Of a stretch of 64,000 nucleotides of DNA, positions 1 to 64,000 are shown in pieces. A program made the position numbers and the translations under genes. The notes below the pieces were generated by a model. The model searched no databases. It was not told the DNA's origin and worked only from the letters and a program-made list of their open reading frames with translations. Location: the IMG/VR virus record IMGVR_UViG_2654587674_000003. One strand, given 5' to 3'. Origin of the DNA: a virus (taxonomy: Duplodnaviria; Heunggongvirae; Uroviricota; Caudoviricetes). How positions within the stretch are numbered: position 1 is the first letter of the stretch; each line of letters begins with the position of its first letter.

Positions 1-401
1 CTACTGAGCTGAACTATCCCTTTTTGTGTCGTGGTTGCATCCTGGGCTGTGTACTTCCCGTTAGCCAGGTCATATGCAGCCTTGACAGCTTTCGGTGTAG
101 CGGCCAGCACTTCAGACGTGCTGTTAGTGGCACTACTGAGCTGAGTGATGCCTTTCGCTGTCAATGAAGCTGTTGGCACACCAGTGATCTGATTCCAGGG
201 ATGTATATGATTGGATGGTGCCTTTCCGGCTGCTAGATCGTATGCAGCTTTAACCGCTTTTGGAGTTGCAGCTAATGTTTCAGAAGTGCTGTTGGTGTCA
301 CTACTGAGCTGAACTATCCCTTTTTGTGTCGTGGTTGCATCCTGGGCTGTGTACTTCCCGTTAGCCAGGTCATATGCAGCCTTGACAGCTTTCGGTGTAG
401 C
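1..401. repeat. Exact 101-bp direct repeat (1-101 = 301-401) inside the tail fiber gene, 300 bp period
   Basis: Positions 1-101 and 301-401 are identical base for base; a third diverged copy lies near 125-236. Confidence 0.9.
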
Positions 402-962
402 CGCTTTTCTTTCTTCTGTACTGCTTATTTCATTAGAGAATTCGACACCAACAGCCCGGTTAACCCGGTATTTAAGCACAATCATTTCTTTAGTCACAGC
501 CGTTGCGCCGCTAGGCACGATAACTCGACATAATTCAATTTGATTCTGCCCAATAGTATTGTCCGTACGCGCGTAAATTCTTGCAGCACTGACAGAAGAT
601 GCGCTATCTACCTGTGTCGTTTTTACACCATGTTCAAAATTGGCTTCCAGCACAATAATGTTGGTAGCCCCTGCCTTTACCGAGACAGTCACATCTTCTA
701 TTTGCTGAACGGATATCTGAACATTATTTACATCTACTGAAGCAGCCCCTTTACCTTCTGAGTTTTCAGAAGTTATGCGGACACTCAACCCTGTGCCGGG
801 AACCGGTTCAAATCCACAGTAAAAGCCAGGCAAAACAATATTTTTTAGTTTTCTGTTAAGAGCCAGACTACTATAGAGTTCGAAATATTGAACATCAGCA
901 AGCAACGACTGTGAGACACCAGAGGATAGTGTCATTATGTTGTTCGTTTTATCAGCCCCCAT
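1..962 (-). CDS. Tail fiber protein, N-terminal ~320 codons; gene runs off the window start
   Basis: Minus-strand frame open from ATG at 960-962 (GAGGG upstream) to position 1 with no stop; three ~50-aa repeats carrying ATPKAVKAAYDLA...KGIVQLSS, a motif I associate with enterobacterial phage tail fibers. Confidence 0.75.
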   Translation of the reverse strand, partial: MGADKTNNIMTLSSGVSQSLLADVQYFELYSSLALNRKLKNIVLPGFYCGFEPVPGTGLSVRITSENSEGKGAASVDVNNVQISVQQIEDVTVSVKAGATNIIVLEANFEHGVKTTQVDSASSVSAARIYARTDNTIGQNQIELCRVIVPSGATAVTKEMIVLKYRVNRAVGVEFSNEISSTEERKAATPKAVKAAYDLANGKYTAQDATTTQKGIVQLSSDTNSTSETLAATPKAVKAAYDLAAGKAPSNHIHPWNQITGVPTASLTAKGITQLSSATNSTSEVLAATPKAVKAAYDLANGKYTAQDATTTQKGIVQLS

Positions 963-964
963 AA

Positions 965-1411
965 TCAACCCTCAACTTGCTCGATTGTCATGAGAATACT
1001 GTAACGTTTACCTTTATAGAGGGTATCTTGCTGGGTGCAAAGCACACCAAAAGCCTGTTCCTCAGCATCAACAAGCACAAGCGTGTTAAAGTCGTAAGGC
1101 GTGTTATCCGGCATTCTTTCTTGAGGGAAGGCTGCATTGATCGTGATAATCCCATCCACGCTGGACAATATCAGATCGGACACAGCAAACTGTTGAGCGC
1201 CACTCAATTTAAAATCGAGCGGAATGTCCGCTATATTCCAGCCTCCTGCACCATTAGCAGTTACCAGACTAGATTTGCACCAATACGCCTTAGAGATAAC
1301 AAAACGCGCACCTTTGCCGATCGCCGACTCTGCGCGGCGTGAATAATAGTAGGAAAGTAATTGCGCCTTATACAGGCGGTTACCATCTCTTGCCTTTAAA
1401 TTATCAGCCAT
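965..1411 (-). CDS. Hypothetical tail-fiber-proximal protein (148 aa)
   Basis: ORF ends 1 nt before the tail fiber start; position suggests baseplate or fiber-attachment role. Confidence 0.5.
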   Translation of the reverse strand: MADNLKARDGNRLYKAQLLSYYYSRRAESAIGKGARFVISKAYWCKSSLVTANGAGGWNIADIPLDFKLSGAQQFAVSDLILSSVDGIITINAAFPQERMPDNTPYDFNTLVLVDAEEQAFGVLCTQQDTLYKGKRYSILMTIEQVEG

Positions 1412-1476
1412 ACGAACATAGCCCCTTCATAAGCAATGAACCAAAGGAGAGTATGCTCAGTTTGTGATTTCCGTTG

Positions 1477-1502
1477 TTCTTCCCCCAAATGCGGGGGAAG
1501 AA
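1477..1502 (-). other. Perfect 10-bp stem hairpin (6-nt loop) just past the stop of the 1506-2351 gene
   Basis: TTCTTCCCCC-AAATGC-GGGGGAAGAA; no U-tract on either strand, so more likely RNA stability or processing element than intrinsic terminator. Confidence 0.4.
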
Positions 1503-1505
1503 TTA

Positions 1506-2351
1506 TTAAACAGATTGAAGGTGGTAATCCAAAGGCCACGCATCGAGTGGGGTTACATCAAGATGTAATTGCTTTTCTGCCGTTCGGTTCGGTATGGCAT
1601 TAAGAGAAATATTGTCTGCCTGGCAGGAGGTATCACTACGGGATAGCATATCAGCCATACTCTCAGTAACATAAACACCTTCAATTACCGAAACATCCGT
1701 AGACAGGTAATTTAATATTTCTGCCACTTCAGGGAATACAGCACTAAGCCGAAACGAGACGCCATCAAAAACAATATGCAATGGCAACAAAGGGGCTATT
1801 ACTGTTTCGAAGTCAGATAACAATTTCTGCACAGCGGCTTCTTTATCCTGCTCTCCATATGAGCGATATAGCTTGTTCTGATCAACAACGACCAGCCCCC
1901 TTGATGTCAGGAAGAGCTCACCGAATTGAGCCTGTGCCGTAGGTATTTCTATTTCGGTCGCAAAATATGAACCATAGGGGTGTTTTTCTATATTTACAGG
2001 TGCATACAGCGGTTCCCAGCTAACAGGAATACAACCGAATTCACGCCAGAATGTCTGCTCAATAGGCAAGATAGTACCTTTAAAGTGCACTTCATCTAAA
2101 CGCTGCGCCAGAAGCATTGGCCTACGGGCATTATCTTTTTCAGTGATAACGAAAAAACGCCCGTATTCAGCAATGCGGGCATCCATATCCTCACTGTCCA
2201 TAGTGAAGAAGGATTTTCTGTTACTTATTCTTGTTAATATTGGTTCTACTGCCTCATTCCAGACATCCTGTAAAGCGTCTATAAATGCACTCCAGAGATG
2301 TGAATCCTGTTTTACTTTAGTTAATCGTTCCTTAAGCCAATTATCTTTCAT
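1506..2351 (-). CDS. Baseplate protein (P2 gpI / Mu gp48-like by order and size)
   Basis: 281-aa ORF in a tape-measure > gp46-like > J-like > this > fiber order; similarity is recollection only. Confidence 0.45.
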   Translation of the reverse strand: MKDNWLKERLTKVKQDSHLWSAFIDALQDVWNEAVEPILTRISNRKSFFTMDSEDMDARIAEYGRFFVITEKDNARRPMLLAQRLDEVHFKGTILPIEQTFWREFGCIPVSWEPLYAPVNIEKHPYGSYFATEIEIPTAQAQFGELFLTSRGLVVVDQNKLYRSYGEQDKEAAVQKLLSDFETVIAPLLPLHIVFDGVSFRLSAVFPEVAEILNYLSTDVSVIEGVYVTESMADMLSRSDTSCQADNISLNAIPNRTAEKQLHLDVTPLDAWPLDYHLQSV

Positions 2352-2361
2352 GCTAACCTCA

Positions 2362-3792
2362 TTACGGGTAAGAAATGCTGAACGTTGAAGATTTTACGTT
2401 AAGATAAATGAAGTCATTAAAGTAAACAGCATCTTTCATATTTTGTATTGTTATGTCGTAAGACAGAAACATATCCAGAGACTCTATTACTCGCCAAATA
2501 TCCTTAACTTTTACCTGTGCATAACATTGCTGGGAATCATCATCACTCTGTAGTAATAAACTGAATGATGACGAATCACGGCCAAAATTATCTTCCAACG
2601 CTGCTTTAATAGCATTTTGAGCATCGTCTATCAGAACATTTTTACGTGCAATACCTATAAAATTTATAGTAAATGGCTGTTCATTTGTATCTACATACTC
2701 GAACCGCTTGTTCAACTCATTTGGAACATTCTCTAGAGCTTTCAGTATTTCTGATTTTAGCTGAGACTGGCTTACACCCGGCTTATGTCCGCAAAAGAAA
2801 ATTTTGTTGATGTTTCGAACGTCAAACCCAGTTATTTTCTCTTGTAACGCTTCGCCCCAAACGTTCAACCATGAAGTTCCATGAACAACATTCTGAATGA
2901 ATTGGCGATAATCACCGCCCCATACCACTTGTTCATCGTATGCAACATAATACTGAGCACGATTTCGAGTTTCTTCTGTAGTTTCCATACCACTACCACC
3001 GGTAATGATCGAATCAGTTTTAAACTCTAGTGACTCCACATATTGAGCGATATTTCCAGCCGGTTCTAACTTTTGTCCTTCAGCCAAAGTATAGTCGCCA
3101 AGGCTAGCCATAACATCGATTCGAACCTGACAGCCTGCTGGAGGCATCATACCCATAGAACCATCACCAAACTTGACTCCAAGTTGTTCTGTAGGTTTAT
3201 ATGCCAATGAATAGTGCTTACTCTTGTCTCTGGACATTCTAAATAATGGGTTATATGTCCATTTTTCTTCTACTCCATCTGTAATAACATAAACATCCAG
3301 GCTAGAGACTTCTTTTGTTAACTCTCTGGAAAGCAACAATGTCAGAAATAAAGTTTCCTTCTCAATATCAAACGTAATGCTAACAGCTTCATGCTGTTTA
3401 GTTTCTACGCCAGAAACAGTTCCTCCAGCAGGAATTACAACACTGTTAATAATTGCCAAAGGTGTTTGGTCATTGGCAAGCAATTCAGCCCCGGCTGGTA
3501 ACGTAATATCCCGATCAGTTTTATTGGTTATAGACGTTGTTCCGTATGAAGCACTAACAAATCGCCCTACGTAGCTACGGTCTTCAGCAACCGCTAAAAT
3601 ACTTGAGCGGCGCGTTGCCGTTGAAATAAGTCCCTCAGTGAGGCCGCGACTTGCAAATGTACGGGCAATATAAATAAGCTGCGATCCGAATATAGCGTGC
3701 ATCTGCACAAACTGACTATTTACAAATCGTGACCACCATGTATTTTCATTTAACTTGGCGTTAAATTTGTCCAGTAATTCTGTAATCGTCAC
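2362..3792 (-). CDS. Baseplate wedge protein (J / Mu gp47-like)
   Basis: 476-aa ORF, 4-bp overlap with upstream gene; gene order. Confidence 0.45.
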   Translation of the reverse strand: MTITELLDKFNAKLNENTWWSRFVNSQFVQMHAIFGSQLIYIARTFASRGLTEGLISTATRRSSILAVAEDRSYVGRFVSASYGTTSITNKTDRDITLPAGAELLANDQTPLAIINSVVIPAGGTVSGVETKQHEAVSITFDIEKETLFLTLLLSRELTKEVSSLDVYVITDGVEEKWTYNPLFRMSRDKSKHYSLAYKPTEQLGVKFGDGSMGMMPPAGCQVRIDVMASLGDYTLAEGQKLEPAGNIAQYVESLEFKTDSIITGGSGMETTEETRNRAQYYVAYDEQVVWGGDYRQFIQNVVHGTSWLNVWGEALQEKITGFDVRNINKIFFCGHKPGVSQSQLKSEILKALENVPNELNKRFEYVDTNEQPFTINFIGIARKNVLIDDAQNAIKAALEDNFGRDSSSFSLLLQSDDDSQQCYAQVKVKDIWRVIESLDMFLSYDITIQNMKDAVYFNDFIYLNVKSSTFSISYP

Positions 3793-4163
3793 GCGCCCAC
3801 CCCACTTGATTTCTGCATAACAATATCCATGCTCCCACCTTTCGCATAAAAACTAATTAATAAAGAATCTTCAGAAATTGATGTGCAACGAATCCCCTGC
3901 ACATCCAAACCTGGCAAGTCTTGTCGTAGTTTTTTCATCATTCTCCCTTCAATAGCCACTTCAACTATGTGCGAAGTTTCAGAGCCGAATGGTTCATGCT
4001 TAAATTCTTCCATTGGACTCCCCCAAGAGGGTAAACCATAAACACTCCCTTCAGGGGTTCGTAGCCACTCGTCAAGTCGGGCCATCCATGCTGCGGTACT
4101 TCCTTCTGCAATAATGACACCGCTCTCATTCGTTTGAAGTCTTGCGTCTATTTCGTAAAGCAT
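3789..4163 (-). CDS. Small baseplate protein (gp46 / W-like)
   Basis: 124-aa ORF directly after the tape-measure gene, translationally coupled to the next gene. Confidence 0.4.
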   Translation of the reverse strand: MLYEIDARLQTNESGVIIAEGSTAAWMARLDEWLRTPEGSVYGLPSWGSPMEEFKHEPFGSETSHIVEVAIEGRMMKKLRQDLPGLDVQGIRCTSISEDSLLISFYAKGGSMDIVMQKSSGVGA

Positions 4164-4168
4164 CAGTA

Positions 4169-7100
4169 TTAATCCTCAAGCAGAGCATCCAGCGACTGGT
4201 CATTAATAGTTGTGCTCGCACGTGGTCGCGGCTGCGGCTGCGATGTTTTGACAACATTATCCGGATCGCCTTTTGTATTGTTCTTGTTCACATTCAGCAG
4301 ATCGTTCAGGATAGAGCAGATGTTATCCAGCGCCTTCAACATAGCAGGATCGTTATTTATAGTGTCAGTAGTTAATGGTTGTCTTATTCCGCTTCGTGCG
4401 AGATCGGTTACAGTAGGGAGTTGTGGCGGCATAGCAAGAAAAGGTTCTTGCACAGCTGAAGCAGAGCCAAATATGGCGTTATTGGCACCAGTTGCTATTC
4501 CCCTAATGCTATTAGCGGTTTGTTGAATCCCCCCATTCAGCCAGTCTCCAACATTTCTTGTTAATGGGCTAATAGCTCGCGCAATCGCACTATTCTGCCC
4601 AGTAGACTGCATTACAAGATCGTTCAATATCCCTGTACTATCAATCCCCCCAACAAGTCGTGAAAGGTTATCGCCAACGGCAGGAATTACTGCGGTTCCT
4701 GCCTGTTTAAGCCCTGACACCGTGGAATCAAATAGCGAACCAAAGAAGCTCTTATCCTCACCTGTAACCACCTTGTAGCCGTTGTCATAAATCTGCACAT
4801 CACTTGGTGCCGTGATAGTTCGTTTTCCAGAGGTAACTACTGGCGCAGCTCCCGACATAGCCTGGTTGATTGCTAGAGCCTGCTCCTGCTGTGGGGGTTT
4901 CGGTGCTGGCGCTGCAGACGAAAAGCCCGCCATAGCCTGGTTGATTGCTAGAGCCTGCTCCTGCTGTGGGGTTTTCGGTGCTGGCGCTGCAGATGAAAAG
5001 CCCGCCATAGCCTGACTGATTGCTAGAGCCTGCTCCTGCTGTGGGGATTTCGGTGCTGGCGCTGCAGACGAAAAGCCCGCCATAGCCTGGTTGATTGCTA
5101 GAGCCTGCTCCTGCTGTGGGGTTTTCGGTGCTGGCGCTGCAGACGAAAAGCCCGCCATAGCCTGACTGATTGCTAGAGCCTGCTCCTGCTGTGGGGTTTT
5201 CGGTGCTGGCGCTGCAGACGAAAAGCCCGCCATAGCCTGGCTGATTGCTAGAGCCTGCTCCTGCTGTGGAGTTTTCGGAGTAGAAGGGGATACTTGATCT
5301 CCCGGAAGTAGATCAATGATTTCTGTATCGTGATTAACAGTGCGTTTTTGTTGTATGGCTGTTGCGATATCAGCCACTTGAGAAGCTTTTTTAAATCCAA
5401 AAGATTTACCGGTTAAGCCGGATATCTTTTCAGTAAGAGCCTGATCCATTCCTTTCGCTTTTTCGGAAAGCGAAGATATAGAACCAAACGAAGTAGCCGA
5501 CGCAAAATCCTTTACCAGGTCCAGACTTGTTCCAGCAAGGCTGGTAGCCGCGCCGCCAAATAAATTACTTGCACCACTGATTCCGCTTTCATTTATTGCG
5601 ATTAACCGCTCAAGCAAACTCGATGGAGAGCCGGTATTAACATCAGCGTTCTCTGGATTAATCGGTTGTGGTTGGTTACCTTTTTTTTGTGGCTTTTTGG
5701 CGGCCTGGGCATGTTGTGCAACTTCAATTGGCTTAGGTGTTGCTGTTGGAACTGCATTCAATACAGGTTGTGCTGGAGATGTACCATCAGCATATTTCAC
5801 CTTGCGACCAACGCTATATTGCGAATCACGAGCAATTAGTTGACCGCCATTCTCTTGCTGAATTTTATTAAGCCGCGCCAATGTTTCATCGGAGAACCGC
5901 CCTTCCCAACGACCAGTATTTGCGTTGAATGCCCCAAGAGCATTCTTTATGAACTCATTGTTAACCGCCGGGTTTCCACCTTCTTTCGTCGCTATTGCAC
6001 GAACTAATTGCGTCATAACCTCTGGGTTGCTGACGTCTATTTTTTCATTAGGCGAGACGCCAAGATATTTACTGACGTTATCAATATATTGATTGGTATT
6101 GTTCTCATTTGGCGGCGCCCATTTGGAAATGATGCTTGATACCGTCTGTAACTTCTGATGTCCTGCTGCGGCACTGGTGCCGTTGTAATAGCTTGACACT
6201 TGGTTTGCCAACGCCCTGATCCCTTCTTCAGGCGTGTTGAATCGAGCAAAACGCTGTTCACCTTTTGCATTCGGTGCTTCCAGCGTCGCCCCTTCCTGAT
6301 TGGCGAAAACAAGGTTCCCGAGATTATTATTCCGATAATTGCGGTTTTTAGCGTTGCTGCCACCAATATTCAGATCCGCAGCAATGGTGTTACTGGTAGG
6401 CGCATTAAATTCAGCCGGGGAAGTATACCCGTGCTCACCAACACCATCTTCACCATCACGCCCGCCTTGTAGCTGTCGGCCCAGGTTATTAATTGCGGTT
6501 ACCGTTTGCTTGGTGCCATCTTCAACGGCTTTCTTAACCTGCGCAGTGCCTTCGCTGCTTGATGAGAACGATTCTTTTAGGCTGCTGAATACGGTTTTTG
6601 TCGTGTCTATAGAACTATTTATGTCACGAGCAATATCTCCAGTGTCAAAATTCTGAAGTTTTTCACCTGCCCCTTCAAAGCCTAACGCAGAAATCCCTTT
6701 GCCTATTAGGTTGGTTGCACCCGACACTAAGCCGCCCATATCAAGCACATTAGCTGCTGCATAAGCGGTTTTTTGCTGTGTGGATACAGCATTATCATCA
6801 CTTAAGCCAAAGGCTGCCTTTTGTGCCTCTGTATCAGTGTAACCGTCTATAGCATCGTATCCTGCCATAGCGATATTGCCGATAATTGGGATTCCTCTGA
6901 CGCCAGCCCTTACGGCTGCACCACCGGCAGCTTTTAATGCGATTTTTCCAGCCTCTTTCTTTGCGAGATTCTCCCCTGTTGCGATAGCTACTTTCTCGGT
7001 AGTTGCTTCAGTTGCAGCTTTGGCTATACCGGTACTAGCCGTTTTTCTGGCCCCTTTATCTGCAACTTTCTCCGTCGTTTTTGAAGCATCACCAATAGCC

Positions 7101-8455
7101 TCTTTTCCGGCGTTGCGGGGTTGGTGATTTTCATTTTTAACGGAATTATTTTTGCTATTTTGTTGTTTTTTCTCAACTTTATCTTTGGGGGTTGATGTTT
7201 CGCCTTTTTCCGTTGTAGTTGTTTTAATTTTGTCCTTTTTGGCTTCAGGTCTTTTATCAGCTCTTCTATCCTTTTTAGACTTGTTTTTGTTTCGATTTGT
7301 TTTATTGCGATTTGAGGTAATGCGATCTCGGTTTCGACTAAAAAGATCACTTAACTTAATTCCATTACCTTTTGTTTTCATAGATTTACGGAGTTTTACT
7401 ATTTCATCTGAAACATTCTCCAACTCATCTATGATTCGAGCGTCATTGGATTGAAGAACTTTGGTTTGTTCTTCAACTACTCGTACTGACTTTGCTTCAA
7501 TCGCGTTGTTAAATGCTGCTGAGGAAGCCGAATTTTTTTCATTTCTAGGCGCAGGATAAGTGATTGCTGCTGGTTTCGATTCAGATGTCGATAAATTGCT
7601 GTCCCCTTTATCACTCCACTCTTTAAGCGATTCTGCTTTCCCGGTGATCTCTTTTGTAATGTCATAAATGCCGCGAGCCGCCATCCATAACGGGCCGCCA
7701 GCGCCAACACCGGCAGCATTTGTTATGGCATCTTCACCTGCAGACTGGTGATTATCCATTCCCATAATTGAGCCAAGCTTTCTGAGAAAGCCGGCTTGTA
7801 ATTTTGCGTCGGCTTTACGTGCGTTCTGCAATTCTTTTTTTCTGGCTACATCCTCATTGCTTTTTTGGGATACAAAACGTCCATTACTATCCCGCAGCGG
7901 GCCTTTTAGACTTTGGGGGGATTGTGGTTCAAGAGGGGCTGAATTAGCAGCTACCGGTATAAAACCGTCCGATTTTCGGATGGTCTGACGTGATTGCACG
8001 GAGCGAACACTTTCTGGTGTGTTCGTTGCAACGATAGAGCGGTCCACGGTTTGGTTTAACGGTGTCCTTTCCTTTTTAGCAGGGAGACGTTTTTTATATG
8101 GGTTAGTTTGGACATCTCTAACGCTATCAGATGTACTTTGCTCGTACTCTTTACGCCTGCGTGATAGTCTGTTGCTAACTCTGCCTTGCCTTTCGGCCTG
8201 TTGAGTTATGGTGCTTGCCCCAGAAAGAATGGCATCTTTGATCTCAGCAAGAGCCTTAAGTTCGTTTGTGCTCGCCCCCTGAATAGCGTCAATTATTGCG
8301 ATACGGTCTTTATTCTCTTTCAAAATAACCTCTCTTTTACCAGCGGCGACAACGTTTCCCGGCTTGAGCTTTGTATTTTTCTTCCAGGGCTTTTGACATA
8401 TGGAGTGCTCGCCATTGTGGCAATTGTTCAACGTCACTAACGGGCTGATATCCAT
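4169..8455 (-). CDS. Tail tape-measure-like / injection protein (1428 aa)
   Basis: Very large ORF upstream of baseplate genes; Ala/Gly-rich helical segments, K/R/N-rich low-complexity tract, tandem 25-aa repeats. Confidence 0.6.
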   Translation of the reverse strand: MDISPLVTLNNCHNGEHSICQKPWKKNTKLKPGNVVAAGKREVILKENKDRIAIIDAIQGASTNELKALAEIKDAILSGASTITQQAERQGRVSNRLSRRRKEYEQSTSDSVRDVQTNPYKKRLPAKKERTPLNQTVDRSIVATNTPESVRSVQSRQTIRKSDGFIPVAANSAPLEPQSPQSLKGPLRDSNGRFVSQKSNEDVARKKELQNARKADAKLQAGFLRKLGSIMGMDNHQSAGEDAITNAAGVGAGGPLWMAARGIYDITKEITGKAESLKEWSDKGDSNLSTSESKPAAITYPAPRNEKNSASSAAFNNAIEAKSVRVVEEQTKVLQSNDARIIDELENVSDEIVKLRKSMKTKGNGIKLSDLFSRNRDRITSNRNKTNRNKNKSKKDRRADKRPEAKKDKIKTTTTEKGETSTPKDKVEKKQQNSKNNSVKNENHQPRNAGKEAIGDASKTTEKVADKGARKTASTGIAKAATEATTEKVAIATGENLAKKEAGKIALKAAGGAAVRAGVRGIPIIGNIAMAGYDAIDGYTDTEAQKAAFGLSDDNAVSTQQKTAYAAANVLDMGGLVSGATNLIGKGISALGFEGAGEKLQNFDTGDIARDINSSIDTTKTVFSSLKESFSSSSEGTAQVKKAVEDGTKQTVTAINNLGRQLQGGRDGEDGVGEHGYTSPAEFNAPTSNTIAADLNIGGSNAKNRNYRNNNLGNLVFANQEGATLEAPNAKGEQRFARFNTPEEGIRALANQVSSYYNGTSAAAGHQKLQTVSSIISKWAPPNENNTNQYIDNVSKYLGVSPNEKIDVSNPEVMTQLVRAIATKEGGNPAVNNEFIKNALGAFNANTGRWEGRFSDETLARLNKIQQENGGQLIARDSQYSVGRKVKYADGTSPAQPVLNAVPTATPKPIEVAQHAQAAKKPQKKGNQPQPINPENADVNTGSPSSLLERLIAINESGISGASNLFGGAATSLAGTSLDLVKDFASATSFGSISSLSEKAKGMDQALTEKISGLTGKSFGFKKASQVADIATAIQQKRTVNHDTEIIDLLPGDQVSPSTPKTPQQEQALAISQAMAGFSSAAPAPKTPQQEQALAISQAMAGFSSAAPAPKTPQQEQALAINQAMAGFSSAAPAPKSPQQEQALAISQAMAGFSSAAPAPKTPQQEQALAINQAMAGFSSAAPAPKPPQQEQALAINQAMSGAAPVVTSGKRTITAPSDVQIYDNGYKVVTGEDKSFFGSLFDSTVSGLKQAGTAVIPAVGDNLSRLVGGIDSTGILNDLVMQSTGQNSAIARAISPLTRNVGDWLNGGIQQTANSIRGIATGANNAIFGSASAVQEPFLAMPPQLPTVTDLARSGIRQPLTTDTINNDPAMLKALDNICSILNDLLNVNKNNTKGDPDNVVKTSQPQPRPRASTTINDQSLDALLED
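4856..5290. repeat. Tandem repeat, about 6 x 75 bp, inside the tape-measure gene
   Basis: Unit CATAGCCTGGTTGATTGCTAGAGCCTGCTCCTGCTGTGGGGTTTTCGGTGCTGGCGCTGCAGACGAAAAGCCCGC restarts at 4856, 4931, 5006, 5081, 5156, 5231 with 1-3 substitutions; encodes PAPKTPQQEQALAISQAMAGFSSAA. Confidence 0.9.
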
Positions 8456-8469
8456 ACAGAGTCAGGTTG

Positions 8470-9291
8470 TTAATAATGGTTAGCCATCCATTCAGATCTA
8501 ATTGATGGGATAAACTCTCTATTGAGAAAGGGGACGTACAGTGTGGTTGTCACATCTGCACCCTCCTTAGCGTTTTTGCAATGTTGCGGAGGCAGGATCA
8601 GTCGGCTTGAGCCTCTCTCAATAGACATTTTCAGGCCGTGGCGTAGGTCTTTTTGCATAAGCTGTATGCGAGCCACAAGCGGGGTAAATTCGGTTTCAAG
8701 CGCCATGCTTTCAATGATGTCAAAGCGTCGGTTAGCGGCCTGCGTGAAGTCCTCCGGATCGTCTTCAAGCGCCGTGCATAAAGCGAGTTCAGCAATTCGC
8801 ATCCGTGCCACGCCAGCACTGTATTCGGGGCTTTTCATATCAGGAAGTGACGCTCGCATTCGTTCAAGGAGTTCCGCGCCTTTCCCGGTTAATGGTTTAA
8901 GTATCCAGTCAGTTGGTACTCCATTTACTGGTACGTTGGTTTTCACGTAAGGAGGTACAGTGAGTATTTCTACTGTTTGGGCCAGGTCGCTCAGGTTAAT
9001 ATCTGCATGATGCGTATTACCGCAGTGACTGCACTCATAGGAGTAGGTCATTACTGCATCGGGGCGCGAATTAACAAATATCCACCAAAGGGCAGTTCTG
9101 CGATCCTGGACTGTCCAGTAAGCACTGTCGTTAATTTCACCATCCTGCATAGAGTTAAGGTACTCTGTAGTAGTTGCCTCATCTTCTGCCGGGTTCAGGT
9201 CAGAATATTTCAGCGCATCCTTCACGGTAGGGGCGTGGAACTGAATTTCTGTCTCAGGACGGGAAGGCAATGGGAATTTTGGAATGTTCAA
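8470..9291 (-). CDS. Hypothetical protein upstream of tape measure (possible tail assembly protein)
   Basis: 273-aa ORF, TTG start with GGAGGA 5 nt upstream; position only. Confidence 0.4.
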   Translation of the reverse strand: MNIPKFPLPSRPETEIQFHAPTVKDALKYSDLNPAEDEATTTEYLNSMQDGEINDSAYWTVQDRRTALWWIFVNSRPDAVMTYSYECSHCGNTHHADINLSDLAQTVEILTVPPYVKTNVPVNGVPTDWILKPLTGKGAELLERMRASLPDMKSPEYSAGVARMRIAELALCTALEDDPEDFTQAANRRFDIIESMALETEFTPLVARIQLMQKDLRHGLKMSIERGSSRLILPPQHCKNAKEGADVTTTLYVPFLNREFIPSIRSEWMANHY

Positions 9292-9433
9292 TTATTCCTC
9301 CGAAAAGCAGGTATCTGTTCATTTTCCAGAGGATAGGGAGTGTGTGATTTGCGATGGGGATTGAATGAAGATCTTTGCCGGTCGAGAAGCGATTATTGAG
9401 GGTGATTTTTACACCTTAAGTGACGCTACTCAC

Positions 9434-9442
9434 ATATCCACA
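9434..9442. promoter_or_regulatory. Candidate DnaA box (ATATCCACA) in the AT-rich region before the iterons
   Basis: 8 of 9 match to TTATCCACA; one GATC (about 9484) in the adjacent AT-rich stretch. Confidence 0.35.
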
Positions 9443-9537
9443 GAGTATTTTTATAAACCTTTTTCCATTTTTAATCCTTTTTAGATCCTTTTTAGGCGTC
9501 GCTGGAGCCAGTAGTGGCGCGGGCTGTAGAGGAGGCT

Positions 9538-9656
9538 GGTGTAAGATTTGCCCTCAATTAAATACGGTCGGTGTAAGATTTGCCCTCAGAAGGTGTAAGA
9601 TTTGCCCTCAAAAGGTGTAGTAATTGCCCTCAAAGTGATGTAAAAATTGCCCTCAC
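9538..9656 (+). repeat. Five direct iterons (about 22-bp period) upstream of repA; origin / incC-like
   Basis: GGTGTAAGATTTGCCCTCA x3, then GGTGTAGTAATTGCCCTCA and GTGATGTAAAAATTGCCCTCA at about 9538, 9570, 9592, 9614, 9636. Confidence 0.85.
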
Positions 9657-9679
9657 CATTTGAAGGATCACACAGGGTT

Positions 9680-10435
9680 ATGAACAGAGCGGAATTAACA
9701 GCAAAAGCCGTCAGCCTGATTGAGTCAGCGACACCTATTAGTCGTAGTTTGGCACAAGCCAATGAGATCACGGAGGCTGCTTATCACCTGACTCGCGACC
9801 AAAAGCGACTGTTGTTTATTGTGGTGGGAAGACTTCGCTATGCTTCTAAGGATGGCGTTCTTGGTTCAGGTGCCTGTGAGTTGACGGTCAACGAATATGC
9901 AGAGATGTATAATTTGCCCTCTGCTGAAGCCAGCAAGGATATTCGTAAGGCCATTTCAGGTCTTAGCGAGAAGAAAGTTACGATATATAACCCTGATGAA
10001 TCGACCGAATCAGAAGACAGTTATGAGTCTTATCCCTGGATGATTAAGGATGCCTATTCACCACGTCGCGGGACTTACATTATTCATCTTAATCCATATC
10101 TCATGCCGTTTTTTACTCTGCTTGATAAGAGATTCACAAGGCTGAATTTTACCGAAGTATCTCGCCTTACAAATCCTTATTCTATGCGGCTTTATGAGTC
10201 CTTATGCCAGTACAGGAAGGATGATGGAAGCGGCTTTGCCATACTTGGCGTCGAATGGATGCGGGAGCGTTATGGGTTACCAAAAAGCTATCAGCGGTAT
10301 GCCGAATTTAAGAGAAGTTTTTTAACGAAGGCTGTAGCAGAGATTGAAAAAAATACAAAAATGAAAATAGTCTTCTCAGAGGTGACGGAAGGCGGCAAAG
10401 TTACCAGGATAAAATTTACCTATCAGCAGTCTTAA
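9680..10435 (+). CDS. repA: Iteron-binding replication initiator RepA
   Basis: ORF flanked by iteron arrays; ATG at 9680 preferred over the TTG at 9647 that lies inside the last iteron. Confidence 0.75.
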   Translation: MNRAELTAKAVSLIESATPISRSLAQANEITEAAYHLTRDQKRLLFIVVGRLRYASKDGVLGSGACELTVNEYAEMYNLPSAEASKDIRKAISGLSEKKVTIYNPDESTESEDSYESYPWMIKDAYSPRRGTYIIHLNPYLMPFFTLLDKRFTRLNFTEVSRLTNPYSMRLYESLCQYRKDDGSGFAILGVEWMRERYGLPKSYQRYAEFKRSFLTKAVAEIEKNTKMKIVFSEVTEGGKVTRIKFTYQQS

Positions 10436-10765
10436 GGGCAATTTTTACACCCCTCTCAAGGTGTAGAATTTGCCCTTAACGATCGGCAATTGAGGGCAAT
10501 TTTTACATCTTAATTGCATGTATCTTGTTATTAGCAAGTTGTGTTTTTATATAACGTATTGATATGTAAGGACTATGTAAAAATCGCCCTCAACCAATAT
10601 CGTGCGTATCGTGCATTCTTATTGCGCTTTTTTATTATCATTCACTGTGTTAACTGATTGATATTATTGAAATGTGTAAAGAATGCCTTCATTACAGATG
10701 AATTGATGATGTAAAAAATGCCCTCAAAATTGCGCTACCTTCCCTACCCGCTATCGTTGAGGGCG
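10435..10765. repeat. Second iteron cluster downstream of repA, both orientations (incA-like copy-control)
   Basis: At least six copies of GTGTA(A/G)AAATTGCCCT(C/T)A-like elements near 10435, 10460, 10491, 10576, 10674, 10708. Confidence 0.7.
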
Positions 10766-10816
10766 TGGGTGCTGACGGGAAATGAGCAACCCTCCAGCAC
10801 ACATAATTAAAGCTAT

Positions 10817-11524
10817 TCAGAATTTGATCACTCCACTCACAGCCCCCTTTAACGCACTTGTAGCCATGCCAGCGGCACCGTTGACCAAAGCAGAAACACC
10901 TGAGCCTGCGGATGTGTATTTCTGGAAAGTGATTGGGTATGACAAGAACTCTGACACCTGATCACGTGAGCGTGTGATTTCCCCAAGTTGCGTAGGAAAT
11001 ACGCGCATTTCTTCTTCCAGTTCTTTTCCGCCGTCCTGAGTCACCCGGTAGACACGGATTTTCATCAGATATTCAGGAGGAAGGTTTATTGTTCCATCAG
11101 GATTTGTTACACGAGAACGACGCTCTTTGAACCAGTCCATGATCTTGCCATCTTCGGTATCCCTCACGGTCATAGTGACCGGTCCAGCGCTAACATAGGT
11201 TGGCTTGCTGAATTCTACGCTGCCGATCACCTTGCTTTCTGTCTCAATGTTTCCACTGCTGTAGGTGATATCCTTCACGAACATATCGAAGCCGTTCAGG
11301 CCATCCACTTCAACGGTCCACTGCCACCCCTGGGCGTAACGGATACGCATAGCGGCAGCAACAATATTTTTCCCGTAGGCAATATCGCTACTGTAATTCC
11401 CGCTTACCCCGCCGCCTGATATGGCTTTATCAAGAATGTCGCTAATGAGGTTGCTGGTGAATGATTTCGTGTTAAATGACAATGCGGTGGTCAACGTTCT
11501 ACCAACGCTGCTGAAAATACTCAC
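10817..11524 (-). CDS. Virion-associated hypothetical protein (235 aa)
   Basis: Last ORF of the minus-strand capsid/sheath cluster. Confidence 0.4.
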   Translation of the reverse strand: MSIFSSVGRTLTTALSFNTKSFTSNLISDILDKAISGGGVSGNYSSDIAYGKNIVAAAMRIRYAQGWQWTVEVDGLNGFDMFVKDITYSSGNIETESKVIGSVEFSKPTYVSAGPVTMTVRDTEDGKIMDWFKERRSRVTNPDGTINLPPEYLMKIRVYRVTQDGGKELEEEMRVFPTQLGEITRSRDQVSEFLSYPITFQKYTSAGSGVSALVNGAAGMATSALKGAVSGVIKF

Positions 11525-11539
11525 TCTGCGCCTCCAGCG

Positions 11540-12091
11540 TTAAAAAATGGTAGCCCCCGGAATAATGGCCCGGTTTGAGGACATTTTTTCCTCAATCTCC
11601 TGCACGCGGGCATATAGCGTGGCTTCATCGGGCAGATCGGAGTAGTCAAATTTCCCGTCGATGGACGCTCTACGCTGCCGGGCGACATTTCTTACATTGA
11701 TAAGCGCCTCCAGATATTCCTCCAGCATTCCAATGATTGCAGGAGGCACTTGCCATTCATCCAGCTCTCTGTCGCGTAGATTAACCAGATACAGCATTCG
11801 AAAAGGCCAGCGTTCTGAACCTGTTAGCTCTAATTCAATAAATCCGGATAATTCATCCGAATAGACCAACAAGCCGTTGTTGTCGGTAACATGAACCAGA
11901 GAGAGATAATCTTCTGGCAACGGGATTGCAGTACCACCAGCTTTTTCAAGTTTTAACGTTTTCACTACCCCTGCCCTGTCCTGATACGTGGTCAGAGCTT
12001 TGATCAGGAATGCTTTCAACGTTTCTTCTTCACGCACAAGCAGCGGATTAAATCGCTCTTTAACGCTTTCTAATAATTCAATTGGTGTCAT
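11540..12091 (-). CDS. Virion-associated hypothetical protein (183 aa)
   Basis: ORF in structural cluster. Confidence 0.4.
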   Translation of the reverse strand: MTPIELLESVKERFNPLLVREEETLKAFLIKALTTYQDRAGVVKTLKLEKAGGTAIPLPEDYLSLVHVTDNNGLLVYSDELSGFIELELTGSERWPFRMLYLVNLRDRELDEWQVPPAIIGMLEEYLEALINVRNVARQRRASIDGKFDYSDLPDEATLYARVQEIEEKMSSNRAIIPGATIF

Positions 12092-12145
12092 TGTTGCCTA
12101 CAACTCAATAACAAGGATGTTCCCGCCACAAGGGCGGGATAGAGA

Positions 12146-12637
12146 TTATTCCGCCCAGTTGTAAACAATGCGCAGGGAAGGTTTAACGACCGCCGTTACG
12201 TCTTCGGATGAGAAGTCCACGGCGTCGGAATACACTTTGCAATGAGAATATGTGCGGATCAGACCTTTATGGTTACCGCTATTCGATTCAGCCGCCGCCT
12301 GTAAGGTAATTTCCAGATATTCTTTTCCGTATACCATCTGTTTTACAGCGGCGAGAACTGCGCCTTCGATAGTTTCCGCGCATGTGACCTGAAATTCACC
12401 AGAGTTGCGTAATGGTCCGTGCTGGTTGAATTTCATGCCACCAGGGGCGTAATCCTCCACATCCTCACGTGTCATTTCTGGTAACTGAGCTGTACGAACT
12501 AGTACAGACAGATGTTCGTAACCCTTAATGGTCATCCAATATTCAGAACCAATAAGTTTTTCGCCTGCAGCCAGGTTTTTATTAAACCGGGATTTTAGAA
12601 AGGCCATATCGGCTTTTGTATTTGCAAAACCGGACAT
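12146..12637 (-). CDS. Putative tail tube-type protein (163 aa)
   Basis: Size and position downstream of the sheath candidate; no motif support. Confidence 0.35.
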   Translation of the reverse strand: MSGFANTKADMAFLKSRFNKNLAAGEKLIGSEYWMTIKGYEHLSVLVRTAQLPEMTREDVEDYAPGGMKFNQHGPLRNSGEFQVTCAETIEGAVLAAVKQMVYGKEYLEITLQAAAESNSGNHKGLIRTYSHCKVYSDAVDFSSEDVTAVVKPSLRIVYNWAE

Positions 12638-12645
12638 AAATACTC

Positions 12646-13236
12646 CTACACAAAAACAGATGAGATATTGCTACGGTTGATCGATGTGTTACCGCTGCAT
12701 TGCAGGGTTACCGTGTTATGAGTGAAATAGCCTTCCGGTGTGCGCGGGGCGTCCAGTTGGTAACTCACGCTTTTGATAACAACGTCGGTAAGGGCTATGT
12801 TCCTACCTATGTTTAACGTTACTGTCTCCGGGCGACGACCGAATGGCGCTACATTGTTCAGTTCCGGCGATTCCATCTTCAGCAATGCTGTAATGGCTGC
12901 GTTCACTTCAAGTTGCGCGTTCGTTGTCGCCATGAAATCAATTACCAGATTAAATTCAGGCGGTTGCTGACCTTCCCAAACAAGCATTGAGTTGAAGAGG
13001 GTTTTTGTTGTTACGCCGGTTGCGGTCTGAAGCGTATCTGCAAGAGAGCCAGCCGCAGCGCTAATACCGCCAAGCAAACCTCCTACTGACTGGTTTTCAA
13101 ATGGTGATTGCCACATTGATGACAGTTCTGCGGTAGATCCTTCACCGATATAACCGACGACCATATCCTCTGAAGAGAGGATATAAACCTTCATTAACGG
13201 ACTTATTCCGTCAGGCATTATCGCGCCGCAAATCAA
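12646..13236 (-). CDS. Virion-associated hypothetical protein (196 aa)
   Basis: TTG start with GGGAG upstream; internal ATGs are alternative starts. Confidence 0.4.
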   Translation of the reverse strand: MICGAIMPDGISPLMKVYILSSEDMVVGYIGEGSTAELSSMWQSPFENQSVGGLLGGISAAAGSLADTLQTATGVTTKTLFNSMLVWEGQQPPEFNLVIDFMATTNAQLEVNAAITALLKMESPELNNVAPFGRRPETVTLNIGRNIALTDVVIKSVSYQLDAPRTPEGYFTHNTVTLQCSGNTSINRSNISSVFV

Positions 13237-13285
13237 ACGCTATTTCTCCCAGGTAGAGGCCACCTTTGCAGACGGCCTATGTCAC

Positions 13286-14026
13286 TTACAAACCGCGTTT
13301 TTTGCGAATGCGCATTGATTTTTTGCGGTTGATATTCGCTACGGATGTATGTGCTTTGCGGCGTGCTTTTTTCAGCGCCTGTTTTTGCAATGACGTCATG
13401 CGGCGAGGACGCGGGCGTTTACGGATGATGGTTACCTTGCCATCACGAACCACTTTTTTACGTACCGCTTCCAGCATTGCGCTATCACCACCAGCAACGG
13501 TGTAAATGGCAATAGCTGTTTCCATCATGTCGGTGTCGCTTTCGGAAAGAGCGTCATAAACACGTTCGGCAGCTGAGTCATCTTCATCGTCGATCATTTC
13601 GGTTACATCATCCTGATCAGCGCCAAGCGCAACAGCTGCATCAGCAAGAGCTGCGAGTGCATCGTTATAAGCATCGATTTGCTCATCGGTGAAATCGGTG
13701 TCTTCATCGATATCAGCCAGGCCAGCCATAGTGATTGCTAATGCATCAAATGAGTCAGCCTCCGGATCACCATCTTCAACCCAACCAGCAAGCATGGACG
13801 CTGCCAGGCTGCGCATATCACCTTGTGCACGGGATTCAACCGCTTCCATCATCGCGGTTTCAATGTCGTCTTTGGGCTTTGGTTGAGTGTCCTTTCCTTT
13901 CTGTCCTGCGCTTTCCAGCATGGCGTTATCATTATTGTCCTGAGTGGATTTATCACCGCTTTCAAAGCAGCCAGAACCGAAAATCGCACGCATAAACGGA
14001 TCAGCAGTATAATTTTTCATATTCAA
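13286..14026 (-). CDS. Acidic virion/scaffold-like protein with basic C-terminal tail (246 aa)
   Basis: D/E-rich body, K/R-rich last 50 residues; lies between sheath and tube candidates. Confidence 0.45.
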   Translation of the reverse strand: MNMKNYTADPFMRAIFGSGCFESGDKSTQDNNDNAMLESAGQKGKDTQPKPKDDIETAMMEAVESRAQGDMRSLAASMLAGWVEDGDPEADSFDALAITMAGLADIDEDTDFTDEQIDAYNDALAALADAAVALGADQDDVTEMIDDEDDSAAERVYDALSESDTDMMETAIAIYTVAGGDSAMLEAVRKKVVRDGKVTIIRKRPRPRRMTSLQKQALKKARRKAHTSVANINRKKSMRIRKKRGL

Positions 14027-14063
14027 ACCTCTCTCCCCCGCATCATTTAGCGGGGGTTATAAA

Positions 14064-15722
14064 TCAGCGCATCAGAATTGGCTTACCGACGATTCGGCGA
14101 GCTGTACCGGTCGGACAAACAGACCAGGCCACTTCCCACAGATCGATGTCCTTTTGGACAACCTGAACAACATATGGATCTTCACCCTGGGACTTGTCAC
14201 GTGGAGTAACCAGCGCACCGGCTGCAACGTAACGGTCAAGCAATTCAGTCATTGCTTTCATTAGCGCTTCTTTGGTAATGCCATCCGGTTCGTGCTTAAT
14301 CGCCTGAGCAACTTCGTAGAAATTGCGTGCGATAGCGTTCATCAGGGACGATACGTGCTGGAATCGCAGATAGTTGTTTTTGCTGTAAGTTGTTAAAGAG
14401 TCGTCAATGTAAACGGACCCGTCAGCAGCAACTGAAACTGGATTAATGCGCGCAAGAACGAACGCTTCACGATCAACTGCACCGATATTTGGAATTCGGG
14501 CAATGTTCTGTCGATCAATAATCGCGCGTGATATACCTGCCGGTGCGTAATGCCAACCACCAACATCCGGTACCAGCGCCACTCCTTTTGCCTTCGCTAC
14601 GAATGCGTCGCAGCTAATGCCATAGACGACATTCATTCCAGTGAAAGTATCTCGGCAGGAGAGCGGGAAGTAGTAACGACTTGGTTGATGTGAGCCGCCA
14701 AAACTATGGCTTTTCGCTTCTGAAATAGCGTTTTCAGGTGTCTGGTTGCCCTTCAGGTCATAGAACATGTCTACGCGAACATCTTCAGCCAGCTTTTTGA
14801 TTGCGGCTAAGGCGGATGCGTCATAACAACCCAATGACAGCAATGCGGTGTAATTAACCTCTGAAGCTTCGAGAACCTTTAATGCTTCCAGATAGTCTGC
14901 AGCGTTAATTTCGGACAGATTTCCATCAGTACCACCTTCAAAAGCTACATCCTCAAAAATGAGTTGAGCAGCGGATGCTTCTGCATTATCTGCCAGTACG
15001 GCACCAATGCGAGAGGACTGGCTTTCAAGCAGTGTCGGAATCCATGCTGGTTGGCCCATGTCGTTGGTGCCTTCTGGATTGAAAGACACTTGGTGGCTTT
15101 CCAGCACCTCAATGGACCCATCGGTTTGTTTTTCTTTCAGCGTCAGCGTAAAGAGTTCGCTTTCTTCATCATCGCGAGTTAGTGATAACGTACGATTTTG
15201 AGATGCATCACCATCTTTGATGAAGAATAATGCCTTCTCTCCACCTTTAATCTGGGGCGTCTCTTTGGGTGTGAAGGTCACTGATTGAGTCGTTGCAGTT
15301 GAAGCAACACCAACGCTTAATGTGTCACCTGGATTTACTGTGGTTTCAGTAGGTTCAACGGAAAGTTCTTTGCTCGCCTTTGCCGCTTTTGCTTTGCCCA
15401 CAACGGAAACAGAAATACCCGGCACCTTCATGTCTTTAGCGCAAACTCGAACGACATATCCAGAGCCGCCTTTTACTGCACGCTCCACGTGGCGATATGG
15501 TTCAAATGCCGCGCCCTGGCGAGGGTGAATCGGTGAACCTAATACGCTTTGATAAGTCGTATCGTCAACTTTCAGTACCTTACCCGGTGCGCCACGACGC
15601 GATATTACAAGCCCAGCAAAGACGGATGCGCCACCGCTGGTATTGGTGAGGGTAGCGTCAGCATTTACTGACATTACAGCAACGCCAGCTGCCTGCCCTA
15701 CCGAAAAACTAATCTTATTCAT
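14064..15722 (-). CDS. Putative contractile tail sheath protein (552 aa)
   Basis: Size and C-terminal sequence pattern reminiscent of sheath proteins; Ig-like insertion in N-terminal third. Confidence 0.5.
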   Translation of the reverse strand: MNKISFSVGQAAGVAVMSVNADATLTNTSGGASVFAGLVISRRGAPGKVLKVDDTTYQSVLGSPIHPRQGAAFEPYRHVERAVKGGSGYVVRVCAKDMKVPGISVSVVGKAKAAKASKELSVEPTETTVNPGDTLSVGVASTATTQSVTFTPKETPQIKGGEKALFFIKDGDASQNRTLSLTRDDEESELFTLTLKEKQTDGSIEVLESHQVSFNPEGTNDMGQPAWIPTLLESQSSRIGAVLADNAEASAAQLIFEDVAFEGGTDGNLSEINAADYLEALKVLEASEVNYTALLSLGCYDASALAAIKKLAEDVRVDMFYDLKGNQTPENAISEAKSHSFGGSHQPSRYYFPLSCRDTFTGMNVVYGISCDAFVAKAKGVALVPDVGGWHYAPAGISRAIIDRQNIARIPNIGAVDREAFVLARINPVSVAADGSVYIDDSLTTYSKNNYLRFQHVSSLMNAIARNFYEVAQAIKHEPDGITKEALMKAMTELLDRYVAAGALVTPRDKSQGEDPYVVQVVQKDIDLWEVAWSVCPTGTARRIVGKPILMR

Positions 15723-15789
15723 GCTGGTTCTTATCCTCTAAAGCGAGAGAACGAGGCAAGGCTACCCACGGTTAATGGGCAGCCTCTGA

Positions 15790-16068
15790 TCAGGATTGGC
15801 TTACCGTGAAGTTATCGCCTACGGTTACTTCTTTCGTAGTTGGTTCAACACTGACGGTGCTTACGCTTTTATGTGCCTCCCTAACAGTGACTGTGCACTG
15901 TGCGGTTTTATTGCCGTCATTTGTTTTGATTGTCAGCACTGCCTGCCCGACCTTAAGAGCGGTACATGTAGTGCCATCAACCCGGACAATATCAGGGTGA
16001 TCTGACTCAACAGTGAAAGATTTGTCTGTTGCGTCAGATGGCGTGATAGTTACTTGAATGTTTGCCAT
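15790..16068 (-). CDS. Ig-like (Big_2-type) domain protein (92 aa)
   Basis: Beta-rich T/V-rich sequence; between capsid and sheath candidates. Confidence 0.5.
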   Translation of the reverse strand: MANIQVTITPSDATDKSFTVESDHPDIVRVDGTTCTALKVGQAVLTIKTNDGNKTAQCTVTVREAHKSVSTVSVEPTTKEVTVGDNFTVSQS

Positions 16069-16215
16069 TTTTTTCTCCTGAACGCCCCTTAATCAGGGGC
16101 GTGTTTTTGCCTTACTTCTGCTTTGTTTTTTTCTGTGCCTTTGAAGTGTTCGCGGCGATAGTTTCACCTTCATCTACGTCAAGTGACGTTGGTGATACCG
16201 ACACGTTCGCCACCA

Positions 16216-17913
16216 TCACTTTTTTTCGTTAACCTTGCCTGTCAGCATGTCGATAGCACCTTCTTTGGCGCGAGTCAGACGCAGGCGGGTGAAGTAGTTT
16301 TCACCGTTGCGAGGATGTACTTCGTTGATGGCACTGCCCCAGAGAGTGGTACGGTTAACGAGAGACGGATTGGTTTCGTGCACGTAAGGGATTGCTGGGA
16401 CTGCATCACCAGCAATCAGACCGGCTTTACCGATGCCTTCGCCACGCCCATAGAAGAAGATGTCATCCAGCCCGAAGTCATATCCCTGTGCCTGGAATTG
16501 CTCACAGACAGGTTGCGGCACTTCGTAAATACGAATCGTGCCAAACAGGGTGCCGATGTACTGTACATACGGCGACTGAACGTAACCTGGTGCGATCTGG
16601 AAGTGCTGTGGAGGCAGAGAGCGCAGGAAGTTCGCGGCGTCACCACCAGCAAAGCCGCCACGAATACCCGTTGTCAGGGTACGATTTGCCATTTCTTGAG
16701 ACAGAGCGTTTACTACGTGACGCAGGAGGCCGACCCAGGACTCATAGTTTTGAGCTTCCGGCAGAGCCACATCAAATTCACGACCATAAACGGTATGGAA
16801 TACCAGGGTGCGCAGACGCATGATGTCGGTTTCATGGGAGATCCAGTTACGCATCGCGGAGAACTGAAGTGCCGCTAATTCAAGGCCGTGCTCACGGCTT
16901 AAATCGGATGCGGACATTACCGTGTGTTCGGAAGCAATTACGTACTGGGACGGACGAACTTCGTACTTACGCATAGCCTGGTTGATCACAGGAATCAGGC
17001 TTGGATTGCGCTCGATGTTAATTTCGACCTGAACAGCAATTTCAGTACCTTCTGGCGGAGCCTGGGTAAATGTAATGTCAATGACACCAGTGTCATAGGC
17101 AACTTTGGCAGTCACTGAGAAAGCTTTACCTTTGCTGTCTTTAGCATTGAAATAAAGGTTGCCATCGCCGTCGTCAACTTTGGACGGTTTGCGGTTGATC
17201 AGCAGTTTGTTATAACCAGCGCGAAGCGGGCAGGATTGTCCCTCAAAATTTTGGATGTCGAACTGGAAGGTTTTGGTGCTGCCATCCCCTTTAGTGGAAA
17301 GGGTATACAGGCGCTTCATTTGAGAATAAACACCAGCTGACTGCATATTCAGTTCGTCACCTTGTTTGAAGGTGCCGAATTTTGTGCCTGCTACGTTGAC
17401 CAGTTCATAAATATTTGACTCGTCACGATCACAAGGAACAAAAGTACAGGCATCACTGGTAGCAGCGCCCAGAGAGGCAGGCAGAATTAGAGCAGCATAT
17501 TGAGCAACTTTCATTACGCCGTCAGAGCTACGCATTGATTGCGCGACAGACTCAAACATTGCCTTACCCGTGCCTTCATGGGTATCACTGGCACATTCAG
17601 TCATCAGGCGCTCAAGAGCCATGTGTGCGTTCGCCAGGATGTCACTTGCCGGGTAATGACCATGTTGACGTTTATACTCATGCAGAGACATAGCCCACCC
17701 ACCAGTGATCTGACGAGCGACCTCTGGATTTACGCCTTCAAACATAGGCACTTTCTGGATTGCTTTATCCAGGTTTTCCATCATTACTGCCTGGTCAGCA
17801 ATCATGTTGCCTGCTGCATCGGTGGTCGGATCGACGGTCATAGCCATGACGCTTGCCGCCCGATTCATAATCTCGCGCTCGCGATCACGAGCTGGCTGAA
17901 TGTTTTTATTCAC
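16216..17913 (-). CDS. Putative major head protein precursor (565 aa, about 62 kDa)
   Basis: First gene of structural operon; size matches what I recall for the processed P1 major head precursor; GTG start, uncertain. Confidence 0.45.
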   Translation of the reverse strand: MNKNIQPARDREREIMNRAASVMAMTVDPTTDAAGNMIADQAVMMENLDKAIQKVPMFEGVNPEVARQITGGWAMSLHEYKRQHGHYPASDILANAHMALERLMTECASDTHEGTGKAMFESVAQSMRSSDGVMKVAQYAALILPASLGAATSDACTFVPCDRDESNIYELVNVAGTKFGTFKQGDELNMQSAGVYSQMKRLYTLSTKGDGSTKTFQFDIQNFEGQSCPLRAGYNKLLINRKPSKVDDGDGNLYFNAKDSKGKAFSVTAKVAYDTGVIDITFTQAPPEGTEIAVQVEINIERNPSLIPVINQAMRKYEVRPSQYVIASEHTVMSASDLSREHGLELAALQFSAMRNWISHETDIMRLRTLVFHTVYGREFDVALPEAQNYESWVGLLRHVVNALSQEMANRTLTTGIRGGFAGGDAANFLRSLPPQHFQIAPGYVQSPYVQYIGTLFGTIRIYEVPQPVCEQFQAQGYDFGLDDIFFYGRGEGIGKAGLIAGDAVPAIPYVHETNPSLVNRTTLWGSAINEVHPRNGENYFTRLRLTRAKEGAIDMLTGKVNEKK

Positions 17914-18040
17914 GGTTAAGCCCTAAATTCGGGCGCGGCGTGAAGGTTCTTTTGACGGGCTAACAATACCTACTTTGTGATTTAGTCAATAGGTTTAGTA
18001 AAATAAAATATATTAACACGCATATTGTTATGTGATTTAA

Positions 18041-18060
18041 TTTTAGTTTTCTAACACAAA
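18041..18060. promoter_or_regulatory. Operator-like motif TTTTCTAACACAAAT (site 1)
   Basis: Core TTTTCTAACA at 18047-18056 in the divergent intergenic region between the capsid gene and the 18072 gene. Confidence 0.5.
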
Positions 18061-18071
18061 TCATTAGAGTT

Positions 18072-18464
18072 ATGGCGTATCGAATCTTTGTTTCGTATAA
18101 AAATGGCGCTAAGAGCCACTCTCTGAACACAACAAGTCGCTTTCTTGTTGAGGCGCAGTTGGCATCAATTCTTGCCGAAAGTGAGATACTCTCGCTCGCT
18201 GAACGGATCGTTATCCAGTTTTCTGGTAGAGATATACTCAATGTCCCCGCTCTCACCCCGGCCTCCGAAGTTATGGAATCAATTAAATGGCCTGTATGCG
18301 GATGTCCTGCCAGGGTTGAAGAACCGGTAACTGCAACGCTCTACATGCCGAAAGCTGTAAGAGATTGGCTTGCTATGGTTGGCAATGGGAAAGTCAGTGC
18401 TGGACTTCGCAAGTTAATTGAAATGGCAGATATTCCTGAGTTAAAAAATGCATGGCGACAATGA
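18072..18464 (+). CDS. Hypothetical protein (130 aa), possible DNA-binding
   Basis: ORF directly downstream of operator-like site 1. Confidence 0.5.
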   Translation: MAYRIFVSYKNGAKSHSLNTTSRFLVEAQLASILAESEILSLAERIVIQFSGRDILNVPALTPASEVMESIKWPVCGCPARVEEPVTATLYMPKAVRDWLAMVGNGKVSAGLRKLIEMADIPELKNAWRQ

Positions 18465-18480
18465 GTAAACAAGGGACAAA

Positions 18481-18939
18481 ATGAGTCACGTTAACCCATC
18501 AAAAACACAATATCGCTTAATGCTGGCGATCGCGTCAGCTATACCAACCAGCCTGAATCCCCCGGCAGGCTATCCCACTGTTGTTGATGATTGTTTTCAG
18601 TATTACGGAGAAGACATCCTGAGCCAGTCAAAAGCGCTCAAGCAGTTATGTAAGGCAGGTATTCTTCACTGTATCGGAGATCCGGACGATTTTGTTGTTA
18701 TGCTGGCGGATCGTGACTCTTTTCTACTGTCCTGGAAAGCTGGTGCGCGCGAAGCACGTTTGGGGAATGGTATTGGTTACATAGACTATAGCGATTGTCC
18801 GCTGGCATTTGCTGGTGGATATATGCATTGGCATGAGCGAAATAGGGGCCGTCAGCGTCAGTATCGTTTGAGTGACTTTAACGTCTGTCACGGTTTCGAA
18901 GAAGCTGACAGCCAGGACATCTGGCTTCAGGAGCCTTGA
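18481..18939 (+). CDS. Hypothetical protein (152 aa)
   Basis: ORF, RBS-spaced after the previous gene. Confidence 0.5.
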   Translation: MSHVNPSKTQYRLMLAIASAIPTSLNPPAGYPTVVDDCFQYYGEDILSQSKALKQLCKAGILHCIGDPDDFVVMLADRDSFLLSWKAGAREARLGNGIGYIDYSDCPLAFAGGYMHWHERNRGRQRQYRLSDFNVCHGFEEADSQDIWLQEP

Positions 18940-19259
18940 TCCCCCTTCCCTTCCCAAATCTCCCTGTTTCTTTGGTTATTCAGTGCGTTTCGTTGGTTGC
19001 ATTCGTCGATCGTGCTGAATAACTGTTCAGCGTATGTCGGATACTTGTTTAACAGCACTGGCGTGTCTTCTGGCACTAAACAAGGGGAGTAATCAATCAG
19101 ATTTGCCTGCGGCTTGCTGGTGGCTTCTACGGTAATTTTCACTGGCACGCTGGTTGATGGCTTTTGCCCGTTCCCGCTGCATCCTGATAACGTCATCAGG
19201 CACACGCACATCGTTAATCCCAGCACGGCGTAACGCATTTTCAAGGCGAGTGATTTCAT
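18927..19259 (-). CDS. o-spanin-like outer-membrane lipoprotein (Rz1-like)
   Basis: Signal peptide plus lipobox LSGC; gene starts inside the i-spanin gene in another frame. Confidence 0.5.
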   Translation of the reverse strand: MKSLALKMRYAVLGLTMCVCLMTLSGCSGNGQKPSTSVPVKITVEATSKPQANLIDYSPCLVPEDTPVLLNKYPTYAEQLFSTIDECNQRNALNNQRNREIWEGKGDQGS

Positions 19260-19551
19260 TATGGCTTTCCTCCCGTTGTTTGATTAGGTTGGCATTCAGT
19301 TCTGCTGTTTTGCGCTGGTACTCCTTTTCCAGTGCTTTAATTCTTTCGTTTTCGGTCAGCATGGCTGAGCGAGCGTTCTCACTTAACTGTAATGCGGTAG
19401 AAAGCGTGTTGTTCGTGCTTTCCAGTTGTGATTTTGAGTCTTCAAGCGATCGGACATACCTGATGTGTTCGATAACTGCCGTCGTTGTTCGGTAAATTCC
19501 AGAAATGGCTAAAAGCGCAATTACAATCAAAATTATCTTTTTCAAAACCAT
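19093..19551 (-). CDS. i-spanin-like protein (Rz-like): N-terminal TM helix plus coiled coil
   Basis: ATG at 19549-19551 with GGAGAGG upstream; hydrophobic N-terminus, charged helical remainder. Confidence 0.6.
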   Translation of the reverse strand: MVLKKIILIVIALLAISGIYRTTTAVIEHIRYVRSLEDSKSQLESTNNTLSTALQLSENARSAMLTENERIKALEKEYQRKTAELNANLIKQREESHNEITRLENALRRAGINDVRVPDDVIRMQRERAKAINQRASENYRRSHQQAAGKSD

Positions 19552-19624
19552 CCTCTCCAGGTTCATTTTTTTTGGTGTTAAACATGTACCAATTTACATC
19601 CTTTTGTGTGCCTAAGTGGTGTTT

Positions 19625-20431
19625 CTATGATTCCTTTTTGGTGTTCTTTTGGAGCGCATCGATAACGCCTTGTGGCATGATTAAACTGATTGCCGGACTC
19701 ATTACTGCATCATCCAGTAGAGAACCAGTTAACGTGATGGCGACAGCGTTCTCTAAACCTTTGGTTGCCTGAGTGGTTGACGTTTTAATGCGACCTGTAA
19801 GGGCTACGACACCCTCACTTGCTGAGTTAATTTCGGAGAGTAAAACTTCGGCGGCTGTCACTGCTTCCCGTAAAGCATCAATTTCATCCTGAGTAATGAC
19901 TGGAGCCTGAGCGCCCCCAGCACCACCCTGTCCACCATTGCTTTCACCACCACCAGCACTTCCGGCAGCTTCAATTTTTGCGTTAATGGCGTTCATGGCG
20001 GTTTTCAGAGCATCAAGTTTTAGCGCCGTCAATGCGTCCGTTAGAGATTGCGGAATGGAAACATTCCCCATTCCCTCAACAAGGGCGAAAGCAGGTATGG
20101 GGGTCAGCTCGTTACCTTTTGCGTAGCATTCCCAGCCAATCTTCATCTGTAACAACTCTGATGGCTTGGTGTATGGGGAAAGAGAATCAGCCAGTAATGA
20201 AGACGCTTTGCTGGCCTCATTGAGCTGTTCAGAAAAGCCAAGCAATTGAGTAGTCCAGGCCGAAACAGAATCAGGATAGGTTTTATCGGCGTGAACTATT
20301 CCCTGTATGGCGCTGGCGAGCGATGAGGCTTTTACAGAAGCTGCCCGGCTTATGGTTATAGATTCTGGTGTAGAGATACCGGCATCTGACAGAATTTTGA
20401 AGGCTTTAACTTCACCTATTGAATCAAGCAT
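19625..20431 (-). CDS. Helical hypothetical protein with Gly-rich linker (268 aa)
   Basis: ATG overlaps the stop of the upstream gene by 1 nt (TAATG). Confidence 0.45.
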   Translation of the reverse strand: MLDSIGEVKAFKILSDAGISTPESITISRAASVKASSLASAIQGIVHADKTYPDSVSAWTTQLLGFSEQLNEASKASSLLADSLSPYTKPSELLQMKIGWECYAKGNELTPIPAFALVEGMGNVSIPQSLTDALTALKLDALKTAMNAINAKIEAAGSAGGGESNGGQGGAGGAQAPVITQDEIDALREAVTAAEVLLSEINSASEGVVALTGRIKTSTTQATKGLENAVAITLTGSLLDDAVMSPAISLIMPQGVIDALQKNTKKES

Positions 20432-20715
20432 TATGCAACCTGAAAAATATCCTCGCCGTTGGCGATAACAGAACCACAAGAAAGCGGATCGCCTACACAG
20501 ACAACTCCCTTTCCACCTATCGAAAACCATACTCGCGTCGATACAACTGCCCCTGGATGTGCACTGTTACCGTCAGTGTGACTGGGAAACATGGCACCAT
20601 CTACAACAACTGGCTTACCGTTAACGGTGAACCAGGGAACAGTTTCAGCTACCAGTCGCGGCGGAAATCCTCCGTGACCAGAGCAAAGGGTGTCGCTGGT
20701 GGCTATTGCGCTCAT
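20431..20715 (-). CDS. PAAR-like small protein (94 aa)
   Basis: Strong RBS AGGAGGTG; CSGHGG...VNGKPVVVDG...IGGKGVVCVGDP...CG pattern resembles PAAR repeats. Confidence 0.4.
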   Translation of the reverse strand: MSAIATSDTLCSGHGGFPPRLVAETVPWFTVNGKPVVVDGAMFPSHTDGNSAHPGAVVSTRVWFSIGGKGVVCVGDPLSCGSVIANGEDIFQVA

Positions 20716-20794
20716 TCTTCACCTCCTGGTTATCCTCCTATTGTCATCACTTTGTTATTTCGTCATTCAAACTGAGAGTTAAATTTCGGAATAT

Positions 20795-20960
20795 TTTTGT
20801 ATTCTCAATTCATTCTCAAATAAATCTCACTGTCAGACCATCATTCATTGGGTGATTAAGATATTCTCAAAATGAACTCAATAAGCGCTCTTTTTATCTC
20901 GTTTGGTGTGGACTTTTGGGTGCTTCTCTTTTAAAATTACATTTTGATTCTCAAATGTGT
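20795..20960 (+). promoter_or_regulatory. parC-like centromere/promoter repeats upstream of parM
   Basis: ATTCTCAA(A/T) repeated at about 20801, 20812, 20863, 20947. Confidence 0.5.
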
Positions 20961-20980
20961 CTCAGAAGTGGAGCAAGAAG

Positions 20981-21937
20981 ATGCGCATTTTTATCGATGA
21001 TGGTTCAACCAATATCAAAATGCTGTGGGAGCACGATGGGGAAACTTGCACTCACATCAGCCCTAACAGCTTTAAGCGCGGATGGTCAGCAACATTTGGT
21101 GCTGGCAAGCCGTTTAACTATGTCATTGACGACGAAAAGTATTCGTATGATTTGATCTCGCCAGATGTTCTGCCGACGAATAACGTGGAATGGCAATACA
21201 GCCCGCTTAACGTCCTGGCTGTTCACCATGCCCTGCTGACAAGTGGCATTGAGCCGCAGGAAGTAGAAATTGTGGTCACGCTGCCTCTGGCGGAGTTTTA
21301 CGACGACGACGCGCAATACAATCTCGATAACATCGAGCGCAAGAAAGCCAGTCTTATGCGCCCCGTCACGCTGAATAAAGGCAATGTGTTCACGATTAAG
21401 AAAGTTACGGTACGACCGGAGTCTATTCCGGCAGGAATTGGCCTGTGCGACAATCTGAACCCTGCCCATTCTGTTCTTATCGTCGATTTGGGTGGAACTA
21501 CCCTTGATGTTTCAATGGTCGCTGGGCAAATGACGGCAGTTTCCCGTGTTTTTGGCGATTCGAATCTTGGTGTATCACTGGTCACCAGGGAAGTAAGGCA
21601 AGCACTTGCAAGGGCCAATACCGAAACGTCAAATTACAATGTTGATCAGCTCATTATTAACCGCCACGATGAAGATTATCTGAACGACAATATCAATGAC
21701 CCATCAGCGATTGGTGATGTGAAAAAGGCCATTGCCGCAAGCATTGACCGTCTGCGTACCCGCGTTCTTGATGTGATTGGCGACTTTAAAGGATATACGC
21801 ATGTCATGGTGATCGGTGGTGGCGCACCGCTGGTGGCAGATGCAATTCGCGAGCAAGTTAATATTCGTGATGACCGTTTCTTCGTGGCGGATGACCCGCA
21901 ACTTGCTCTTGTTCATGGCCTGAAAGCAATCGGTTAA
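20981..21937 (+). CDS. parM: Actin-like segregation ATPase ParM/StbA family
   Basis: Actin-fold motifs DDGSTN, DLGGTTLD, VIGGGA; RBS upstream of ATG 20981. Confidence 0.75.
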   Translation: MRIFIDDGSTNIKMLWEHDGETCTHISPNSFKRGWSATFGAGKPFNYVIDDEKYSYDLISPDVLPTNNVEWQYSPLNVLAVHHALLTSGIEPQEVEIVVTLPLAEFYDDDAQYNLDNIERKKASLMRPVTLNKGNVFTIKKVTVRPESIPAGIGLCDNLNPAHSVLIVDLGGTTLDVSMVAGQMTAVSRVFGDSNLGVSLVTREVRQALARANTETSNYNVDQLIINRHDEDYLNDNINDPSAIGDVKKAIAASIDRLRTRVLDVIGDFKGYTHVMVIGGGAPLVADAIREQVNIRDDRFFVADDPQLALVHGLKAIG

Positions 21938-21944
21938 CGAGGTA

Positions 21945-22289
21945 ATGTCCATGTCTCAGGAACGTAAGAAAGTGATGATTTATCTTCGCCCAGAGGCTTA
22001 TGCCAATGAAAAGGCGGCGAGCGAGAAGATAAAAAAACATAGCGATATGGCAAGAACCGCATTGTTGGCAGGGCTTGCGCTGGGAGAAGTCGATAGCAGG
22101 CTTCCAGGATTACTGGCTTCCCTGCTGACCGAAGACAATAACCCGGAGCTGATCCGAAAAATGCTGGCATCCTTCCTGGAACTACCAGCTGCGGTTGAGG
22201 AGCGCCCTGCCTCCATTGAGCCAGTGAAGGAGCAAGTTGTTGCCAAAAGCGCGTCGGCGCGCAATCTGGCTGACTCTCTACCTGATTGA
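21945..22289 (+). CDS. parR: ParR-like centromere-binding adaptor
   Basis: Follows parM; segment ALLAGLALGEVDSRLPGLLASLLTED resembles R1 ParR as I recall it. Confidence 0.6.
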   Translation: MSMSQERKKVMIYLRPEAYANEKAASEKIKKHSDMARTALLAGLALGEVDSRLPGLLASLLTEDNNPELIRKMLASFLELPAAVEERPASIEPVKEQVVAKSASARNLADSLPD

Positions 22290-22307
22290 CAGAAGATGTG
22301 CTGGTTT

Positions 22308-22332
22308 AAGGCTGCAAATTGCAGCCTTTTTT
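22308..22332 (+). terminator. Rho-independent terminator after parR
   Basis: AAGGCTGC-AAATT-GCAGCCTT followed by TTTTTT. Confidence 0.7.
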
Positions 22333-22576
22333 GTGCCTTAATGGTGTCTAATTAGTGTTGAACTGGCACCAGTTAGGTGCTGTTATGGTGCAATTTTGTA
22401 TCTGGTTCCAATTTAGGGCTGATTTCGTGTTAAATAGGATGCAATATAAGGTGTATTTGGTCTGATTGATGTTATACTTTGCCAAACATTCATGACTCCA
22501 TTATAGAGCCTGTCCCGCATCAAAAAGGCTCTTATCTGGAACCGTTTTGATACCAAAATCACACCGAGGAACGGAT

Positions 22577-23218
22577 ATGATTATATTGGTAGTCAGCCAA
22601 AAAGGTGGCTGTGGAAAATCAACCACAAGCGTAAACATCTGTGCGGAGCTTGCCCGCGCAAATAAGGATGTAGTGTTACTAGATGCAGACAAGCAAGGAA
22701 CAGCTGCCCGCTGGGCAGCTGACCGTAACACGGCAGAGGTTTCTCCTGTAATTCATTGTGTCCAGAAGTTTGGTAATATTCGAGAAACACTTCTCGATCT
22801 GGATAAGCGTTATGAATTTGTTGTTGTTGATACAGCCGGGCGCGATAGCAAAGAGATGCGTACAGGCATAACCGCTGCAGATATTGTGTTGGTCCCATTC
22901 AGACCATCTCAACCAGATTTAGACACGCTGGCACACTTTGTTGAAGTGTTTGAAGAGGCTTTGGACCTGATGCCTAATCCTAGCATTAAGGCGTTCGCAG
23001 TCTTAACAATGGCCCCATCCAATCCGGTTGTGAATGAAACCAATGAGGCCAAAGAGTACCTGGCTGAATATCCGCAACTGAAGTTGCTGAAAACCATCAT
23101 TCGTGATCGTAAGGTTTACCGCGATTGCATGGCTGAAGGGAAGGGCGTTGTTGAGATGGACAACGGGAAAGCTAAAGGTGAAATCCAGATGTTGGTTAAG
23201 GAGTTATTAAGTGATTAA
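22577..23218 (+). CDS. parA: Small ParA-type partition ATPase (type Ib, ParF-like)
   Basis: Deviant Walker A KGGCGKST; ATG 22577 with GAGGAA RBS. Confidence 0.8.
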   Translation: MIILVVSQKGGCGKSTTSVNICAELARANKDVVLLDADKQGTAARWAADRNTAEVSPVIHCVQKFGNIRETLLDLDKRYEFVVVDTAGRDSKEMRTGITAADIVLVPFRPSQPDLDTLAHFVEVFEEALDLMPNPSIKAFAVLTMAPSNPVVNETNEAKEYLAEYPQLKLLKTIIRDRKVYRDCMAEGKGVVEMDNGKAKGEIQMLVKELLSD

Positions 23219-23498
23219 GCCTCGTAAATCGGTAAAAGCCCCCGAAGTAAAAGACCCCGATCTTGAACGCCGAATTGAGGATTTTGCAAGTAAGGCTGAT
23301 TTGGTGCCGGGTGAGCAACCAGAAGACAACAAAGTGCTCGATAAGGACGCTCCACGTGATTTTAAATCTATTCGTGTTGGTTTCAATGAATACGAGTACC
23401 AGGTACTTGATGCGTTGAGCAAAAAGCATAATCGCAGCAAATTGAATATGATCCGCCATGCTATCCTCATGTTAGCGGAGTCTGAGGAAGCAAAATAA
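23211..23498 (+). CDS. ParG-like ribbon-helix-helix centromere-binding protein
   Basis: 95 aa, overlaps parA end; C-terminal RHH-like segment. Confidence 0.6.
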   Translation: MIKPRKSVKAPEVKDPDLERRIEDFASKADLVPGEQPEDNKVLDKDAPRDFKSIRVGFNEYEYQVLDALSKKHNRSKLNMIRHAILMLAESEEAK

Positions 23499-23539
23499 AG
23501 TCTTTCAGGTTTGTTTTAGAACTTAAAAAGTCTTGAACC

Positions 23540-23577
23540 AAAGGTGCACCAATACACCACTAATTTGGTGCACCTTT
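23540..23577. promoter_or_regulatory. Two palindromic GGTGCACC octamers 24 bp apart (candidate partition site or regulator site)
   Basis: AAAGGTGCACC ... GGTGCACCTTT perfect inverted repeat downstream of parG. Confidence 0.4.
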
Positions 23578-23766
23578 ACATCCTTTTTGGTTCCAATTGT
23601 GTACCATTTATCATTAATTTACTTATGCGCAAAAGTGGGCTTCATGAAAAAGCTCATTATTGAAATAACGATAGAAAGTAATTTCTAATCAACTAGTGGT
23701 TGTCAGCCTATTCGGCTTATAAGATCATACGCTGTTATACGTTGTTTACGCTTTGAGGAATCCACA

Positions 23767-25428
23767 ATGAGTGAGGCAGAAGCCCGCCCGACTAACTTTA
23801 TTCGTCAGATCATCGATGAAGATCTGGCCAGTGGTAAGCACACCACAGTACATACCCGTTTCCCGCCGGAACCGAATGGCTATCTGCATATTGGTCATGC
23901 GAAATCTATCTGCCTGAACTTCGGGATCGCCCAGGACTATAAAGGCCAGTGCAACCTGCGTTTCGACGACACTAACCCGGTAAAAGAAGATATCGAGTAC
24001 GTCGAGTCGATTAAAAACGACGTTGAATGGTTAGGTTTTCACTGGTCTGGCGACATCCGTTACTCCTCCGATTATTTTGACAAACTCCATGCCTATGCTG
24101 TTGAACTGATCAACAAAGGCCTGGCGTATGTTGACGAACTGACGCCAGAACAGATCCGCGAATACCGCGGCACCCTGACGCAGCCGGGTAAAAACAGCCC
24201 GTACCGCGACCGCAGCGTTGAAGAGAACCTGGCGCTGTTCGAAAAAATGCGTGCCGGTGGTTTTGAAGAAGGTAAAGCCTGCCTGCGTGCGAAAATCGAC
24301 ATGGCTTCGCCGTTTATCGTGATGCGCGACCCGGTGCTGTACCGTATTAAGTTTGCTGAACACCACCAGACTGGCAACAAGTGGTGCATCTACCCGATGT
24401 ACGACTTCACCCACTGCATCAGCGATGCGCTGGAAGGTATTACGCACTCTCTGTGTACGCTTGAGTTCCAGGACAACCGTCGTCTGTATGACTGGGTACT
24501 GGACAACATCACCATTCCTGTTCACCCGCGCCAGTACGAATTCTCGCGCCTGAATCTGGAATACACCGTGATGTCCAAGCGTAAGCTGAACCTGCTGGTG
24601 ACCGACAAGCACGTTGAAGGCTGGGATGACCCGCGTATGCCGACCATTTCCGGTCTGCGTCGTCGTGGTTACACTGCGGCTTCTATTCGTGAGTTCTGCA
24701 AACGCATCGGCGTGACCAAGCAGGACAACACCATTGAGATGGCGTCGCTGGAATCCTGCATTCGTGAAGATCTCAACGAAAACGCCCCGCGCGCAATGGC
24801 GGTTATCGATCCGGTGAAACTGGTCATCGAAAACTATCAGGGCGAAGGCGAAATGGTCACCATGCCGAACCATCCAAACAAACCGGAAATGGGTAGCCGT
24901 CAGGTGCCGTTTAGCGGTGAGATTTGGATCGACCGCGCCGATTTCCGAGAAGAAGCTAACAAGCAGTACAAACGTCTGGTGCTGGGTAAAGAAGTGCGTC
25001 TGCGTAATGCTTACGTCATTAAGGCTGAACGCGTGGAGAAAGATGCCGAAGGTAATATCACCACCATCTTCTGTACTTATGACGCCGACACCTTAAGCAA
25101 AGATCCGGCAGATGGTCGTAAAGTGAAAGGCGTTATTCACTGGGTGAGCGCGGCACATGCGCTGCCGGTTGAAATCCGCCTGTACGATCGTCTGTTCAAC
25201 GTGCCGAACCCAGGTGCTGCGGATGATTTCCTGTCGGTGATTAACCCGGAATCGCTGGTGATCAAACAAGGCTTTGCTGAACCGTCGCTGAAAGAAGCGG
25301 TAGCGGGTAAAGCATTCCAGTTTGAGCGTGAAGGTTATTTCTGCCTCGACAGCCGCCATTCTACGGCGGAAAAACCGGTATTTAACCGCACCGTTGGACT
25401 GCGTGATACCTGGGCGAAGTTAGGTTAA
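23767..25428 (+). CDS. glnS: Glutaminyl-tRNA synthetase
   Basis: 553 aa; HIGH motif ([12 protein letters not shown]), VMSKR; near-identical to enterobacterial GlnRS as I recall it; own promoter region and terminator. Confidence 0.95.
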
Positions 25429-25452
25429 TAGGTATTTCGCCACATGAAAAAG

Positions 25453-25479
25453 TAAACGCCGCTACTGCGGCGTTTTTTA
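25453..25479. terminator. Bidirectional terminator between convergent glnS and dmt
   Basis: AACGCCGC-TACT-GCGGCGTT plus TTTTTT; T-rich on the opposite strand as well. Confidence 0.75.
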
Positions 25480-28095
25480 CTTCATTATTGCAATTATATC
25501 GTTAGCAACTACACGTGTTGACGCCTTGCAGGAAACCGACCGTCTGGCTGCCATATGATGTACTTTAAACCCGTTTCCTTCATATAGTTCACGGATGTTT
25601 GGTGCACCACTATTTGTAATCACTACCTTAGCGCCGCGCTGGTGGGCTTCCACCAATAGAGATACCAGCCGTTTCTGTTCGTCGAAACGGAAGCTATTTC
25701 CTGAATAACTGGTAAACCCTTCTGTATCCGGCAGCGGTTCATACGGCGGATCGCAAAAAATCACATCGCCTTCACCAGCCGCCTCGATGACGCCAGCAAA
25801 GTCACCTGATACAAAGGACGTGTTTTTGAGTACGTCATCAGCCAAAAATGCCTCCATCTCTGCATGTGGGAAGTAGGGCGCTTTGTATTTGCCATACCCC
25901 ACGTTGAACTCGCCATTTTGGTTGTACCGCGTTACGCCATTAAAACAGTGCCGATTAAGGTACAAAAAGGCGGCAGCATGATGTAGCTGGTCATACTTTC
26001 CTCTGTTAAATGCCTCACGCACTTCGAGGTAAGCGTCAGCGTTGTTGTAATTTTGGAAAAAACTATATGACAGCGTGACGAGCGAATGTCCTTCTCGCTG
26101 CAATGTCTGATAGAAGTTAATCAGGTCACCGTTAATATCATTAAGCAGGTTGTGGCGAAATCCTGCATTCGTAAATACAGAACCGCCACCAACGAACGGT
26201 TCTATTAACCGCTTGCCGTGTGGTAGATGCTCAAGCACTGTAGGCAACTCTGAGAATTTACCGCCTACCCATTTGAAGATCGGACGCTCATATTCATCCG
26301 GAGTCCGGAGTTTTCTTGTGTAGGTAATGGTATTTATTGTTTTTGGCTGTTTAGCTTCCACAGTCGCAAGAATGCGACACCCAATCCATTGCATAACAGG
26401 AACTGCCATGCTGTTGCCAATCGCTTTGTAACGCGGCCCGTCAGCAGCGAGCATCGCGGCCTCTTCTTCGCTTAAATCTGGATAGTGATTGCGAAGGTAT
26501 GCCAGTTCATCTGAGGAAATTGTTTTACGCTTTTCCGTCGGGATCAACGTATGCCCATCAGGAAAACCTTGCAGCCTTTCACATTCGATAGGGGTAAGAC
26601 GGCGAACACTCATCATATGAGGTAAGTAACCATTATCACCTAATTCGCCTTTTTCAATACTTTTCTGCCCCCCAAAAGATAACGCAACGGCGTCAGCTGT
26701 AGCGCGGGAATCAAGAGTGAAACTTATCTCTTTTTGCCACCCTTTACCCTGCGGTCCAGCATCATCTTTTCGCCCAATTTGTGCATGTTGTAGCGAATAC
26801 GCAACAGCTGGTGGGCATCCTGCATTTGGATTGCTATTAACAGTATTACCAGATCGTAAAGTCGGAGAACATTCAATAGAAACATCTTGTCCATAATCTT
26901 TGCAGGAAAAAGCTACGACTGCATTTTCTTGACCATGGTTACGACCAATAGTATGTGCCAATTCACAATTAACATCAGGATCTTGTGTTCCATGAATAGC
27001 CATCACTGCCAGATGTTCGTGACTTTCTTGTGCTCTGGCACGAAGAGTGCCTGCACCTTCACGCCAAATACCAGCACCAGTACTACTGAAAACTGCTAAA
27101 TCGGTTGCATCTTTAAAATCTCTGGCCTTGACAGTAGAAGCAGTCTCATCATCAGCATATTCGCCAAATGCAACCATTCGATAAGCACCAACAAGCCCAC
27201 TTCCGCGCTGCGCAAAAATCTCCTGGTTACTTGCGCCGATCCCGCCAGTATTGTGTGACTGGTTAAGTGTCGGGTGCGGATTTACAGGGTTATCCCAATG
27301 GCTCCCGCTTTTAATGCCATTTCCAACATTTCCGGCAACTTCCTTCCCCTCGCCTCTGCTCGGCGCAATATTCCGGCGCACGCCTTCGAACTCAAAAAGT
27401 ACCGTTGCGGGATCGAGGTCTGTTCGAGCACTTGCGACAACAAACACGCGTCGGCGTCGTTGTGCCACTCCGAAGTATTGGGCATCAAGGATTCTCCAGG
27501 CCACCTTTCGCTGCGGTCCATAAATACAACCACACTGCGGCCACTTTGGAGCATGGCAACCGGTTTTGCCATCCCACCGCCAGAACGCGTTACTTTTTCC
27601 TGATTCAGGTCGATCACCTGGTTCAAATGGCGCATCTTCTCCAGCCAATCCGGCAAGGAAACATCCGAAGGCGTTATCTGCCGATGACAGGACTCCTGGG
27701 ACATTTTCCCAGACGATAACTGTCGGTTTGAGGAAGGACTCAGACCGTTTGTCGTCAATTGCATTTGCAAGCTCCACATACTTCAAAGTTAGCGCGCCGC
27801 GTTCATCATCAAGCCCACCACGTAAGCCCGCGATACTGAATGCCTGACAAGGCGTACCCCCGACGAGCACATCAGGGGATTCGATTTCCCCAGCCAGGAC
27901 TTTTTTGGCAAGTTTTGTCATGTCGCCAAGGTTGGCGACATGGGGCCAGCGGTGCGCAAGAACGGCAGATGGAAAAGGCTCGATTTCAGCAAACCACGCC
28001 GGACGCATACCCAACGGTTCCCAGGCAATGCTCGCTGCTTCAATTCCACTGCAAACTGAACCATATCTAAGGTTAACGTTCTGCTTCACCACCAA
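25477..28095 (-). CDS. dmt: Bifunctional DNA methyltransferase: N-terminal C5-cytosine MTase domain + C-terminal Dam-like N6-adenine MTase domain
   Basis: 872 aa; [12 protein letters not shown] and ENV motifs N-terminal; FVGGGS and DPPY motifs C-terminal; TTG/GTG start with GGAGG. Confidence 0.8.
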
Positions 28096-28978
28096 CGGCC
28101 TCCACTAGCGAAGTGAACATCGCGGATAATTCAGCAGTAAACAGGATAAAGTCAGCGTCAAATCGTTGCGCAACATCCTCTCGATCAATATCGTCGTTCT
28201 GGTCGTACAATTCGTCGCTGAACGACAAAGCCTTGATACTCATATCGTCATTCAGTCTGAAAAATGCACGGTCTTGCCAGTTAACCGCAACTGTGGTTGC
28301 AACCTTACCAGCTTCTATATGACTCATGATCTCGTCGGATAGCAGGTCCACTTTTTTGCAGCGGACCGCGCCGCCATCATCAAGCAATGCTTTTAAGGTC
28401 GCTTCCTCACCGGCACGGAAACCGTTCGGGAAGCCATTTTTAATCCAGCCAGTGATGGTCAGTTCTAATGGGTCTTTCGGAGAGAAGGGGACCACTGGCA
28501 AGCTGCCAAGCGATTTCCGTAACAAAGCCAGCTGATCCTCTGCTTTTTTAGCACTGCTGGCCTCGACAAAAACCAGATGATTGCTTCGGTCTATCAGGAT
28601 TTTAGCGACTGATTTTCTCGTGAAAGCACGAGGAAGAAGAGAGTGAAGCACTTCATCCTTCAGCGAATCTTTTTCGGTCTTCTTCAGCTTTCTGTCTTGC
28701 TCTTCTTCAAGTGTCAGGATTTTTTTCTGTAACTCTTCTTTGAGCACTTGAGAAGGTAGGATTTTTTCCTCTCGTTTATGCTGTATCAGAAGAAAACCCT
28801 GGTATTCATGGGTGAGGTTGTCACCAAGAACGGGGGTCCAACCAGCTTTAGTCATATCCTGAGAACCGCATGGGGTAAACACAAACTTGCTAAGGGCTGC
28901 ATTTACTTCTGCAGTATCCCAGCTAACTTCGCGTGAAAGACGATAGATGAAGATATTTTTGAAAGCGACTGATCTCAT
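28073..28978 (-). CDS. rdgC: Recombination-associated protein RdgC homolog
   Basis: 301 aa; extended colinear similarity to E. coli RdgC (e.g. [38 protein letters not shown]). Confidence 0.8.
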
Positions 28979-28984
28979 GTCTCA

Positions 28985-29027
28985 CCATTTGTGTTAGAAA
29001 ATACATATTAATTATCTAACACAAATG
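28985..29027. promoter_or_regulatory. Palindromic operator pair (CATTTGTGTTAGA ... TCTAACACAAATG) immediately upstream of rdgC
   Basis: Perfect 13-bp inverted repeats 17 bp apart; each contains the TGTTAGAAAA/TTTTCTAACA family core. Confidence 0.6.
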
Positions 29028-29037
29028 GGTGCATTTT

Positions 29038-29691
29038 CTATCCTTTCTTGAAATCGAAGTTGCCAGCAGTGGCCTGAAAGGTTCCTCCTGCCTTGAAAGC
29101 TATGTCTCCGTTAGCGGTGACAGCAATATTTTCCCCATTAACATTGATGTTGTTGGCTGATTTGACGTTAACACTCCCTCCTGCATTCACGATTACATCA
29201 GCCGGACCAATGATATATATCTGCCCAGACTCATTTATGCCAATCCTTGAGCCTGCTGCCGTATTGGCAATTTCATAGCCGCCACCAGCAGTTCGTACTT
29301 CAAGAATATTGTTGCGGTGAATAACGAAGTCTTTCGTTGCTGAGATTTGGGGGCGGGGAGGTGCTCCATCTACTTCCGGCGGCGTCCAGCCGTTGCCTTT
29401 GCCAGATGCTTCTGGTGCAACGTTTGGAATTCCTCCCGGTGCATCCTGAGCGGCACCAACTATCATTGGGCGTCTGGTGTCTATTCGACCGTTAACATCT
29501 AAATAAGGAAACTCCACCCAGACCAGGTCACCTTTGACTGTAGGTACAAAAGCGTTCCCGATGGGTAACTGGTATTCCGCCCAGGGTAGATCGTCATCAG
29601 GAACGCCATTCCAGTCAGGTAAAACACGGACTTGAGCACGCATAAGCCCTGCCGGGTGCACAGTTCCAACAATTTGCGCTCTACGCTTCAT
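29038..29691 (-). CDS. Baseplate spike protein (gpV / Mu gp45-like)
   Basis: N-terminal OB-like region then G/N/V-rich beta-helix-like repeats. Confidence 0.55.
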   Translation of the reverse strand: MKRRAQIVGTVHPAGLMRAQVRVLPDWNGVPDDDLPWAEYQLPIGNAFVPTVKGDLVWVEFPYLDVNGRIDTRRPMIVGAAQDAPGGIPNVAPEASGKGNGWTPPEVDGAPPRPQISATKDFVIHRNNILEVRTAGGGYEIANTAAGSRIGINESGQIYIIGPADVIVNAGGSVNVKSANNINVNGENIAVTANGDIAFKAGGTFQATAGNFDFKKG

Positions 29692-30668
29692 TTGTTCGGC
29701 ACTCCCAATATCATTCGTGTTGTGTAGCCTACGCGGTCCTCAAAGTGCGCAACATTTTTTACTATCAGCTTACGGGGCATTGATTCATCAATGCGGTTTT
29801 CCTGGTCATAGCGGTATACGATAATCTCTATCACCATTCCCGGTTTTATATCAGGATTGCCTGCGACTTCTATATCCATTTTGGGGACGAGAGACAGCTG
29901 CATATTGCGAAGAGTTTCCATATCAGAGTCGGATATATAACGCACTGGGAGTGAGCTATCGCCATATTCGACGTAGCCATCGGTCATGGAATACCCAACA
30001 AAACGATATTGATTCTTTGCTGTTGTCGCATGTTCCTGTTGGAGTAGGCGCATTTTTGACAAAGTGTATTCTGCTTTAGGGTTATTCCCCTCGTAGGTAA
30101 ATGATGGCGTTTGCTTCATCAGATCAGCCAGGGTGTAAAAGTTAAATTCCCCCCGACATACCCAACACAATGCACCTTTGTCTCGCGCTATCTCCGAAAG
30201 CATTTTTGACGGTTTGTCACCGGCATTCAGATGATATGTAACTGCGCGTTTTAGCACGCTGCTGGTAATTTTAAGTTTGCCGGAATATGCCTTGAATATA
30301 GCGTCTGGTGTTTTGTTGGTATGTAAATTTGTGCGCGGGGAGGGGATCTTAAACCTGCGCACGTCTTCACTGACAGCAATAACGGTAACAACATCACCAG
30401 CCAGCATTGCAGACGTAACAAAGAAATCTGTTTTAAAAGTGCCTGCATTACCGTTTGGATCGCCCATTTCAGCCACCAGCGATGCACCGTATTTGGCTTT
30501 CCAGTCATCAATTACGGTGCCGGTAGCGTCATGAATTTCCAGTTTTAGCAAAGGGGCTTTGAGGCTGGTTTTTTCTACATATACTGCGGTAAAAATCCAG
30601 TCTCGTGGCACTTTGTTATCGTTAATGAGCACTGACTGTAGAAAATATTGTTGTAACTCCTGGGCCAC
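29688..30668 (-). CDS. Baseplate/tail hypothetical protein (326 aa)
   Basis: Translationally coupled within baseplate cluster. Confidence 0.4.
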   Translation of the reverse strand: MAQELQQYFLQSVLINDNKVPRDWIFTAVYVEKTSLKAPLLKLEIHDATGTVIDDWKAKYGASLVAEMGDPNGNAGTFKTDFFVTSAMLAGDVVTVIAVSEDVRRFKIPSPRTNLHTNKTPDAIFKAYSGKLKITSSVLKRAVTYHLNAGDKPSKMLSEIARDKGALCWVCRGEFNFYTLADLMKQTPSFTYEGNNPKAEYTLSKMRLLQQEHATTAKNQYRFVGYSMTDGYVEYGDSSLPVRYISDSDMETLRNMQLSLVPKMDIEVAGNPDIKPGMVIEIIVYRYDQENRIDESMPRKLIVKNVAHFEDRVGYTTRMILGVPNK

Positions 30669-30671
30669 TTA

Positions 30672-31439
30672 TCACCCCATAGATATCGAGGTTTCGGTAA
30701 TAATACGTTTTGCGTCCAACTCCCATGCTGTGATCACGTCTGCAATCACACTTATCGGCGCTTGTGTGGCATAAATACGCTCTTCTCCAATTGGTGCTGA
30801 AACATCCGTAAAGCCGACTTCTTTGGCATCCTGTATCGAGCAAATCAGCGGGACCGGGACACGAACAAGGTGAGTGGTTGCTTCAAATTGTGTACCTGTC
30901 ATCAGGCGAAGCCGTGCGCCCAGCGAATTACACATCAGACTCATGGTCGCTTTATCAGTTGCCATTAACGTAACGTCATACGTCAGAATGGCCTGGGTGT
31001 ATTCCAGTTCTGCTAAAGGCATTCCGGTATCCGGTTCGCAAAAACTGGCTACTTTTTTGCGGTCAATCTGCTGATCATCGTTGATATAATTGATATCCAT
31101 AGTGCGTGAGATATTGACCAGGGGGAGAGCATCCCGGTTAATGTTCTGGTTTTCAGGTTTTCTCCCTTGCCCGGCATTTGCGCGACGAACTGCTTTAAGA
31201 AACTCGATCGCATTGTCGAAACGGGCCACATAGACACGCTCTGCTGGTGGACGATTCAGGAATGACGCAAAGCGTTTTTCTTCCGGCGCGGGGGCCACCA
31301 GTAAGATATCAGAAAAAATGTTGCTGATTAGCGTCGCAAACGCGTTATCCACGTTTTCAAAGCCCGTGGTCTGGAATTTTCCTGTGCGTGAGGTTTGCCA
31401 TTCACCTGTTCGCGCCAGGAGGGTTTTATTTGAAGTCAT
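30672..31439 (-). CDS. Baseplate/tail hypothetical protein (255 aa)
   Basis: ORF in cluster. Confidence 0.4.
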   Translation of the reverse strand: MTSNKTLLARTGEWQTSRTGKFQTTGFENVDNAFATLISNIFSDILLVAPAPEEKRFASFLNRPPAERVYVARFDNAIEFLKAVRRANAGQGRKPENQNINRDALPLVNISRTMDINYINDDQQIDRKKVASFCEPDTGMPLAELEYTQAILTYDVTLMATDKATMSLMCNSLGARLRLMTGTQFEATTHLVRVPVPLICSIQDAKEVGFTDVSAPIGEERIYATQAPISVIADVITAWELDAKRIITETSISMG

Positions 31440-32239
31440 TCGATCACTCCGTTTTGAGTCGTATCAAAATTCCTGGCAGGTATGCAGTAGTAAAGCGAAC
31501 CAACATGCTGTGTGCCGTAGCTAAAAATACGGTGCACGTACCACCAGCGGCGCGCTACGCCGTTTACCATCTCTTCATTCCATTCAAGAATTGAGCCGAC
31601 GGGGACGTTATTTGCTGCAATACGCAGAATCAGAACATCATCGGTTAAGCCATCCTGCTCACCGTCTGCGTCAATCGCATGGAAAGAGTCACGCCCGTCA
31701 GGGTTATCCAGCACATAAACGATTTCAGGTTCCTGGTAAGTCAGTTCGCGTTGGTTGTTATCCAGTTCAGTGAATGACTCTTCTCCTGTTTCGTCGCTGA
31801 CTACCCCATATGTGCCAACATCTGGTCGATATAAGAGAGCCTGAAACGCGTCTGGGCTGGATTCAATAATCAGCATCCAGTCTGCGCGGATTTGGTCGTT
31901 AAAGGCTTTATGCCCGTTATAGCGTGCTTTTAACTGTGGAGTCGGTTCTCTGCCAGCCAGGGAAGATGGAAGTATGGCTATATCTGATTCGCCAGCATCC
32001 GGAGTAAGGCCACCGTTGCTATCAGCAAAATTATCATGGCTATCAGCTTTGGCGGCGGGTTGCTCTTCCAGAATGCTGAATGAATCCGAACCGGTATTGC
32101 CATGTTCCGGCGCGCCTCCTGCATTCGCTTCAATCGGCGCTGGCGTTTCTCTCTGCGTGCTGTCATGTTCTGACTCCTTACTTGCCAGGTTTGCATCGTC
32201 AGCAAACCATTCGTCAAAACGGCCCATAAGCATCCTCAA
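31436..32239 (-). CDS. Baseplate/tail hypothetical protein, acidic N-terminal region
   Basis: TTG at 32239; more likely start is ATG at 32227 with GAGGA upstream. Confidence 0.4.
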   Translation of the reverse strand: MRMLMGRFDEWFADDANLASKESEHDSTQRETPAPIEANAGGAPEHGNTGSDSFSILEEQPAAKADSHDNFADSNGGLTPDAGESDIAILPSSLAGREPTPQLKARYNGHKAFNDQIRADWMLIIESSPDAFQALLYRPDVGTYGVVSDETGEESFTELDNNQRELTYQEPEIVYVLDNPDGRDSFHAIDADGEQDGLTDDVLILRIAANNVPVGSILEWNEEMVNGVARRWWYVHRIFSYGTQHVGSLYYCIPARNFDTTQNGVIE

Positions 32240-32389
32240 AGGTCGATCTGTCAGGTATCGAAAGGAAGATTTTCGGGAGATTGTGATTTTGGATGAAGGA
32301 GGGGGAATTCATAAAATGCACTTGCGCACAGTGCAACGGTGCGCTATAGTTATGGCATTCGGTAATCATCACGGAGGATCAAATGACTA

Positions 32390-32692
32390 ATGACCAAAAA
32401 AATTAACATAAAGGATTTCAGGGATGCGTGGCTTGATGATTTTTTTGAATTTTCAACACCACATAGAAAGATACCTCCTGATATTCATATGACATTGTCA
32501 CGGAAGTTGGACATTATCAATGCCGCAACTACCTGTAAGGATTTAAGATCACCACCAGGTAATCGGTATGAGGAACTGTCAGGGAAGCTAAATGGCTATT
32601 CATCAGTAAGGGTGAATAAGCAATATAGGTTAATTTTTAAGTGGGTTAACGGAAAGGCCGAGGACTTGTATCTCGACCCTCACAAATACTAA
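32390..32692 (+). CDS. higB: HigB-type toxin (plasmid-killer / RelE-ParE superfamily)
   Basis: 100 aa; C-terminal RVNKQYRLIFKWVNGKAEDLYLDPHKY pattern; toxin-first order; GGAGG RBS. Confidence 0.7.
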   Translation: MTKKINIKDFRDAWLDDFFEFSTPHRKIPPDIHMTLSRKLDIINAATTCKDLRSPPGNRYEELSGKLNGYSSVRVNKQYRLIFKWVNGKAEDLYLDPHKY

Positions 32693-32762
32693 AACAGATA
32701 CCCGGTTACGGACCGGGTTCTGACCAGAGTCCACTTAATACGCACGCTAGTAAGGGCAAAAA

Positions 32763-33101
32763 ATGAAACAGGCAACCAGAAAACCGACGACCGTAGGTGA
32801 TATCCTGCTGTACGAATACCTGGAGCCGTTAGAGCTGAAGATCAACGAGTTAGCAGAAATACTTCATGTTCATCGTAACACCGTAAGCGCTCTTGTTAAT
32901 AACAATCGTAAGCTAACGATGGATATGGCATATCGCCTGGCAAAAGCATTCGATACTTCTGTAGATTTTTGGATTAATCTTCAGACCGCAGTAGATCTGT
33001 GGGAAGTCGAAAATGATATGCGCGTCCAGGAAGAGTTAAGTCGTATCAATACTGCTGAAAAATTTATTTCTCAGCGGAACCTGAATAAAAAAGCAGCCTG
33101 A
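32763..33101 (+). CDS. higA: HigA-type HTH (XRE) antitoxin
   Basis: 112 aa with HTH segment LKINELAEILHVHRNTVSALVNN. Confidence 0.7.
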   Translation: MKQATRKPTTVGDILLYEYLEPLELKINELAEILHVHRNTVSALVNNNRKLTMDMAYRLAKAFDTSVDFWINLQTAVDLWEVENDMRVQEELSRINTAEKFISQRNLNKKAA

Positions 33102-33118
33102 TATAGTAAAACACATAC

Positions 33119-33150
33119 AAAAAGCCCACTTAGCAAGTGGGCTTTCCTTT
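33119..33150 (+). terminator. Rho-independent terminator after higA
   Basis: AAAGCCCAC-TTAGCAA-GTGGGCTTT then T-rich. Confidence 0.65.
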
Positions 33151-33157
33151 GTAATTA

Positions 33158-33358
33158 ATGAACATTAAACCTATCCGTACAGAACAAGATTATGAGGCCG
33201 CACTGCGTGCGGTCGAACCGATGTTCGATAACGAACCGGAAATGAATACTCCGGAAGGTGATTTCTTTGAGGTTATGAGTCTTCTCATTGAGGAGTACGA
33301 GAAGAAACATTACCCAATTCAACCACCATCACCTGTTGAATCTTTTAACTATCCATAA
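33158..33358 (+). CDS. 66-aa protein resembling the N-terminal (non-HTH) domain of E. coli-type HigA; no HTH
   Basis: Pattern I-x-x-E-x-x-Y-x-x-A-L-x-x-V...N-E-P-E shared with the HigA N-domain as recalled; ORF ends at the boundary of AT-rich DNA. Confidence 0.4.
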   Translation: MNIKPIRTEQDYEAALRAVEPMFDNEPEMNTPEGDFFEVMSLLIEEYEKKHYPIQPPSPVESFNYP

Positions 33359-33379
33359 TAAAAGTAATCAGGATAAGCT

Positions 33380-34108
33380 ATGATGTCAGAAAAAGTTAAA
33401 GATAATCCGTCTATAAATGAAACAGAACTAAAATCATTTTCTGAAATAATAAAAGATAAAATATTTAACAAGGTTTTTGCATATGTTGTCATTTCTTTTC
33501 TAATTTTTAACTGGAAGGATATTTTAATTATATTAAAGTCAAAGGACGACATCCTATATACATTATCTATTGTTTCTGTTGGTGGTAATGTCCCGTTCAT
33601 TGATAATTGGATTGTATCCCCGTGGGTTTATCACGTTGTAATCCCATTTATTTATGGAGTATTTGCATCTGTGTTAGCTCCTGTTCTCACACTGAAGATA
33701 TCTAAGCTAACAAGTAAATTATACACTGAAATAAGATATTTAGATGAAGTTGCTGATTATGATAAAAGAATAGAATTGCAAAGAAAGAAAACAAAGTTAA
33801 ATCAAGCAACCAATGACGCTAAATATTCAAAACAAATCTTAGATGAAAATGAAAATAAACTTAATGACTTGGTTACGAAACAGCGAGAAATTTGTGGCGC
33901 GATAAAACTATTGCATACTGATGTTGGCAGTATTATTGAACTATATAAAAATAAGGGGGTTAGCATTGAATCTCCGCAAGATTTATGTGATTTTATAGTC
34001 GCTATAAAAAGCACATCATTCTATAATGATGACAAGCATTTTAATAAATTGGTGTCTGATATTTCCAGTTTGTTTGATAATACTGGAATTGATCTTTCAA
34101 AAAAATGA
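33380..34108 (+). CDS. Multi-TM membrane protein with coiled-coil-like cytoplasmic C-terminal half (242 aa); AT-rich cargo gene
   Basis: Hydrophobic helices about residues 32-52 and 85-110; markedly AT-rich codons versus neighbours; own terminator. Confidence 0.6.
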   Translation: MMSEKVKDNPSINETELKSFSEIIKDKIFNKVFAYVVISFLIFNWKDILIILKSKDDILYTLSIVSVGGNVPFIDNWIVSPWVYHVVIPFIYGVFASVLAPVLTLKISKLTSKLYTEIRYLDEVADYDKRIELQRKKTKLNQATNDAKYSKQILDENENKLNDLVTKQREICGAIKLLHTDVGSIIELYKNKGVSIESPQDLCDFIVAIKSTSFYNDDKHFNKLVSDISSLFDNTGIDLSKK

Positions 34109-34114
34109 AAGCCC

Positions 34115-34155
34115 AGCATAAACTACTAGGCTATGTGTGGTTTATGCTTTTTTTA
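34115..34155 (+). terminator. Terminator after the membrane-protein gene
   Basis: AGCATAAAC ... GTTTATGCT stem followed by TTTTTTT. Confidence 0.55.
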
Positions 34156-35335
34156 CATACTCCATGAACATTTTTTCAGCTTGTGCTGGTGGTGTTCCAG
34201 CCATGACAAGCGCATCAATGAACGCCTGCTTCTTCAGTGCGAACTGATCGGCAAGGCGTTGCTGAAGCTCCTTGTTTTTCTGTTTCTCACGTTGCAAGGC
34301 CGCTTCTTTTGCTGCCGCCCGTTTTTTCTGTGCATCTGACAACTTTCTGGCCTTGGTCAATTGGTCACGTAGTTTGTCGATCTTGCCGTTGTCCTTTGCC
34401 AGTTTTGTACTTAAAGCTGCCTGGCGCTTCTGATAGAGCCTCCATTCGCGTTTGGCGGCTTCAACGTTCGTTTTACTGCTACGATTGCGATTAAACTCCT
34501 TCTCGTCTTCTTTTGAGAAGTGTTTGGTTGTACGGCGGCGATCGTCACCAAATGCAATTTGCGTTGCAGCCTTTTGTAGCGCACGAGCAATACTCATTTG
34601 CCAACTGGCGGACTGTAACCGCGTCATTGAGTGGATCACGTGTTTACAGGCGACGCCTTGCAGCTTCGGGTTGCGAACTTTTGGATAGGCGTATTCTTTT
34701 GGCGGTGCCAGGGCAAAGTTACCCGCAGTGGCGATGTAACGATACCAGTATTGATGACGACCACAGTCACAATCGAAAGACACTCGCCCGGCGCACAGTG
34801 ATTTAGTGATTTTGAGAGCTGATTTATCGTCTTCTGCGATGTCATCAACCATCTGATCCCATTCTTCAAAGCGTATCCGGACGATATGGTGCTGGTGGAC
34901 GGATATATCCGATGCTTCTACGCGGATATTAATCACATTGTGGCGAAGAGATACGGGTGTAGCTCTTTTGATACCAGATCCGTCATCCACGGCGTTATTT
35001 GCACGCTTAATATCGATTGCCTGGCTGGATGCCACCAGCTGGGCGTATGTGATGCCAGCCGTCTTGCTGTCATATTTTTCGCGCGTTTTACTCCGTAGCT
35101 TTTCGAAACCTTTCAGGTCGTCTCGCGTGAAGAACGTGCCGCCTTTTTTCTTCCCTAACTTGAGAATATCTTCGGCGGATTTGTTCCTCAGTCTACCTGG
35201 CGTCAGCGTCCGGTGAGCTTGTCGGCGCTTACGGGTTTGTTCTTTCCTGATAAGGTCGAATAAACGCGTGAAGTCCTTAGAGGACAGGCCGTCAGTGATA
35301 TAGCGCCCGTCCTGGTTTTTCAGGAAATCAGGCAT
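34142..35335 (-). CDS. Hypothetical protein with CxC...CxH Zn-finger-like motif and basic coiled-coil C-terminus (397 aa)
   Basis: FDCDCGRH ... ACKHVIH; K/R/E/Q-rich helical tail. Confidence 0.5.
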   Translation of the reverse strand: MPDFLKNQDGRYITDGLSSKDFTRLFDLIRKEQTRKRRQAHRTLTPGRLRNKSAEDILKLGKKKGGTFFTRDDLKGFEKLRSKTREKYDSKTAGITYAQLVASSQAIDIKRANNAVDDGSGIKRATPVSLRHNVINIRVEASDISVHQHHIVRIRFEEWDQMVDDIAEDDKSALKITKSLCAGRVSFDCDCGRHQYWYRYIATAGNFALAPPKEYAYPKVRNPKLQGVACKHVIHSMTRLQSASWQMSIARALQKAATQIAFGDDRRRTTKHFSKEDEKEFNRNRSSKTNVEAAKREWRLYQKRQAALSTKLAKDNGKIDKLRDQLTKARKLSDAQKKRAAAKEAALQREKQKNKELQQRLADQFALKKQAFIDALVMAGTPPAQAEKMFMEYVKKA

Positions 35336-35657
35336 TTTCTATCTCCGGTTCCGCGCTTGCGTAATCACGGATCTTGTTCCTCAGCCATGCCACATCAGGA
35401 AGAGTTAACGTGGTCCCTGCGGGCATTTCTTCAATTTCTGACTCATGGCCCACCAGCACCCGGAATACCCAGCGCAAATCTGCATTGCCATACGCCCTGT
35501 AGGCTGCAAGGTCTGAACGATATACTTCATCAATCTTTATCGTGTACTGGAAATTATCAGAGTGATACTCCGATACCCGCTTAATCATTTCCTGGTGAAA
35601 CAGCGCACGAAAAATATCGTCTTCAATGTACCTATCGTCGAGTCTGCTATAGCCCAT
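35328..35657 (-). CDS. Hypothetical protein (109 aa)
   Basis: ORF overlapping the start of the downstream gene. Confidence 0.5.
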   Translation of the reverse strand: MGYSRLDDRYIEDDIFRALFHQEMIKRVSEYHSDNFQYTIKIDEVYRSDLAAYRAYGNADLRWVFRVLVGHESEIEEMPAGTTLTLPDVAWLRNKIRDYASAEPEIENA

Positions 35658-35850
35658 AACAAAGCCTCTCAGTCATAACCTGGGGGAAACTGTATGCAGG
35701 GTGTGAAATGCGAGAAACAGACAGGCCACCAGTTCAGGGGGATGTGGTTCATAAATCCCCTCACTGGTGACAAGTGACTTTCATTAATCTTTATGCGGGG
35801 GCCAGCTTCATTTGCTGGCATTAGATTAAAAATCAAACGGAGTAAATGAC

Positions 35851-35985
35851 ATGGATGTTATCTTCGAATTATTAATGCTAATTGATCTGTTTATGAACGC
35901 TTCATTGACCACTCAAATACTCGCGTCAATATTTTTGTTACTCTTCTACCTGGTATTGAGGGAGTTAACAAAGCTACTAATGTGA
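35851..35985 (+). CDS. 44-aa hydrophobic peptide (candidate small membrane or type-I-toxin-like protein)
   Basis: ATG 35851 with GGAG 8 nt upstream; sequence MDVIFELLMLIDLFMNASLTTQILASIFLLLFYLVLRELTKLLM; lies antisense within an intergenic gap of a minus-strand operon; below track size cutoff. Confidence 0.3.
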   Translation: MDVIFELLMLIDLFMNASLTTQILASIFLLLFYLVLRELTKLLM

Positions 35986-36639
35986 TCAAAGTATCACGGT
36001 ATCTTCATCAACTTCTTTCCCAGTCAGCGACTTTGGCTGGGAGGTGCCTGCTTTAACTTTTTCATGCCCAATAATGGACAGGAACGAAGCGAGTATGCCT
36101 GTTTTTTGCTCTTTCTCGACTGTACCGGTCATCTGCTCTACGTAATCCGCACTGGCAACATTGTGGTATACGGTCGCGTAGCAACACAGGATCATCAAAA
36201 TATGTTCCGGCCTGATATCCTGCCAGTTCACCCGGTAAACTTCTTCTCCGTTACCGTTGTATTCGGTGTCAACGATGGAGTCGGGAATTTCGAAAGCACC
36301 TTTATTGTTTTGCGGCAGGGATAATAGCTTCTGGAGTTTTAGCTCTCTGTATCTTTCCATCCCTACGATGATCGCAGCTCTGCCGTCGGCATGACGTGTC
36401 TTGAGTGTTACCTGGCTTGCTCCGGTGCCAGCGGAGATCGTTGGCGTAATTTCGTCTACCAGCACCTTAAATTTGCTTTTCCGCAGGGCTGCTATAGCTG
36501 GAGGAATCTTTTGCTTTTGTTCCAATGCTGACGCGGGAAGGGGTTTTACTTCGTTAATCACGAGAGCACCGTCTTTCAGTATTGCAGTGAGCATTTGCGG
36601 TTTGCTGGTGGTCAGGCTGAATATTGCTATCTTCTCCAT
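35986..36639 (-). CDS. Hypothetical protein (217 aa)
   Basis: ATG at 36637-36639 with strong RBS GGAGGAAGG; the track GTG at 36681 lies inside a hairpin and is rejected. Confidence 0.5.
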   Translation of the reverse strand: MEKIAIFSLTTSKPQMLTAILKDGALVINEVKPLPASALEQKQKIPPAIAALRKSKFKVLVDEITPTISAGTGASQVTLKTRHADGRAAIIVGMERYRELKLQKLLSLPQNNKGAFEIPDSIVDTEYNGNGEEVYRVNWQDIRPEHILMILCCYATVYHNVASADYVEQMTGTVEKEQKTGILASFLSIIGHEKVKAGTSQPKSLTGKEVDEDTVIL

Positions 36640-36666
36640 TGTCCTTCCTCCACGGATGACGGATAC

Positions 36667-36690
36667 AAAAAAAGGCCGCACATGGCGGCC
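36667..36690 (-). terminator. Terminator-like hairpin (GGCCGC-n5-GCGGCC plus T7 on minus strand) 30-50 nt upstream of the 36639 start
   Basis: Stem and U-tract read on the minus strand; purpose unclear (attenuator or end of an upstream small transcript). Confidence 0.4.
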
Positions 36691-36907
36691 TGCTTTGGCG
36701 TTATGACTCCCTACCGCGCTTCGGCTGAAAGTTAATCGTCAAAAGAACCTTCAACGGGAGCCGTTAGCGCGATGGATTATGTGCAGTTTGTGATTTCCAG
36801 AATAGTGTCAACCACTTTTTGAGGATTTTATTATTTGACCGAAACTTGGCCTAAATCATGTTGATGTAGTTGATTGTTTTTATAACATAAAACTTCATTT
36901 TGTTTAC

Positions 36908-37531
36908 ATGAAGGATGGTGTAGTGAAGTTAAGGGTTTTAGGGGCCGCGCTCGCGGCTATGTTGGGATGCGTATCTGCTAATACTGCCAATGCAACTGCG
37001 TTACCTGCACAATTCAGGGCAGGGCAGCAGGTTATGAATAACGCTGTTGGGGATCATTCACAAGCGGCCATTATGGACTTTTGCAAGAGGGAGGGCATTC
37101 CATTACGGCCTGTTGGAACTCAGTTTATTGGTAAAACTGACTTTTGCGTTTTTGCATATACAGCATATCTGACGGACAAAGCTATAACAAAAACAGGTTA
37201 TTCAACCAAAGATACTCTTTCCAGATTAAGTCAGGGATGGCAGCAATTCGAAGTGTATCGCCAGCAAGGATTAGGTGAGTTATTGCAACCACTTTTTATG
37301 CTTGCGTTGGTGCCAGAGGGGCAGCAATTTTTGGTTAAAAAGGGAATGCTTCGCCAAAGTGATATTGCCGGGTTCGATAGCATGATGGCTTATGAGCGCA
37401 AACTAACCGAGCAGCGAAATAAAAAACCATCTGCTTCATGTGTGCAAAGTAAAACAGCAGAATACAGTGCAGTAGCCGGGCCTTTAGCCAAACAAATGGC
37501 AGAGCAATGGTGTAAAAAATACGGGCAATAA
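36908..37531 (+). CDS. Secreted/periplasmic protein (207 aa) with N-terminal signal peptide
   Basis: Hydrophobic N-terminus LGAALAAMLGCVSANTANA; exclusion-type role is speculative. Confidence 0.5.
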   Translation: MKDGVVKLRVLGAALAAMLGCVSANTANATALPAQFRAGQQVMNNAVGDHSQAAIMDFCKREGIPLRPVGTQFIGKTDFCVFAYTAYLTDKAITKTGYSTKDTLSRLSQGWQQFEVYRQQGLGELLQPLFMLALVPEGQQFLVKKGMLRQSDIAGFDSMMAYERKLTEQRNKKPSASCVQSKTAEYSAVAGPLAKQMAEQWCKKYGQ

Positions 37532-37551
37532 GTTACGCAGCGGAGGCAGAA

Positions 37552-37944
37552 TTGAACAGATTGGCTATTGCTTTACTGGCGTCTTTCCCTTTGATCGCGA
37601 GCGCCGGAAATTTACAAGTTAAGTGCGGTCGGTTTGATATAAAAATCTATCCAGATGCCATATTTCTGAATGGGAATAAGGTTGATAACGCACACCGAAA
37701 AACTGAATCTGACGTAATGAGCTATGTGTTCCAGGAGTATGCGGAGATGGGGGGAACTTACACGCTGTACTCGCTGGATGTTCCTTCTCGCGGTGATATG
37801 ACATTATCCCATCAATGGCAGAACGCCGATGGCGAAGCTCTGCGCGAGGTTAAAACAGAAAAATGTGGCACTTTCCATTCTTTTAAAGGGAAAGCGCCAA
37901 ATGTTAAATCTGTGCTTGAAAAACAGCGCGCAGGTGAGCTTTAA
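37552..37944 (+). CDS. Secreted/periplasmic protein (130 aa) with signal peptide
   Basis: MNRLAIALLASFPLIASA signal-like N-terminus. Confidence 0.5.
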   Translation: MNRLAIALLASFPLIASAGNLQVKCGRFDIKIYPDAIFLNGNKVDNAHRKTESDVMSYVFQEYAEMGGTYTLYSLDVPSRGDMTLSHQWQNADGEALREVKTEKCGTFHSFKGKAPNVKSVLEKQRAGEL

Positions 37945-38252
37945 ACACCTTTAACCACGGAGATGCCGTTCCCTGCACGATAGCTGCGGGGAACGGAATT
38001 CTCCATCAGGTCACGAATTACTCCCGCCTCATGTAGTTCCTCTGTTTCCCAGTATCTGTTTGTCACCAGATCCAGGCTGGCTATGACCTTGTGCCGGTCA
38101 TTCGGCATAGCCAATTTTTCTGCTATAACCATCAGTGAAAACTCTTCATCCAGTAGGATTTGATACCAGACTTTTGCCAGTTCCAACTCTCTAATGAGGG
38201 TGAAGCGCCGCTCAAGTGTGGCGGCAGAATAAGTGAAATCTATTTTTTTCAT
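37941..38252 (-). CDS. Hypothetical protein (103 aa)
   Basis: ORF downstream of ant-like gene. Confidence 0.45.
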   Translation of the reverse strand: MKKIDFTYSAATLERRFTLIRELELAKVWYQILLDEEFSLMVIAEKLAMPNDRHKVIASLDLVTNRYWETEELHEAGVIRDLMENSVPRSYRAGNGISVVKGV

Positions 38253-38311
38253 CGTGCGGATAATCCGATTATTTGGCAGTTAAATCCCCGGCGTCGCCGG
38301 GGATGCAGCAT

Positions 38312-39253
38312 TTAACTAACAATCCAGTCCATAGCAATAACATCCTCTGGAGCTAAATCAATAGCATGGATTTTCCCGTCACGGATGGTGCGCCAGTGCT
38401 TTCGTGATCCACCTTCGGGCCACACCCATATACCTTCAGGCCAGGAAGAACGACGACACACTGTTGCGTATCCAGTCCTGATCTTCTCTCTGACGGTATG
38501 TAGTGACAGATTATCCTTTGGGCTTTCAGGCACAGGATGGTGGATTGCCTGAAACATCCCCATCTTTGGATGATACCAGCGTTTATTGCGTGGTTCTGCC
38601 TCCGACATCACCTGCTTAAAGGCTTTCCGGAAGGGGGCCAGGGCCACAATGGAACGTCGCGCAAGCAAACCGTCGGGAGTTAAAAACTCATGCGTATCTG
38701 TGGGGATCCGGTAAGCGTTGACCAGGTTGCGGCATTTGGCTTCAGTCAGGCCGCATTTCGCCGCTAACTGGCGATAGCCAATGTAGCCTTCCGGAATATT
38801 GCCTTTCTTTATTTGCTCGACGGTTTCAGCGACTTTGGTCACTTGTGCCGATACTTCGGCTACCTGGGCATTAACGGCGTTGATCCGGCGTTCATGCTCA
38901 AGATGCATTTGCGCCATTTCAGCCAGAATTTCGGCTTTTGATTTTAACTGTACCCGGGCATTCTCCAGTTCGCGCCAGCGGTCCACCAGCCGGGCGGTGA
39001 ATTCGGGAGAGAGCTGCGCGACGACGACAATACTATCGCGCTTGCCTTGCTCGCCTTCGAAGAAATAGGCTTTTGTGTATTTATTAGGGCTAAGTGATTG
39101 ATTATTCTCAACTGTAGCCAATGGCGTATGTTGGATAACTCCTTTAGCAACAAGTCTTTCGATGCTGCGTTTAACATCAGAGTGACGACTTCCCACCAGT
39201 TCCGCGATCTCAATGCTGGTCATTGTCGCTTTTTGAGAGATGGACAGATTCAT
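38312..39253 (-). CDS. Rha-family phage regulatory protein / antirepressor-like (Ant-like)
   Basis: N-terminal SIEIAELVGSRHSDVKRSIERL matches the Rha N-domain as recalled; follows icd-like gene. Confidence 0.65.
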   Translation of the reverse strand: MNLSISQKATMTSIEIAELVGSRHSDVKRSIERLVAKGVIQHTPLATVENNQSLSPNKYTKAYFFEGEQGKRDSIVVVAQLSPEFTARLVDRWRELENARVQLKSKAEILAEMAQMHLEHERRINAVNAQVAEVSAQVTKVAETVEQIKKGNIPEGYIGYRQLAAKCGLTEAKCRNLVNAYRIPTDTHEFLTPDGLLARRSIVALAPFRKAFKQVMSEAEPRNKRWYHPKMGMFQAIHHPVPESPKDNLSLHTVREKIRTGYATVCRRSSWPEGIWVWPEGGSRKHWRTIRDGKIHAIDLAPEDVIAMDWIVS

Positions 39254-39468
39254 CAGTGCACCTCCACGCAGTTCATTGGCAGATTCCAGTAATTGAGGAT
39301 CTCCATCGCATCAAGAGTGAAGCGAGCAGCAAAAATGCAGGGTTCTTCGGGAAGGTATGAGCGCGCCTCTGCTTCGGTAGCAGCCATTACGCAGATATAA
39401 AGGTGTTTTTGGCAGGAATAGAAACGCCAGATAAATTCAGAATGAGTTGGGGTAGGGATAGTAGCCAT
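39253..39468 (-). CDS. icd: Icd-like host cell-division inhibitor family small protein
   Basis: 71 aa; AATEAEARSYLP...IFAARFT resembles the Icd-like family signature as recalled; position before ant. Confidence 0.5.
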   Translation of the reverse strand: MATIPTPTHSEFIWRFYSCQKHLYICVMAATEAEARSYLPEEPCIFAARFTLDAMEILNYWNLPMNCVEVH

Positions 39469-39652
39469 ATTGGCAGCCTCCTTTGACTAAGTTAAGGAGC
39501 TACCGCGTGAGGTTCCAATCTCAATGGCGGTAGCACTGACTGGGTTGGAACTACCGGCGTCAAAGGGAACCGGCCTGCCTTTCGGCAGCCCAGCCAGCAC
39601 TACCATTGATCTCTGAGCTAAACGCTAAGTATGGCTGTGCGATGGCATGACA
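39469..39652 (-). ncRNA. Structured leader upstream of icd; candidate c4-like regulatory RNA region
   Basis: Several stem-loops (GCTACCGC...GCGGTAGC; CTGCC-TTTC-GGCAG) between a terminator and icd; analogy to the P1 immunity-I layout is inference. Confidence 0.3.
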
Positions 39653-39676
39653 CAAAAAAAGACGCGTTCGGCGTCT
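39653..39676 (-). terminator. Intrinsic terminator on minus strand within the icd leader
   Basis: AGACGC-CGAAC-GCGTCT followed by TTTTTTT (minus strand). Confidence 0.55.
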
Positions 39677-39780
39677 GTGTCGCCTTTGACATTATCCGGG
39701 GTTCCAATCCCGGCACCCGTTTTTCTAAGGTGCCGTAGAAATATACCCCACGATAATGCCATGGCGCAACAGTCAGTATT

Positions 39781-39948
39781 TTATGCTTTGGCGGATTTCT
39801 TCCGGGCTTGCTTGCAGGCGTAGGCCATTGCTTTAGCTTTCACTTCATCCAGCTTCCCGGTGATCACTTCTTTTCCGAGAGTGACAAACCAGTCATAGCA
39901 ACCGCCAGTAATGTTCTTGATTTGAAAGTTGAGGTAGCGAACAGTCAT
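39781..39948 (-). CDS. 55-aa small protein ORF upstream of the icd leader
   Basis: ATG 39946-39948 with GGGGG 8 nt upstream; below track size cutoff; competes with plus-strand ORF 39808-40026. Confidence 0.3.
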   Translation of the reverse strand: MTVRYLNFQIKNITGGCYDWFVTLGKEVITGKLDEVKAKAMAYACKQARKKSAKA

Positions 39949-40269
39949 TTTGACACCCCCAGCGCGAGTAAAGAATGCAGATTATCGCGTGAGTGGTGGA
40001 CGACGAGTGATGGGAAAAGACTGTAGTTGTTCATAGTGTAGTGACTCCTTGCTTTCGGAGCCGCCATTGACTGTTCCACGGTCTGGTGGCGGCGCAATAA
40101 AGGCTGGAACACCGTGAGTCAACGGGGGCTTTTCAGCCACCTATATTGCACCGCCATAGGTATAGCGGCGGCAATAATACGAAAAACTAAACAGTTTGTC
40201 TCAAAAAGTTGACCGGTGTGCCAATCGGTAGTGAATGTACATCGGGGAAATTTACAATTCAACTTAAAA

Positions 40270-40280
40270 TGTTAGAAAAC
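40270..40280. promoter_or_regulatory. Operator-like motif TGTTAGAAAAC (site 3)
   Basis: Family core overlapping the stop of the Ref-like gene. Confidence 0.45.
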
Positions 40281-40858
40281 TAATTTATCAATTCAATCGC
40301 CATCTGATACAACGCCATTTCATCGGCATTGTGCCGTATGAAATCTGCTTTTCCGCCTATTTTTCCATCAGCATGAACAGGGACCAGCCAGGGATATTGT
40401 TCTCGGACCTCGGCTGGCGCTGCGTACTGGTGGTGCCATTTACACAAAGGGAGGACATATTTATGCGCGTTCTCTGCCGTTCTCCCGAAGATATGGTGCA
40501 GGGATACTACTGGGCTATGTTGCCCGTGAATATGGCAGGCAATGCAGGGGAGAGTACCGATAGCGGTCTGTATCCGGCGTTCATCGGCTGTGAGTGATCT
40601 GCCCTTCAGGCCGCGTGACGTGCGTGTTTTTTTGGGCGGAGCGGATACAGCTTTATCTTTTCTCCGCTGTTCATATTGCTTTGCTTTTTCAATTTTCTTT
40701 TGCCGATATTCAGGCGATGCGGCTTTTTCTCTCGCTCGCTGCTGCTGGCGTTGAGCTTGTTGAAGGCGCTTTGCCCTTTGTTCCTCTCGCCAGGCCGGGT
40801 CAGCCAATTTTTGCATGGCTTTTTGTCTCTGTTTCTCCCAATAACTCTGTTTCTGCAT
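40280..40858 (-). CDS. Ref-like HNH-type endonuclease: disordered basic N-terminus + Cys/His-rich C-terminal core
   Basis: 192 aa; K/R/Q-rich first 90 residues; CIACHIHGQH...HHIFGR...CKWHH; operator-like sites upstream. Confidence 0.5.
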   Translation of the reverse strand: MQKQSYWEKQRQKAMQKLADPAWREEQRAKRLQQAQRQQQRAREKAASPEYRQKKIEKAKQYEQRRKDKAVSAPPKKTRTSRGLKGRSLTADERRIQTAIGTLPCIACHIHGQHSPVVSLHHIFGRTAENAHKYVLPLCKWHHQYAAPAEVREQYPWLVPVHADGKIGGKADFIRHNADEMALYQMAIELIN

Positions 40859-40907
40859 GATGGCAGTCTCTTACTTTTCAACGATTTTTCTATGATTGAT
40901 CAAAATG

Positions 40908-40936
40908 GTTAGATATTCAAAATTGATTTTCTAACA
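40908..40936. promoter_or_regulatory. Operator pair GTTAGA-n16-TCTAAC upstream of the Ref-like gene
   Basis: Inverted half-sites with the same spacing as at 28985-29027 and 46161-46188. Confidence 0.5.
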
Positions 40937-40978
40937 TAAAACATTAATATCATTCCTGATAACTGTTTGGAGGACATG

Positions 40979-41131
40979 ATGCTTATAGCTTTAAGTGCGA
41001 TCCACCAGCCATCTGTGAATGAGATTGGCCTGTTCTATGTGTTGGTTTTCGGGGCGTTGGCGCTACTTGAGCTTGGTATTGAGCTTTTCGCAGTGCTTAT
41101 GTTTTGCGTCACGATTCTGGGGAAATTTTGA
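40979..41131 (+). CDS. 50-aa hydrophobic membrane peptide
   Basis: GGAGG 5 nt upstream; stop overlaps the next ATG (TGATG); sequence MLIALSAIHQPSVNEIGLFYVLVFGALALLELGIELFAVLMFCVTILGKF. Confidence 0.35.
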   Translation: MLIALSAIHQPSVNEIGLFYVLVFGALALLELGIELFAVLMFCVTILGKF

Positions 41132-41754
41132 TGGTGAAACGTGTTTTGAAAATTTACATCGCGGGGCCGATGACTGGTTATCCAGATTACAACCGTGCGG
41201 CGTTTAATGCGAAAGCGAGCGAGCTGATGTCTGAAGGGCATATCGTTCTGAATCCAGCTGTGTTACCTGGTGGCCTTTGCCAGAGTGAATACATGGATAT
41301 TTGCCTGGCAATGGTGCGTTCTGCTGATGCGATCTATCTGCTCAATCAATGGGAAGAATCGGTTGGTGCTCGCGCAGAGCACGCGCTGGCTGAAAAGCTG
41401 GGGCTGACTGTAATTTATGAGTCACAAACCAACATTGAATGCCAGGTTGCTCCGCATATTTACCGTGAACTGGTAAATGCGTTACGTGATGTTGCTATTG
41501 AATGTCACGGCACGGATCAGCTTCGCGCCCGCTTAAGCAAAACCCTTTCCAGTTACCTGTCTTTGGCTGAAGGATACAACCTCCGGCAGCGGAGAATGGT
41601 CAAATTAATCACGCGTTTATCTCAATCCCTGGCAAATGCCGAACCAACTAATCCGCTACCTAATGACGCAATGAATTACCTGAAGTCATGCGGCGTTGTT
41701 TCTGAAGATGCAGTTCGTTTTGTGGAGTTTATGTCTCAGAGGATGTCAGCGTGA
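41131..41754 (+). CDS. Nucleoside 2-deoxyribosyltransferase-like (DUF4406-type) protein with C-terminal extension
   Basis: N-terminal KIYIAGPMTGYPDYN pattern; C-terminal motif PHIYRELVNALRDVAIECHGTDQLRARLS shared with the 538-aa protein at 49697. Confidence 0.5.
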   Translation: MVKRVLKIYIAGPMTGYPDYNRAAFNAKASELMSEGHIVLNPAVLPGGLCQSEYMDICLAMVRSADAIYLLNQWEESVGARAEHALAEKLGLTVIYESQTNIECQVAPHIYRELVNALRDVAIECHGTDQLRARLSKTLSSYLSLAEGYNLRQRRMVKLITRLSQSLANAEPTNPLPNDAMNYLKSCGVVSEDAVRFVEFMSQRMSA

Positions 41755-42068
41755 GCTGGCGGGGATGGGGAAGGGCGGAAATCATGATACTCCGCCAGTG
41801 CGCCGGGACTATGACAGTCGTGAGTATTGGGAGGCTGATCGGGCGTACCGGTAGTGCTGTCAGAACCAAAGCGCGGCAACTGCGGATCTGCATGATTCTG
41901 AAAGGAGACTTTCACCCGTCAGCCAAATACCGGCAGGGCGATATAGAACTGGCACGGCAGCTTCATCGGTGTGGTGTTCCCCGCCGTGAGATCGCAGAAA
42001 AACTCGAAATGCCCTTGAGCATGATTAATCAGTACGTTTATTTCGAAAGGAGAGTACATGAAGTCTGA
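41751..42068 (+). CDS. Small DNA-binding protein with two HTH-like segments
   Basis: GTG start overlapping upstream stop; 105 aa. Confidence 0.45.
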   Translation: MSWRGWGRAEIMILRQCAGTMTVVSIGRLIGRTGSAVRTKARQLRICMILKGDFHPSAKYRQGDIELARQLHRCGVPRREIAEKLEMPLSMINQYVYFERRVHEV

Positions 42069-42561
42069 AGGTTTAACGCCAGCACAACTGGCAGAGCGTA
42101 ACGCTGAGTATGTAACGGAAATTTCCCGACTTGAGAAAGAACGCTCGGCGCTGGCGGCGGAGAATGAACTGGCTCGTAAGGCAGTTCAGGCATTCTGCGA
42201 TGTTGTTGGCGACAACACCGAGGTTATCGCTGAGGAGGTTGGGCGAGATGGCGTTCTGGTTATTTTGGAGGCCATGAAGGCAACAGGAAATATGCCAGCC
42301 ACCGATGCTTTCCTGGCTGAAATTCGTGCGGAGGCTCGCAACGAGGGGATTAACTATACCGCAAGCCGTCTTGCTGCTGCTTTCAACCACGGATTTATCA
42401 ATAAGTCTTTACGTGAAGTTTTCGACGTTACACGCATGATTCTGTCAGCGAAAGAAGAGTTGGCTAATGAACCGCACCCGATTGATGGCCTGTCCGGTGA
42501 ATATGCGGAGAAATCCCTTGAAGAATGGGCGGAACAGATTCGCAAAGGAGCTGACAAGTGA
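42058..42561 (+). CDS. Mosaic paralog family member 1 (Ea22-like type), coiled coil + conserved C-terminal module
   Basis: LAAENELARK coiled coil; C-terminal ATDAFLAEIRAEARNEG...AEQIRKGADK. Confidence 0.5.
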   Translation: MKSEGLTPAQLAERNAEYVTEISRLEKERSALAAENELARKAVQAFCDVVGDNTEVIAEEVGRDGVLVILEAMKATGNMPATDAFLAEIRAEARNEGINYTASRLAAAFNHGFINKSLREVFDVTRMILSAKEELANEPHPIDGLSGEYAEKSLEEWAEQIRKGADK

Positions 42562-42968
42562 AGAAGATGATTTTTGTCGCGGCATTGTTGGTGAATATCC
42601 AACAAGTGCATGCTTCAGCAGCTATTGTAGCCTCTACCGCCGCGACTACGGCTGCTGTAGCTGCTGCGAACTCTGCGAATATCGCAAACCAACAGGCACA
42701 GCGTGCTGCTAATGCATCAGCCAGCGTTCACTCAATCACCATTAAGAGCAGTAAGCAAAATCTGGGATTCATAACGTGCGGCACGCGTTCTAATGAAGCT
42801 GTAGGTTCACTTGGATGTACGGTATATGGGGGTAGTGAGAATAGAGAAATTCCATGGAAAACGTGGCCCGGATACGTTCTTGGCTCGAAGCTCCCGGCCA
42901 GTTATGAAGTAAACGCCGTATCGTTTGATCACTATAACGGCGTGGCAACGGTCTATTTTGCATATTGA
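42558..42968 (+). CDS. Small secreted protein (136 aa) with signal peptide and two Cys
   Basis: MKKMIFVAALLVNIQQVHA signal; embedded within the paralog array. Confidence 0.5.
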   Translation: MKKMIFVAALLVNIQQVHASAAIVASTAATTAAVAAANSANIANQQAQRAANASASVHSITIKSSKQNLGFITCGTRSNEAVGSLGCTVYGGSENREIPWKTWPGYVLGSKLPASYEVNAVSFDHYNGVATVYFAY

Positions 42969-42976
42969 GGCTCCGC

Positions 42977-43762
42977 ATGAAATTCTCCAAATTTTCTGAG
43001 TTGGTGAATCGTATTTTGTCCAACAACCACAGCCATCGTCGCGATATGGATGTAACGATCGTTGTTCATTCGCCTGGCAGCATTGGTTCAACACCCTCAG
43101 TTGAGGTTCAGTCAATTCACGCTGGTTTTGATTGGGATTCCGGGAAAGTGCTGATTTTCCCAGCACAGCCACTGACCACGCTAACACCAGAACAGATTAC
43201 TGATATTACTGATAGTGTGCGCAAAGGTCAGTCCTGGCACGCATATCAGGAATACAAGAAGCATAAAGAGCAGTTGGAAAAATTATCGATTGAACTTGAT
43301 ACCGCAAAACAGCGCATTGCAGAGCTGGAGGGTAATCGCGCGGCGCTGGCTGCGGAGAATGCGAGACTGAAGGCGATATGTGAGGATCGCCGCACGTTCA
43401 TTATGAATGGCGTGCAGCTTGGTTTTATCAAGGTGCCAACAGTGGAAATAGATCCAGCTCTTGAAACAATTCGTATCGCCCTATCACCACAAAAAACCAC
43501 TCCTGCGACCGACACTTTCCTAGATGAAGTGAAGACTGAAGCACGCAAGGAGGGCGCTTACTTTGTGGCGAATAGAATGCTGGCTGCCTGGGAAGCTGGT
43601 TTTATTGATGATACTGCGAAGAACGCCGCGGATATTGCCCGGATGATTCTTACCTCTACTGAGTTTATGGCTAATGCGCGGGAAGGCGATTTTGACCGCT
43701 CATTCTCTGATGGTGTTCTCGAAGATATCGCTGAACAGCTTCGCAAAGGAGGCAGCCAGTGA
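42977..43762 (+). CDS. Mosaic paralog family member 2
   Basis: ALAAENARLK; C-terminal ATDTFLDEVKTEARKEG...AEQLRKGGSQ; ATG 42977 preferred. Confidence 0.5.
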   Translation: MKFSKFSELVNRILSNNHSHRRDMDVTIVVHSPGSIGSTPSVEVQSIHAGFDWDSGKVLIFPAQPLTTLTPEQITDITDSVRKGQSWHAYQEYKKHKEQLEKLSIELDTAKQRIAELEGNRAALAAENARLKAICEDRRTFIMNGVQLGFIKVPTVEIDPALETIRIALSPQKTTPATDTFLDEVKTEARKEGAYFVANRMLAAWEAGFIDDTAKNAADIARMILTSTEFMANAREGDFDRSFSDGVLEDIAEQLRKGGSQ

Positions 43763-44400
43763 GCGAGCTTTACTATCAGACGTTACGTGAACGTTTTTCA
43801 CCGAAACCAGCGCCTAAATGCTCTGTTTGTGGCGAGGAAATGTCAATGCAGCGCATATCTGGATCACATGTTGTTTATGCCTGTTCCGGCATGGAGGACG
43901 ACGGATGCTTCAAAACTGGACGAACTTATGCTGACGAGCATTACAAAAAATCGCGCATAACAGTAGTTGATGATAGCGATCCTGATGTGATTGAACTGCT
44001 GGAAGAGAACATGGAGATGGCTCTAACGCTTGAGAAGCTGCGTGTTGAGCTGGAGGCTGCTAAACAGCGTATTGCCGAATATGAAAGCAATTGCGGGGCG
44101 ATGGTGGCGGAATGCCAAAGCAAAAAAGCAGCTCTTGAGGCAATTCTTAGCCATTGCCCAATTAATCATCCAGATATAGACATCGCATGTATAGCGAACA
44201 TCGCTCATAACGAATTAGGCGGGGCGAAAAGCACTACATCTAAGGCATACCTTGTAGAAATACAGGCACAAGGGGTGGAGGCATTCGCTTTGACGATGCG
44301 CGATACCGGAGATGATCCATTTTTTGATTCCGTTGCTTCTGCTTGCGCGGATGCAGCTGATAGGTTCGCTGCCCAGCTTCGAAAAGGAGGCAAACAGTGA
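43759..44400 (+). CDS. Mosaic paralog family member 3 with N-terminal Cys4 ribbon
   Basis: GTG start overlapping upstream stop; CSVCGEEM...YACSG; ends AAQLRKGGKQ. Confidence 0.5.
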   Translation: MSELYYQTLRERFSPKPAPKCSVCGEEMSMQRISGSHVVYACSGMEDDGCFKTGRTYADEHYKKSRITVVDDSDPDVIELLEENMEMALTLEKLRVELEAAKQRIAEYESNCGAMVAECQSKKAALEAILSHCPINHPDIDIACIANIAHNELGGAKSTTSKAYLVEIQAQGVEAFALTMRDTGDDPFFDSVASACADAADRFAAQLRKGGKQ

Positions 44401-44645
44401 GTAATACCGCACGACTACAGCTTGGTTTTTTACCGCTATCAAAAACCATCGTGTTGGCAAAAATGCGTGACTTAGGGGATGGAACAAAACGTCGTGTCGG
44501 CAATGATCGCGGTCGTGATGTAACCAACGAGGCCGCACAACTCGTTTGGCATCTAGTCATGGCTGAAGGCGGTGAAATTAATTGGGAGCTGGATGATGGT
44601 TCTCGCATGGTATTAAAGGCAGAAAAGCAGGAGCCACCACAGTGA
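44397..44645 (+). CDS. Hypothetical protein (82 aa)
   Basis: GTG start overlapping upstream stop. Confidence 0.4.
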   Translation: MSNTARLQLGFLPLSKTIVLAKMRDLGDGTKRRVGNDRGRDVTNEAAQLVWHLVMAEGGEINWELDDGSRMVLKAEKQEPPQ

Positions 44646-44935
44646 ATATCGACACCACGATAACGATTGATACGGCCCTAAATACCGGTCTGGCACTTCT
44701 CGGTTGGCTTTACATCATGTCCAGTACATGGCGATGGCTGGGTTCCATTTTCCTGAAACAGTGGAAAAAACGGCGCAAACAGGAATTACGCCAGAAGGCA
44801 TTAGAAGCGTTCTATGACGCATTTGAACTTAGCCGCATTGAACCAGGCACAACAGCCAGGATAGCGACAAAAGGCGACCTGATGATAGTGATGTTCCGAC
44901 AGGAGAAAGCAAATGGCAGCAAAGCGAATGACTAA
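44642..44935 (+). CDS. Hypothetical small membrane protein (97 aa, one TM)
   Basis: GTG start; hydrophobic segment LALLGWLYIMSSTW. Confidence 0.4.
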   Translation: MNIDTTITIDTALNTGLALLGWLYIMSSTWRWLGSIFLKQWKKRRKQELRQKALEAFYDAFELSRIEPGTTARIATKGDLMIVMFRQEKANGSKAND

Positions 44936-45137
44936 TCGCGAACTTGTTGATGCCGCGATTGAACTTGCTGGCGATTTTTATTCCATGATGGGGTACACGC
45001 ATCGCCCCGGCTTCAAATATTGGGAGTCTCCGCACCCGCAAGAGCAACGGGTATTTCAAATGGCCTGTCGCGCTTTTGAAGTTATTCGCGGTTCTGATGT
45101 GATGGACGCGGTTGCTGATTTGGAGGATGAAGAGTGA
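44913..45137 (+). CDS. Hypothetical acidic protein (74 aa)
   Basis: ORF overlapping neighbours. Confidence 0.4.
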   Translation: MAAKRMTNRELVDAAIELAGDFYSMMGYTHRPGFKYWESPHPQEQRVFQMACRAFEVIRGSDVMDAVADLEDEE

Positions 45138-45445
45138 ACACAATTAAAGAAATGCCGGTAGAACGTGATGAATATGGCTGCTGGACACATCCGGAGTATG
45201 AAAAGTTTTGCGCAGGTCGTGAATATATATCCACTGAGGAATTTGACGCCTGGATGAAGGAAAATAATCTTCAGTGGACTATTCGCAGTATGGATGAAGA
45301 TGATTTTGGTCTGGACGCAGCTGGTCCCGATATTGCCGCCTGGGAACCGGAGCGACCAGAGGGTGAAGGCTGGTTTGTTGGCTCTATTCATGACACTGAA
45401 GATGGTCCGGTTTGTATCTGGCTGCGGGAGAAGGTTGCCGCATGA
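45134..45445 (+). CDS. Hypothetical protein (103 aa)
   Basis: GTG start; ATGA overlap with phosphatase start. Confidence 0.45.
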
Positions 45446-46134
45446 TCCAGGCTATGCATGAAATGAATTTATATAGCCGTATTGATGGTTCTGGCTACAG
45501 AAACATATGGGTTGTTGGTGATCTGCATGGTTGCTACACCAGACTGATGTCCGAACTCCATCGTGTGGATTTTGACCCGACGCAGGATTTACTGATATCG
45601 GTTGGCGACCTTATCGATCGCGGTACTGAAAATGTCGAATGTCTGGAACTATTGCAGATGCCCTGGTTCAGGGCAGTAATGGGGAACCATGAGCGGTTGA
45701 TGCTTGATGCGTTAAGTCCTGATGGCAACGTGAATAACTGGCTAATGAATGGCGGACAATGGTTCTTCATGCTGGACACTGATCAGGAAATATTAGCCAA
45801 GGCGCTGGTGGAGCTGGTAAAGCGTCTGCCATATATCATTGAGTTGAACACCGGGCATGAAACTATCGTTATAGCCCATGCCGACTATCCAGGTGGAGAG
45901 TACCAGTTCGGTAAGGATGTGTCGTTTTTTGATGTTGTCTGGTCGCGCAGTCGCGTCGGTGATTCGATAGATGGCATTGGTGGAGAAATCACAGGCGCAG
46001 ATCGCTTTATCTTTGGGCACACACCGGTACGAAGACCAAAAGCATACTGGAATCAGCACTACATAGACACGGGCGCGGTTTTTTGCGGAAATCTGACGCT
46101 AATGCAGGTGAAGGGAGGGCAGCTTAAAGTCTGA
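45442..46134 (+). CDS. Ser/Thr protein phosphatase (lambda-PPase / PrpA-like metallophosphatase)
   Basis: GDLHG, GDLIDRG, GNHE motifs. Confidence 0.8.
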
Positions 46135-46160
46135 TCAAATCATTTACGCACTCAAAATGC

Positions 46161-46188
46161 GTTAGAACATTGATTTTAGTTTTCTAAC
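46161..46188. promoter_or_regulatory. Operator pair GTTAGAAC-n15-TTCTAACA upstream of the 46232 gene
   Basis: Same half-site family and spacing as sites at 28985 and 40908. Confidence 0.5.
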
Positions 46189-46231
46189 ATATTATTTTAC
46201 CGCTCGGAACAAAACAGAGTCGGTATACATT

Positions 46232-47227
46232 ATGAGTGCAATAATCACACCTCATTTCGTGAACGGAGCTGGTGTGGCTGTCTTTCCGGTAGACAAGCCC
46301 ACCAGTAACTACATTGGCGCAGGCCGCCGTTTCATTATCTCCCCACTTCCGCGTGAACAGGCTGAAAACACGCCAGATGGCGTAGTGGATCTGAACTATT
46401 CGCTGGTTGCCAACCAGTCTCTGAAACCGTTTTTTCAAAGCGAGCGCGTATTTAACGCGTTGGGCGGTGAAGATTCGCTTGTTCATTGGGTAAGTTCCAA
46501 TATCCACGATTGCCAGGCGCACGATAAGCGCGATTGCAGCCACCAGCTAACCACTCATTTCTATAACGGCTCTGCCGTTCGCCTGTGCTGGAAGCATGAT
46601 GCGGAATACATGATGAAGGGGTACAGCAAGCTGGACGACCAGTTATCCCTGAATCGTGCCAACTGGGTTATGAACTGGGCTGCGAGCGAGTTAAAACTAC
46701 CGCCAGAACGCGATCTGAGCATGGTTGAACTCACTTTTTGGGCCATTCGCCGGAATCTGAAAGATGAGCTGCCAGATGAAGCCGGTCGCATTGCATTTTG
46801 TCAGCCAAAAACTGAAATCCCTACCGGTACGCTGAAAGAATCAGATATCACCTGGGAGCACAGTACCCGCGAGCTGGTGGACATAACCGCAGAGCAGATC
46901 GTCAACCTGTCTGTAGATGAGGATTCCGGCCTGCTTTATATGCGCCGACCAAAAGCGGTCCTCGGTAAAAGCCCGGCTTATCTCCGGTTTGTGGTTTCTC
47001 GTCCGTGCATCGGATGCGGTGGCAAAGTTAACCACCCGTTCATGTACCGCGCCCGCTCGTTAAACGAACACGACCGCTGGGCTGTTCCTCTTTGCGATGA
47101 CTGCGCCAGAAGCGCAGAAAACGATGTCCGGGCATGGGAAAAAGCACATGGCATACGCCTTTACGTAGCCGCTAACCAGCTTTTTGACTTCGCCATCGAG
47201 CGCGGAGTGATCACTTTCAATAACTGA
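46232..47227 (+). CDS. Hypothetical phage protein with C-terminal Cys-rich Zn-binding module (331 aa)
   Basis: CIGCGG...CDDCARS. Confidence 0.5.
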   Translation: MSAIITPHFVNGAGVAVFPVDKPTSNYIGAGRRFIISPLPREQAENTPDGVVDLNYSLVANQSLKPFFQSERVFNALGGEDSLVHWVSSNIHDCQAHDKRDCSHQLTTHFYNGSAVRLCWKHDAEYMMKGYSKLDDQLSLNRANWVMNWAASELKLPPERDLSMVELTFWAIRRNLKDELPDEAGRIAFCQPKTEIPTGTLKESDITWEHSTRELVDITAEQIVNLSVDEDSGLLYMRRPKAVLGKSPAYLRFVVSRPCIGCGGKVNHPFMYRARSLNEHDRWAVPLCDDCARSAENDVRAWEKAHGIRLYVAANQLFDFAIERGVITFNN

Positions 47228-47243
47228 TGAGGTGGATCAAAAA

Positions 47244-47933
47244 ATGAAAGAACGCGGGATGATTTTTAACGATGAGATGGTCAGGGCCATCCTCGAAGGA
47301 AGGAAGACGCAGACTCGCCGACCTGTAAAAAATGTCAGGGCCGATAACTGCCTGGTTATCCGTAAACCGACAAAGAAACGCAATGGTATCTATACCCACG
47401 TTATGGATGCACCTGAACATGGTTTATGCCCGTTCGGTAACGTTGGTGATCGCATATGGGTCCGTGAGGCGTGGGCGATATTAGGCAATGAGGATGGTTG
47501 CAGTGTGGACTGGAACGACAACCTTTGTCGTGGCGATGAGAAGAACGCAGCAAGGATTTATCGGGCCAGTTGTGAGCAAAAGCCGGGTGATTACGGCTTG
47601 TGGTCGATACCCGATGATGCCGACTGGAAACCTCACACTGTGAATGAAAAATTTGATGGCGGGTGGTGTCCATCAATTCACATGCCGCGCTGGGCATCGC
47701 GCATTCTTCTGGAAATTACCAACGTGCGCGTTGAGCGGTTGAACGATATCAGCGAATGCGATGCAAGGGCTGAGGGCGCACCAACAGAATCGACCCTCAT
47801 TGGCGATAAGCATTACCCAAGTTTCCGTAGCCTATGGAAATCAATTTATGGCGAAGATAGTTGGAACGCTAATCCTTGGGTGTGGGTAATCGAGTTTAAG
47901 CGTATTCAGGGGGCAACCAGTGAGCAAAATTAA
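47244..47933 (+). CDS. ASCH/PUA-like domain phage protein
   Basis: ATG 47244 with GAGGTGG RBS; N-terminal MIFNDEMVRAILEGRKTQTRRP pattern. Confidence 0.45.
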   Translation: MKERGMIFNDEMVRAILEGRKTQTRRPVKNVRADNCLVIRKPTKKRNGIYTHVMDAPEHGLCPFGNVGDRIWVREAWAILGNEDGCSVDWNDNLCRGDEKNAARIYRASCEQKPGDYGLWSIPDDADWKPHTVNEKFDGGWCPSIHMPRWASRILLEITNVRVERLNDISECDARAEGAPTESTLIGDKHYPSFRSLWKSIYGEDSWNANPWVWVIEFKRIQGATSEQN

Positions 47934-48102
47934 CTATCAAGAACTGCGCGAGGCGGCGGAACAGGCAACGCAAGATGAATGGGTAGCATATATTTTGCCG
48001 GTCATAACGGCATTTATCCTGCGCGCACGTCTGAGGGTAGGCATTGCGGATACTTTATTGACTGGCCTGGCGTCTGTCAGGGGCGGGAGAGCATCAGCAT
48101 GA
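47920..48102 (+). CDS. Short ORF (60 aa) whose N-terminus parallels that of the 48509 gene; possible remnant
   Basis: MSKINYQELREAAE versus MSKIDYQKLREIAE; translationally coupled both sides. Confidence 0.3.
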   Translation: MSKINYQELREAAEQATQDEWVAYILPVITAFILRARLRVGIADTLLTGLASVRGGRASA

Positions 48103-48512
48103 GCATCAGAACCTACGCAGTGAATTGCAATGACGCATGGCTAAACACCGAAGGTGATGACATCTCCGGCTCATACGTTAAGTACAAAGACCATCAGGAA
48201 GTGGTTGCCGCTCTTGAGGCCAGGTGCGCGGCGCTGGCAGCGGAGAATGCGGCGCTTAAACAGTCGGAGAAGGAATTTAATAACTTCTGTCGTCAGGAGT
48301 ACTACGGTTGGGAGGACAACTTCACGGAAACCCCAGCTACCGACGCTCTCCTGGCTGAAGTACGTGCGCAGGGGGTGGATATGGCTCGTAACGCGATGAT
48401 TGATTTTGTTGATGGTGAAGTTGGGCCAAACAAGAACGTTCCGGGGCTGATTAGAGGCGCAGAGATATGCGTAAGTATTGCTGAACAGCTTCGCGAAGGA
48501 GGCAACCAGTGA
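48099..48512 (+). CDS. Mosaic paralog family member 4
   Basis: ATG 48099 with GGGAGAG; AALAAENAALK; C-terminal ATDALLAEVRAQG...AEQLREGGNQ. Confidence 0.5.
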   Translation: MSIRTYAVNCNDAWLNTEGDDISGSYVKYKDHQEVVAALEARCAALAAENAALKQSEKEFNNFCRQEYYGWEDNFTETPATDALLAEVRAQGVDMARNAMIDFVDGEVGPNKNVPGLIRGAEICVSIAEQLREGGNQ

Positions 48513-48955
48513 GCAAGATTGATTATCAAAAGCTTCGTGAAATCGCTGAAAAAACAAAAATTGCTGGTGAAGCACCTGTAATGCCTTTCGATCAGCGAAT
48601 TAATGCGCTTAACGATTTTATGAAGCACTTTTCGCCAGATATCGCGCTGGCATTGTTGGATGAACGGGAAAGAAACCAGCAATACATCAAACGCCGCGAC
48701 CAGGAGAACGAGGATATTGCGCTAACGGTAGGGAAGTTGCGCGTTGAGCTTGAGGCAGAAAAACAGCGGGCAAAGGATCTGTTTATGGAAAATACTCGGC
48801 TTAAGTCAGGTATAGCCGGTCTGATACACCTCGGTATTCGATATGCAGATGTTGATGTCATGAAAATTGCTGGAGATGCCCAGCTTTCTACCCCATGCAC
48901 TGACAGCATCATAAACAGCATTGCAACAGGCATTCGCATCAACGGAGGTGAGTAG
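48509..48955 (+). CDS. Coiled-coil protein sharing helical segments with the paralog family (148 aa)
   Basis: GTG start overlapping upstream stop; LTVGKLRVELEAEKQRAKD. Confidence 0.45.
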   Translation: MSKIDYQKLREIAEKTKIAGEAPVMPFDQRINALNDFMKHFSPDIALALLDERERNQQYIKRRDQENEDIALTVGKLRVELEAEKQRAKDLFMENTRLKSGIAGLIHLGIRYADVDVMKIAGDAQLSTPCTDSIINSIATGIRINGGE

Positions 48956-49127
48956 TGCGTGTGGCATGTATTGGCTTGTTACCGTACCCGACTCGTTTTT
49001 GGGCTTCTGCGCTAATTGCAAAGCCGTATGTCCTGATGGCTGACAACATCATCCCGGCACCAAAGCGCCGCCATACCGGTATTGCAGCGGCACGACGAGC
49101 AGCAAAGAGACGCAGGAGAGCAAAGCG

Positions 49128-49304
49128 ATGAAAAACCGTAAGGCAAAACGACTTTTTTTACAGCGACCTGTGCGTGTGGTGGAGCTGGTTATTAGCAACC
49201 ATAAGATAGCGGTACTCCATCCATTTGGTCAGGTGGCTTTTGCCGCAAAGCGTAAGCCTACTGCGTCACAGAACAGGCGGAAGAAAGGGTACGCTGTAAG
49301 ATGA
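49128..49304 (+). CDS. 58-aa basic small protein (MKNRKAK...)
   Basis: Start sequence ATGAAAAACCGTAAGGCAAAA duplicated at 49301; stop overlaps next ATG; below track cutoff. Confidence 0.25.
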   Translation: MKNRKAKRLFLQRPVRVVELVISNHKIAVLHPFGQVAFAAKRKPTASQNRRKKGYAVR

Positions 49305-49489
49305 AAAACCGTAAAGCAAAGATTCTGTTAGTTCGTAGAAACGCTCCTGGCGTCTGGCAGTGGGTGAGACTCAGCAACCGACGGATGGGGTTGATGAAAT
49401 ATTACGGGATGATGGATTGTGGTTTTTGCAAAAAGCCCAGCGCGGCGCAAAACCGCTGGAAAAACCACTTGCGCACTAAAGGAGAGTGA
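49301..49489 (+). CDS. 62-aa basic small protein (MKNRKAK... paralog)
   Basis: Tandem paralog of the preceding ORF. Confidence 0.3.
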   Translation: MKNRKAKILLVRRNAPGVWQWVRLSNRRMGLMKYYGMMDCGFCKKPSAAQNRWKNHLRTKGE

Positions 49490-49490
49490 T

Positions 49491-49700
49491 ATGGCTATTG
49501 CCGCAAGTTACACAATGCATCTCTATTGTGACTGCCGCCAGTGTACGGAAGGTGTATATCCAGTGCCAGACTTCGGTGAGTATATAGGTACGTCATGGGC
49601 TGGCTGTGCAAAAGAGGCGCGCAAGGATGGCTGGCGAATAAGCAAAGACAAAACGCGTGCTTTTGCGCCCGGGCATAAAGTTTTGAGGATTAACAAATGA
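49491..49700 (+). CDS. Cys-rich small protein (69 aa)
   Basis: ATG 49491 with GGAGAG RBS; ATGA overlap with the next gene. Confidence 0.35.
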   Translation: MAIAASYTMHLYCDCRQCTEGVYPVPDFGEYIGTSWAGCAKEARKDGWRISKDKTRAFAPGHKVLRINK

Positions 49701-51313
49701 CCACTATTACCAGAGAACAAGCTCTGAAAATTATTGAGGCAGCCGATGAGGTTATTAGTGCGCTTGCCGGAACTAACGAGGATGTTCACCCTGGTAGCGA
49801 TAACATGCTACGCCTGTGGGATGACCTGAATGACCGTTACGCGCCGCCGGAAGTTGTGCGTGAGCTGGCACGAATTGCACTGGCATCGCTGGAAGCAGAA
49901 CCAGTTAAACGAGTTAACTCAGATCAGATGCGCCGAGTCTGCTTAGAAGCTAATCGCCATTTAGATAAATATGACGCGATGGCGAAAGAGGTAAATAAGT
50001 TGCTTGGACGCATCGCCCCGCCAGCACCGGTAGTGCCTGAAGAAGCAACTCCGGAAAACGTAGAAATGCTCTCTGGCTATGTTTCAACGTACAAATTAAC
50101 CGATAGCGAGCGCGATATTGCTGCCGAAATATGGAACGCCTGCCGCGCCGCCATGCTTCAGTCCGGAAACTTTCGGGAAAACAAGAATTCGTCAACCAAT
50201 AATTTTCGGGAAATCGCGGAAACGTCAACCAGCTATCCGGCAATTCCTAGTGAGGTGTTGTCCGCAATCCTGAAGGTTGCCAGGATTCGTGCCGATTTCG
50301 ATGATTTTGACGGTGACAGGCGAGGTATCGGTGATTGTCTGGATGAGGCCGAGCAAGAGCTTATCGTTACCATTAACAAATATGCCAGTCAGTTGGCAGC
50401 AGAACCGATAGCGGCTAATGACGTTCGAGAGCAGCAGACAGCCGTTCCGCCAGTTCCAGAAATACAGGCTGATGTCGCGCAAGCAATTGAAAATCTCAAG
50501 CAGAAGTTAGTGGAATGCAATCGCTATAACTACTGCGCAGATGCAGTTAAAGGCGTAGAGGATGCCAGCCGCGTCTTGGCACTCCAAAATCAAAATATGT
50601 CAGCACCGGTAACGCCGGAGGCCATTGAAAACGCAATTGAATATATCCGCAGTATCGCTTTTCACATCGATGAAGACGATTACCACGGCAAGCATATTGC
50701 GTATTTCATGCGACAAGCATTGGCCTGGCTGGAAGGGCATTCATGCAGCGACGACAGGCTGGGTAAGGCCGACAATCAACCCGCATCTGGTAACCAGGCT
50801 GCCGAATCCAATCGCGGTAATGAGTGGACCGGCAATCCTGATATTGATAACGCCATCATCATGCTCGACCGCATAGATACGGCGGAAAGTTGCGATGATG
50901 ACCGTATTGAGGCCGTTAAGGCTGTGTTGCGTAGACTGGCAGGCAACTATCCGGATATTCCGGATAGTTCGGTGCCAGCGCCAGGAAAGGGCGTCACCGG
51001 TGAACGTATCCGCATTAAGCCGCATGTTTATCGCGAACTGGTTAACCGTCTCCACGATACAGCGATCAAGTGTGCTGGCACCCAGCAATTACGAGAAAGA
51101 ATTAGCCGTGTTTTGGGCGACGTTATTACACCAGATCATCATAAACAAGCCGAGAAAAGTGGCCTGGAAAGGTGTCGCCTTGAGGCGGCATTAAACATTA
51201 AGCCGGGGCATACGCTTGGCATTATTGATGCACTATTGGTTCATAAGATGGCCAGGGCTTTATTGCCGCTGGTGGCTGAAAAGCATGAGGTGGACCATGC
51301 CAACGAAAGCTGA
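49697..51313 (+). CDS. Large hypothetical protein (538 aa)
   Basis: C-terminal PHVYRELVNRLHDTAIKCAGTQQLRERIS shared with the DUF4406-like protein. Confidence 0.5.
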   Translation: MTTITREQALKIIEAADEVISALAGTNEDVHPGSDNMLRLWDDLNDRYAPPEVVRELARIALASLEAEPVKRVNSDQMRRVCLEANRHLDKYDAMAKEVNKLLGRIAPPAPVVPEEATPENVEMLSGYVSTYKLTDSERDIAAEIWNACRAAMLQSGNFRENKNSSTNNFREIAETSTSYPAIPSEVLSAILKVARIRADFDDFDGDRRGIGDCLDEAEQELIVTINKYASQLAAEPIAANDVREQQTAVPPVPEIQADVAQAIENLKQKLVECNRYNYCADAVKGVEDASRVLALQNQNMSAPVTPEAIENAIEYIRSIAFHIDEDDYHGKHIAYFMRQALAWLEGHSCSDDRLGKADNQPASGNQAAESNRGNEWTGNPDIDNAIIMLDRIDTAESCDDDRIEAVKAVLRRLAGNYPDIPDSSVPAPGKGVTGERIRIKPHVYRELVNRLHDTAIKCAGTQQLRERISRVLGDVITPDHHKQAEKSGLERCRLEAALNIKPGHTLGIIDALLVHKMARALLPLVAEKHEVDHANES

Positions 51314-51581
51314 ATTACAGGTGCGCGTAGATGAGCTTGAAAAAGAGAACGCGAGCCTCAAAAAAATGCTGTCGCGGGCGGAAAGGGAATTATCAGGCAA
51401 ATTATTGCCAGAAGAACTGCCACCAGCAGATATACCTGATCGAGTGTCCTGGTGGATGAAGTATTTCCGTGCACCGTGGGAGGCGTTTTGGTGCTACGAC
51501 CATCGCAGATGGTGTGATGAACTTGATAGCAATTTTCCCTACTTTGCGGAAGGGAACACCTGCCCTCAATGCAGGGGATAG
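51297..51581 (+). CDS. Small coiled-coil protein with C-terminal CPQC motif (94 aa)
   Basis: ATG 51297 with GAGGTGG RBS. Confidence 0.4.
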   Translation: MPTKAELQVRVDELEKENASLKKMLSRAERELSGKLLPEELPPADIPDRVSWWMKYFRAPWEAFWCYDHRRWCDELDSNFPYFAEGNTCPQCRG

Positions 51582-51948
51582 CATTTGACGAAATCGATCA
51601 CCCTATCCTGAACTTCAGAAAGAAGGTCTTTTTCACGCGCCAGGACGTCAGGATATTGACGTTCTGGCCTTACCAGATGCCGGAGCTTCCCATTAAGCAG
51701 AATGGCCTCAGAAAACACTTTTACGCTGTGCTTTATCCCCTCTGTTTCACTTTTCAGCGTCAAAATAAAGCGCAATTGCTTATTAGCCTGATTCGGATTC
51801 AATACACGAATTTGCAGTTCGTCTATGCTGTTTCGCAATGGGATTGATGCCACCACACTGGTGCAGTCTCTGATTGTCTGAATTGAACGGCTAACATTGA
51901 GAACGTTATTGTGCATGTGCCTGATCCACTAACTCCTGGAGGTTTCTT

Positions 51949-52200
51949 GTGTCAGATCGAAATATAGCAGCTAAAAGCCAGGAAGAGCGAGACAAGGTGA
52001 ACGTAGACCTTGCCGCCAGCGGCGTTGCTTACAAAGAACGGCTGAATATACCTGTGATTGCAGAGCAGGTGGCCCGTGAGCAACCGGAAAACCTGCGCGC
52101 CTATTTCATGGAACGGCTACGGCACTACCGGCAGTTAAGCCTCCAGTTGCCAAAAGGGAGCGATCCGGTGTATCAGAACGAGGATGCACCAAAAAAATAA
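51949..52200 (+). CDS. hot: Hot: homolog of DNA polymerase III theta subunit (HolE-like)
   Basis: [43 protein letters not shown] aligns with E. coli theta as recalled; GTG start with GGAGG. Confidence 0.7.
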
Positions 52201-52285
52201 CGGCAAGATGGGGGAGAAATGTGATTAGCCCCCAGCGTGGCGCGCCTACAAACCCCGCTTTCACAAACTATGCCTTTTCAATGTA

Positions 52286-52305
52286 TACTGTATGAATAAA
52301 CAGTA
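52286..52305 (+). promoter_or_regulatory. LexA (SOS) box upstream of humD
   Basis: TACTGTATGAATAAACAGTA fits CTGT-N8-ACAG. Confidence 0.75.
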
Positions 52306-52323
52306 TCATTGAGGTAAAACGCT

Positions 52324-52713
52324 ATGGGCTTCCCTTCTCCTGCGGCGGATTATGTTGAAAGCCGAATTTCTCTTGATCAGCAGATAATTAGACATCCTTC
52401 AGCGACCTACTTCATGCGGGCAGCTGATAGCCATCACCGTGAGGGAATATTGCAGGGTGCTTTGCTGGTGGTTGATTCCTCGCTTACTCCGGTTGATGGT
52501 TCTCTGCTTGTGTGCGCTATGGAGGGTGAATATCGCATAAAGAGATACAGGAAGTATCCGCGCCAGCACCTGGAGGACTTAAGCACCGGGAAGAAAGAGG
52601 CGTTACCAGTAGATGACGATGGATACACGGGCAGTAATGCTGTTTTTGGTGTGATCACTCATGTCATCAATGATGCCCGAAGTGGGGAATTTGATGATTG
52701 TCCGGTTATTTAA
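52324..52713 (+). CDS. humD: HumD: UmuD'-like protein
   Basis: GFPSPAADYVE...HPSATYF matches UmuD without the N-terminal arm. Confidence 0.75.
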   Translation: MGFPSPAADYVESRISLDQQIIRHPSATYFMRAADSHHREGILQGALLVVDSSLTPVDGSLLVCAMEGEYRIKRYRKYPRQHLEDLSTGKKEALPVDDDGYTGSNAVFGVITHVINDARSGEFDDCPVI

Positions 52714-52755
52714 GCTGCAAAGTGCTGGTGCTTTATGCCTGTGAAGTTTATAATT

Positions 52756-52776
52756 GTGTACACATAACGAGTACAC
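52756..52776 (+). promoter_or_regulatory. phd-doc operator palindromes (GTGTACAC ... GAGTACAC)
   Basis: Palindromic octamers just upstream of the phd RBS. Confidence 0.6.
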
Positions 52777-52785
52777 GAGGTGTTT

Positions 52786-53007
52786 ATGCAATCCATTAAC
52801 TTCCGTACCGCGCGTGGCAACCTTTCTGAAGTGCTCAACAATGTTGAAGCCGGGGAAGAGGTTGAAATCACCCGCAGAGGCCGTGAGCCAGCAGTAATTG
52901 TCAGCAAGGCTACTTTTGAAGCCTACAAAAAAGCGGCGCTGGATGCCGAATTTGCATCCCTGTTTGACACCCTGGACTCCACCAACAAGGAACTGGTTAA
53001 CCGATAA
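52786..53007 (+). CDS. phd: Phd antitoxin
   Basis: [49 protein letters not shown]... matches P1 Phd as recalled. Confidence 0.85.
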
Positions 53008-53387
53008 TGAGGCATATATCACCGGAAGAACTTATTGCGCTTCATGATGCGAATATAAGCCGCTACGGCGGCCTGCCGGGAATGTCAGATCCGGGTAGGG
53101 CAGAGGCCATTATCGGGAGAGTTCAGGCCAGAGTTGCCTACGAAGAGATCACCGACCTTTTCGAAGTCTCCGCCACCTACCTGGTGGCTACGGCGAGAGG
53201 GCATATATTCAATGATGCCAATAAGCGTACCGCGCTAAACAGTGCGCTGCTATTTCTACGCCGTAACGGTATACAGGTATATGATTCTCCCGTGCTGGTG
53301 GAACTTGCGGTGGGGGCCGCAACTGGTGAAATCCCCGTATCTTCAGTAGCGGAAAAACTACGTGAATTATTTGGTTCCAATATTTGA
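53007..53387 (+). CDS. doc: Doc toxin (Fic-family kinase)
   Basis: 126 aa; Fic-type motif HIFNDANKR; TAATG overlap with phd. Confidence 0.85.
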
Positions 53388-53390
53388 AAA

Positions 53391-53416
53391 GAAGCCCGCT
53401 CAACCAGGCGGGCTTC
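53391..53416. terminator. Hairpin between convergent doc and the minus-strand operon
   Basis: GAAGCCCGC-n8-GCGGGCTTC; T-rich on the minus-strand side. Confidence 0.6.
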
Positions 53417-53422
53417 CTACTA

Positions 53423-54517
53423 TCACTCAATGATTTTTTCTGCTGTCAGCCAGCTAATTTCTTGCCTGTCTTTCGGCGGTTTTAGCATGTGGGCGTATTC
53501 AGCGACATTCTCCCACGAAATTGTTTTTGCCCACTCAACGATAGCATTGTGATCTGCAGTGAAGAGTGGAATGGTGTGCGATTTCAACCATTCTAATGTC
53601 GTGACGCCATGTTTTTTGGCGTGGTGCTGCGCATGATGCCGGGCTATCACTCGTAATGGTATTGTCCATTCACTACCATCAGGCATCGAAAAGCGCATTG
53701 TCTTCGGCATATCTGATTCAAGAACAGCCTCCCTAATACCAGGGAACTCACCAAGAATCATACGACGATAGTCATCACTATTTCGCCCGCCATACCTTTC
53801 GGCAAAATGATCAAGATATTCTTGGGTAATAAATGGTGAATCCTCCGCACTCAGCTTAATGGCTTTATATACACCACTCGGATTATCTTCAGCTAAAGCA
53901 CGTCCATGATGTGAATCATAAAAAAAGCCTATTTCCTCTGGTGACGGAATTGAAGTGAGCAATATGCGTGAATCACCACTAGTCATGCTTGCCCACACAA
54001 TGCTGTATGCCTGATCGCTGATATGTGCGGAATCCACAATAATGAATAAAAGATGGTCGGCGTAGTGACCTGCAATGCTATCTTCATAGTTAAGGCGGAA
54101 GTTACAAAAGCACATTCCCCAAAATTCATTGAACATCAGACCGCTATCACCGACCTTAAAATACTCAATGATAAAAGGTTGTTTTTTCAGCAATGCCTCC
54201 CAACATTGCCACACATATGCAACAATTCCTCTTTTGCAAACATTTGATTTTGGATAAACAATTACTGTCCGGGAATCAGGATACATAATCGTATAAAGGG
54301 TACTAATAACAGCAAGCACTTGCGGTCGTCCGATCCCATACGGAGTGGTGACAGTAGCTTTTGCATTATTGGGCTGTATAGCTTCAACAATTTGTTGTTG
54401 CTGGTGGCTTAAATCAATATCAAACAATTCTTTTGCTGCCAGTACCCAATTGTCTTTATATTTCTCCACCAGCGACAGCCAGCGCGGATCTTTATAAATA
54501 TTGCTCTTAGTCGCCAT
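53423..54517 (-). CDS. Terminase-large-subunit ATPase-domain paralog with degenerate Walker A/B; no nuclease domain
   Basis: Colinear similarity to the pacB product (HQQQQI, FYDSHH, YGGR, GxFP) but SGHGTGKS is replaced by TPYGIGRP and LILDEASG by FIIVDSAH; ATG 54515-54517 with AAGGAAG RBS. Confidence 0.55.
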   Translation of the reverse strand: MATKSNIYKDPRWLSLVEKYKDNWVLAAKELFDIDLSHQQQQIVEAIQPNNAKATVTTPYGIGRPQVLAVISTLYTIMYPDSRTVIVYPKSNVCKRGIVAYVWQCWEALLKKQPFIIEYFKVGDSGLMFNEFWGMCFCNFRLNYEDSIAGHYADHLLFIIVDSAHISDQAYSIVWASMTSGDSRILLTSIPSPEEIGFFYDSHHGRALAEDNPSGVYKAIKLSAEDSPFITQEYLDHFAERYGGRNSDDYRRMILGEFPGIREAVLESDMPKTMRFSMPDGSEWTIPLRVIARHHAQHHAKKHGVTTLEWLKSHTIPLFTADHNAIVEWAKTISWENVAEYAHMLKPPKDRQEISWLTAEKIIE

Positions 54518-55274
54518 CTGCCACTTCCTTAACTTCTTCTTTGGCCTGTTCTGCAATCGCCGCACGGCATTTCGCCCTGGCTGTAGCGATTGCTTCAGCT
54601 CGCACATCGTCTGGAATCGTTGACGTGATATACATATCCAGTTCTTCGGCACGGAATACTGTTTGGTCCAGATATTCGCGTAGCATCCAGGTAAATTCGA
54701 AATCACACGCGATAATCTCTGCGCTACCTTCTGCACCATTTGGGAAATGAATAAATGCCTGTTTAGCCAAACCGATAACACGACATGCGGTTGCCAAAAC
54801 AGCGACAACCAGGTTTACATTTTCACACGCTACGGGCTGGTTAACGCCGGAGATTACTCCATTTAACTGTCGGTTATATGGAAGGTAGTTTGAGATGCGT
54901 TCTACGCGCCATGTGCCAGTCAGGCTGCCATTTTTAAATATAATTGGTGTAACGGATAGCCCAAGCTCGCGTATAAGTCGTTGCGCTATAGCAGGATCAT
55001 TAAACAGGTCTAATGCTACACATTCGAAAGACTGCGCAAGGGCAAACAGTTCTTCCAGAGAGTAGTCTTTGCCCCTGGCGGTGATGTAACGACGAACGCC
55101 GCTGTCTGCATCACTCCATATAGCTACGCCATGCTCTTCATTCAGCTCTTCATTAAAGCCGAGATACGTCATGATAGTGCGTTCAATCGTGTCAAACGGC
55201 AGTGACATGTCGGCGTTAACAGCCACCAGCAGGCCATTACGCAAGCGGTATTGAATTGTTTTAGTGCTTTCCAT
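54507..55274 (-). CDS. Hypothetical protein (255 aa)
   Basis: ORF in tightly packed operon. Confidence 0.5.
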   Translation of the reverse strand: MESTKTIQYRLRNGLLVAVNADMSLPFDTIERTIMTYLGFNEELNEEHGVAIWSDADSGVRRYITARGKDYSLEELFALAQSFECVALDLFNDPAIAQRLIRELGLSVTPIIFKNGSLTGTWRVERISNYLPYNRQLNGVISGVNQPVACENVNLVVAVLATACRVIGLAKQAFIHFPNGAEGSAEIIACDFEFTWMLREYLDQTVFRAEELDMYITSTIPDDVRAEAIATARAKCRAAIAEQAKEEVKEVADGD

Positions 55275-55280
55275 GTCAAA

Positions 55281-55721
55281 TCACTCCACAACAAACCAGT
55301 CACAGGCCAGCAGGTCGCCAACTGAAGGCACCCACGGAACAACTACACCTTGTGCATTTTTTAAGGCGAAATAAGCACCATACGGAACGAGGTCGCCGGG
55401 GAAATATCCCTTAATGGCTTCCATTCGTGCCGGGTACTGTCCTTCAGGAACCAGCCAGCAGAATTGGTTTTCGCCGTTCCACCCGCGTCGAGCAACTTTC
55501 TTGCCTTCCTTCAGCCACATCAGCGCGTCTGAAAAGTCGGCTGCTTCAAGGTCGATTTCTTCTTGCTGGGTGGTGATGCCACCAGCAGAAATAGTTACGC
55601 TCCCGGTAAGATTAATCATCACGCCGTTGTCATCCGTAATGATGACCGTGGTTCCATTTTTTTTGTGAGCTTTGTATTTGGGACGGAACTTAAAAAGCTC
55701 TTTCGTTGCCATGTTATTCAT
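55281..55721 (-). CDS. Hypothetical protein (146 aa)
   Basis: ORF in operon. Confidence 0.5.
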   Translation of the reverse strand: MNNMATKELFKFRPKYKAHKKNGTTVIITDDNGVMINLTGSVTISAGGITTQQEEIDLEAADFSDALMWLKEGKKVARRGWNGENQFCWLVPEGQYPARMEAIKGYFPGDLVPYGAYFALKNAQGVVVPWVPSVGDLLACDWFVVE

Positions 55722-55735
55722 AGTCTTTTCTCTGC

Positions 55736-56230
55736 TTATAACTTTTCGTACTGAAGCGGTGAACGCTTAATTTCAAAGTGGCCTTCCGATGTGCTACCAA
55801 AGCCACCAGCACCACGCTCCGTTTCGTTGAGTTCCTCAACCTCGACTAGTGAGACTTGTTCAACACGCTCAAAAATTCCTTGCATGACAGCCATTCCAGG
55901 CTTGAGACAAACGCCTTCCCCGCCTGGATCAGTAATCAGTTTTGCCATGATTTCGCCGCGATAATCGGAGTCGATAATTCCTACGCAGTTAGCCAGGCGA
56001 GTATGTTTTTTGCAGCCCAATCCTGATCGCGGATAGAGTTTCAGACACCAGCCGGGCGGGATCTCCATAGCCAGTCCGGTATACACCCACCAGCTTGAGG
56101 AAATTGCACCATTGCTATCGACGCATGGTTTTATTTCAACAGCCTCAAAATCCATCGCCGCCGATCCGGAGGTGGCATAAGCTGGAAGTTTTGCTGCCGG
56201 ATGTAGGCGTTTCACTTTTACGTAAATCAT
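55736..56230 (-). CDS. dut: dUTP diphosphatase (dUTPase)
   Basis: Motif III GIIDSDYRGE and C-terminal RGxGGFGSTS. Confidence 0.7.
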   Translation of the reverse strand: MIYVKVKRLHPAAKLPAYATSGSAAMDFEAVEIKPCVDSNGAISSSWWVYTGLAMEIPPGWCLKLYPRSGLGCKKHTRLANCVGIIDSDYRGEIMAKLITDPGGEGVCLKPGMAVMQGIFERVEQVSLVEVEELNETERGAGGFGSTSEGHFEIKRSPLQYEKL

Positions 56231-56703
56231 TGTTTTTTAGCTCTCTGCGTGAAGGTGTAAACCCGACGTTTGATATGTGGAACGGTAGGAACAGGAAGAC
56301 AGGAACTTTCAATAACTCCTTGCTCCTCCAGCGATCGCACCGCCCGCAAGAACTGCGACGTGTCGCCGCCAAACTGGCGGGCATAGGTGCTGCCGTTATG
56401 AAGTATTTGAGCTATTACCCGAGCTTTTGTCTGGCTGTCACGATATGCGAATAGCCGCACGGCCTCTTCTGGCGCAATCGCTAACTGATAGCCTTTCCCG
56501 GCACGGTGTCGAATGAATCCATGCGCCAGTAGGTTTTTGAGTTCGTTACGAGTGCGAACAGATCCGTAACCCAGGAAGTGTGGATTGATAACGACTGGCT
56601 TAAACCATTCCGTAGGTGCTTTAGCTAATAGAGCTAACAGCTTCCCGGATAATTCTGGATAGGAAGACGGGTAACAATTCAGAGATGGGTAATAAGTTTT
56701 CAC
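56227..56703 (-). CDS. Hypothetical protein, possible winged-helix (158 aa)
   Basis: 4-bp overlaps on both sides. Confidence 0.5.
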   Translation of the reverse strand: MKTYYPSLNCYPSSYPELSGKLLALLAKAPTEWFKPVVINPHFLGYGSVRTRNELKNLLAHGFIRHRAGKGYQLAIAPEEAVRLFAYRDSQTKARVIAQILHNGSTYARQFGGDTSQFLRAVRSLEEQGVIESSCLPVPTVPHIKRRVYTFTQRAKKQ

Positions 56704-57044
56704 CGACGCCCCCTTGCAGGATATCGACCGGCATTAGTATCCGGTGCAATAAAGCCGGTAGTGGGGCGAGTGAAAGCGAGATTAATCTTCTCGACCATAG
56801 TGCGATAATTTTCCTGATAGTGGGCCAGGAGTTTTTCGGCGGCAATGATGGTTACTTTCCGGACGTAGCTTTCTGCTTCCTCCAGATTTCGCCAGTTTTT
56901 TTCGAGGGTAAACACAGGGACGGCCTCAAGCCCGGTCATGATGCCGAACACAACGACAGCATGACTGTTCTTAACACCAGCGGCGAAGGTTACGGTGTAA
57001 CCATCCACCTTGAAGCGTCTTGATTCCGTGATTTGACTCTGCAA
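56700..57044 (-). CDS. Hypothetical protein (114 aa), first gene after the recombinase
   Basis: TTG start with GGAGGG RBS; operator-like site upstream. Confidence 0.5.
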   Translation of the reverse strand: MQSQITESRRFKVDGYTVTFAAGVKNSHAVVVFGIMTGLEAVPVFTLEKNWRNLEEAESYVRKVTIIAAEKLLAHYQENYRTMVEKINLAFTRPTTGFIAPDTNAGRYPARGRR

Positions 57045-57090
57045 AGCACCCTCCTAAATAGGCGAGGGTACTTTACAGCAAAGGCGTTAA

Positions 57091-57112
57091 TCTAAAAAGA
57101 TGTGTTAGAATT
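57091..57112. promoter_or_regulatory. Operator-like inverted motif TCTAAAAA-GATG-TGTTAGAA
   Basis: Family core between the recombinase stop and the next gene. Confidence 0.45.
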
Positions 57113-57117
57113 TTAAT

Positions 57118-58146
57118 TTACGAATCCATCAGGCGGCTATTAGCCCCCACAGACACGCCGCCACGGCGAAGATACCGCATAAGTGTTTCCGGTTTCTTCC
57201 AGGTTCCTTCCTGCATGATCTCCACCATAGACACCTGCTTTTCAGCCATATCAATAGCGGCCCCGACGCGTGCACTATGCCCAGTCCACGTCCGGTATCT
57301 TCCTTTGTTTGGCGTAGCATCTCTTTTATTCAGCAACACCCAGGCGTCGCTGAATATTTTCTCCATTGCAGGTGCAGTAAGGGGCGTTGTCGTAATCCTG
57401 GCCTTATTGCTACGGTGTATCGGCGGGAACAGCACCGCGTCAGGATGTTCACGAAGCCCGGAAACATCCAGCCAGTCATTCAGCACAGCAGTAGTGCGAC
57501 GGGAAAGCACCTTATCAAGCCCGGCGGCGGTCGTTATTGTCTTCGTGTGTGAAATATGTAGCGTGACAGTGTCACCTGTTTGGTCCAGATCTCCTACACG
57601 AATACGCGAGATTTCCGACATACGCATCAGCGTATTGTATGCAACAAAGAGAAAAGCCCGGTTGCGCTGGTCCACCAGCCGTTCTGACCTGGACAGCAGG
57701 ACGTCGAGCAGTTTCAGGTCGTCCCACCGCAACGGTATAGCCTGGCCTGTTCGCTCGCCTTTTTCCGTTGCCGCTTCACGCCGGATGCGCCGCATGGCCA
57801 GAGACACACTTTTATCGTCCGACAGCGGCGGGAGGCCACATTGCGAAAGCAGCATGTTAAGCATGGCATAGTGCTTATCAATGGTGGTCGAAGCCAGATC
57901 AGCATCATGCAGCTGAAGAAAATACTCGCGGGCCATCTCTGGTGAGATCGGGAACCAGGCGAGCTGGCGAGCGTGACACCATCTCGCCCAGGAGTGAAAC
58001 ACTAACCGGAGATCGCGCAAAGTATTCGGCGCGTAAGCCCCCTGGTCATTCATGAACCGCATAAAGTTTTCTGCGGCCTCCTGGTACTCTTTGCCAATGT
58101 TGCGCAGAAAACCACCGGAGCTGCCAGAGATAATTAATTTACTCAT
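57118..58146 (-). CDS. dre: Cre-like tyrosine site-specific recombinase (Dre-type)
   Basis: 342 aa colinear with P1 Cre as recalled (WFP...NMLLSQCGLPPLSDDKSVSLAMRRIR, C-terminal WTGHSARVGAAIDMA); adjacent rox-like site. Confidence 0.9.
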   Translation of the reverse strand: MSKLIISGSSGGFLRNIGKEYQEAAENFMRFMNDQGAYAPNTLRDLRLVFHSWARWCHARQLAWFPISPEMAREYFLQLHDADLASTTIDKHYAMLNMLLSQCGLPPLSDDKSVSLAMRRIRREAATEKGERTGQAIPLRWDDLKLLDVLLSRSERLVDQRNRAFLFVAYNTLMRMSEISRIRVGDLDQTGDTVTLHISHTKTITTAAGLDKVLSRRTTAVLNDWLDVSGLREHPDAVLFPPIHRSNKARITTTPLTAPAMEKIFSDAWVLLNKRDATPNKGRYRTWTGHSARVGAAIDMAEKQVSMVEIMQEGTWKKPETLMRYLRRGGVSVGANSRLMDS

Positions 58147-58298
58147 GAAACTATTTAACCTCTATATACAGATGACGCTACGCGAAAAATATAAAAATGA
58201 CAGGGTAGCTATAAGTTAATTTTCAAGATTCAAGCCTTTGATCCGAGGCACGTATTTTCAGTGATGTCAACACTGATCATCTACCCATGATTATAGCC

Positions 58299-58330
58299 TA
58301 ACTTTAAATAATGCCAATTATTTAAAGTTA
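58299..58330. other. rox-like recombination target site (14-bp inverted arms, 4-bp spacer)
   Basis: TAACTTTAAATAAT-GCCA-ATTATTTAAAGTTA, 150 bp upstream of the recombinase gene; matches my recollection of rox. Confidence 0.8.
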
Positions 58331-58429
58331 TAAAATGCCGATTTTTTTTAATCCATCATAGATTGATGATGACCAGTAACACGTTGCCTTCATGGTCTTT
58401 AATTTGCGAAGTGTGGTTTCTACGGTTGG

Positions 58430-58523
58430 TTTTCTAAAATTGATGACAAAAAATCACAGTTCGATCCTTTACTCACTCTGTTATTCGACATAAATTTGTC
58501 ATAGTAATTTTATGTTAGAAAAC
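58430..58523. promoter_or_regulatory. Two operator-like sites (TTTTCTAAAA at 58430-58439; TGTTAGAAAAC at 58513-58523) upstream of the 58541 gene
   Basis: Family core motifs in the rox-to-58541 intergenic region. Confidence 0.5.
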
Positions 58524-58540
58524 TAAATCGAGTAGGAATA

Positions 58541-59578
58541 ATGAGTAAGAAGTCGATCGAGAAAGAGTACAAACGGTTCCTGCAAACCGCTGAACGGTGG
58601 AAAGAGCTGGTGGTCGCAAACTCTGTTTTCCATGATACCAGTTATGCTGGCGAGGAATTCCGCCATGTTGCATTAACGCATGACCAAAACATATTAGAAG
58701 AAGCTGAAAAATGTCTTGCTGAATGGAAAGCCTTCGTTGACATGTGCCGCGATGCCGACGGCAAAGCGTCGAACATTGTTGAGTCTGTATATTCTCCGAT
58801 CCCATTCATCATTGAGGACACCAATCAAAGCACGCATGTCGTTGTGCAAAGCGCTACAACAACACGTACATTTACACGTGAACAATTGCTAAAAAAATAC
58901 GACAAAATCATAAAGAAAAGCCTTAAAAATAGGGTTTTTTCTCAAATCGTAGGTGATCTTGAAGAAGAACAGCGCTTCTTTGAAGCTGAGCCTGAAGGCG
59001 AGATCTACCGGGCGCGTAAAGAGGCATATACAGATGTTGTGCTGACAACAAACATCGAAGGCAGCAATGCCCTTTCTCGCTTTAGAGTTGGCGCACATGG
59101 TGCATTGGTTTTCGCAAGACTACCGAAGACAACGATCCCCGTTGTCAATAATGTTGGTGAACGCCGGAGCATTACAATTTATTCTGGCGTCGAATCGGTA
59201 CCTTGCAGCCTTCTCGGCGATTTTAACTTATATCGTGTTCGTGACCTGGAAAAACACCAGCCAAGCTATGTTGCGAAGTCGTACATCTTAAGGAACATCG
59301 ATATTCGCAATGAAAGCCTTAAGCAGAAATCCGCTAAGATGCTGGAGGATGCCGATCCGGCTATTCGCCATATCATTGAGCGTAAGATACGTACATCACG
59401 TGAAGCAATGGCAAGGCTGGATAAAATGGATCTGGAATTGTTAGACGTAATGATGGCCTCTGGAGACGACCTGACCGGCATTAAACTGAATGAAGCTCGT
59501 AAAAAATACGGCAAAGCAATCGAAGAACGTTACGGATACACATTCCCCCAAACGCAGTACGCCGCGAAGCTCTGGTAA
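58541..59578 (+). CDS. Hypothetical protein (345 aa); candidate immunity repressor by position and operator context
   Basis: Divergent from the recombinase, convergent with pacB, preceded by two operator-like sites; no sequence-level support for repressor identity. Confidence 0.55.
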   Translation: MSKKSIEKEYKRFLQTAERWKELVVANSVFHDTSYAGEEFRHVALTHDQNILEEAEKCLAEWKAFVDMCRDADGKASNIVESVYSPIPFIIEDTNQSTHVVVQSATTTRTFTREQLLKKYDKIIKKSLKNRVFSQIVGDLEEEQRFFEAEPEGEIYRARKEAYTDVVLTTNIEGSNALSRFRVGAHGALVFARLPKTTIPVVNNVGERRSITIYSGVESVPCSLLGDFNLYRVRDLEKHQPSYVAKSYILRNIDIRNESLKQKSAKMLEDADPAIRHIIERKIRTSREAMARLDKMDLELLDVMMASGDDLTGIKLNEARKKYGKAIEERYGYTFPQTQYAAKLW

Positions 59579-59605
59579 TCACAACCGGCCCCGCATCGCG
59601 GGGCT

Positions 59606-61114
59606 TTATATATCCAGATCCGGCATTTCGATATCCGCCAGAACCTGATCTCGGAAAGTTGCCATTTCGGCACCAATATCTTCATTAGCAGGCACATAGT
59701 CCACCAGCATAGTGAAGCAGTAGGTATCCCATCGGTCAGGCGATTTGATGTTTAGCTTTTGCCGCATGTGCTCTTTGCGCATCATCGCCATTTTCCCTTC
59801 TTCATTCAGTAAAAAGGGGATTTTTGACGCTTGCTCTGCCGTTTTAGGGTCACTGTCTATCCGCATACGCCCTGACTTTATGGCATCACGCGCCATAATG
59901 TTTGCGTAGGCACGCTGATTAACAAATCGCTCCCTGTCTTTGTTCGCAAACATGGGTTTTCCCCACCGAATACGTACCGGGTTCGCACCACGACGCACCA
60001 ACTGCGCACACGTATCAGAACCAAAACCATCAGCATCAACCGCGATTGTTATATTCGGGTATTTTTCCGGCGTACATTCGTTATATATGAAGTCAGCAAA
60101 GGCCAATGGGTCCATAGTGCCAGGCATCTCCATTACCTTAAAGTTAACAACGCGCCGCTTATCCCTGTGACCTGATACCTTGCAGATGTTGAGGACCGAC
60201 TTATCTCGCCCATTACCAACGTCAGCCGTTGCCACCCATCCCCAGTTTTTCTCCAACAACACCTTGCGGCGAGCAGAGCGATCGCATTCATCACGACCAA
60301 GCAAATAGCCGTTAATTTCTCGTGGGAACTGACCAAGCACCTTGACCATGTACTCAATAGAATCGCGCCCACCATATTCCAGAAGCTTCTCCTTGATGAA
60401 TTGTGGTGTGACGAACGGTGATTCTTCCGAGTTAAGAACAATTGCTGTCCAGATCCCTTTCGGGTTGTCTGGGGTTTTTGCTCGAGAATGGTGCGAATCG
60501 TAGAAATAACCACTTGGCCTTGTTGGCTGGGATAGCATCAACATCCGGTTATCTTCTTCAGTAAGAGCACCGGTCATTACGCCGATCGCCTTATCAGATA
60601 TACCAGATGCTTCATCCAGAATTAGAAGCAAATGTGCCGCGTGTTCCCCCGCCAGCGCTTCTTCGTTGCCGAGTCGATAACCTTTGCAGAGAACTTCCCA
60701 AATCCCCTTACGGGAGCGCTCATAAAACATGGTGTCAGAGAGGACAAAATAGGTCTGCAACCACCCATGACGCTTAACTGCATTCGCCCAATACTGTTTA
60801 ACGTATTTGAATACGCCTGTTTTTACCTGGCCTATCTTGTTAGCAACAATGATGACACGGGCATCGGGGAACAGGATCATAAAAATCAACAGCAACATCG
60901 CGGTAAGGGACGACTTCCCCGTTCCGTGTCCGGACGTGACGGTCGTCCTACTCCCCGTTTCCTGCACTGACTGAATGATCTGCTGCTGCTGGTGGGAGGG
61001 GAACATCCCAAAAATATCGACTACAGCCTGGGTAAAGTTGTAGCGGTATTTGATTACCATATCGCGCCAGCGTGGATCGCTGGTGACGCATTTAATCTTG
61101 CGCCCGCCAGCCAT
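59606..61114 (-). CDS. pacB: Terminase large subunit PacB-like
   Basis: 502 aa; Walker A TSGHGTGKSS, Walker B LLLILDEASG; coupled to pacA. Confidence 0.8.
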   Translation of the reverse strand: MAGGRKIKCVTSDPRWRDMVIKYRYNFTQAVVDIFGMFPSHQQQQIIQSVQETGSRTTVTSGHGTGKSSLTAMLLLIFMILFPDARVIIVANKIGQVKTGVFKYVKQYWANAVKRHGWLQTYFVLSDTMFYERSRKGIWEVLCKGYRLGNEEALAGEHAAHLLLILDEASGISDKAIGVMTGALTEEDNRMLMLSQPTRPSGYFYDSHHSRAKTPDNPKGIWTAIVLNSEESPFVTPQFIKEKLLEYGGRDSIEYMVKVLGQFPREINGYLLGRDECDRSARRKVLLEKNWGWVATADVGNGRDKSVLNICKVSGHRDKRRVVNFKVMEMPGTMDPLAFADFIYNECTPEKYPNITIAVDADGFGSDTCAQLVRRGANPVRIRWGKPMFANKDRERFVNQRAYANIMARDAIKSGRMRIDSDPKTAEQASKIPFLLNEEGKMAMMRKEHMRQKLNIKSPDRWDTYCFTMLVDYVPANEDIGAEMATFRDQVLADIEMPDLDI

Positions 61115-62478
61115 TAATCATCCTCCGGCGGTTCTATCGCGATATCATCATCTCCGGCGTCATACCCTGCATCAGATGCATCATAATCACCGTAAATTTC
61201 AGCCGTTGCCGAAGGGTCAATATCCAGCTCTTCGTCGTTGGCCTCGAATTCTCCAGCTTTACGCTCGCCATTGCGGTCGTAATCTCCGCACCCCAATTCT
61301 TCAACAATGGTTGCCACATCCGCCCGGCGCTCTGCCAGCCATTGCGGATGGTTAGCCTGAAGCGTTGCAAACTCCCTTGCCTCTTTGTCCAGCTGTTCAT
61401 CATCAACATCATTGACGTCAGAAACAGGTGGTTCGAGAAGAGTGATAGCTTTCGCCGCGCGCGCCGCGAGGATAGCCGGGACGCTGACACCCTGGCGCTC
61501 GATGTATTCAGCAACACCGATATCATCCAGTTCCTCGCGCTCACGCATACGTATAGCGGCGGCGATAACTCTGGCTGCGCGTGCGTCAGCGCCAATGCGA
61601 TATTCAATCTCTTTGCCACGCTGTTCGGCCTGTAGGCGTGCTAATTCGAGTTTTTCTCTGGCCTCAGCCTCTTTGAATGCTTGCTGGCGAGCGCTCTGAC
61701 GAAGCTTTTCATCCCCCTGTCGCAGCTTTTGTTCGGACTGATATATAGCTGCCAACCTACTGATAAAATCATTCATGTAGTAGGCCGCGTCACTGATTAG
61801 ACCGAGAAGGCGCTGCCCAGGGTGCATTCCTTCTGGCTCTTTATCGCCCAAGGCGTCTATTTCCGCCTGTAGACGTTCGGCCTCCTGATCAACAATGCTT
61901 TGATACTGAAGTGCGCGCTCTTGCGCCATTTGAATTGCTAACCGCAGGTGTTCTTCTGCGCCGTTCTTCATCATATCGCGAGCCACATTCGTAGTTGGCA
62001 ATGTGGCACGCTGCACAGCACCGTCAGGGATCATTGCAGAAGATCCCTCAATTTTTGGGGCGTTTTTATCTTCTTCGGGGATCATTTTCGCCATTTTTTC
62101 GCGCAATGATCTCCTGACAGATTCTTTTATCTCATTGTTATTATTTGAATTATTTTCATGATCCGAAGTTTTCTTTCTCGGCATACTTCGGAAAGAACCT
62201 GCGCCCTGCGAATTGTCAATTTCTGTAAATTTTGTTTTTTCTGCACCCTCTTCCAGCTTTTTTGTTGCTCTTCCCGCCCGTTTTTTTTCAGGTGATTTGG
62301 TGCTTTTTTTTGTTGTCTTTACCTGCGACCGCACCTCATTTTTTTTCATATTGAGATGCTTTCTGGCTGTATTGAAGCTAAGGCCATGCTCCTCACAGTA
62401 TTCCTTTACAGTGATCCCTTTTTCTTCACGCAACGCTATAAAGCGGGCGCGGTGCTCCTCCCAATTAACCAGACTCAT
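61114..62478 (-). CDS. pacA: Terminase small / pac-recognition subunit PacA-like
   Basis: N-terminal HTH (ITVKEYCEEHGLSFNTARKHL), coiled-coil middle, acidic C-terminus. Confidence 0.7.
   Translation of the reverse strand: MSLVNWEEHRARFIALREEKGITVKEYCEEHGLSFNTARKHLNMKKNEVRSQVKTTKKSTKSPEKKRAGRATKKLEEGAEKTKFTEIDNSQGAGSFRSMPRKKTSDHENNSNNNNEIKESVRRSLREKMAKMIPEEDKNAPKIEGSSAMIPDGAVQRATLPTTNVARDMMKNGAEEHLRLAIQMAQERALQYQSIVDQEAERLQAEIDALGDKEPEGMHPGQRLLGLISDAAYYMNDFISRLAAIYQSEQKLRQGDEKLRQSARQQAFKEAEAREKLELARLQAEQRGKEIEYRIGADARAARVIAAAIRMREREELDDIGVAEYIERQGVSVPAILAARAAKAITLLEPPVSDVNDVDDEQLDKEAREFATLQANHPQWLAERRADVATIVEELGCGDYDRNGERKAGEFEANDEELDIDPSATAEIYGDYDASDAGYDAGDDDIAIEPPEDD
61887..62163. other. 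GATC-rich segment inside pacA; candidate pac cleavage site
   Basis: Six GATC in about 277 bp (61887, 62029, 62042, 62080, 62108, 62160), five of them in 135 bp. Confidence 0.35.
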
Positions 62479-62867
62479 AAAGCAACACCACGCTTTTTAA
62501 CGGCGGCATTCCACAGCTTATTCGCCATGTCCACCAGCTCTCGTTGCTCTTTTCGCGCCTGTTCGACTGATTTCCTGCTACAGTTTTTAACCAGTAAACT
62601 GCCATATTCAGGGGTTCGCCCACGCACCTTGAACTGATATCCGTTCAGGCCATGCAACCAGTATTTTCGTGGGTAAACACGATCATCAAGCTCACAGATT
62701 GCCCTGCTTGAACGAACAAAATGACGAATGATGTTAGTTACACTTACTCGTGAAACATGGAGATGAGGGTATTTTTCTTTGGCGAGAGTGGTAATTTCAG
62801 TGACTGTCAGATAGCAGTCAGCCCTGATCATGATATCCGCAATTTCTGCGCTGCTGATTTGTTCCAT
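62475..62867 (-). CDS. Small protein upstream of pacA; possible late-promoter-activator-like
   Basis: ATGA overlap with pacA; assignment by position only. Confidence 0.4.
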   Translation of the reverse strand: MEQISSAEIADIMIRADCYLTVTEITTLAKEKYPHLHVSRVSVTNIIRHFVRSSRAICELDDRVYPRKYWLHGLNGYQFKVRGRTPEYGSLLVKNCSRKSVEQARKEQRELVDMANKLWNAAVKKRGVAL

Positions 62868-62975
62868 TAATCCCCCGGGCAGGAAATGACCGAGGGGATG
62901 ATAATGAGAATGTTAAAACTGTATAGACTGGTAAAAAGATGATTGTATTAGAAAATTAATACTAAATATCTAATG

Positions 62976-63368
62976 CTACCAGCGAGACAAACGAACAACA
63001 TGTTTCACTTTTGCGATCCACTGTCCGCGATAACTATTGATTACGGCCTGTGCCAGCTTCAAATTGGCTTCAAAATCAGCCTTACTACCATCAGACTCCA
63101 CCAGCATTCCTCCATCTATTTCTGGTAAACATAGATAATCCTGCTCAACCTGCAGCGGCATTGATGGCTCTCTGAATGGGGTTACTTGCTCTGCTTTCCA
63201 GCGAAATCTAACCCTTATCCCCCTGGTGGTCATTACTAGATAGCCTGTTATAGTGCTTTTATGGCCCACATCAGTACGCGTGGCATTGCATGACACGATC
63301 TTACAGTTAGCGATAGACCACTCCATATTGGTGGCCTGTTGAGTGCTTAATTTGGTAGTCCCGTACAT
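62976..63368 (-). CDS. Hypothetical protein (130 aa)
   Basis: ORF upstream of the lpa-like gene. Confidence 0.45.
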   Translation of the reverse strand: MYGTTKLSTQQATNMEWSIANCKIVSCNATRTDVGHKSTITGYLVMTTRGIRVRFRWKAEQVTPFREPSMPLQVEQDYLCLPEIDGGMLVESDGSKADFEANLKLAQAVINSYRGQWIAKVKHVVRLSRW

Positions 63369-63943
63369 CAGAAAGCCTCCCAGTCAGTCGCGATAATATC
63401 CACACCAGTTGCAAACCAGTCTGTCTGCGCCTGTAAATCCCCATTCATCATTACCAGGCGAGGCATCACCATCACATCGCACCCTTCCACAATATCGAAT
63501 GCCTCTTCCGGCAAGAATTCGAAGAGCTTTTCTTTGCTGCCAATACTGCCACGGAACATCGATATATAGCTCCCTTTGGGCCATGATGTCCGCCGGGCAT
63601 CAAGCCCTTTCATCATCCAGTAAAAAGCCGAGGAAAAAGGGATATTCTTTTTGCCAATGATTACATTATTCGCTTCTGTGTACTTCAGGAACTTAACTAA
63701 CCTTACCATTGACTCGGATAACGCAACGTATGGCTCATGATTGATTGCTGACACGCTTACACCGTGCAATCCAACGCTTACCACTGTCATATCGCCGCTC
63801 TGTGCGGTTTCGATATTGACGCCTTTGCGAACTAATGAGGCGTAAAGTTCCTCTCGCTTTTGGGTCCAGCGTTCCCGCTTCCCTATGAAGTCACTCAAAA
63901 TGAGATCTTCTTCTGCATATGCGTTATCGTTCGCCATTAACAT
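63368..63943 (-). CDS. Hypothetical protein (191 aa)
   Basis: 1-nt overlap with downstream gene. Confidence 0.45.
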   Translation of the reverse strand: MLMANDNAYAEEDLILSDFIGKRERWTQKREELYASLVRKGVNIETAQSGDMTVVSVGLHGVSVSAINHEPYVALSESMVRLVKFLKYTEANNVIIGKKNIPFSSAFYWMMKGLDARRTSWPKGSYISMFRGSIGSKEKLFEFLPEEAFDIVEGCDVMVMPRLVMMNGDLQAQTDWFATGVDIIATDWEAF

Positions 63944-64000
63944 AACGTCTCCTTTTTACACGCGCGACCATCTCTCGGTTAAACCGATAGAGATGTCGAA

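Follow-up and report, generated by a model that had tools for sequence, protein, structure and literature searches.

Known replicons of P1, F and D6

The replicon of P1 (oriR/repA/incC-incA, IncY) does in a related phage-plasmid the same job as the replicon analysed here. It comprises a DnaA box, an AT-rich stretch, five origin iterons spaced at about two helical turns, a rep gene whose promoter has no room outside the origin iterons and a copy-control field with iterons in both orientations. Its 19-bp iteron (GATGTGTGCTGGAGGGAAA) is found on both sides of repA, and the replicon is situated between upfA and parA, adjoining parAB-parS and gene 23. The F mini-replicon (ori2 (oriS)/repE/incB-incC) is arranged as tandem DnaA boxes (TTATCCAC), an AT-rich stretch, a GC-rich spacer and direct iterons of ~19 bp; an inverted-repeat operator for RepE dimers (AGTGTGACAAT...ATTGTCACACT) lies between the iterons and the start of the rep gene, and a second iteron field follows the gene.

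The region examined here comprises positions 9292-10816 of a 64,000-nucleotide stretch of Caudoviricetes DNA, the whole of which is hereafter called the window. This region shares 99-100 % identity with Escherichia phage D6 and with ~100 plasmids of ~90 kb from E. coli, Salmonella and Shigella. The orf42 region of D6 (Acc: NC_050154/MF356679, 45453-46977) is the same element, with 99.2 % identity and the same flanking genes, and several E. coli plasmids show 100 % identity across the whole region, again with the same flanking genes. In D6, orf42 carries the annotation of a putative plasmid replication initiator; for the D6-like plasmid pYU39_89, a repB 'associated with iteron sequences' has been described (PMC6799933). 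The replicon is already known: public genomes carry its annotation, and the class to which it belongs as an ordinary member has been well studied. Public records of D6 and D6-like elements annotate the CDS only, with no iterons, origin or promoters. Our analysis makes it very probable that this replicon maintains the plasmid prophage of a D6-like phage-plasmid of the P1 family and that it is an F-type theta iteron replicon inserted at the tub|pmgB junction, with a restart late promoter beside it.

Iterons and origin core

We searched the whole window for the sequence TGTAARATTTGCCCTCA, allowing up to three mismatches, and compared the result with 100 shuffles. This iteron (~19 bp) returned 12 matches, all inside 9397-10726, against a chance expectation of 0.44 (~27-fold excess; 12 matches were reached in 0/100 shuffles), and a 13th copy with four mismatches is present at 10675-10691 (+). 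The 13 iterons in 9292-10816 comprise one inverted copy upstream, five direct copies before repA, one intragenic copy and six copies after repA. The features of the module are as follows:

9397-9413, minus strand: single inverted iteron, three mismatches to the consensus
9426-9442, plus strand: DnaA box ATATCCACA (box itself 9434-9442, 8/9 positions) with a degenerate second copy before it
9443-9497: AT-rich stretch, presumed DNA-unwinding region, with three CCTTTTT (9458, 9476, 9487) and one GATC (9484)
9540-9556, 9572-9588, 9594-9610, 9616-9632 and 9639-9655, plus strand: five direct origin iterons, consensus matches
9680-10435, plus strand: repA, Rep_3 (RepE-like) replication initiator of 251 aa (Pfam Rep3_N, Rep3_C)
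9906-9922, plus strand: intragenic iteron-like sequence TGTATAATTTGCCCTCT in repA, two mismatches
10433-10449 (minus), 10462-10478 (plus), 10491-10507 (minus), 10576-10592 (plus), 10675-10691 (plus) and 10710-10726 (plus): six iterons of the putative copy-control field
10552-10564, minus strand: IHF-consensus site TATCAATACGTTA, between iterons
10651-10663, minus strand: second IHF-consensus site TATCAATCAGTTA, between iterons
10764-10805: inverted pair of P1-RepA-type iteron look-alikes, CGTGGGTGCTGACGGGAAA (plus) and TATGTGTGCTGGAGGGTTG (minus)

The position and orientation of 13/13 iterons are kept in four relatives of 84-90 % identity, whereas the non-iteron DNA 3′ of repA has drifted to a mean column identity of 71 % in the same four relatives (alignment A2). 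The origin iterons themselves are invariant in relatives, while the spacers between them vary. They start at 9540, 9572, 9594, 9616 and 9639 (spacings of 32, 22, 22 and 23 bp), and Tandem Repeats Finder reported a period of 22 with 3.9 copies over 9570-9655. The preliminary description of this DNA had proposed five iterons in 22-bp phase before repA; the five direct copies are confirmed, but the 22-23-bp phasing covers four of them, the first being offset by 32 bp. Its count of at least six iterons in both orientations after repA agrees with the six that we found, from 10433 (-) to 10710 (+), and its wider proposal of an iteron replicon built from origin iterons, repA and copy-control iterons is upheld by the 13 iterons, the DnaA box, the AT-rich stretch and the Rep_3 gene.

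Two of the copies, the inverted 9397-9413 (-) and the intragenic 9906-9922 (+), were missing from that earlier list. The inverted copy lies beyond the DnaA box and AT-rich region and is invariant in relatives. The intragenic copy is present in D6-like relatives and in relatives with RepA identities of 57-71 % (L016, L019 and L020); on comparison of the RepA relatives, it is not kept in L013 or F. Coding constraint explains part of its conservation.

By count, the DnaA box is not above chance, with 13 one-mismatch matches in the window versus 15 expected. We nevertheless accept ATATCCACA at 9434-9442, and with it the earlier suggestion of a DnaA-box-like site ahead of repA, because of its position, its invariance in relatives and its alignment with the tandem boxes of F ori2. 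The adjacent AT-rich stretch reaches 75-78 % A+T in 40-nt windows, is nearly invariant in relatives and aligns with the AT-rich part of F ori2; it probably serves as the site of unwinding. The region thus has the hallmarks of a Rep_3 iteron-replicon origin, namely phased direct iterons beside the rep gene, an AT-rich region and a DnaA box, all of them conserved in relatives.

repA and its relationship to F RepE

Both winged-helix domains of the predicted initiator, WH1 (Rep3_N, E value 2.9e-29, 102.7 bits, cut-off 22.4) and WH2 (Rep3_C, E value 9e-16, 58.3 bits, cut-off 21.1), score above the Pfam thresholds, placing the protein in the Rep_3 family (PF01051/PF21205). It matches the solved structure of F RepE in the PDB (E value ~1e-73) and shares 50 % identity over 228 aa with IncFIA RepE; against the RepE equivalog model (NCBIfam NF010305), it scored 280.6 bits versus a cut-off of 342. 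A dN/dS of 0.005-0.02 at dS 0.3-0.67 indicates that repA is under strong purifying selection.

The similarity to F extends into non-coding DNA. Taking the IncFIA plasmid pSFO157, which has only two origin iterons in its ori2, as the F reference, we found the origin core, which here too has a GC-rich spacer between the AT-rich stretch and the iterons, to be homologous to ori2, with a mean column identity of 72 % across the window, pSFO157 ori2 and two metagenomic relatives. The iterons (GGTGTAAGATTTGCCCTCA here, TGTGACAAATTGCCCTCAG in F) have the TTGCCCTCA half in common and differ in the other half (GGTGTAAGA here versus TGTGACAAA in F); only one half of the sequence that sets incompatibility specificity is shared with IncFIA. 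In both replicons, the rep gene is followed by a second iteron field, of mixed orientation here but with all copies inverted relative to the origin iterons in F, and the upstream and intragenic iterons are extra relative to F. Unlike F, the replicon has no adjacent sopABC: StbA-like partition genes lie 10 kb away and the flanks are phage tail genes. Judged by sequence comparison, the homologue of the replicon is F ori2/repE/incC and not P1 oriR/repA.

Only 24 bp lie between the end of the last origin iteron and the repA ATG. The iteron array must therefore overlap the promoter or 5′ leader of repA, and in this lack of room outside the origin iterons the locus resembles P1. No sigma-70-like promoter for repA was detected on the plus strand of 9300-9700, either by a tool scan or by a more relaxed scan of our own, and the 24-bp gap holds no inverted repeat comparable to the F operator. 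From this geometry, with iteron overlap and no F-type dimer operator, we deduce a scheme in which repA would be autorepressed in the manner of P1, by iteron occupancy over the promoter or leader.

Putative copy-control iteron field

The first iteron of the field, at 10433, overlaps the repA stop codon and forms a 20-nt inverted repeat with the second. In alignment A2, the field iterons form islands of conservation, and by analogy with F incC and P1 incA, we infer that 10433-10726 is likely to act in copy control. The IHF consensus WATCAANNNNTTR has eight matches in the whole window, two of which fall inside this ~380-bp field; both sites have cores that are conserved in A2. Two plus-strand terminator candidates at 10602-10627 were rejected on account of a weak fold (-6 kcal/mol, z = -0.5) and poor conservation. 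A search of Rfam returned nothing in the region, the only matches in the window being C4 and isrK at 39.5-39.7 kb.

Comparison with the P1 replicon

The preliminary description had likened the region to the P1 plasmid replicon. As an analogy this stands: the DnaA box, AT-rich stretch, five origin iterons, rep gene and copy-control field of both orientations recur here in the P1 layout. It fails as a statement of descent, since no significant similarity links RepA to that of P1 (best BLASTP E value 0.057), the iterons differ and the homologue is F. An actual P1-type (IncY) replicon, homologous to P1 oriR/repA/incA, would fit that general layout, and P1 RepA, too, scores as a weak Rep_3 protein (Rep3_N, 25.7 bits); the two P1-type look-alikes at 10764-10805 would also find a place in such a reading. 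Against it, the sequence-level homologues are F RepE and F ori2, a tblastn search with P1 RepA gave no match in D6, and the arrays on both sides of repA are built from TGTAARATTTGCCCTCA, a different repeat from that of P1, leaving the single inverted pair of look-alikes as the only P1-type iterons. The single GATC in the AT-rich stretch contrasts with five Dam sites in P1, and P1's replicon sits by gene 23 and parAB, whereas the present one sits between pmgB and tub. The IncY/P1-type identity is refuted at the level of sequence, and we give it next to no credence.

Flanking late genes and a candidate restart promoter

The replicon is flanked by the following features:

4169-8455, minus strand: sit-like gene, on the same side of the replicon as the pmgB-like gene
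8470-9291, minus strand: pmgB-like gene, first of the pmgB-sit-pmgA-bplA-16 late block (PHROG 1854, PmgB-like, E value 1.3e-134)
9330-9350, minus strand: D6-type late promoter-like motif AAATCACACACTCCCTATCCT, with a -22-box-like AAATCACA and a -10-like TATCCT, 39 bp upstream of the pmgB start
10817-11524, minus strand: tub-like tail tube gene, last of the 23-22-21-pmgG-bplB-pmgC-tub late block (PHROG 1842, E value 1.3e-98)

The pmgB-like gene corresponds to D6 orf41, annotated as 'similar to P1 pmgB' (tblastn: 39.8 % identity to P1 PmgB), and the tub-like gene to D6 orf43, annotated as 'similar to P1 tub'. The 23-to-tub cluster starts at the major capsid gene 23 and passes through the sheath gene 22. 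With the pmgB-sit block on one side and the 23-to-tub block on the other, the replicon is indeed wedged between two blocks of virion genes, as had been noted previously. The 1.5-kb module occupies exactly the tub|pmgB junction. In P1, the two genes belong to one late operon, LPsit, and lie 14 bp apart. The placement of the module is identical in D6 and four diverged relatives. Gene order is the same as in the P1 operon (pmgC-tub-pmgB-sit-pmgA-bplA-16); in P1, LPsit lies upstream of pmgC and the operon is uninterrupted, whereas here the replicon interrupts the operon, with the putative restart promoter upstream of pmgB.

The motif for this promoter was derived from D6-like upstream regions and takes the form AAATCACA-N7-YATNNT. 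In its strict version, it has four sites in the window versus 0.05 expected; in a relaxed version, it has eight sites in the whole D6 genome, 8/8 of which are intergenic and 30-137 bp upstream of late genes, and three of these occupy the positions of P1 LPs, LP23 and LPmat (upstream of R, 23 and mat). In six diverged relatives, the flanks of 9329-9350 vary but this block itself does not, and a homologue of lpa is encoded at 62478-62867. The late promoters of P1 consist of a 9-bp -22 box (AAGTGACTT) and a -10 hexamer. The D6 motif (AAATCACA...YATNNT) has the same two-part design but a different box sequence and a box-to--10 gap of 6 nt versus 4 nt in P1; it is a variant that keeps the P1-family pattern of a -22 box and -10 hexamer, with no -35, upstream of late operons. 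The literal P1 consensus (AARTKACT-N5-TANAAT) is not enriched, with four matches versus six expected in the window and none near pmgB.

Taken together, motif content and conservation support 9330-9350 as a predicted late promoter for the pmgB-sit block beside the origin. Distances of 46 and 84 bp separate the motif from the nearest iteron and the DnaA box, respectively, and its orientation is divergent from that of the origin. An earlier expectation that the promoter of the tape-measure operon must lie within or beside the origin is accordingly borne out for 'beside' and not for 'within'. A terminator scan revealed no clear minus-strand terminator between tub and the replicon or repA, so late read-through may also feed pmgB. 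The arrangement as a whole is more simply explained by insertion of the module followed by a restart promoter, a sequence of events for which P1 offers a parallel in LPsit after the immunity/repL insertion.

Proposed mechanism and alternative explanations

The maintenance reading draws its support from the ~27-fold excess of iterons over chance, the retention of all 13, the Rep_3/RepE matches, the low dN/dS and the plasmid-only occurrence. By extension from F RepE and other Rep_3 initiators, RepA monomers would load onto the five phased origin iterons beside the DnaA box and AT-rich stretch and, together with DnaA, would melt the duplex and bring in the host replisome. The six downstream iterons, along with the upstream and intragenic copies, would titrate RepA and pair with the origin ('handcuffing'), keeping copy number low, and the two IHF bends may aid this pairing. 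In the D6 lineage, late transcription of pmgB-sit-pmgA-bplA-16 would restart at its own Lpa-type promoter at 9330-9350, beside the origin and pointing away from it.

The absence of a repA promoter from the sigma-70 scans could be taken to mean that the module is an inactive relic and that the plasmid prophage is kept by another origin. This is extremely improbable given the dN/dS of repA and the conservation of all iterons where the adjoining DNA has drifted; moreover, the module is the sole plasmid replicon typed in these ~90-kb circular plasmids and was always extrachromosomal in the 88 genomes that carry it. The preliminary description had also suggested that replication-state occupancy is coupled to late transcription. 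In one form of this idea, RepA/DnaA occupancy, especially of the inverted iteron 9397-9413, modulates the pmgB-sit promoter; in another, firing of the promoter opens the origin through upstream negative supercoiling. The short distances between motif, outermost iteron and DnaA box, their divergent arrangement and the invariance of both the inverted iteron and the motif in relatives would be in keeping with such coupling. Yet the motif lies outside all iterons and fires away from the origin, and a start near 9323 would put the nearest iteron at approximately -74 to -90, probably past the normal RNA polymerase footprint. The other seven late-promoter sites of D6 have no nearby iterons, and for lytic replication the family relies on repL, a gene that is also present in D6. 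Related RepA modules are found elsewhere (L016 by gene 23; L013 by HigB and darB-like genes), indicating that the replicon is not inherently tied to a place beside pmgB. We therefore set the suggestion aside as highly unlikely.

A further possibility concerns transcription from the opposite side. Late transcription from LP23 through tub, antisense to repA, could stop plasmid-mode replication during lytic growth, through transcriptional interference and antisense RNA, while feeding pmgB-sit, in which case the site would have been selected as a lysogeny/lysis switch. This reading is compatible with the maintenance replicon proposed above and adds a function to its position. The gene repA (+) and the 23-to-tub block (-) are transcribed towards each other; on the minus strand between tub and repA we found no site resembling an intrinsic terminator, and the hairpin by the tub stop is a weak one with no U-tract (z = -1.9). 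If read-through were efficient, however, a dedicated pmgB late promoter would be largely redundant; bound RepA arrays may act as roadblocks, and related modules occupy other sites without this geometry. We regard a selected switch of this kind as unlikely, though still worth considering.

Distribution and related modules

The replicon was found in 88 of 5426 complete E. coli genomes (1.6 %), and 101/101 places were on plasmids, with none chromosomal. In PLSDB, rep_cluster_1704 (MOB-suite) is the only type assigned in every D6-like plasmid inspected (~90-kb circular), and plasmid RepA matches show a gap between ≥95 % (D6-like) and ~50 % (IncFIA) identity. The PlasmidFinder type 'p0111' was considered and rejected, as p0111 belongs with P1-like RepA, differs from D6 repB and has unrelated iterons (TGTTGACTATACGCGA). 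A 2025 preprint reports that the D6-like replicon is missing from common replicon-typing databases. D6-like phage-plasmids are common in E. coli, Salmonella and Shigella and have been linked in the literature to invasive S. Typhimurium ST213. A map of the origin, iterons and putative restart late promoter would aid typing, as well as mini-replicon and incompatibility work against F (IncFIA) and P1 (IncY). It would also show in concrete terms how P1-family phages exchange and move plasmid modules with late operons still expressed. Current understanding is not overturned.

Related RepE-like modules were identified at RepA identities of 71 % (L016, a P1-like metagenomic contig), 78 % (L013/L014), 63 % (L020) and 57 % (Nissabacter plasmid CP028040). 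All share the same origin design, with five to six iterons in 22-bp phasing ending just before the rep gene, and the location of the module differs: in L016, it occupies P1's position by gene 23. The copy-control field varies widely in size, from a single iteron in L016 and L019 through the six of the present replicon to more than 20 in L020, and L016 has three inverted iterons at the same relative place as 9397-9413 here. The Nissabacter plasmid additionally carries, in convergent orientation to the module, a gene for a P1-type RepA (48 % identity to P1 RepA).

P1-type iteron look-alikes

The core of the look-alikes at 10764-10805 (ATGTGTGCTGGAGGG) is identical to 15/15 bases of P1 incC iterons 13 and 14, and shuffling gave an expectation of 0.33 P1-type iteron sites (≤4 mismatches) per 64 kb. 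A P1-type RepA is not encoded in D6, which was not among the 36 phage records matched by tblastn with P1 RepA. Reading the pair as a structural RNA or terminator was discarded, as the RNA fold is unremarkable on the two strands (z = -1.9 and -1.1). The pair could serve the RepA of P1-type (IncY) phage-plasmids as decoys or as sites of handcuffing. Taken jointly with a late-transcription switch-off, this proposal would make the position and the extra sites of the replicon functional and not an accident, which we find doubtful. If true, a D6-type element could depress or displace a P1 competitor, making iteron mimicry a means of inter-plasmid warfare. A neutral alternative is plausible, in which the look-alikes are the scar of an ancestral dual RepE-like/P1-RepA-like replicon such as that of Nissabacter plasmid CP028040. 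The pair is missing from two relatives and has multiplied to eight to nine copies in the related L013/L014 replicon.

Organization of the module

The module fills the 1525 bp that separate the start of a pmgB-like gene from the stop of a tub-like gene for the tail tube; repA is its single plus-strand gene.

Features of the module and its borders
8470-9291, minus strand: pmgB-like gene, whose start is the left border
9397-9413: single inverted iteron, upstream of the DnaA box
9434-9442: DnaA box ATATCCACA, matching at 8/9 positions and preceded by a degenerate second copy
Between the inverted and direct iterons: AT-rich stretch (75-78 % A+T; three CCTTTTT repeats, one GATC) and, as the third element there, a GC-rich spacer
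Starts 9540, 9572, 9594, 9616 and 9639: five direct origin iterons (spacing 32, 22, 22 and 23 bp)
9680-10435, plus strand: repA
9906: iteron inside repA
10433 (minus), 10462 (plus), 10491 (minus), 10576 (plus), 10675 (plus) and 10710 (plus): six iterons after repA
10552-10564 and 10651-10663, both minus strand: IHF-consensus sites between downstream iterons, conserved
10764-10782, plus strand: look-alike arm 1, CGTGGGTGCTGACGGGAAA, resembling a P1 RepA iteron
10787-10805, minus strand: look-alike arm 2, TATGTGTGCTGGAGGGTTG, resembling a P1 RepA iteron
10817-11524, minus strand: tub-like tail tube gene, whose stop is the right border

The 17-nt core TGTAARATTTGCCCTCA has 12 matches with up to three mismatches in the whole 64-kb window (chance expectation 0.44), all confined to 9397-10726, and a 13th copy at 10675 has four mismatches. 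The preliminary description of iterons, a DnaA box and repA is confirmed and gains two iterons; its central reading of the unit as an iteron plasmid replicon was correct. Its five origin iterons are all present, but the 22-bp phasing is not uniform, the first copy lying 32 bp from the next. By count alone, the DnaA box does not exceed chance (13 matches with one mismatch versus 15 expected); it was accepted because of its position and conservation. Two of the eight IHF-consensus matches in the window fall among the downstream iterons and, judging from F, P1 and other iteron plasmids, would fit a looping or handcuffing control region.

We looked for a sigma-70-like promoter upstream of repA and found none. 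As the last origin iteron lies only 24 bp from the repA ATG and only 8 bp from its AAGGA ribosome-binding site, the repA promoter or leader must overlap the iteron array, the same arrangement as in P1, where PrepA lies inside incC. By analogy, we infer that repA may be autorepressed by iteron occupancy.

Distribution and conservation

Escherichia phage D6, a plasmid prophage of the P1 family, matches the region at 99.2 % identity. About 100 plasmids of ~90 kb in E. coli, Salmonella and Shigella match it at 99-100 %; almost all of them are classed as non-mobilizable and assigned to replicon rep_cluster_1704. Among 5426 complete E. coli genomes, 88 carry the module, at 101 places that are all on plasmids (0 chromosomal). 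The element is already catalogued and annotated in public records: the D6 record lists the gene as orf42 ('similar to P1 gene repA?; pfam01051; putative plasmid replication initiation'), with no iterons or promoters annotated. According to a 2025 preprint, common replicon-typing databases lack D6-type replication genes. Iterons do appear in the literature: PMC6799933 describes the D6-like plasmid pYU39_89 as having a repB 'associated with iteron sequences'.

We compared D6 with four relatives (84-90 % identity) from E. coli, E. marmotae and E. fergusonii, all of which share the position of the module between pmgB and tub. Identity in the alignment is 90 % upstream of repA, where the spacers vary and the iterons, DnaA box and AT-rich repeats do not; downstream, mean column identity drops to 71 %, and the six iterons form conserved islands. 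All iteron sites (13/13) keep their position and orientation in the relatives. The module is a functional, selected unit; its reading as a relic was rejected on the strength of this iteron conservation and a repA dN/dS of 0.005-0.02 (dS 0.3-0.67).

Relationship to the F and P1 replicons

RepA contains Rep3_N and Rep3_C domains and matches solved structures of F-plasmid RepE (E value about 1e-73) and, weakly, R6K pi and pPS10 RepA. IncFIA RepE is 50 % identical to it over 228 residues, whereas BLASTP with P1 RepA, itself a marginal Rep_3 member (25.7 bits), gave a best E value of only 0.057. The F ori2, represented by IncFIA plasmid pSFO157, aligns with the DnaA-box/AT-rich/GC-spacer core, TATTTTTATAA and TTTTTAG being among the shared strings, and a four-sequence core alignment that includes it has 72 % mean column identity. 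The F iteron TGTGACAAATTGCCCTCAG has the TTGCCCTCA half in common with the iterons here and differs in the second half. The homologue of the module is F ori2/repE/incC, whose general layout is also the same. Since RepA, the origin core and the iteron half match F rather than P1, the previously proposed 'P1 plasmid replicon layout' holds as an analogy but not as a family assignment.

Membership of IncFIA was rejected because RepA scores 280.6 bits with the RepE equivalog model, below the 342-bit cut-off, and its plasmid matches show a gap between D6-type proteins (at least 95 %) and IncFIA RepE (~50 %). The other iteron half also differs, the downstream iterons are of mixed orientation whereas those of F are all inverted, and the inverted-repeat operator that F has between its iterons and rep start is missing.

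A candidate late promoter beside the origin

In P1, LPsit serves a single late operon, pmgC-tub-pmgB-sit-pmgA-bplA-16, with a tub-pmgB gap of 14 bp, and the plasmid replicon is found elsewhere, between upfA and parA and near gene 23; in the D6 lineage, the 1.5-kb module sits exactly at the tub|pmgB junction. Taken literally, the late-promoter consensus of P1 is not enriched in the window. The D6-type candidate, AAATCACA-N7-YATNNT, differs from that of P1, AAGTGACTT-N4-TANAAT. The motif AAATCACAMANT-N3-YATNNT emerged when the sequences preceding genes 23, R and pmgB were compared; a fourth, independent, perfect match to it lies upstream of mat (0.05 expected). A relaxed form, AAATCACA-N8-A-N3-T, occurs at eight sites in the complete D6 genome, 8/8 intergenic and on the correct strand, 30-137 bp upstream of lysozyme, portal, ddrB, R, pmgB, 23, gene 7 and mat. 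Three of the eight coincide in position with LPs, LP23 and LPmat as annotated in P1; the motif itself carries no annotation in D6 records.

D6-type late-promoter candidates in the window, upstream of R, pmgB, 23, gene 7 and mat
1450-1470, minus strand
9330-9350, minus strand (pmgB copy)
17963-17983, minus strand
32269-32289, minus strand
36776-36796, minus strand

The pmgB copy ends 39 bp short of the start codon; the relatives all have it unchanged, although its flanks vary. Together with the eight late-gene sites and an Lpa homologue encoded at 62478-62867, this gives computational support to the earlier deduction of a promoter for the tape-measure block, located beside the origin but not within it: the nearest iteron starts 46 bp upstream of the promoter box, from which transcription would run away from the origin. 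The further suggestion that replication-state occupancy is coupled to late transcription is unsupported.

In P1, the immunity/repL/sim module interrupts the late tail cluster between pmgF and pmgC, and LPsit restarts transcription right after it. By analogy, the motif before pmgB is explained economically by an insertion followed by a restart promoter, making this a clean example of a relocated plasmid module with a putative late promoter that restarts transcription. No minus-strand terminator-like site was found between tub and the replicon, so late transcription from tub may read through antisense to repA.

Mobility of the module and P1-type iteron look-alikes

The module is mobile within P1-family phages. 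In the P1-like metagenomic contig L016 (gp23 77 % identical to P1), the RepA shares 71 % identity with the one here and lies at P1's canonical position adjoining gene 23; in another contig, L013 (RepA 78 % identical), the module lies beside HigB-toxin and darB-like genes. Copy-control fields vary among these more distant relatives, from one iteron in L016 and in Nissabacter sp. plasmid CP028040 (L019) to >20 inverted iterons in a 1.1-kb downstream field of the RepE-like relative L020 (4740-5870). StbA/ParM-like partition genes (20981-22286, plus strand) lie ~10 kb from the replicon, so replication and partition modules are not adjacent here; P1 and F differ in this.

The inverted look-alike pair follows the last copy-control iteron and precedes the tub stop. 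Its core ATGTGTGCTGGAGGG is identical (15/15) to that of P1 incC iterons 13 and 14, and the variants GCTGACGGG and GCTGGCGGG, found here and in relatives, also occur among P1's own iterons. D6 encodes no P1-type RepA. The iterons of p0111-type replicons are unrelated in sequence. The pair is absent from two relatives and kept in E. fergusonii with a longer spacer; one arm there holds an exact Chi site, GCTGGTGG. Further look-alikes occur in the related loci L006 (4008-4068), L013 (4661-6266) and L014 (4661-6268), the latter two having 8-9 copies interleaved with RepE-type iterons in ~180-bp repeats.

The Nissabacter plasmid contains a back-to-back dual replicon (3840-6600) made up of two convergent genes, each with iterons of its own. 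One gene is RepE-like (57 % identical to RepA here); the other encodes a P1-type RepA (48 % identical to P1 RepA) and has its iterons between the two genes. With this precedent, the D6 pair could be the scar of a dual replicon. It might also act as a decoy against IncY competitors. RNA folding of the pair was unremarkable.

Other features of the window

A glutaminyl-tRNA synthetase-like gene (23767-25428, plus strand; glnS in D6) lies beside an 872-aa ORF (25477-28095, minus strand). This ORF falls in a segment (~26307-28073) that has no megablast match to D6, which has two methyltransferase genes there; several other segments of the window (~36960-38030, ~42170-43760 and ~47230-50450) also lack D6 matches. 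Rfam matches to C4 antisense RNA (39523-39610, minus strand, 77 bits) and isrK (39655-39733, minus strand, 61 bits) mark a P1-type immI immunity region, which interrupts the tail cluster in P1 but lies far from it here.

The sit-like gene (4169-8455, minus strand) contains a 75-bp tandem repeat (4851-5278; 5.7 copies, 96 % match) encoding a 25-aa unit (…PKTPQQEQALAISQAMAGFSSAAPA…) that recurs in the Sit/tail-ruler-like protein. D6 has a shorter version of this protein (1260 aa versus 1428 aa here), and in parts of the gene identity to D6 is only 78-88 %. Should Sit act as a ruler, ruler length may differ from one element to another.

Follow-up and report, generated by a model that had tools for sequence, protein, structure and literature searches.

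A tandem pair of type II and type Ib segregation cassettes in a D6-like phage-plasmid, with an unannotated RHH protein as the likely centromere-binding partner of ParA

Results

In this study, a window of 64,000 nucleotides of DNA was analyzed. The E. coli plasmid pKY1497_2 matches it with 100% identity, and phage D6 with 98%. The host element is a D6-like (P1-related) plasmid prophage, i.e., an E. coli phage-plasmid. Two complete, mechanistically different and mutually unrelated segregation cassettes are located here in tandem, a type II ParM/ParR cassette (cassette 1) and a type Ib cassette with a small ParA and an RHH partner (cassette 2) (Table 1). Both par operons are on the plus strand with a terminator between them, each cassette has its own repeat array and its own promoter, and a gap of 287 bp separates the end of parR from the start of parA. 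This agrees with a preliminary description of the DNA, which had given the same order of ParM, ParR, terminator, ParA and RHH protein with less than 300 bp in between, and had recognized two different partition systems. The labels StbA, StbB and 'possible ParA' are already present in the D6 GenBank record. On the whole plasmid pKY1497_2, these are the only par genes; no ParB-like gene is annotated there, and a large ParA with an N-terminal HTH together with an HTH/CTPase ParB is absent anywhere on the plasmid. The replication gene RepB is found approximately 10 kb from the par locus; the origin of the D6-like prophage is of the RepB/iteron type, and P1-type ParAB is absent. A scan of the region against Rfam returned no real match. 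In PLSDB, 123 plasmids match this locus.

Table 1. Features of the double par locus (positions in the 64-kb window)
Feature	Position	Strand	Basis and remarks
Putative parC-like centromere/operator, cassette 1	20796..20964	+	Phased same-strand (T)TCTCA repeats
Putative parMR promoter (TGGACT, 17-nt spacer, TAAAAT)	20909..20937	+	Consensus scan, 9/12 matches; inside the repeat array
parM (stbA-type), actin-like segregation ATPase, 318 aa	20981..21937	+	Pfam StbA_N 1e-68; ParM C-terminal 3.5e-55
parR (stbB-type), adaptor and centromere-binding protein, 112 aa, N-terminal RHH	21951..22289	+	Pfam PF10784 (Plasmid_stab_B) 3.5e-11
Intrinsic terminator, end of the parMR operon	22308..22336	+	9-bp stem with 5 GC pairs, then TTTTTT
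Candidate upstream centromere/operator-like array, cassette 2	22340..22570	+	GGYRY sites on both sides of an extended -10 promoter
parA, small type Ib ParA, 213 aa, deviant Walker A KGGCGKST (residues 9-16), no N-terminal HTH	22577..23218	+	Profile and structure matches
95-aa partner (D6 orf61), predicted centromere-binding protein	23211..23498	+	GTG start; 8-nt overlap with parA
Downstream array with hairpin	23535..23607	+	GAACCAA, inverted repeat AAAGGTGCACCAA/TTGGTGCACCTTT (23540-23552, 23565-23577), TTGGTTCC, GTACCAT

Upstream of parM, (T)TCTCA repeats occur on one strand at 20802, 20813, 20824, 20864, 20875 (ACTCA), 20948 and 20959, and less well preserved ones are located at 20896 (ATCTC) and 20922 (TTCTCT); most neighbors are spaced by 11 bp. 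The 8-mer ATTCTCAA starts at 20801, 20812, 20863 and 20947; with 7 copies in the 64-kb window versus 3.3 expected, its whole-window count is unremarkable. The TCTCA core is clustered, as six copies lie on one strand within 180 bp (20803-20960; 0.11 expected), whereas no other 180-bp window exceeds two. In an alignment of D6 and relatives from E. coli, E. fergusonii and S. dysenteriae, these cores are invariant and the spacers have diverged. Clustering and conserved cores bear out the parC-like repeats of the preliminary description. The -10 block TTTTAAAAT of the putative parMR promoter is unchanged in five relatives.

For ParM, the comparison with the structure of R1 ParM (1mwk) gave a full-length match (E = 2.6e-110), and the nucleotide-binding motifs DDGSTNIK, DLGGTTLD and GGGA are intact in the translation. 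Its identity is 54% to the best F-type plasmid ParM/StbA matches and 70% to a Proteus plasmid ParM. The GTG at 20957 is a mere extension of the parM ORF. The gene parR starts 14 nt past the parM stop codon, and residues 3-74 of its product match PDB entry 2jd3 (E = 1.6e-6). The terminator is kept in all relatives, and megablast similarity to plasmids with diverged alleles stops just past it, at approximately 22351. With ParM, ParR and promoter-overlapping phased repeats all present, cassette 1 has the composition of a type II ParMRC system and would be active in partition.

The ParA of cassette 2 matches the NCBIfam model ParA_partition over positions 1-203 of 203 (8.5e-48; 162.6 bits, just under the cut-off of 180), and its closest solved relative is ParF (4dzz, E = 1e-18). 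Upstream of parA, the GGYRY sites are GGTGT at 22345, GGCACC at 22367, GGTGC at 22378 and 22389, GGTGT at 22452, ATACC at 22552 and ACACC at 22563; the degenerate sites centered at 22345, 22367, 22378 and 22389 are spaced by 11 or 22 bp. The extended -10 promoter TGTTATACT is located at 22470-22478, and TGnTATACT is kept in all alleles. This array is the best 120-bp stretch of the 64-kb window for 11-bp-phased sites, with seven phased pairs and four in the next best stretch, and shuffle statistics for GGYRY sites are optimistic, since the motif was defined after viewing these sequences. The second-best stretch, at 9511, represents the unrelated RepB iterons. An unbiased test for enriched 6-mers in all 150-bp windows placed the two flanks of cassette 2 joint first and third, on the basis of a small number of hits, some of which overlap; the window sharing the joint rank is an AT-rich promoter region, at 17981. 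When a PWM was built solely from the flanks of distant parA-orf95 loci, it was reduced to the palindrome TGGTACCAA, and the flanks in the window did not stand out in the scan, so the site model for cassette 2 is still loose.

Exact copies of GGTGCACC are restricted to the region 3′ of the 95-aa ORF and are not found upstream of parA. They lie at 23543 and 23567 and make up the arms of a perfect inverted repeat of 13 nt. Of the palindromic GGTGCACC pairs by which the cassette was said to be flanked, the downstream one is thus present, while the upstream side has only degenerate GGTGC/GGCAC sites at 11-bp phase. As RNA, the downstream hairpin folds with -24.8 kcal/mol (z = -4.9), and in the E. 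fergusonii allele it is preserved by three compensatory pairs and one G-U pair. The palindrome pair may therefore mainly be an RNA hairpin or terminator. Phased motif arrays are also found 3′ of the cassette 2 operon in relatives, and the allele of the window and D6 has fewer sites than other alleles. We read the downstream array as a putative parC2-like second centromere, as the 3′ stem-loop of the operon, or as both.

The N-terminus of the 95-aa protein is basic (MIKPRK); residues 16-29 form a helix, and an RHH follows at the C-terminus (strand at about 52-58, helices at 60-73 and 77-94). It matches phrog_9169 and shows a weak Arc-like match. An exhaustive HMMER search revealed a family of 123 cluster representatives, and RHH Pfam families (RHH_1, NikA-like) were matched by 18-19 of 65 members. 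The Pfam family ParG (PF09274) was matched neither by the protein nor by these 65 relatives. The AF2 model had a pLDDT of 83, with values above 87 for residues 41-90, which comprise the strand and two helices; a shallow alignment gave 59.7. The top Foldseek matches were nearly all RHH proteins, including ParG (1p94), none of them significant (E of at least 1). Sequence and profile searches against the PDB found nothing significant (E of at least 0.07), and neither did the comparisons with the pB171-type ParB (E = 0.035; hhalign probability 0.4) and with a 92-aa protein of Citrobacter (hhalign). The 95-aa protein is a member of an unannotated RHH family, and it probably binds DNA, with the flanking repeats as candidate sites. 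The earlier label 'ParG-like' is thus appropriate for fold and proposed role, but not in the sense of membership in the ParG Pfam family.

For the search of distant loci, a 12-sequence alignment was used as query. In all 15 distant loci, an orf95 homologue is located directly 3′ of a small ParA (57-70% identity), and in none of the 15 is ParM/ParR present within 3 kb. Several of them carry similar repeats on both sides; a GGTAC/GCACCAA motif with an 11-bp period flanks parA-orf95 on both sides in Hahella, Kushneria, Serratia and other loci. Cassette 2, with its small ParA and the small RHH-fold protein encoded directly downstream, corresponds to type Ib; it would likewise serve partition, with the RHH-fold protein stimulating the ATPase.

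Every D6-like plasmid inspected, including the most diverged one from E. marmotae, carries both cassettes in the same order. In the Citrobacter relative L029, the upfC-dmt slot is occupied by a type Ib-like pair alone. The dN/dS ratios are 0.02-0.10 across all four genes (ParM 0.02-0.03, ParR 0.07-0.10, ParA 0.03) at dS values of up to approximately 1. In relative L030, identities are 99.7% for ParM, 99.1% for ParR, 84.9% for ParA and 74.7% for ORF95; in L033, the respective values are 93.7, 57.9, 99.5 and 96.8%. The recombination boundary among relatives lies between the cassettes at approximately 22351, and within the group of D6-like plasmids each cassette recombines independently of the other. 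The DNA-binding proteins ParR and ORF95 diverge faster than the NTPases ParM and ParA. Independent allele exchange per cassette is compatible with redundancy against incompatibility. In two plasmid records, L024 and L025, parA is frameshifted; these were rejected as natural knock-outs, because an assembly error is probable (57 annotated features per 95 kb in L025, and a parM that is shortened too in L024).

The gene glnS follows approximately 270 bp downstream of cassette 2. It has about 96% nucleotide identity to the E. coli chromosomal gene only from approximately 23680/23699 to approximately 25424 of the window, so that the ends of the match are the gene edges. In the D6-like plasmids L002, L004, L028 and L033, glnS is missing and both cassettes are present. 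Judged from these matches, glnS was captured separately from the E. coli chromosome, and its capture is unrelated to the cassettes.

Discussion

The E. coli virulence plasmid pB171 reportedly carries par1, a type II parMR system, next to par2, a type Ib parAB system with parC1 and parC2. As a proxy for pB171 we used L005, whose ParR is identical to PDB 2jd3 at 129 of 130 residues. The two loci share the same two system types adjacent on one replicon, a small centromere-binding protein with a C-terminal RHH (91 aa there, 95 aa here), repeat-rich stretches on both sides of the parA-parB pair, and similar cores of the ParR sites (ATACTCAAT in the pB171 type, ATTCTCAAT here), at identities of 43% for ParM, 32% for ParR and 43% for ParA. 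However, the L005 locus is divergent around a shared parC1, whereas the cassettes analyzed here are in tandem with a terminator between them; also, homology between the 95-aa protein and pB171-type ParB is not detectable at the sequence level, and the host replicon here is a phage-plasmid. Closer kin of each cassette is found singly (Proteus parMR with 70%; ParA-orf95 in many genera), so their side-by-side position seems to have arisen independently. The cassettes thus seem to be independent modules joined in the D6 lineage and not one inherited pB171-type unit.

The view that carrying both systems is unusual cannot be maintained, given the pB171 layout in L005 and the 971 PLSDB accessions that combine a type-I RHH-ParB with a type II system (McPhillips et al. 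2026, PMC13245405). Multiple partition systems occur in about 19% of the par-bearing plasmids of PLSDB (McPhillips et al. 2026, PMC13245405). The arrangement is therefore real yet already familiar, and the new detail is the unannotated 95-aa protein as the likely centromere-binding partner of ParA.

Cassette 1 resembles R1 parMRC and F-type stbAB in its actin-like ParM, its ParR/StbB adaptor and its short phased repeats around the promoter. R1 parC consists of ten 11-bp iterons, whereas the putative centromere here has repeats with a TCTCA core, in approximately 7-9 copies arranged in three clusters. For cassette 2, the TP228 parFGH system, with the ATPase ParF and the RHH protein ParG, is comparable in several respects: ParF (4dzz) is the nearest solved relative of ParA, the partner is small, with a basic N-terminal tail that is flexible and an RHH at the C-terminus, and the repeats would double as operator. 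However, the 95-aa protein is not matched by the Pfam ParG profile, and its sequence is not significantly similar to ParG. The TP228 parH site is made up of tetramer boxes, whereas a GGTRC motif with an 11-bp period is found here, in arrays that flank the operon on both sides. The type Ia parABS systems of P1 and P7 do the same job in a related myovirus plasmid prophage, but in the D6-like elements a type II and a type Ib system take their place.

Taking the evidence together, we consider it highly probable that this is a tandem double par locus in which type II ParMRC and type Ib ParA/95-aa protein are independent modules of the D6 lineage, unrelated to glnS. In cassette 1, ParR dimers would bind cooperatively via their N-terminal RHH to the phased TCTCA repeats across the parM promoter, thereby repressing the parMR operon and assembling a complex that caps ParM-ATP filaments; the capped filaments would then drive sister plasmids apart. 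In cassette 2, the 95-aa RHH protein would bind GGTRC-type repeats, spaced by one helical turn, on both flanks of parA-orf95. As the upstream sites lie on both sides of the extended -10 promoter, we propose that this cassette is also autoregulated. The basic N-terminal tail of the 95-aa protein would stimulate ATP hydrolysis by nucleoid-bound ParA, and plasmids would be evenly spaced by a diffusion-ratchet mechanism. We infer that each cassette stabilizes the plasmid.

One of the cassettes could instead do the work, with the other one being a dispensable or decaying passenger. In other double-par plasmids (SCP1, R27, pINV; PMC13245405), one system often dominates in the laboratory, and both the reduced repeat number of the window/D6 allele of cassette 2 and the frameshifted parA of L024 and L025 would fit decay. 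These two records look like low-quality assemblies, though, and the low dN/dS of all four genes at the given dS, the retention of both cassettes as far as E. marmotae and the conservation of repeat arrays and promoters for both cassettes argue against a passenger, so that we regard this explanation as unlikely. Also, cassette 2 might be a regulatory or copy-control pair of a CopG-like 95-aa repressor and a ParA-like ATPase with another role. The RHH fold is common to the CopG and Arc repressors, the D6-like plasmid pYU39_89 is annotated with 'cop' ('cop, parA, stbB and parM' are listed together; PMC6799933), and the sites bracket the operon's own promoter, from which repression is expected in any case. 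Against copy control stand the repeats 3′ of the operon, at a distance from any promoter, the separation of approximately 10 kb from repB and from the 22-bp iterons, which are unrelated, and the conservation of the unit with a small deviant-Walker-A ParA in all distant loci; moreover, the nearest solved or characterized kin of this ParA are partition ATPases (ParF, pB171-type ParA). Copy control is therefore very improbable.

The preliminary description had further suggested that the pair may reflect a cointegration event that also delivered glnS. The short distance between cassette 2 and glnS would speak for a joint import of the two. The chromosomal match is confined to glnS itself, and cassette 2 has no close chromosomal counterpart in E. 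coli. Since glnS is missing from relatives with both cassettes, a cointegration also delivering this gene is unsupported, and the recombination boundary among relatives runs between the cassettes and not around a block of cassette 2 plus glnS. We give this proposal almost no credence.

Conclusions

The double par locus described here, composed of independent type II and type Ib modules, leaves the current understanding of plasmid segregation unchanged. It fills an annotation gap, as a 'hypothetical' 95-aa protein can be named as the likely ParA partner together with candidate sites; its family comprises 123 or more clusters at 50% identity. The independent exchange of cassette alleles provides a small natural data set on the evolution of partition specificity. 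Phage-plasmids of the D6 type are frequently found in E. coli, Salmonella and Shigella, and their par pair offers concrete targets for curing or incompatibility typing. The use of type II plus type Ib instead of the P1 type Ia system would explain part of their compatibility with P1-like prophages.

As a more speculative reading, held only tentatively, the double locus could serve as an evolutionary buffer, in which, owing to two mechanistically independent systems, the centromere-binding protein and centromere of either one are swapped or diversified, and the 95-aa protein could found a widespread RHH centromere-binding family of Gammaproteobacteria. If so, D6-like elements could evade incompatibility in partition when D6-like or F-type plasmids share the cell, and the prophage would remain stable throughout. 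The much greater variation of ParR (58-99%) and of the 95-aa protein (75-97%) than of ParM and ParA among otherwise similar phage-plasmids, and the independence of the two from each other, would thereby be explained, and the 95-aa proteins would represent a distinct unannotated family with a conserved GGTAC-type site at 11-bp phase.

Identity and distribution of the element

Region 20700-23760 matches the 93.5-kb E. coli plasmid pKY1497_2 (NZ_AP019805) at 100% identity and Escherichia phage D6 (MF356679), a P1-related myovirus whose lysogen form is a plasmid, at 98.2%. In PLSDB, 123 plasmids of Escherichia, Salmonella, Shigella and Klebsiella match this region, 104 of them with a coverage of at least 80%. 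The D6 record labels the genes of the locus D6_58 'StbA type', D6_59 'StbB type', D6_60 'possible ParA partitioning function', D6_61 'hypothetical' and D6_62 GlnS. In the full annotation of pKY1497_2, no partition genes beyond these par genes were found; its RepB initiator is encoded about 10 kb away. Upstream of repB there are five tandem 22-bp iterons GGTGTAAGATTTGCCCTCA, with more copies within the gene and downstream, a layout which resembles oriR and incA. Next to the par locus, the PAAR-motif protein is presumably a spike-tip protein of the contractile tail. On the other side, the 872-aa methylase ORF is represented in D6 by two far shorter annotated ORFs (D6_63, D6_64), and other relatives carry a different, smaller gene in its place; therefore, the DNA adjoining the par locus is variable.

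Features of the double par locus and its surroundings
Feature	Position	Strand	Remarks
RepB iterons	9538-9658, 9904-9925, 10460-10481, 10708-10729		22-bp repeat GGTGTAAGATTTGCCCTCA
repB	9680-10435		RepB replicon, ~10 kb from par locus
PAAR-motif protein gene (P1 upfC homologue)	20431-20715	-	Pfam 2.1e-06; directly upstream of par locus
Candidate parMR promoter	20909-20937		TGGACT, 17 nt, TAAAAT
parM	20981-21937		R1 ParM structure match, E = 2.6e-110
parR	21951-22289		Pfam Plasmid_stab_B and PDB 2jd3 matches
Intrinsic terminator	22308-22336		Clean; after parR
Upstream GGYRY sites	Centres 22345, 22367, 22378, 22389; further copies 22452, 22552, 22563
Extended -10 element TGnTATACT	22470-22478		Upstream of parA
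parA (213 aa)	22577-23218		NCBIfam ParA_partition, 8.5e-48; 287-bp gap to parR
95-aa ORF (D6 orf61, orf95)	23211-23498		8-nt overlap with parA
RNA hairpin / inverted repeat	23540-23577		-24.8 kcal/mol, z = -4.9
glnS	23767-25428 (CDS); 23680-25428 (region)		~96% nt identity to E. coli chromosomal glnS
872-aa ORF	25477-28095	-	C5-cytosine methylase domain fused to D12-class N6-adenine methylase domain

The ParM/ParR cassette

The ORFs and family assignments of the preliminary description were confirmed by ORF, profile and structure matches. The ATTCTCAA repeats upstream of parM were also recovered, in four copies; the more informative repeat unit is the shorter TCTCA. Upstream of parM, one strand carries six copies in 180 bp (0.11 expected), and nowhere else in the 64 kb does a 180-bp window hold more than two on either strand. 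Alignment of the window with D6 and with three relatives that have diverged shows invariant (T)TCTCA cores, an invariant -10 block and drifted spacers, as would be expected of protein-binding iterons flanking and overlapping a promoter. The TCTCA array is a candidate centromere/operator of this cassette. ParM homologues about 47% identical to that of the window were also observed in phages of 31-40 kb (P88, 520873, PhiR44_2, Xuanwuvirus P884B11 and others); these belong to the P88/Xuanwuvirus group and are presumably integrating P2-like phages.

ParA and the 95-aa protein

The window ParA scores slightly under the curated cut-off of ParA_partition, and among solved structures TP228 ParF is its best match (1e-18). 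For the 95-aa protein, a word-indexed search returned nothing beyond close relatives, and an exhaustive HMMER search yielded representatives of 123 clusters, about 85-100 aa in length; the database names for the family all read 'hypothetical protein'. The family consensus comprises a basic N-terminus (M-x-K-R-R), a helix (IExFAxxAD) and a C-terminal segment (FKxIRVPFNEYEY..L...A.K.GRSKLN.IR.AI). About 30% of the members match Pfam ribbon-helix-helix (RHH) families (RHH_1, NikA-like, DUF6290); no Pfam RHH match was found for the window's own protein. AlphaFold on a deep alignment (pLDDT 83) placed a short strand ahead of two helices. Foldseek matches were nearly all RHH proteins (CopA, CopG, ParG, ParD, Arc, NikA), with a target-normalised TM of about 0.8 for CopG; none was statistically significant, as expected because the domain comprises 40 residues.

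The strongest functional evidence is the genomic linkage to ParA. In all 15 distant loci, from Sodalis, Serratia, Rahnella, Chimaeribacter, Kushneria, Hahella, Thiodiazotropha, Entotheonella and others, a homologue directly follows a small ParA which is 57-70% identical to that of the window, and ParM/ParR is absent within 3 kb of the homologue. Several of these loci, among them Hahella, Kushneria, Serratia and a COS4 MAG, carry GGTACCAA/GCACCAA-type repeats with an 11-bp period on both sides of the pair. A type Ib system with centromere sites on either flank would be laid out in this way. As a modest addition, we assign D6 orf61 as the putative RHH centromere-binding partner of ParA, representing an unannotated family.

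Sites flanking the ParA cassette

Diverged parA-orf95 alleles are present in other D6-like plasmids, where megablast similarity ends at about 22351, directly after the parMR terminator. In their intergenic DNA, the motif GGYRY (GGTGC, GGTAC, GGCAC) recurs every 11 bp in front of parA, on either side of a conserved extended -10 (TGnTATACT), and again downstream of orf95. The upstream array is the best 120-bp stretch of the 64-kb window for 11-bp phasing, with seven phased pairs versus four in the next, which is the RepB iteron array and unrelated. The shuffle statistics for GGYRY are generous because the motif was defined after viewing the sequences. Two tests that drew on the distant loci, independently of this choice of motif, lent it weak support or none: with a PWM trained on those loci, the cassette's flanks did not stand out in the window, and for 6-mers enriched there, the flanks ranked only joint first and third, with few and partly overlapping hits. 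The phased GGYRY sites are candidate centromere/operator arrays of the ParA cassette.

Palindromic GGTGCACC pairs had been described on both sides of this cassette. Downstream of the 95-aa ORF, exact copies at 23543 and 23567 form the arms of a perfect 13-nt inverted repeat; upstream of parA, only degenerate sites were found. In the E. fergusonii allele (L003, 8824-8862), the arms differ at four positions, and three compensatory changes and one G-U keep the pairing; in the plasmids L030 and L031, a C-to-T exchange in one arm again results in a G-U pair. The pairing kept in L003 suggests that a stem-loop, in RNA or DNA, is under selection, besides or instead of protein sites. Given this and the stable RNA fold, a 3' stem-loop or terminator of the operon may account for the GGTGCACC pair at least partly. 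The hairpin is also embedded in a series of sites with ACC (first base at 23537 and 23548, an 11-bp spacing), which looks like the putative downstream centromere array of other alleles.

Selection and allele exchange

Compared with relatives (dS up to about 1), dN/dS was 0.02-0.03 for parM, 0.07-0.10 for parR, 0.03 for parA and 0.07 for orf95. All D6-like plasmids inspected, down to the most diverged (E. marmotae), have both cassettes in unchanged order. L030 combines window-type ParM (99.7% identity) and ParR (99.1%) with diverged ParA (84.9%) and ORF95 (74.7%); in L033, the reverse is found (ParM 93.7%, ParR 57.9%, ParA 99.5%, ORF95 96.8%). These combinations are evidence for separate histories of the two cassettes with independent allele exchange. 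In each cassette, the NTPase diverges much less than its DNA-binding partner. Partition incompatibility is set by the centromere-binding protein and its centromere, and the faster divergence of the DNA-binding partners would fit a role in incompatibility. In two D6-like records, L024 (NZ_CP031917) and L025 (CP042632), a frameshift splits parA. A sequencing or assembly error is the probable cause, because the annotation is sparse and other genes are also shortened; real frameshifts would make these plasmids natural knock-outs of the ParA cassette.

Origin of the double locus

The closest ParM outside the D6 group (70% identity) is from a Proteus plasmid, in which parMR occurs alone, followed at 54% by F-type plasmid proteins annotated as ParM or StbA. 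The closest ParA-orf95 pairs are likewise found alone. In the more distant P1/D6-like plasmid L029 of Citrobacter freundii (NZ_CP115618), the slot between upfC (PAAR) and dmt (5479-6510) contains only two genes, one mis-annotated as peptidyl-arginine deiminase but encoding a small ParA (31% identical), the other for a 92-aa 'stability/partitioning determinant'; ParMR is absent from this slot, and the RepB gene directly adjoins it. This single outgroup suggests that the upfC-dmt slot may be a partition slot and that both modules were joined in the D6 lineage. A cointegration event that also delivered glnS had been considered instead. The match of glnS to the E. coli chromosomal gene begins about 70-90 bp before the ATG and breaks off just short of the stop codon; across complete E. 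coli genomes, glnS is carried at 81 places on plasmids. L002, L004, L028 and L033 are without glnS, keep both cassettes and are otherwise syntenic. Therefore, glnS is a separately captured host gene, and this scenario is not supported.

Comparison with known double partition loci

The IncFIA/FII plasmid L005 carries a double par locus of the type of E. coli virulence plasmid pB171, with the layout parR<-parM<- / ->parA->RHH parB. Its ParR, named 'StbB protein' in the file, is identical at 129 of 130 positions to PDB 2jd3, which we take to be pB171 ParR. The window proteins are 43% (ParM), 32% (ParR) and 43% (ParA) identical to those of L005, and the 95-aa protein is not detectably related to the fourth one. 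L005 likewise has repeat-rich DNA between the operons and downstream of parB, and the D6 locus may work like the pB171 double locus. However, the D6 locus is arranged in tandem with its own terminator, whereas the pB171 type is divergent, and its parts have closer relatives than those of pB171, found singly. These differences place the D6 locus outside the pB171 lineage.

The presence of two different partition systems on one replicon, as initially proposed, is borne out by the ORFs, families and repeats, and the double-partition model for the D6-like locus, with functions deduced from sequence, is probably correct. Such combinations are not rare, contrary to what had been assumed: about 19% of the PLSDB plasmids with par genes are reported to have multiple systems, and 971 accessions to combine type-I RHH-ParB with type II (McPhillips et al. 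2026, PMC13245405); other studied double-partition cases are R27 and Shigella pINV (cited in PMC13245405). For D6-like elements, parA, stbB and parM have already been given as 'a partition system' (PMC6799933). To this, our analysis makes modest additions: the putative assignment of orf61, candidate arrays for both cassettes, and evidence for independent allele exchange.

Follow-up and report, generated by a model that had tools for sequence, protein, structure and literature searches.

The glnS locus

The window, the whole 64,000-nucleotide stretch of DNA analyzed here, comes from a D6-type (P1-related) E. coli plasmid prophage with an intact glnS of its own, a second copy of the cell's gene. 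It differs at 1 of 14,101 bases from the closed plasmid pKY1497_2, a 93.5-kb circle that the window essentially matches and that has the form and approximate size (circular, about 90 kb) of D6-like elements. Gene order is the same as in phage D6 across a 14-kb neighborhood that includes P1-like capsid, baseplate and tail genes; the order parM–parR-like–parA–orf61–glnS–dmt–rdgC is common to both, and the glnS locus is 98.0% identical to that of D6 over 2.1 kb. About 1.7% of complete E. coli genomes contain a D6-like phage-plasmid; such elements are also found in Salmonella, Shigella and E. fergusonii, and glnS is present on the majority. The locus comprises the following features.

22547–23218: ParA-type ATPase gene, upstream neighbor of glnS
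23211–23498, + strand: orf61, a small gene that overlaps the ParA-type ATPase gene at its end; backbone to the left of the insertion
23499–23679, no strand: backbone spacer from orf61 to the cassette, devoid of chromosomal homology
23680–25431, + strand: captured Escherichia chromosomal glnS cassette (promoter, 5′ untranslated region and open reading frame)
23700–23728, + strand: sigma-70 promoter, TTGTCA-17-GATCAT (−35 at 23700–23705, −10 at 23723–23728)
23755–23759, + strand: Shine–Dalgarno sequence GAGGA, 7 nt before the ATG
23767–25428, + strand: glnS, class I glutaminyl-tRNA synthetase, 553 amino acids
24015–24125, + strand: divergent, old plasmid-type block inside glnS
25454–25481, no strand: bidirectional intrinsic terminator common to glnS and dmt (9-bp GC-rich stem at 25454–25475, U tracts on both strands)
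25477–28095, − strand: dmt, a fused C5-cytosine/Dam-family adenine DNA methyltransferase gene (872 amino acids), convergent with glnS; right backbone flank

As the initial annotation had stated, a full-length class I glutaminyl-tRNA synthetase (GlnRS) of the housekeeping type is encoded within the phage-plasmid backbone, between partition genes and dmt. The backbone is of the P1/D6 type, with parA/orf61 upstream and dmt downstream of glnS. The product matches the equivalog NCBIfam TIGR00440 (glnS) with 1065.8 bits against a cutoff of 425.8, covering profile positions 1–524 of 524, and it aligns end to end and without gaps to the crystallized E. coli GlnRS 1o0b (98.7% identity). Both class I motifs are intact (HIGH at residues 41–44 and VMSKR at 268–272, VMSK being the GlnRS form of KMSKS), and all seven substitutions relative to the K-12 enzyme lie outside them; three of the seven are residues found in the Salmonella and/or Citrobacter GlnRS compared. 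The plasmid enzyme is apparently fully functional, and its identity to a characterized synthetase suggests that it aminoacylates tRNA-Gln with glutamine.

The host, strain KY 1497, has an intact 554-residue glnS with an intact promoter on its chromosome, and a chromosomal glnS is retained in essentially all of 5,426 E. coli genomes. The plasmid gene is an addition to the host gene, not a replacement of it. Nor is it identical to the host copy, whereas the initial annotation had named identity, together with a lack of phenotype, as a refutation of its proposals: the two differ at 63 of the first 1,656 nucleotides and at nine amino acids, and the plasmid product lacks E554. A search for D6-like elements integrated at chromosomal glnS found the parA–orf61 backbone on none of the chromosomes of these 5,426 genomes.

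The promoter and terminator of glnS are recognizable by sequence and by homology to a characterized promoter. The promoter is homologous to that of chromosomal glnS, the Shine–Dalgarno sequence is identical to that of chromosomal copies, and a Dam site (GATC, 23723–23726) lies inside the −10 hexamer; promoter, Shine–Dalgarno sequence and GATC are kept in all copies compared. Three substitutions in the promoter spacer distinguish the plasmid version from all chromosomal copies and are fixed in 11 of 11 D6-like copies compared. Mutation of dam derepresses the chromosomal glnS promoter (Plumbridge and Soll 1987, as summarized and reproduced in PMC12369378). By extrapolation from that promoter the plasmid version may also be Dam-sensitive, albeit with its three spacer changes and a replaced upstream region. 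The P1 C1-repressor operator (ATTGCTCTAATAAATTT) had no match at the glnS promoter or anywhere else in the window with up to three mismatches allowed, and no cis-regulatory RNA or sRNA in the spacers reached Rfam gathering scores. The upstream spacer contains two copies of an 8-bp palindrome, GGTGCACC (23543–23550 and 23567–23574); this spacer is conserved among D6-like copies and differs in glnS-less relatives.

Downstream of glnS, the hairpin at 25454–25475 scores as a terminator on either strand (folding energies of −20.6 and −19.4 kcal/mol, z about −3.8), in agreement with the bidirectional terminator proposed earlier, and the dmt stop codon (25477–25479) falls in the T tract that follows it on the + strand. 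The same hairpin lies 3′ of glnS in an E. fergusonii D6-like plasmid, and a different one is found in glnS-less relatives. Chromosomal homology ends at the stop codon, and the terminator therefore does not derive from chromosomal glnS. The view that the gene brought its own promoter and terminator is thus half right: the promoter came with the captured DNA, but the terminator is not that of chromosomal glnS and is also used by dmt.

Origin of the plasmid copy

In BLAST searches against more than 5,400 chromosomes, homology spans query positions 181/200 to 1919/1925, which places the left edge of the cassette, somewhat fuzzily, at 23680–23700 and the right edge at or just past the stop codon; pairwise alignments were used alongside. 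The cassette has a GC content of 52.5%, against 45.8–48.0% in the flanks, and both GC and GC3 are chromosome-like. Its glnS is 96.0% identical at the nucleotide level to that of E. coli K-12 and 95.2% to that of E. ruysiae, but only 85–88% to those of other genera. Only about 70–90 nt of chromosomal upstream DNA came along, with nothing past the stop codon and no neighboring chromosomal gene.

Relative to the E. coli chromosomal gene, which resides at the nagE–glnS–chiP locus, the plasmid copy is alike in its −35 and −10 hexamers with GATC, Shine–Dalgarno sequence, coding sequence (96% nucleotide and about 98.5% amino acid identity) and catalytic motifs. It differs in its upstream context, where identity falls to about 50% beyond −68, in the three spacer substitutions, in the loss of the native terminator and in its C-terminus (AKLG-stop instead of the chromosomal AKVGE-stop); its location and copy-number control are those of the phage-plasmid.

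The cassette sits in the spacer that separates the parA/orf61 partition module from the convergent dmt gene. Two relatives (L108 and L109) have the same flanks in the same order, orf61 included, but lack glnS; in its place they have only some 110 nt with a hairpin unlike that of the window, as expected of an empty site for a moron insertion. The gene is also missing from about 13 of 94 E. coli plasmids that carry the same partition module. The initial annotation had offered captured chromosomal DNA as one explanation, and this is borne out both by homology that starts just upstream of the native promoter and stops at the stop codon and by the sister plasmids with an empty site.

The window, D6 and nine IMG/VR loci agree exactly in the 5′ junction and the spacer substitutions, and all of these copies end in AKLG-stop; an E. 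fergusonii plasmid shares the 5′ junction and the terminator. The same junctions recur in phage D6, which was isolated and sequenced independently, on plasmids of complete E. coli genomes (81 places) and in PLSDB (117 records, among them Salmonella, Shigella and E. fergusonii plasmids). That all copies have the junctions in common indicates a single capture. We therefore regard it as almost certain that the gene is glnS, that it stems from the Escherichia lineage and that an ancestor of the D6-like phage-plasmids captured about 1.75 kb of chromosomal DNA once, long ago.

Gene conversion and selection

The plasmid allele is a mosaic, with local identity to E. coli alleles ranging from 88% to 100% block by block. 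Positions 24500–24700 are 100% identical to an E. coli chromosome, whereas the block at 24015–24125, which encodes N96D, V97I, Q106K and I112V, is only 88% identical to any Escherichia allele; a search for its donor species returned nothing closer than 88% among the sampled genomes. Only two fixed nucleotide differences separate the plasmid clade from chromosomal alleles. Third-position sites that are polymorphic in both the plasmid and the chromosomal set number 43 where 15.3 are expected (P = 3e-14), and Rm is 12. Because the mosaic allele shares so many polymorphisms with chromosomal alleles, exchange with chromosomal glnS appears to continue. Ongoing gene conversion is very probable, in which the interior is overwritten in patches by chromosomal alleles while older divergence persists at the edges and in one internal block. 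The K-12-like 3′ half of the D6 gene was considered as a conversion product formed in the laboratory host C600, which is not supported: four natural D6-like plasmids have the allele at 99.8% identity, and it is matched at 99% identity or more in 2,258 records, O157:H7 chromosomes among them. Conversion in general is still supported, though not this specific event.

Apart from the C-terminal junction, no amino acid change is fixed in the plasmid clade. Omega between plasmid glnS and chromosomal alleles is 0.03–0.06, and within the plasmid clade up to 51 synonymous differences stand against 0–6 nonsynonymous ones. Part of this low dN/dS is inherited, because imported chromosomal polymorphisms have already passed selection. 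Selection on the plasmid copy itself is addressed only by plasmid-only sites and by the copies borne in Salmonella. The plasmid-only polymorphisms, defined against just four chromosomal alleles, comprise 39 synonymous and nine nonsynonymous changes. Salmonella plasmids carry intact copies of Escherichia type, although the Salmonella chromosomal glnS compared is only 84.6% identical. The gene is full-length in about 105 plasmid records, while the neighboring partition modules have diverged to 78–99%. Two PLSDB copies (H332 and H335) look truncated or frameshifted. As about 13 of 94 plasmids lack the gene and two copies look damaged, glnS is dispensable for the element.

Possible functions

We propose that plasmid glnS is a phage moron that would add ordinary GlnRS activity, that is, extra dosage and not a special variant. 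In the plasmid-prophage state its own constitutive sigma-70 promoter would drive transcription regardless of the lytic programme, and the GATC kept in the −10 hexamer could raise expression when the DNA of the element is un- or hemimethylated, for example just after entry or during rapid replication. Candidate benefits are faster charging of tRNA-Gln for the host or the phage, or host dependence on the plasmid copy. Against a dosage benefit, a low-copy plasmid is expected to add only about one extra gene dose, with copy number assumed. That no amino acid change is fixed beyond the C-terminal junction argues against a specialized toxin-resistant enzyme and for a role in dosage or expression. 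As a whole, the reading that combines identity, origin, single capture, gene conversion and a dosage or moron function is our best explanation, with a probability of roughly 0.55; the functional part, which is predicted from sequence features, is tentative and stands at a little under even odds.

The locus resembles phage morons in that glnS sits between backbone genes, is missing in close relatives, has, judged by sequence, its own sigma-70 promoter and a terminator, and differs in base composition. It departs from them in its cargo, an essential housekeeping gene with a resident homologue and hence subject to gene conversion, and in a terminator that is common to the backbone neighbor and was not imported.

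The alternative that survives best, though we consider it unlikely, is essential-gene addiction: the chromosomal glnS would be down-regulated, the plasmid copy would supply the working GlnRS and loss of the plasmid would be penalized. Plasmid pBT1 of S. Typhimurium D23580 does this with cysS (PMC6333337, PMC6785131), and Silva et al. suggested the same role for D6-like glnS (PMC6799933). Both genes are full-length, housekeeping-type class I aminoacyl-tRNA synthetase (aaRS) genes on low-copy Enterobacteriaceae plasmids with an intact chromosomal copy alongside; glnS, like pBT1 cysS, is on a stably inherited plasmid, where it adjoins partition modules. A pBT1-family plasmid in Citrobacter cronae bears cysS and a Citrobacter-type glnS side by side. 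For pBT1 cysS, however, experiments showed that the plasmid copy is essential and that the chromosomal one is silenced, whereas D6-like glnS is known here from sequence. The host chromosomal reading frame and core promoter are intact, chromosomal copies persist in practically all genomes, and the plasmid and chromosomal promoters hardly differ, so that no silencing mechanism is visible in the sequence. pBT1 is moreover a conjugative-type plasmid whose cysS is only 79% identical to the chromosomal gene at the nucleotide level, whereas the D6-like elements are phage-plasmids whose glnS, 96% identical, is still recombining. Relatives that lack glnS persist, and D6-like plasmids already have two toxin–antitoxin systems (PMC6799933).

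Improbable as well, and next in standing, is a neutral passenger, picked up by chance without benefit and kept intact mainly by conversion from the essential chromosomal copy. The extensive allele sharing between plasmid and chromosome would fit this, as would the lack of fixed plasmid-specific amino acid changes, the relatives without the gene and the two damaged-looking copies. It accounts poorly for full-length genes in about 105 records next to such diverged partition modules, and for intact copies in Salmonella hosts, where the divergence of the chromosomal gene means that repair by conversion should be rare. Promoter, Shine–Dalgarno sequence and GATC are conserved despite their position at the margin of the homologous segment, where conversion works least well, and a pBT1-family plasmid captured glnS independently.

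A more far-reaching reading, which we consider a long shot, makes the locus a methylation-gated, recombination-active bridge. A Dam-repressible promoter beside the Dam/Dcm methyltransferase that the element itself encodes would release a pulse of GlnRS each time the element's DNA became undermethylated, on entry or in lytic replication, or the plasmid would take over the essential function in the manner of pBT1 cysS; the 1.7 kb of near identity would form a standing hotspot of exchange with an essential chromosomal gene. If this were true, the independent glnS beside cysS on the pBT1-family plasmid would suggest that hijacking an aaRS is a general strategy of low-copy plasmids.

Counter-defense or toxin bypass, in which the phage GlnRS would resist or out-titrate a toxin aimed at GlnRS or tRNA-Gln, is very unlikely. 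The idea rests on analogy: HipA-family kinase toxins hit the related GluRS. We know of no GlnRS-directed toxin, and none was found in the literature examined. D6-like genomes carry tRNA genes elsewhere (PMC6799933), but no tRNA gene was found anywhere in the window. The variable residues D96, I97 and V112 are those of the Salmonella and/or Citrobacter enzymes compared. The supply of a toxin-resistant variant, as raised in the initial annotation, is made unlikely by a coding sequence in which only the C-terminal junction is fixed and which chromosomal alleles repeatedly overwrite.

The same annotation also allowed for an assembly chimera of chromosome and plasmid, which has virtually no probability, since nothing speaks for it except the GC step and the fact that a housekeeping gene is unexpected on a phage-plasmid, and it is rejected by junctions that recur in D6 and more than 100 independent plasmid records, other genera included, by the near-identity to closed pKY1497_2, by a cassette that is 4% diverged from every chromosome, the host's included, and by the lack of any adjoining chromosomal gene carried in.

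Relation to known elements and other carriers

A synthetase gene on a plasmid-prophage, which had been called unexpected, is so in general terms. Mobile elements rarely carry aaRS genes: a 2019 survey found 30 complete ones among 13,661 plasmids, and the sole case studied experimentally is pBT1 cysS, where the plasmid copy took over the essential function (PMC6785131). For this group of elements it is instead a published hallmark, and D6-like glnS is already known; its presence in all D6-like genomes was described by Gilcrease and Casjens 2018 (as cited in PMC6799933) and by Silva et al. 2019 (PMC6799933). D6 orf62, annotated as glutaminyl-tRNA synthetase, and the glnS of the D6-like plasmid prophage pYU39_89 correspond to the glnS of the window in identity, site and junctions. 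Between the window and orf62 identity is 97.8% in nucleotides and 99.3% in amino acids, with 36 nucleotide and four amino acid differences in a mosaic pattern, and dmt is a single 872-residue fusion in the window but two shorter annotated reading frames in D6.

To this our analysis adds the exact junctions and the evidence for a single capture, relatives with an empty site, continuing gene conversion between the plasmid and chromosomal genes, a Dam site kept in the promoter, and the pBT1-family plasmid on which glnS accompanies cysS. Together they make a function in dosage or expression more plausible and one through a variant enzyme less so. An explanation of why glnS is carried would show whether manipulation of translation capacity or of host dependence is common among mobile elements.

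Of the named phage isolates in the collection, D6 is the only one with a full-length glnS. Two IMG/VR hits, L091 (Proteus-type, adjacent to fimbrial genes) and L095 (Aggregatibacter-type), were considered as phage captures and set aside, as they look like chromosomal flanks of prophage calls. More distant GlnRS copies, about 50–57% identical, occur in two Acinetobacter phage MD-2021a contig records, in several human-fecal contigs and in two phage contigs of about 640 kb.

The glnS gene and its setting

The sole long open reading frame between parA/orf61 and the convergent dmt encodes a glutaminyl-tRNA synthetase (GlnRS) that matches the NCBIfam equivalog TIGR00440 (glnS) at 1065.8 bits (cutoff 425.8). 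The protein differs from K-12 GlnRS by seven substitutions, aligns gap-free to E. coli crystal structures (1o0b and others) and features the class I motifs HIGH (residues 41-44) and VMSKR (268-272). The gene is preceded by a ParM/ParR-like pair, a ParA-type ATPase and orf61, a small gene; on the 3' side, rdgC comes after dmt, and then baseplate and tail genes of P1-like type. The initial annotation had described the gene and its neighbours in this way, and correctly. The features are:

23700-23728 (+): promoter, TTGTCA-17-GATCAT
23767-25428 (+): glnS, GlnRS, 553 aa
25454-25475 (terminator score on each strand): hairpin, abutting the dmt stop codon at 25477-25479
25477-28095 (-): dmt, fused C5/Dam methyltransferase, 872 aa

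An assembly chimera, which had been raised as one explanation for this gene, is refuted because the glnS arrangement recurs in independent plasmids and in phage D6. The 93.5 kb circular plasmid pKY1497_2 of E. coli KY 1497 is 100% identical over the 2.1-kb glnS region, with a single base difference from the window across 14.1 kb. D6 is 98.0% identical over the same 2.1 kb with unchanged gene order, and its counterpart, orf62, is annotated as 'glutaminyl-tRNA synthetase, similar to E. coli GlnS'. Among 5,426 complete E. coli genomes the arrangement occurs at 81 plasmid places; it also occurs in 117 PLSDB records from Escherichia, Salmonella and Shigella (mostly ~87-97 kb and typed non-mobilizable), and in a more divergent E. 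fergusonii plasmid. Two D6-like plasmids, NZ_CP031917.1 and CP042632.1 (PLSDB matches H332 and H335), carry an apparently damaged glnS with no annotated CDS; the match to one is split over four tblastn pieces, and in the other residues 1-52 are missing, which could reflect real decay or sequencing errors.

The orf61-glnS spacer contains two copies of an 8-bp palindrome, GGTGCACC, at 23543-23550 and 23567-23574, 16 nt apart. Both are mostly kept across D6-like plasmids, with single-base variants in some, and a third copy lies at 25601 within the 3' end of dmt. The spacer pair may be a candidate centromere or operator for the ParA/orf61 module.

Capture from a chromosome

On all E. coli chromosomes, matches to the query are confined to ~23680/23699 to ~25418/25424. 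Pairwise alignment places the start of chromosomal homology just 5' of the glnS promoter, from where it spans the 5'UTR and the reading frame and stops at the stop codon; identity drops to ~50% 5' of about -68. The chromosomal and D6-like copies compared all keep the promoter hexamers, with the GATC inside the -10 hexamer, and the Shine-Dalgarno sequence. In 11 of 11 D6-like copies, the spacer between the hexamers has three substitutions, the 5'UTR a C-to-T change and position -2 a G-to-A change. The C-terminal codons have diverged, giving AKLG* in the window and AKVGE* on chromosomes, with AKVEG* for the E. fergusonii plasmid. The downstream hairpin, with folding energies of -20.6 and -19.4 kcal/mol (z -3.9 and -3.8), has no counterpart at chromosomal glnS. 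The promoter thus arrived with the gene and the terminator did not. The claim that glnS has its own promoter and terminator therefore stands for the former only; the latter is shared with dmt. The GC content of glnS is 52.5% and its GC3 60.6% (60.5% for K-12 glnS), with flanks at 45.8-48.0% GC.

Relatives without glnS support the capture of chromosomal DNA, as do the promoter-to-stop homology and the chromosome-like GC3. Plasmids NZ_CP099353.1 (E. marmotae) and NZ_CP104667.1 (E. coli) have the same genes as the window from parM to parA-orf61; past the site come a methyltransferase region that has diverged, rdgC and genes for the baseplate. Only ~110 nt with a different hairpin separate orf61 from the methyltransferase region. 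The parA-orf61 module occurs in 94 complete E. coli genomes, plasmid-borne in every case, and glnS at 77-81 plasmid places, so that ~13 module-bearing genomes lack the gene. All glnS copies examined from the window, D6 and nine IMG/VR loci have an identical 5' junction and AKLG* end, and the E. fergusonii plasmid has its 5' junction and terminator in common with the D6-like copies; a single capture event is the simplest reading.

Among glnS-bearing E. coli plasmids, parA-orf61 (22547-23680 in the window) ranges from 78% to 99.9% identity, and parA is 98.5% identical in some glnS-less plasmids. The presence of glnS thus does not track the phylogeny of the partition module, a pattern that points to modular recombination among these phage-plasmids.

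On the KY 1497 chromosome, the host glnS is still present in the order nagE-glnS-chiP, as is usual, and both its 554-aa reading frame and its core promoter are intact. Within the first 1,656 nt, plasmid and host genes differ at 63 positions, and the proteins differ by N96D, V97I, Q106K, I112V, T163A, H358Q, S478N, D510E, V552L and the loss of E554; D96, I97 and V112 are residues of Salmonella and/or Citrobacter GlnRS. Chromosomal glnS is kept in practically all 5,426 E. coli genomes, so plasmid carriers have not lost theirs. In KY 1497 an IS200C element (1105-1563 of chromosomal locus L113, NZ_AP019803.1; glnS at 1796) lies between nagE and glnS, takes the place of the nagE terminator region and stops ~55 bp short of the -35 hexamer of glnS, with no change to the core promoter.

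Probable exchange with resident alleles

The glnS alleles are mosaics. A comparison of 11 plasmid copies with four chromosomal alleles gives only two fixed nucleotide differences. Both sets vary at 43 third-codon positions, where 15.3 would be expected (hypergeometric P = 3e-14); at 42 of these, each set has the same pair of bases. The four-gamete test requires at least 12 recombination events among glnS alleles. Window positions 24500-24700 are 100% identical to the chromosome of E. coli strain 23AR0303. The best matches to block 24015-24125 reach 88% (E. coli and E. ruysiae), with a Kluyvera genome at 86%; no nearer donor was found among 80 sampled genomes of Enterobacterales and other Gammaproteobacteria. 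We take this to reflect an old capture, from a donor of the Escherichia lineage, that would have been followed by patchwise gene conversion by the resident chromosomal glnS, with older divergence probably retained in this internal block and at the cassette edges, which lack flanking homology. The identity and origin of the gene are near certain. An origin of the K-12-like 3' half of D6 glnS in the laboratory host of the phage was considered and failed, as natural plasmids carry this allele too and many chromosomes share it.

The dN/dS between plasmid and chromosomal alleles is 0.03-0.06, and pairs within the plasmid clade show up to 51 synonymous and only 0-6 nonsynonymous differences. Conversion from resident glnS means that part of this low dN/dS comes from the chromosomal alleles. 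Constraint on the plasmid gene is better supported by the positions that vary among plasmids alone, where 39 synonymous stand against 9 nonsynonymous changes, and by the intact, Escherichia-type glnS of Salmonella plasmids. A neutral passenger whose integrity is maintained through conversion is a rather unlikely explanation.

Possible function

Plasmid glnS is already known as a published hallmark of D6-like phage-plasmids: Silva et al. 2019 (PMC6799933) describe it, with reference to Gilcrease and Casjens 2018, as present 'in all D6-like genomes'. That paper terms it a moron and suggests a role in fitness or maintenance by analogy to cysS of the Salmonella plasmid pBT1. The gene is intact and lies in a plasmid-maintenance region; its promoter is a homologue of a characterised sigma-70 promoter, and its terminator is strong. 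A lysogen would express it as a moron and gain extra, ordinary GlnRS; we give such a dosage function a probability of roughly 0.45. These results make the function of plasmid glnS easier to test.

Both loss of dam and mutation of the GATC derepress the chromosomal glnS promoter (Plumbridge and Soll 1987, as cited in PMC12369378), and recent RNA-seq reproduced the dam effect (+1.08 log2; PMC12369378). Since this GATC is present in every plasmid copy compared and lies 1.7 kb from the Dam-family methyltransferase gene of the element, methylation-dependent modulation of plasmid glnS is plausible. The dmt module is itself highly mosaic across D6-like plasmids: D6 has two shorter annotated ORFs (7978-9556 of its locus L002, ~1.6 kb in total) in place of the single 872-aa fusion, and the methyltransferases of glnS-less relatives are 72-80% identical to that of the window, or shorter.

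Dependence of the host on the plasmid copy, as for pBT1, is unlikely. In that system normal growth needs the plasmid cysS, which encodes a less active enzyme, and the chromosomal copy is down-regulated (PMC6333337, PMC6785131). A variant GlnRS, another of the initial proposals, is weakened: apart from the C-terminal junction, no amino-acid change is fixed among plasmid copies, which argues against a specialised enzyme. Toxin bypass or counter-defence is highly improbable.

Other carriers

A published survey found 30 complete aminoacyl-tRNA synthetase genes in 13,661 plasmids (PMC6785131). A GlnRS-like gene occurs in 149 PLSDB records, ~105 of them at least 95% identical to the window GlnRS and mostly D6-like plasmids of ~84-97 kb; the remainder are mostly chromids or mislabelled chromosomes. 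One exception is Citrobacter cronae p.S175-1.4 (L110, NZ_CP060445.1), typed conjugative (MOBP/MPF_I):

L110 3331-4722: cysS
L110 5488-7155: Citrobacter-type glnS, immediately 3' of cysS

The cysS region is ~95% identical to the pBT1-family Salmonella plasmids listed by Canals et al. (CP022036, CP022136, CP022141, NC_019335 and NC_019336). This glnS is an independent capture, in the sole plasmid family with a demonstrated maintenance role for an aminoacyl-tRNA synthetase.

Putative phage-encoded GlnRS homologues, 48-57% identical to that of the window, are present on LR745206.1 (408157-409743) and LR756502.1 (423401-424990), metagenomic phage contigs of ~634-642 kb, and on several other viral contigs (IMG/VR loci L096-L099). 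An 83-aa ORF of the window (51949-52200, +) directly precedes a UmuD-like ORF, and its homologue of 51% identity (L091 3532-3753) adjoins chromosomal glnS in a Proteus genome fragment; this likeness probably reflects a coincidental small gene.
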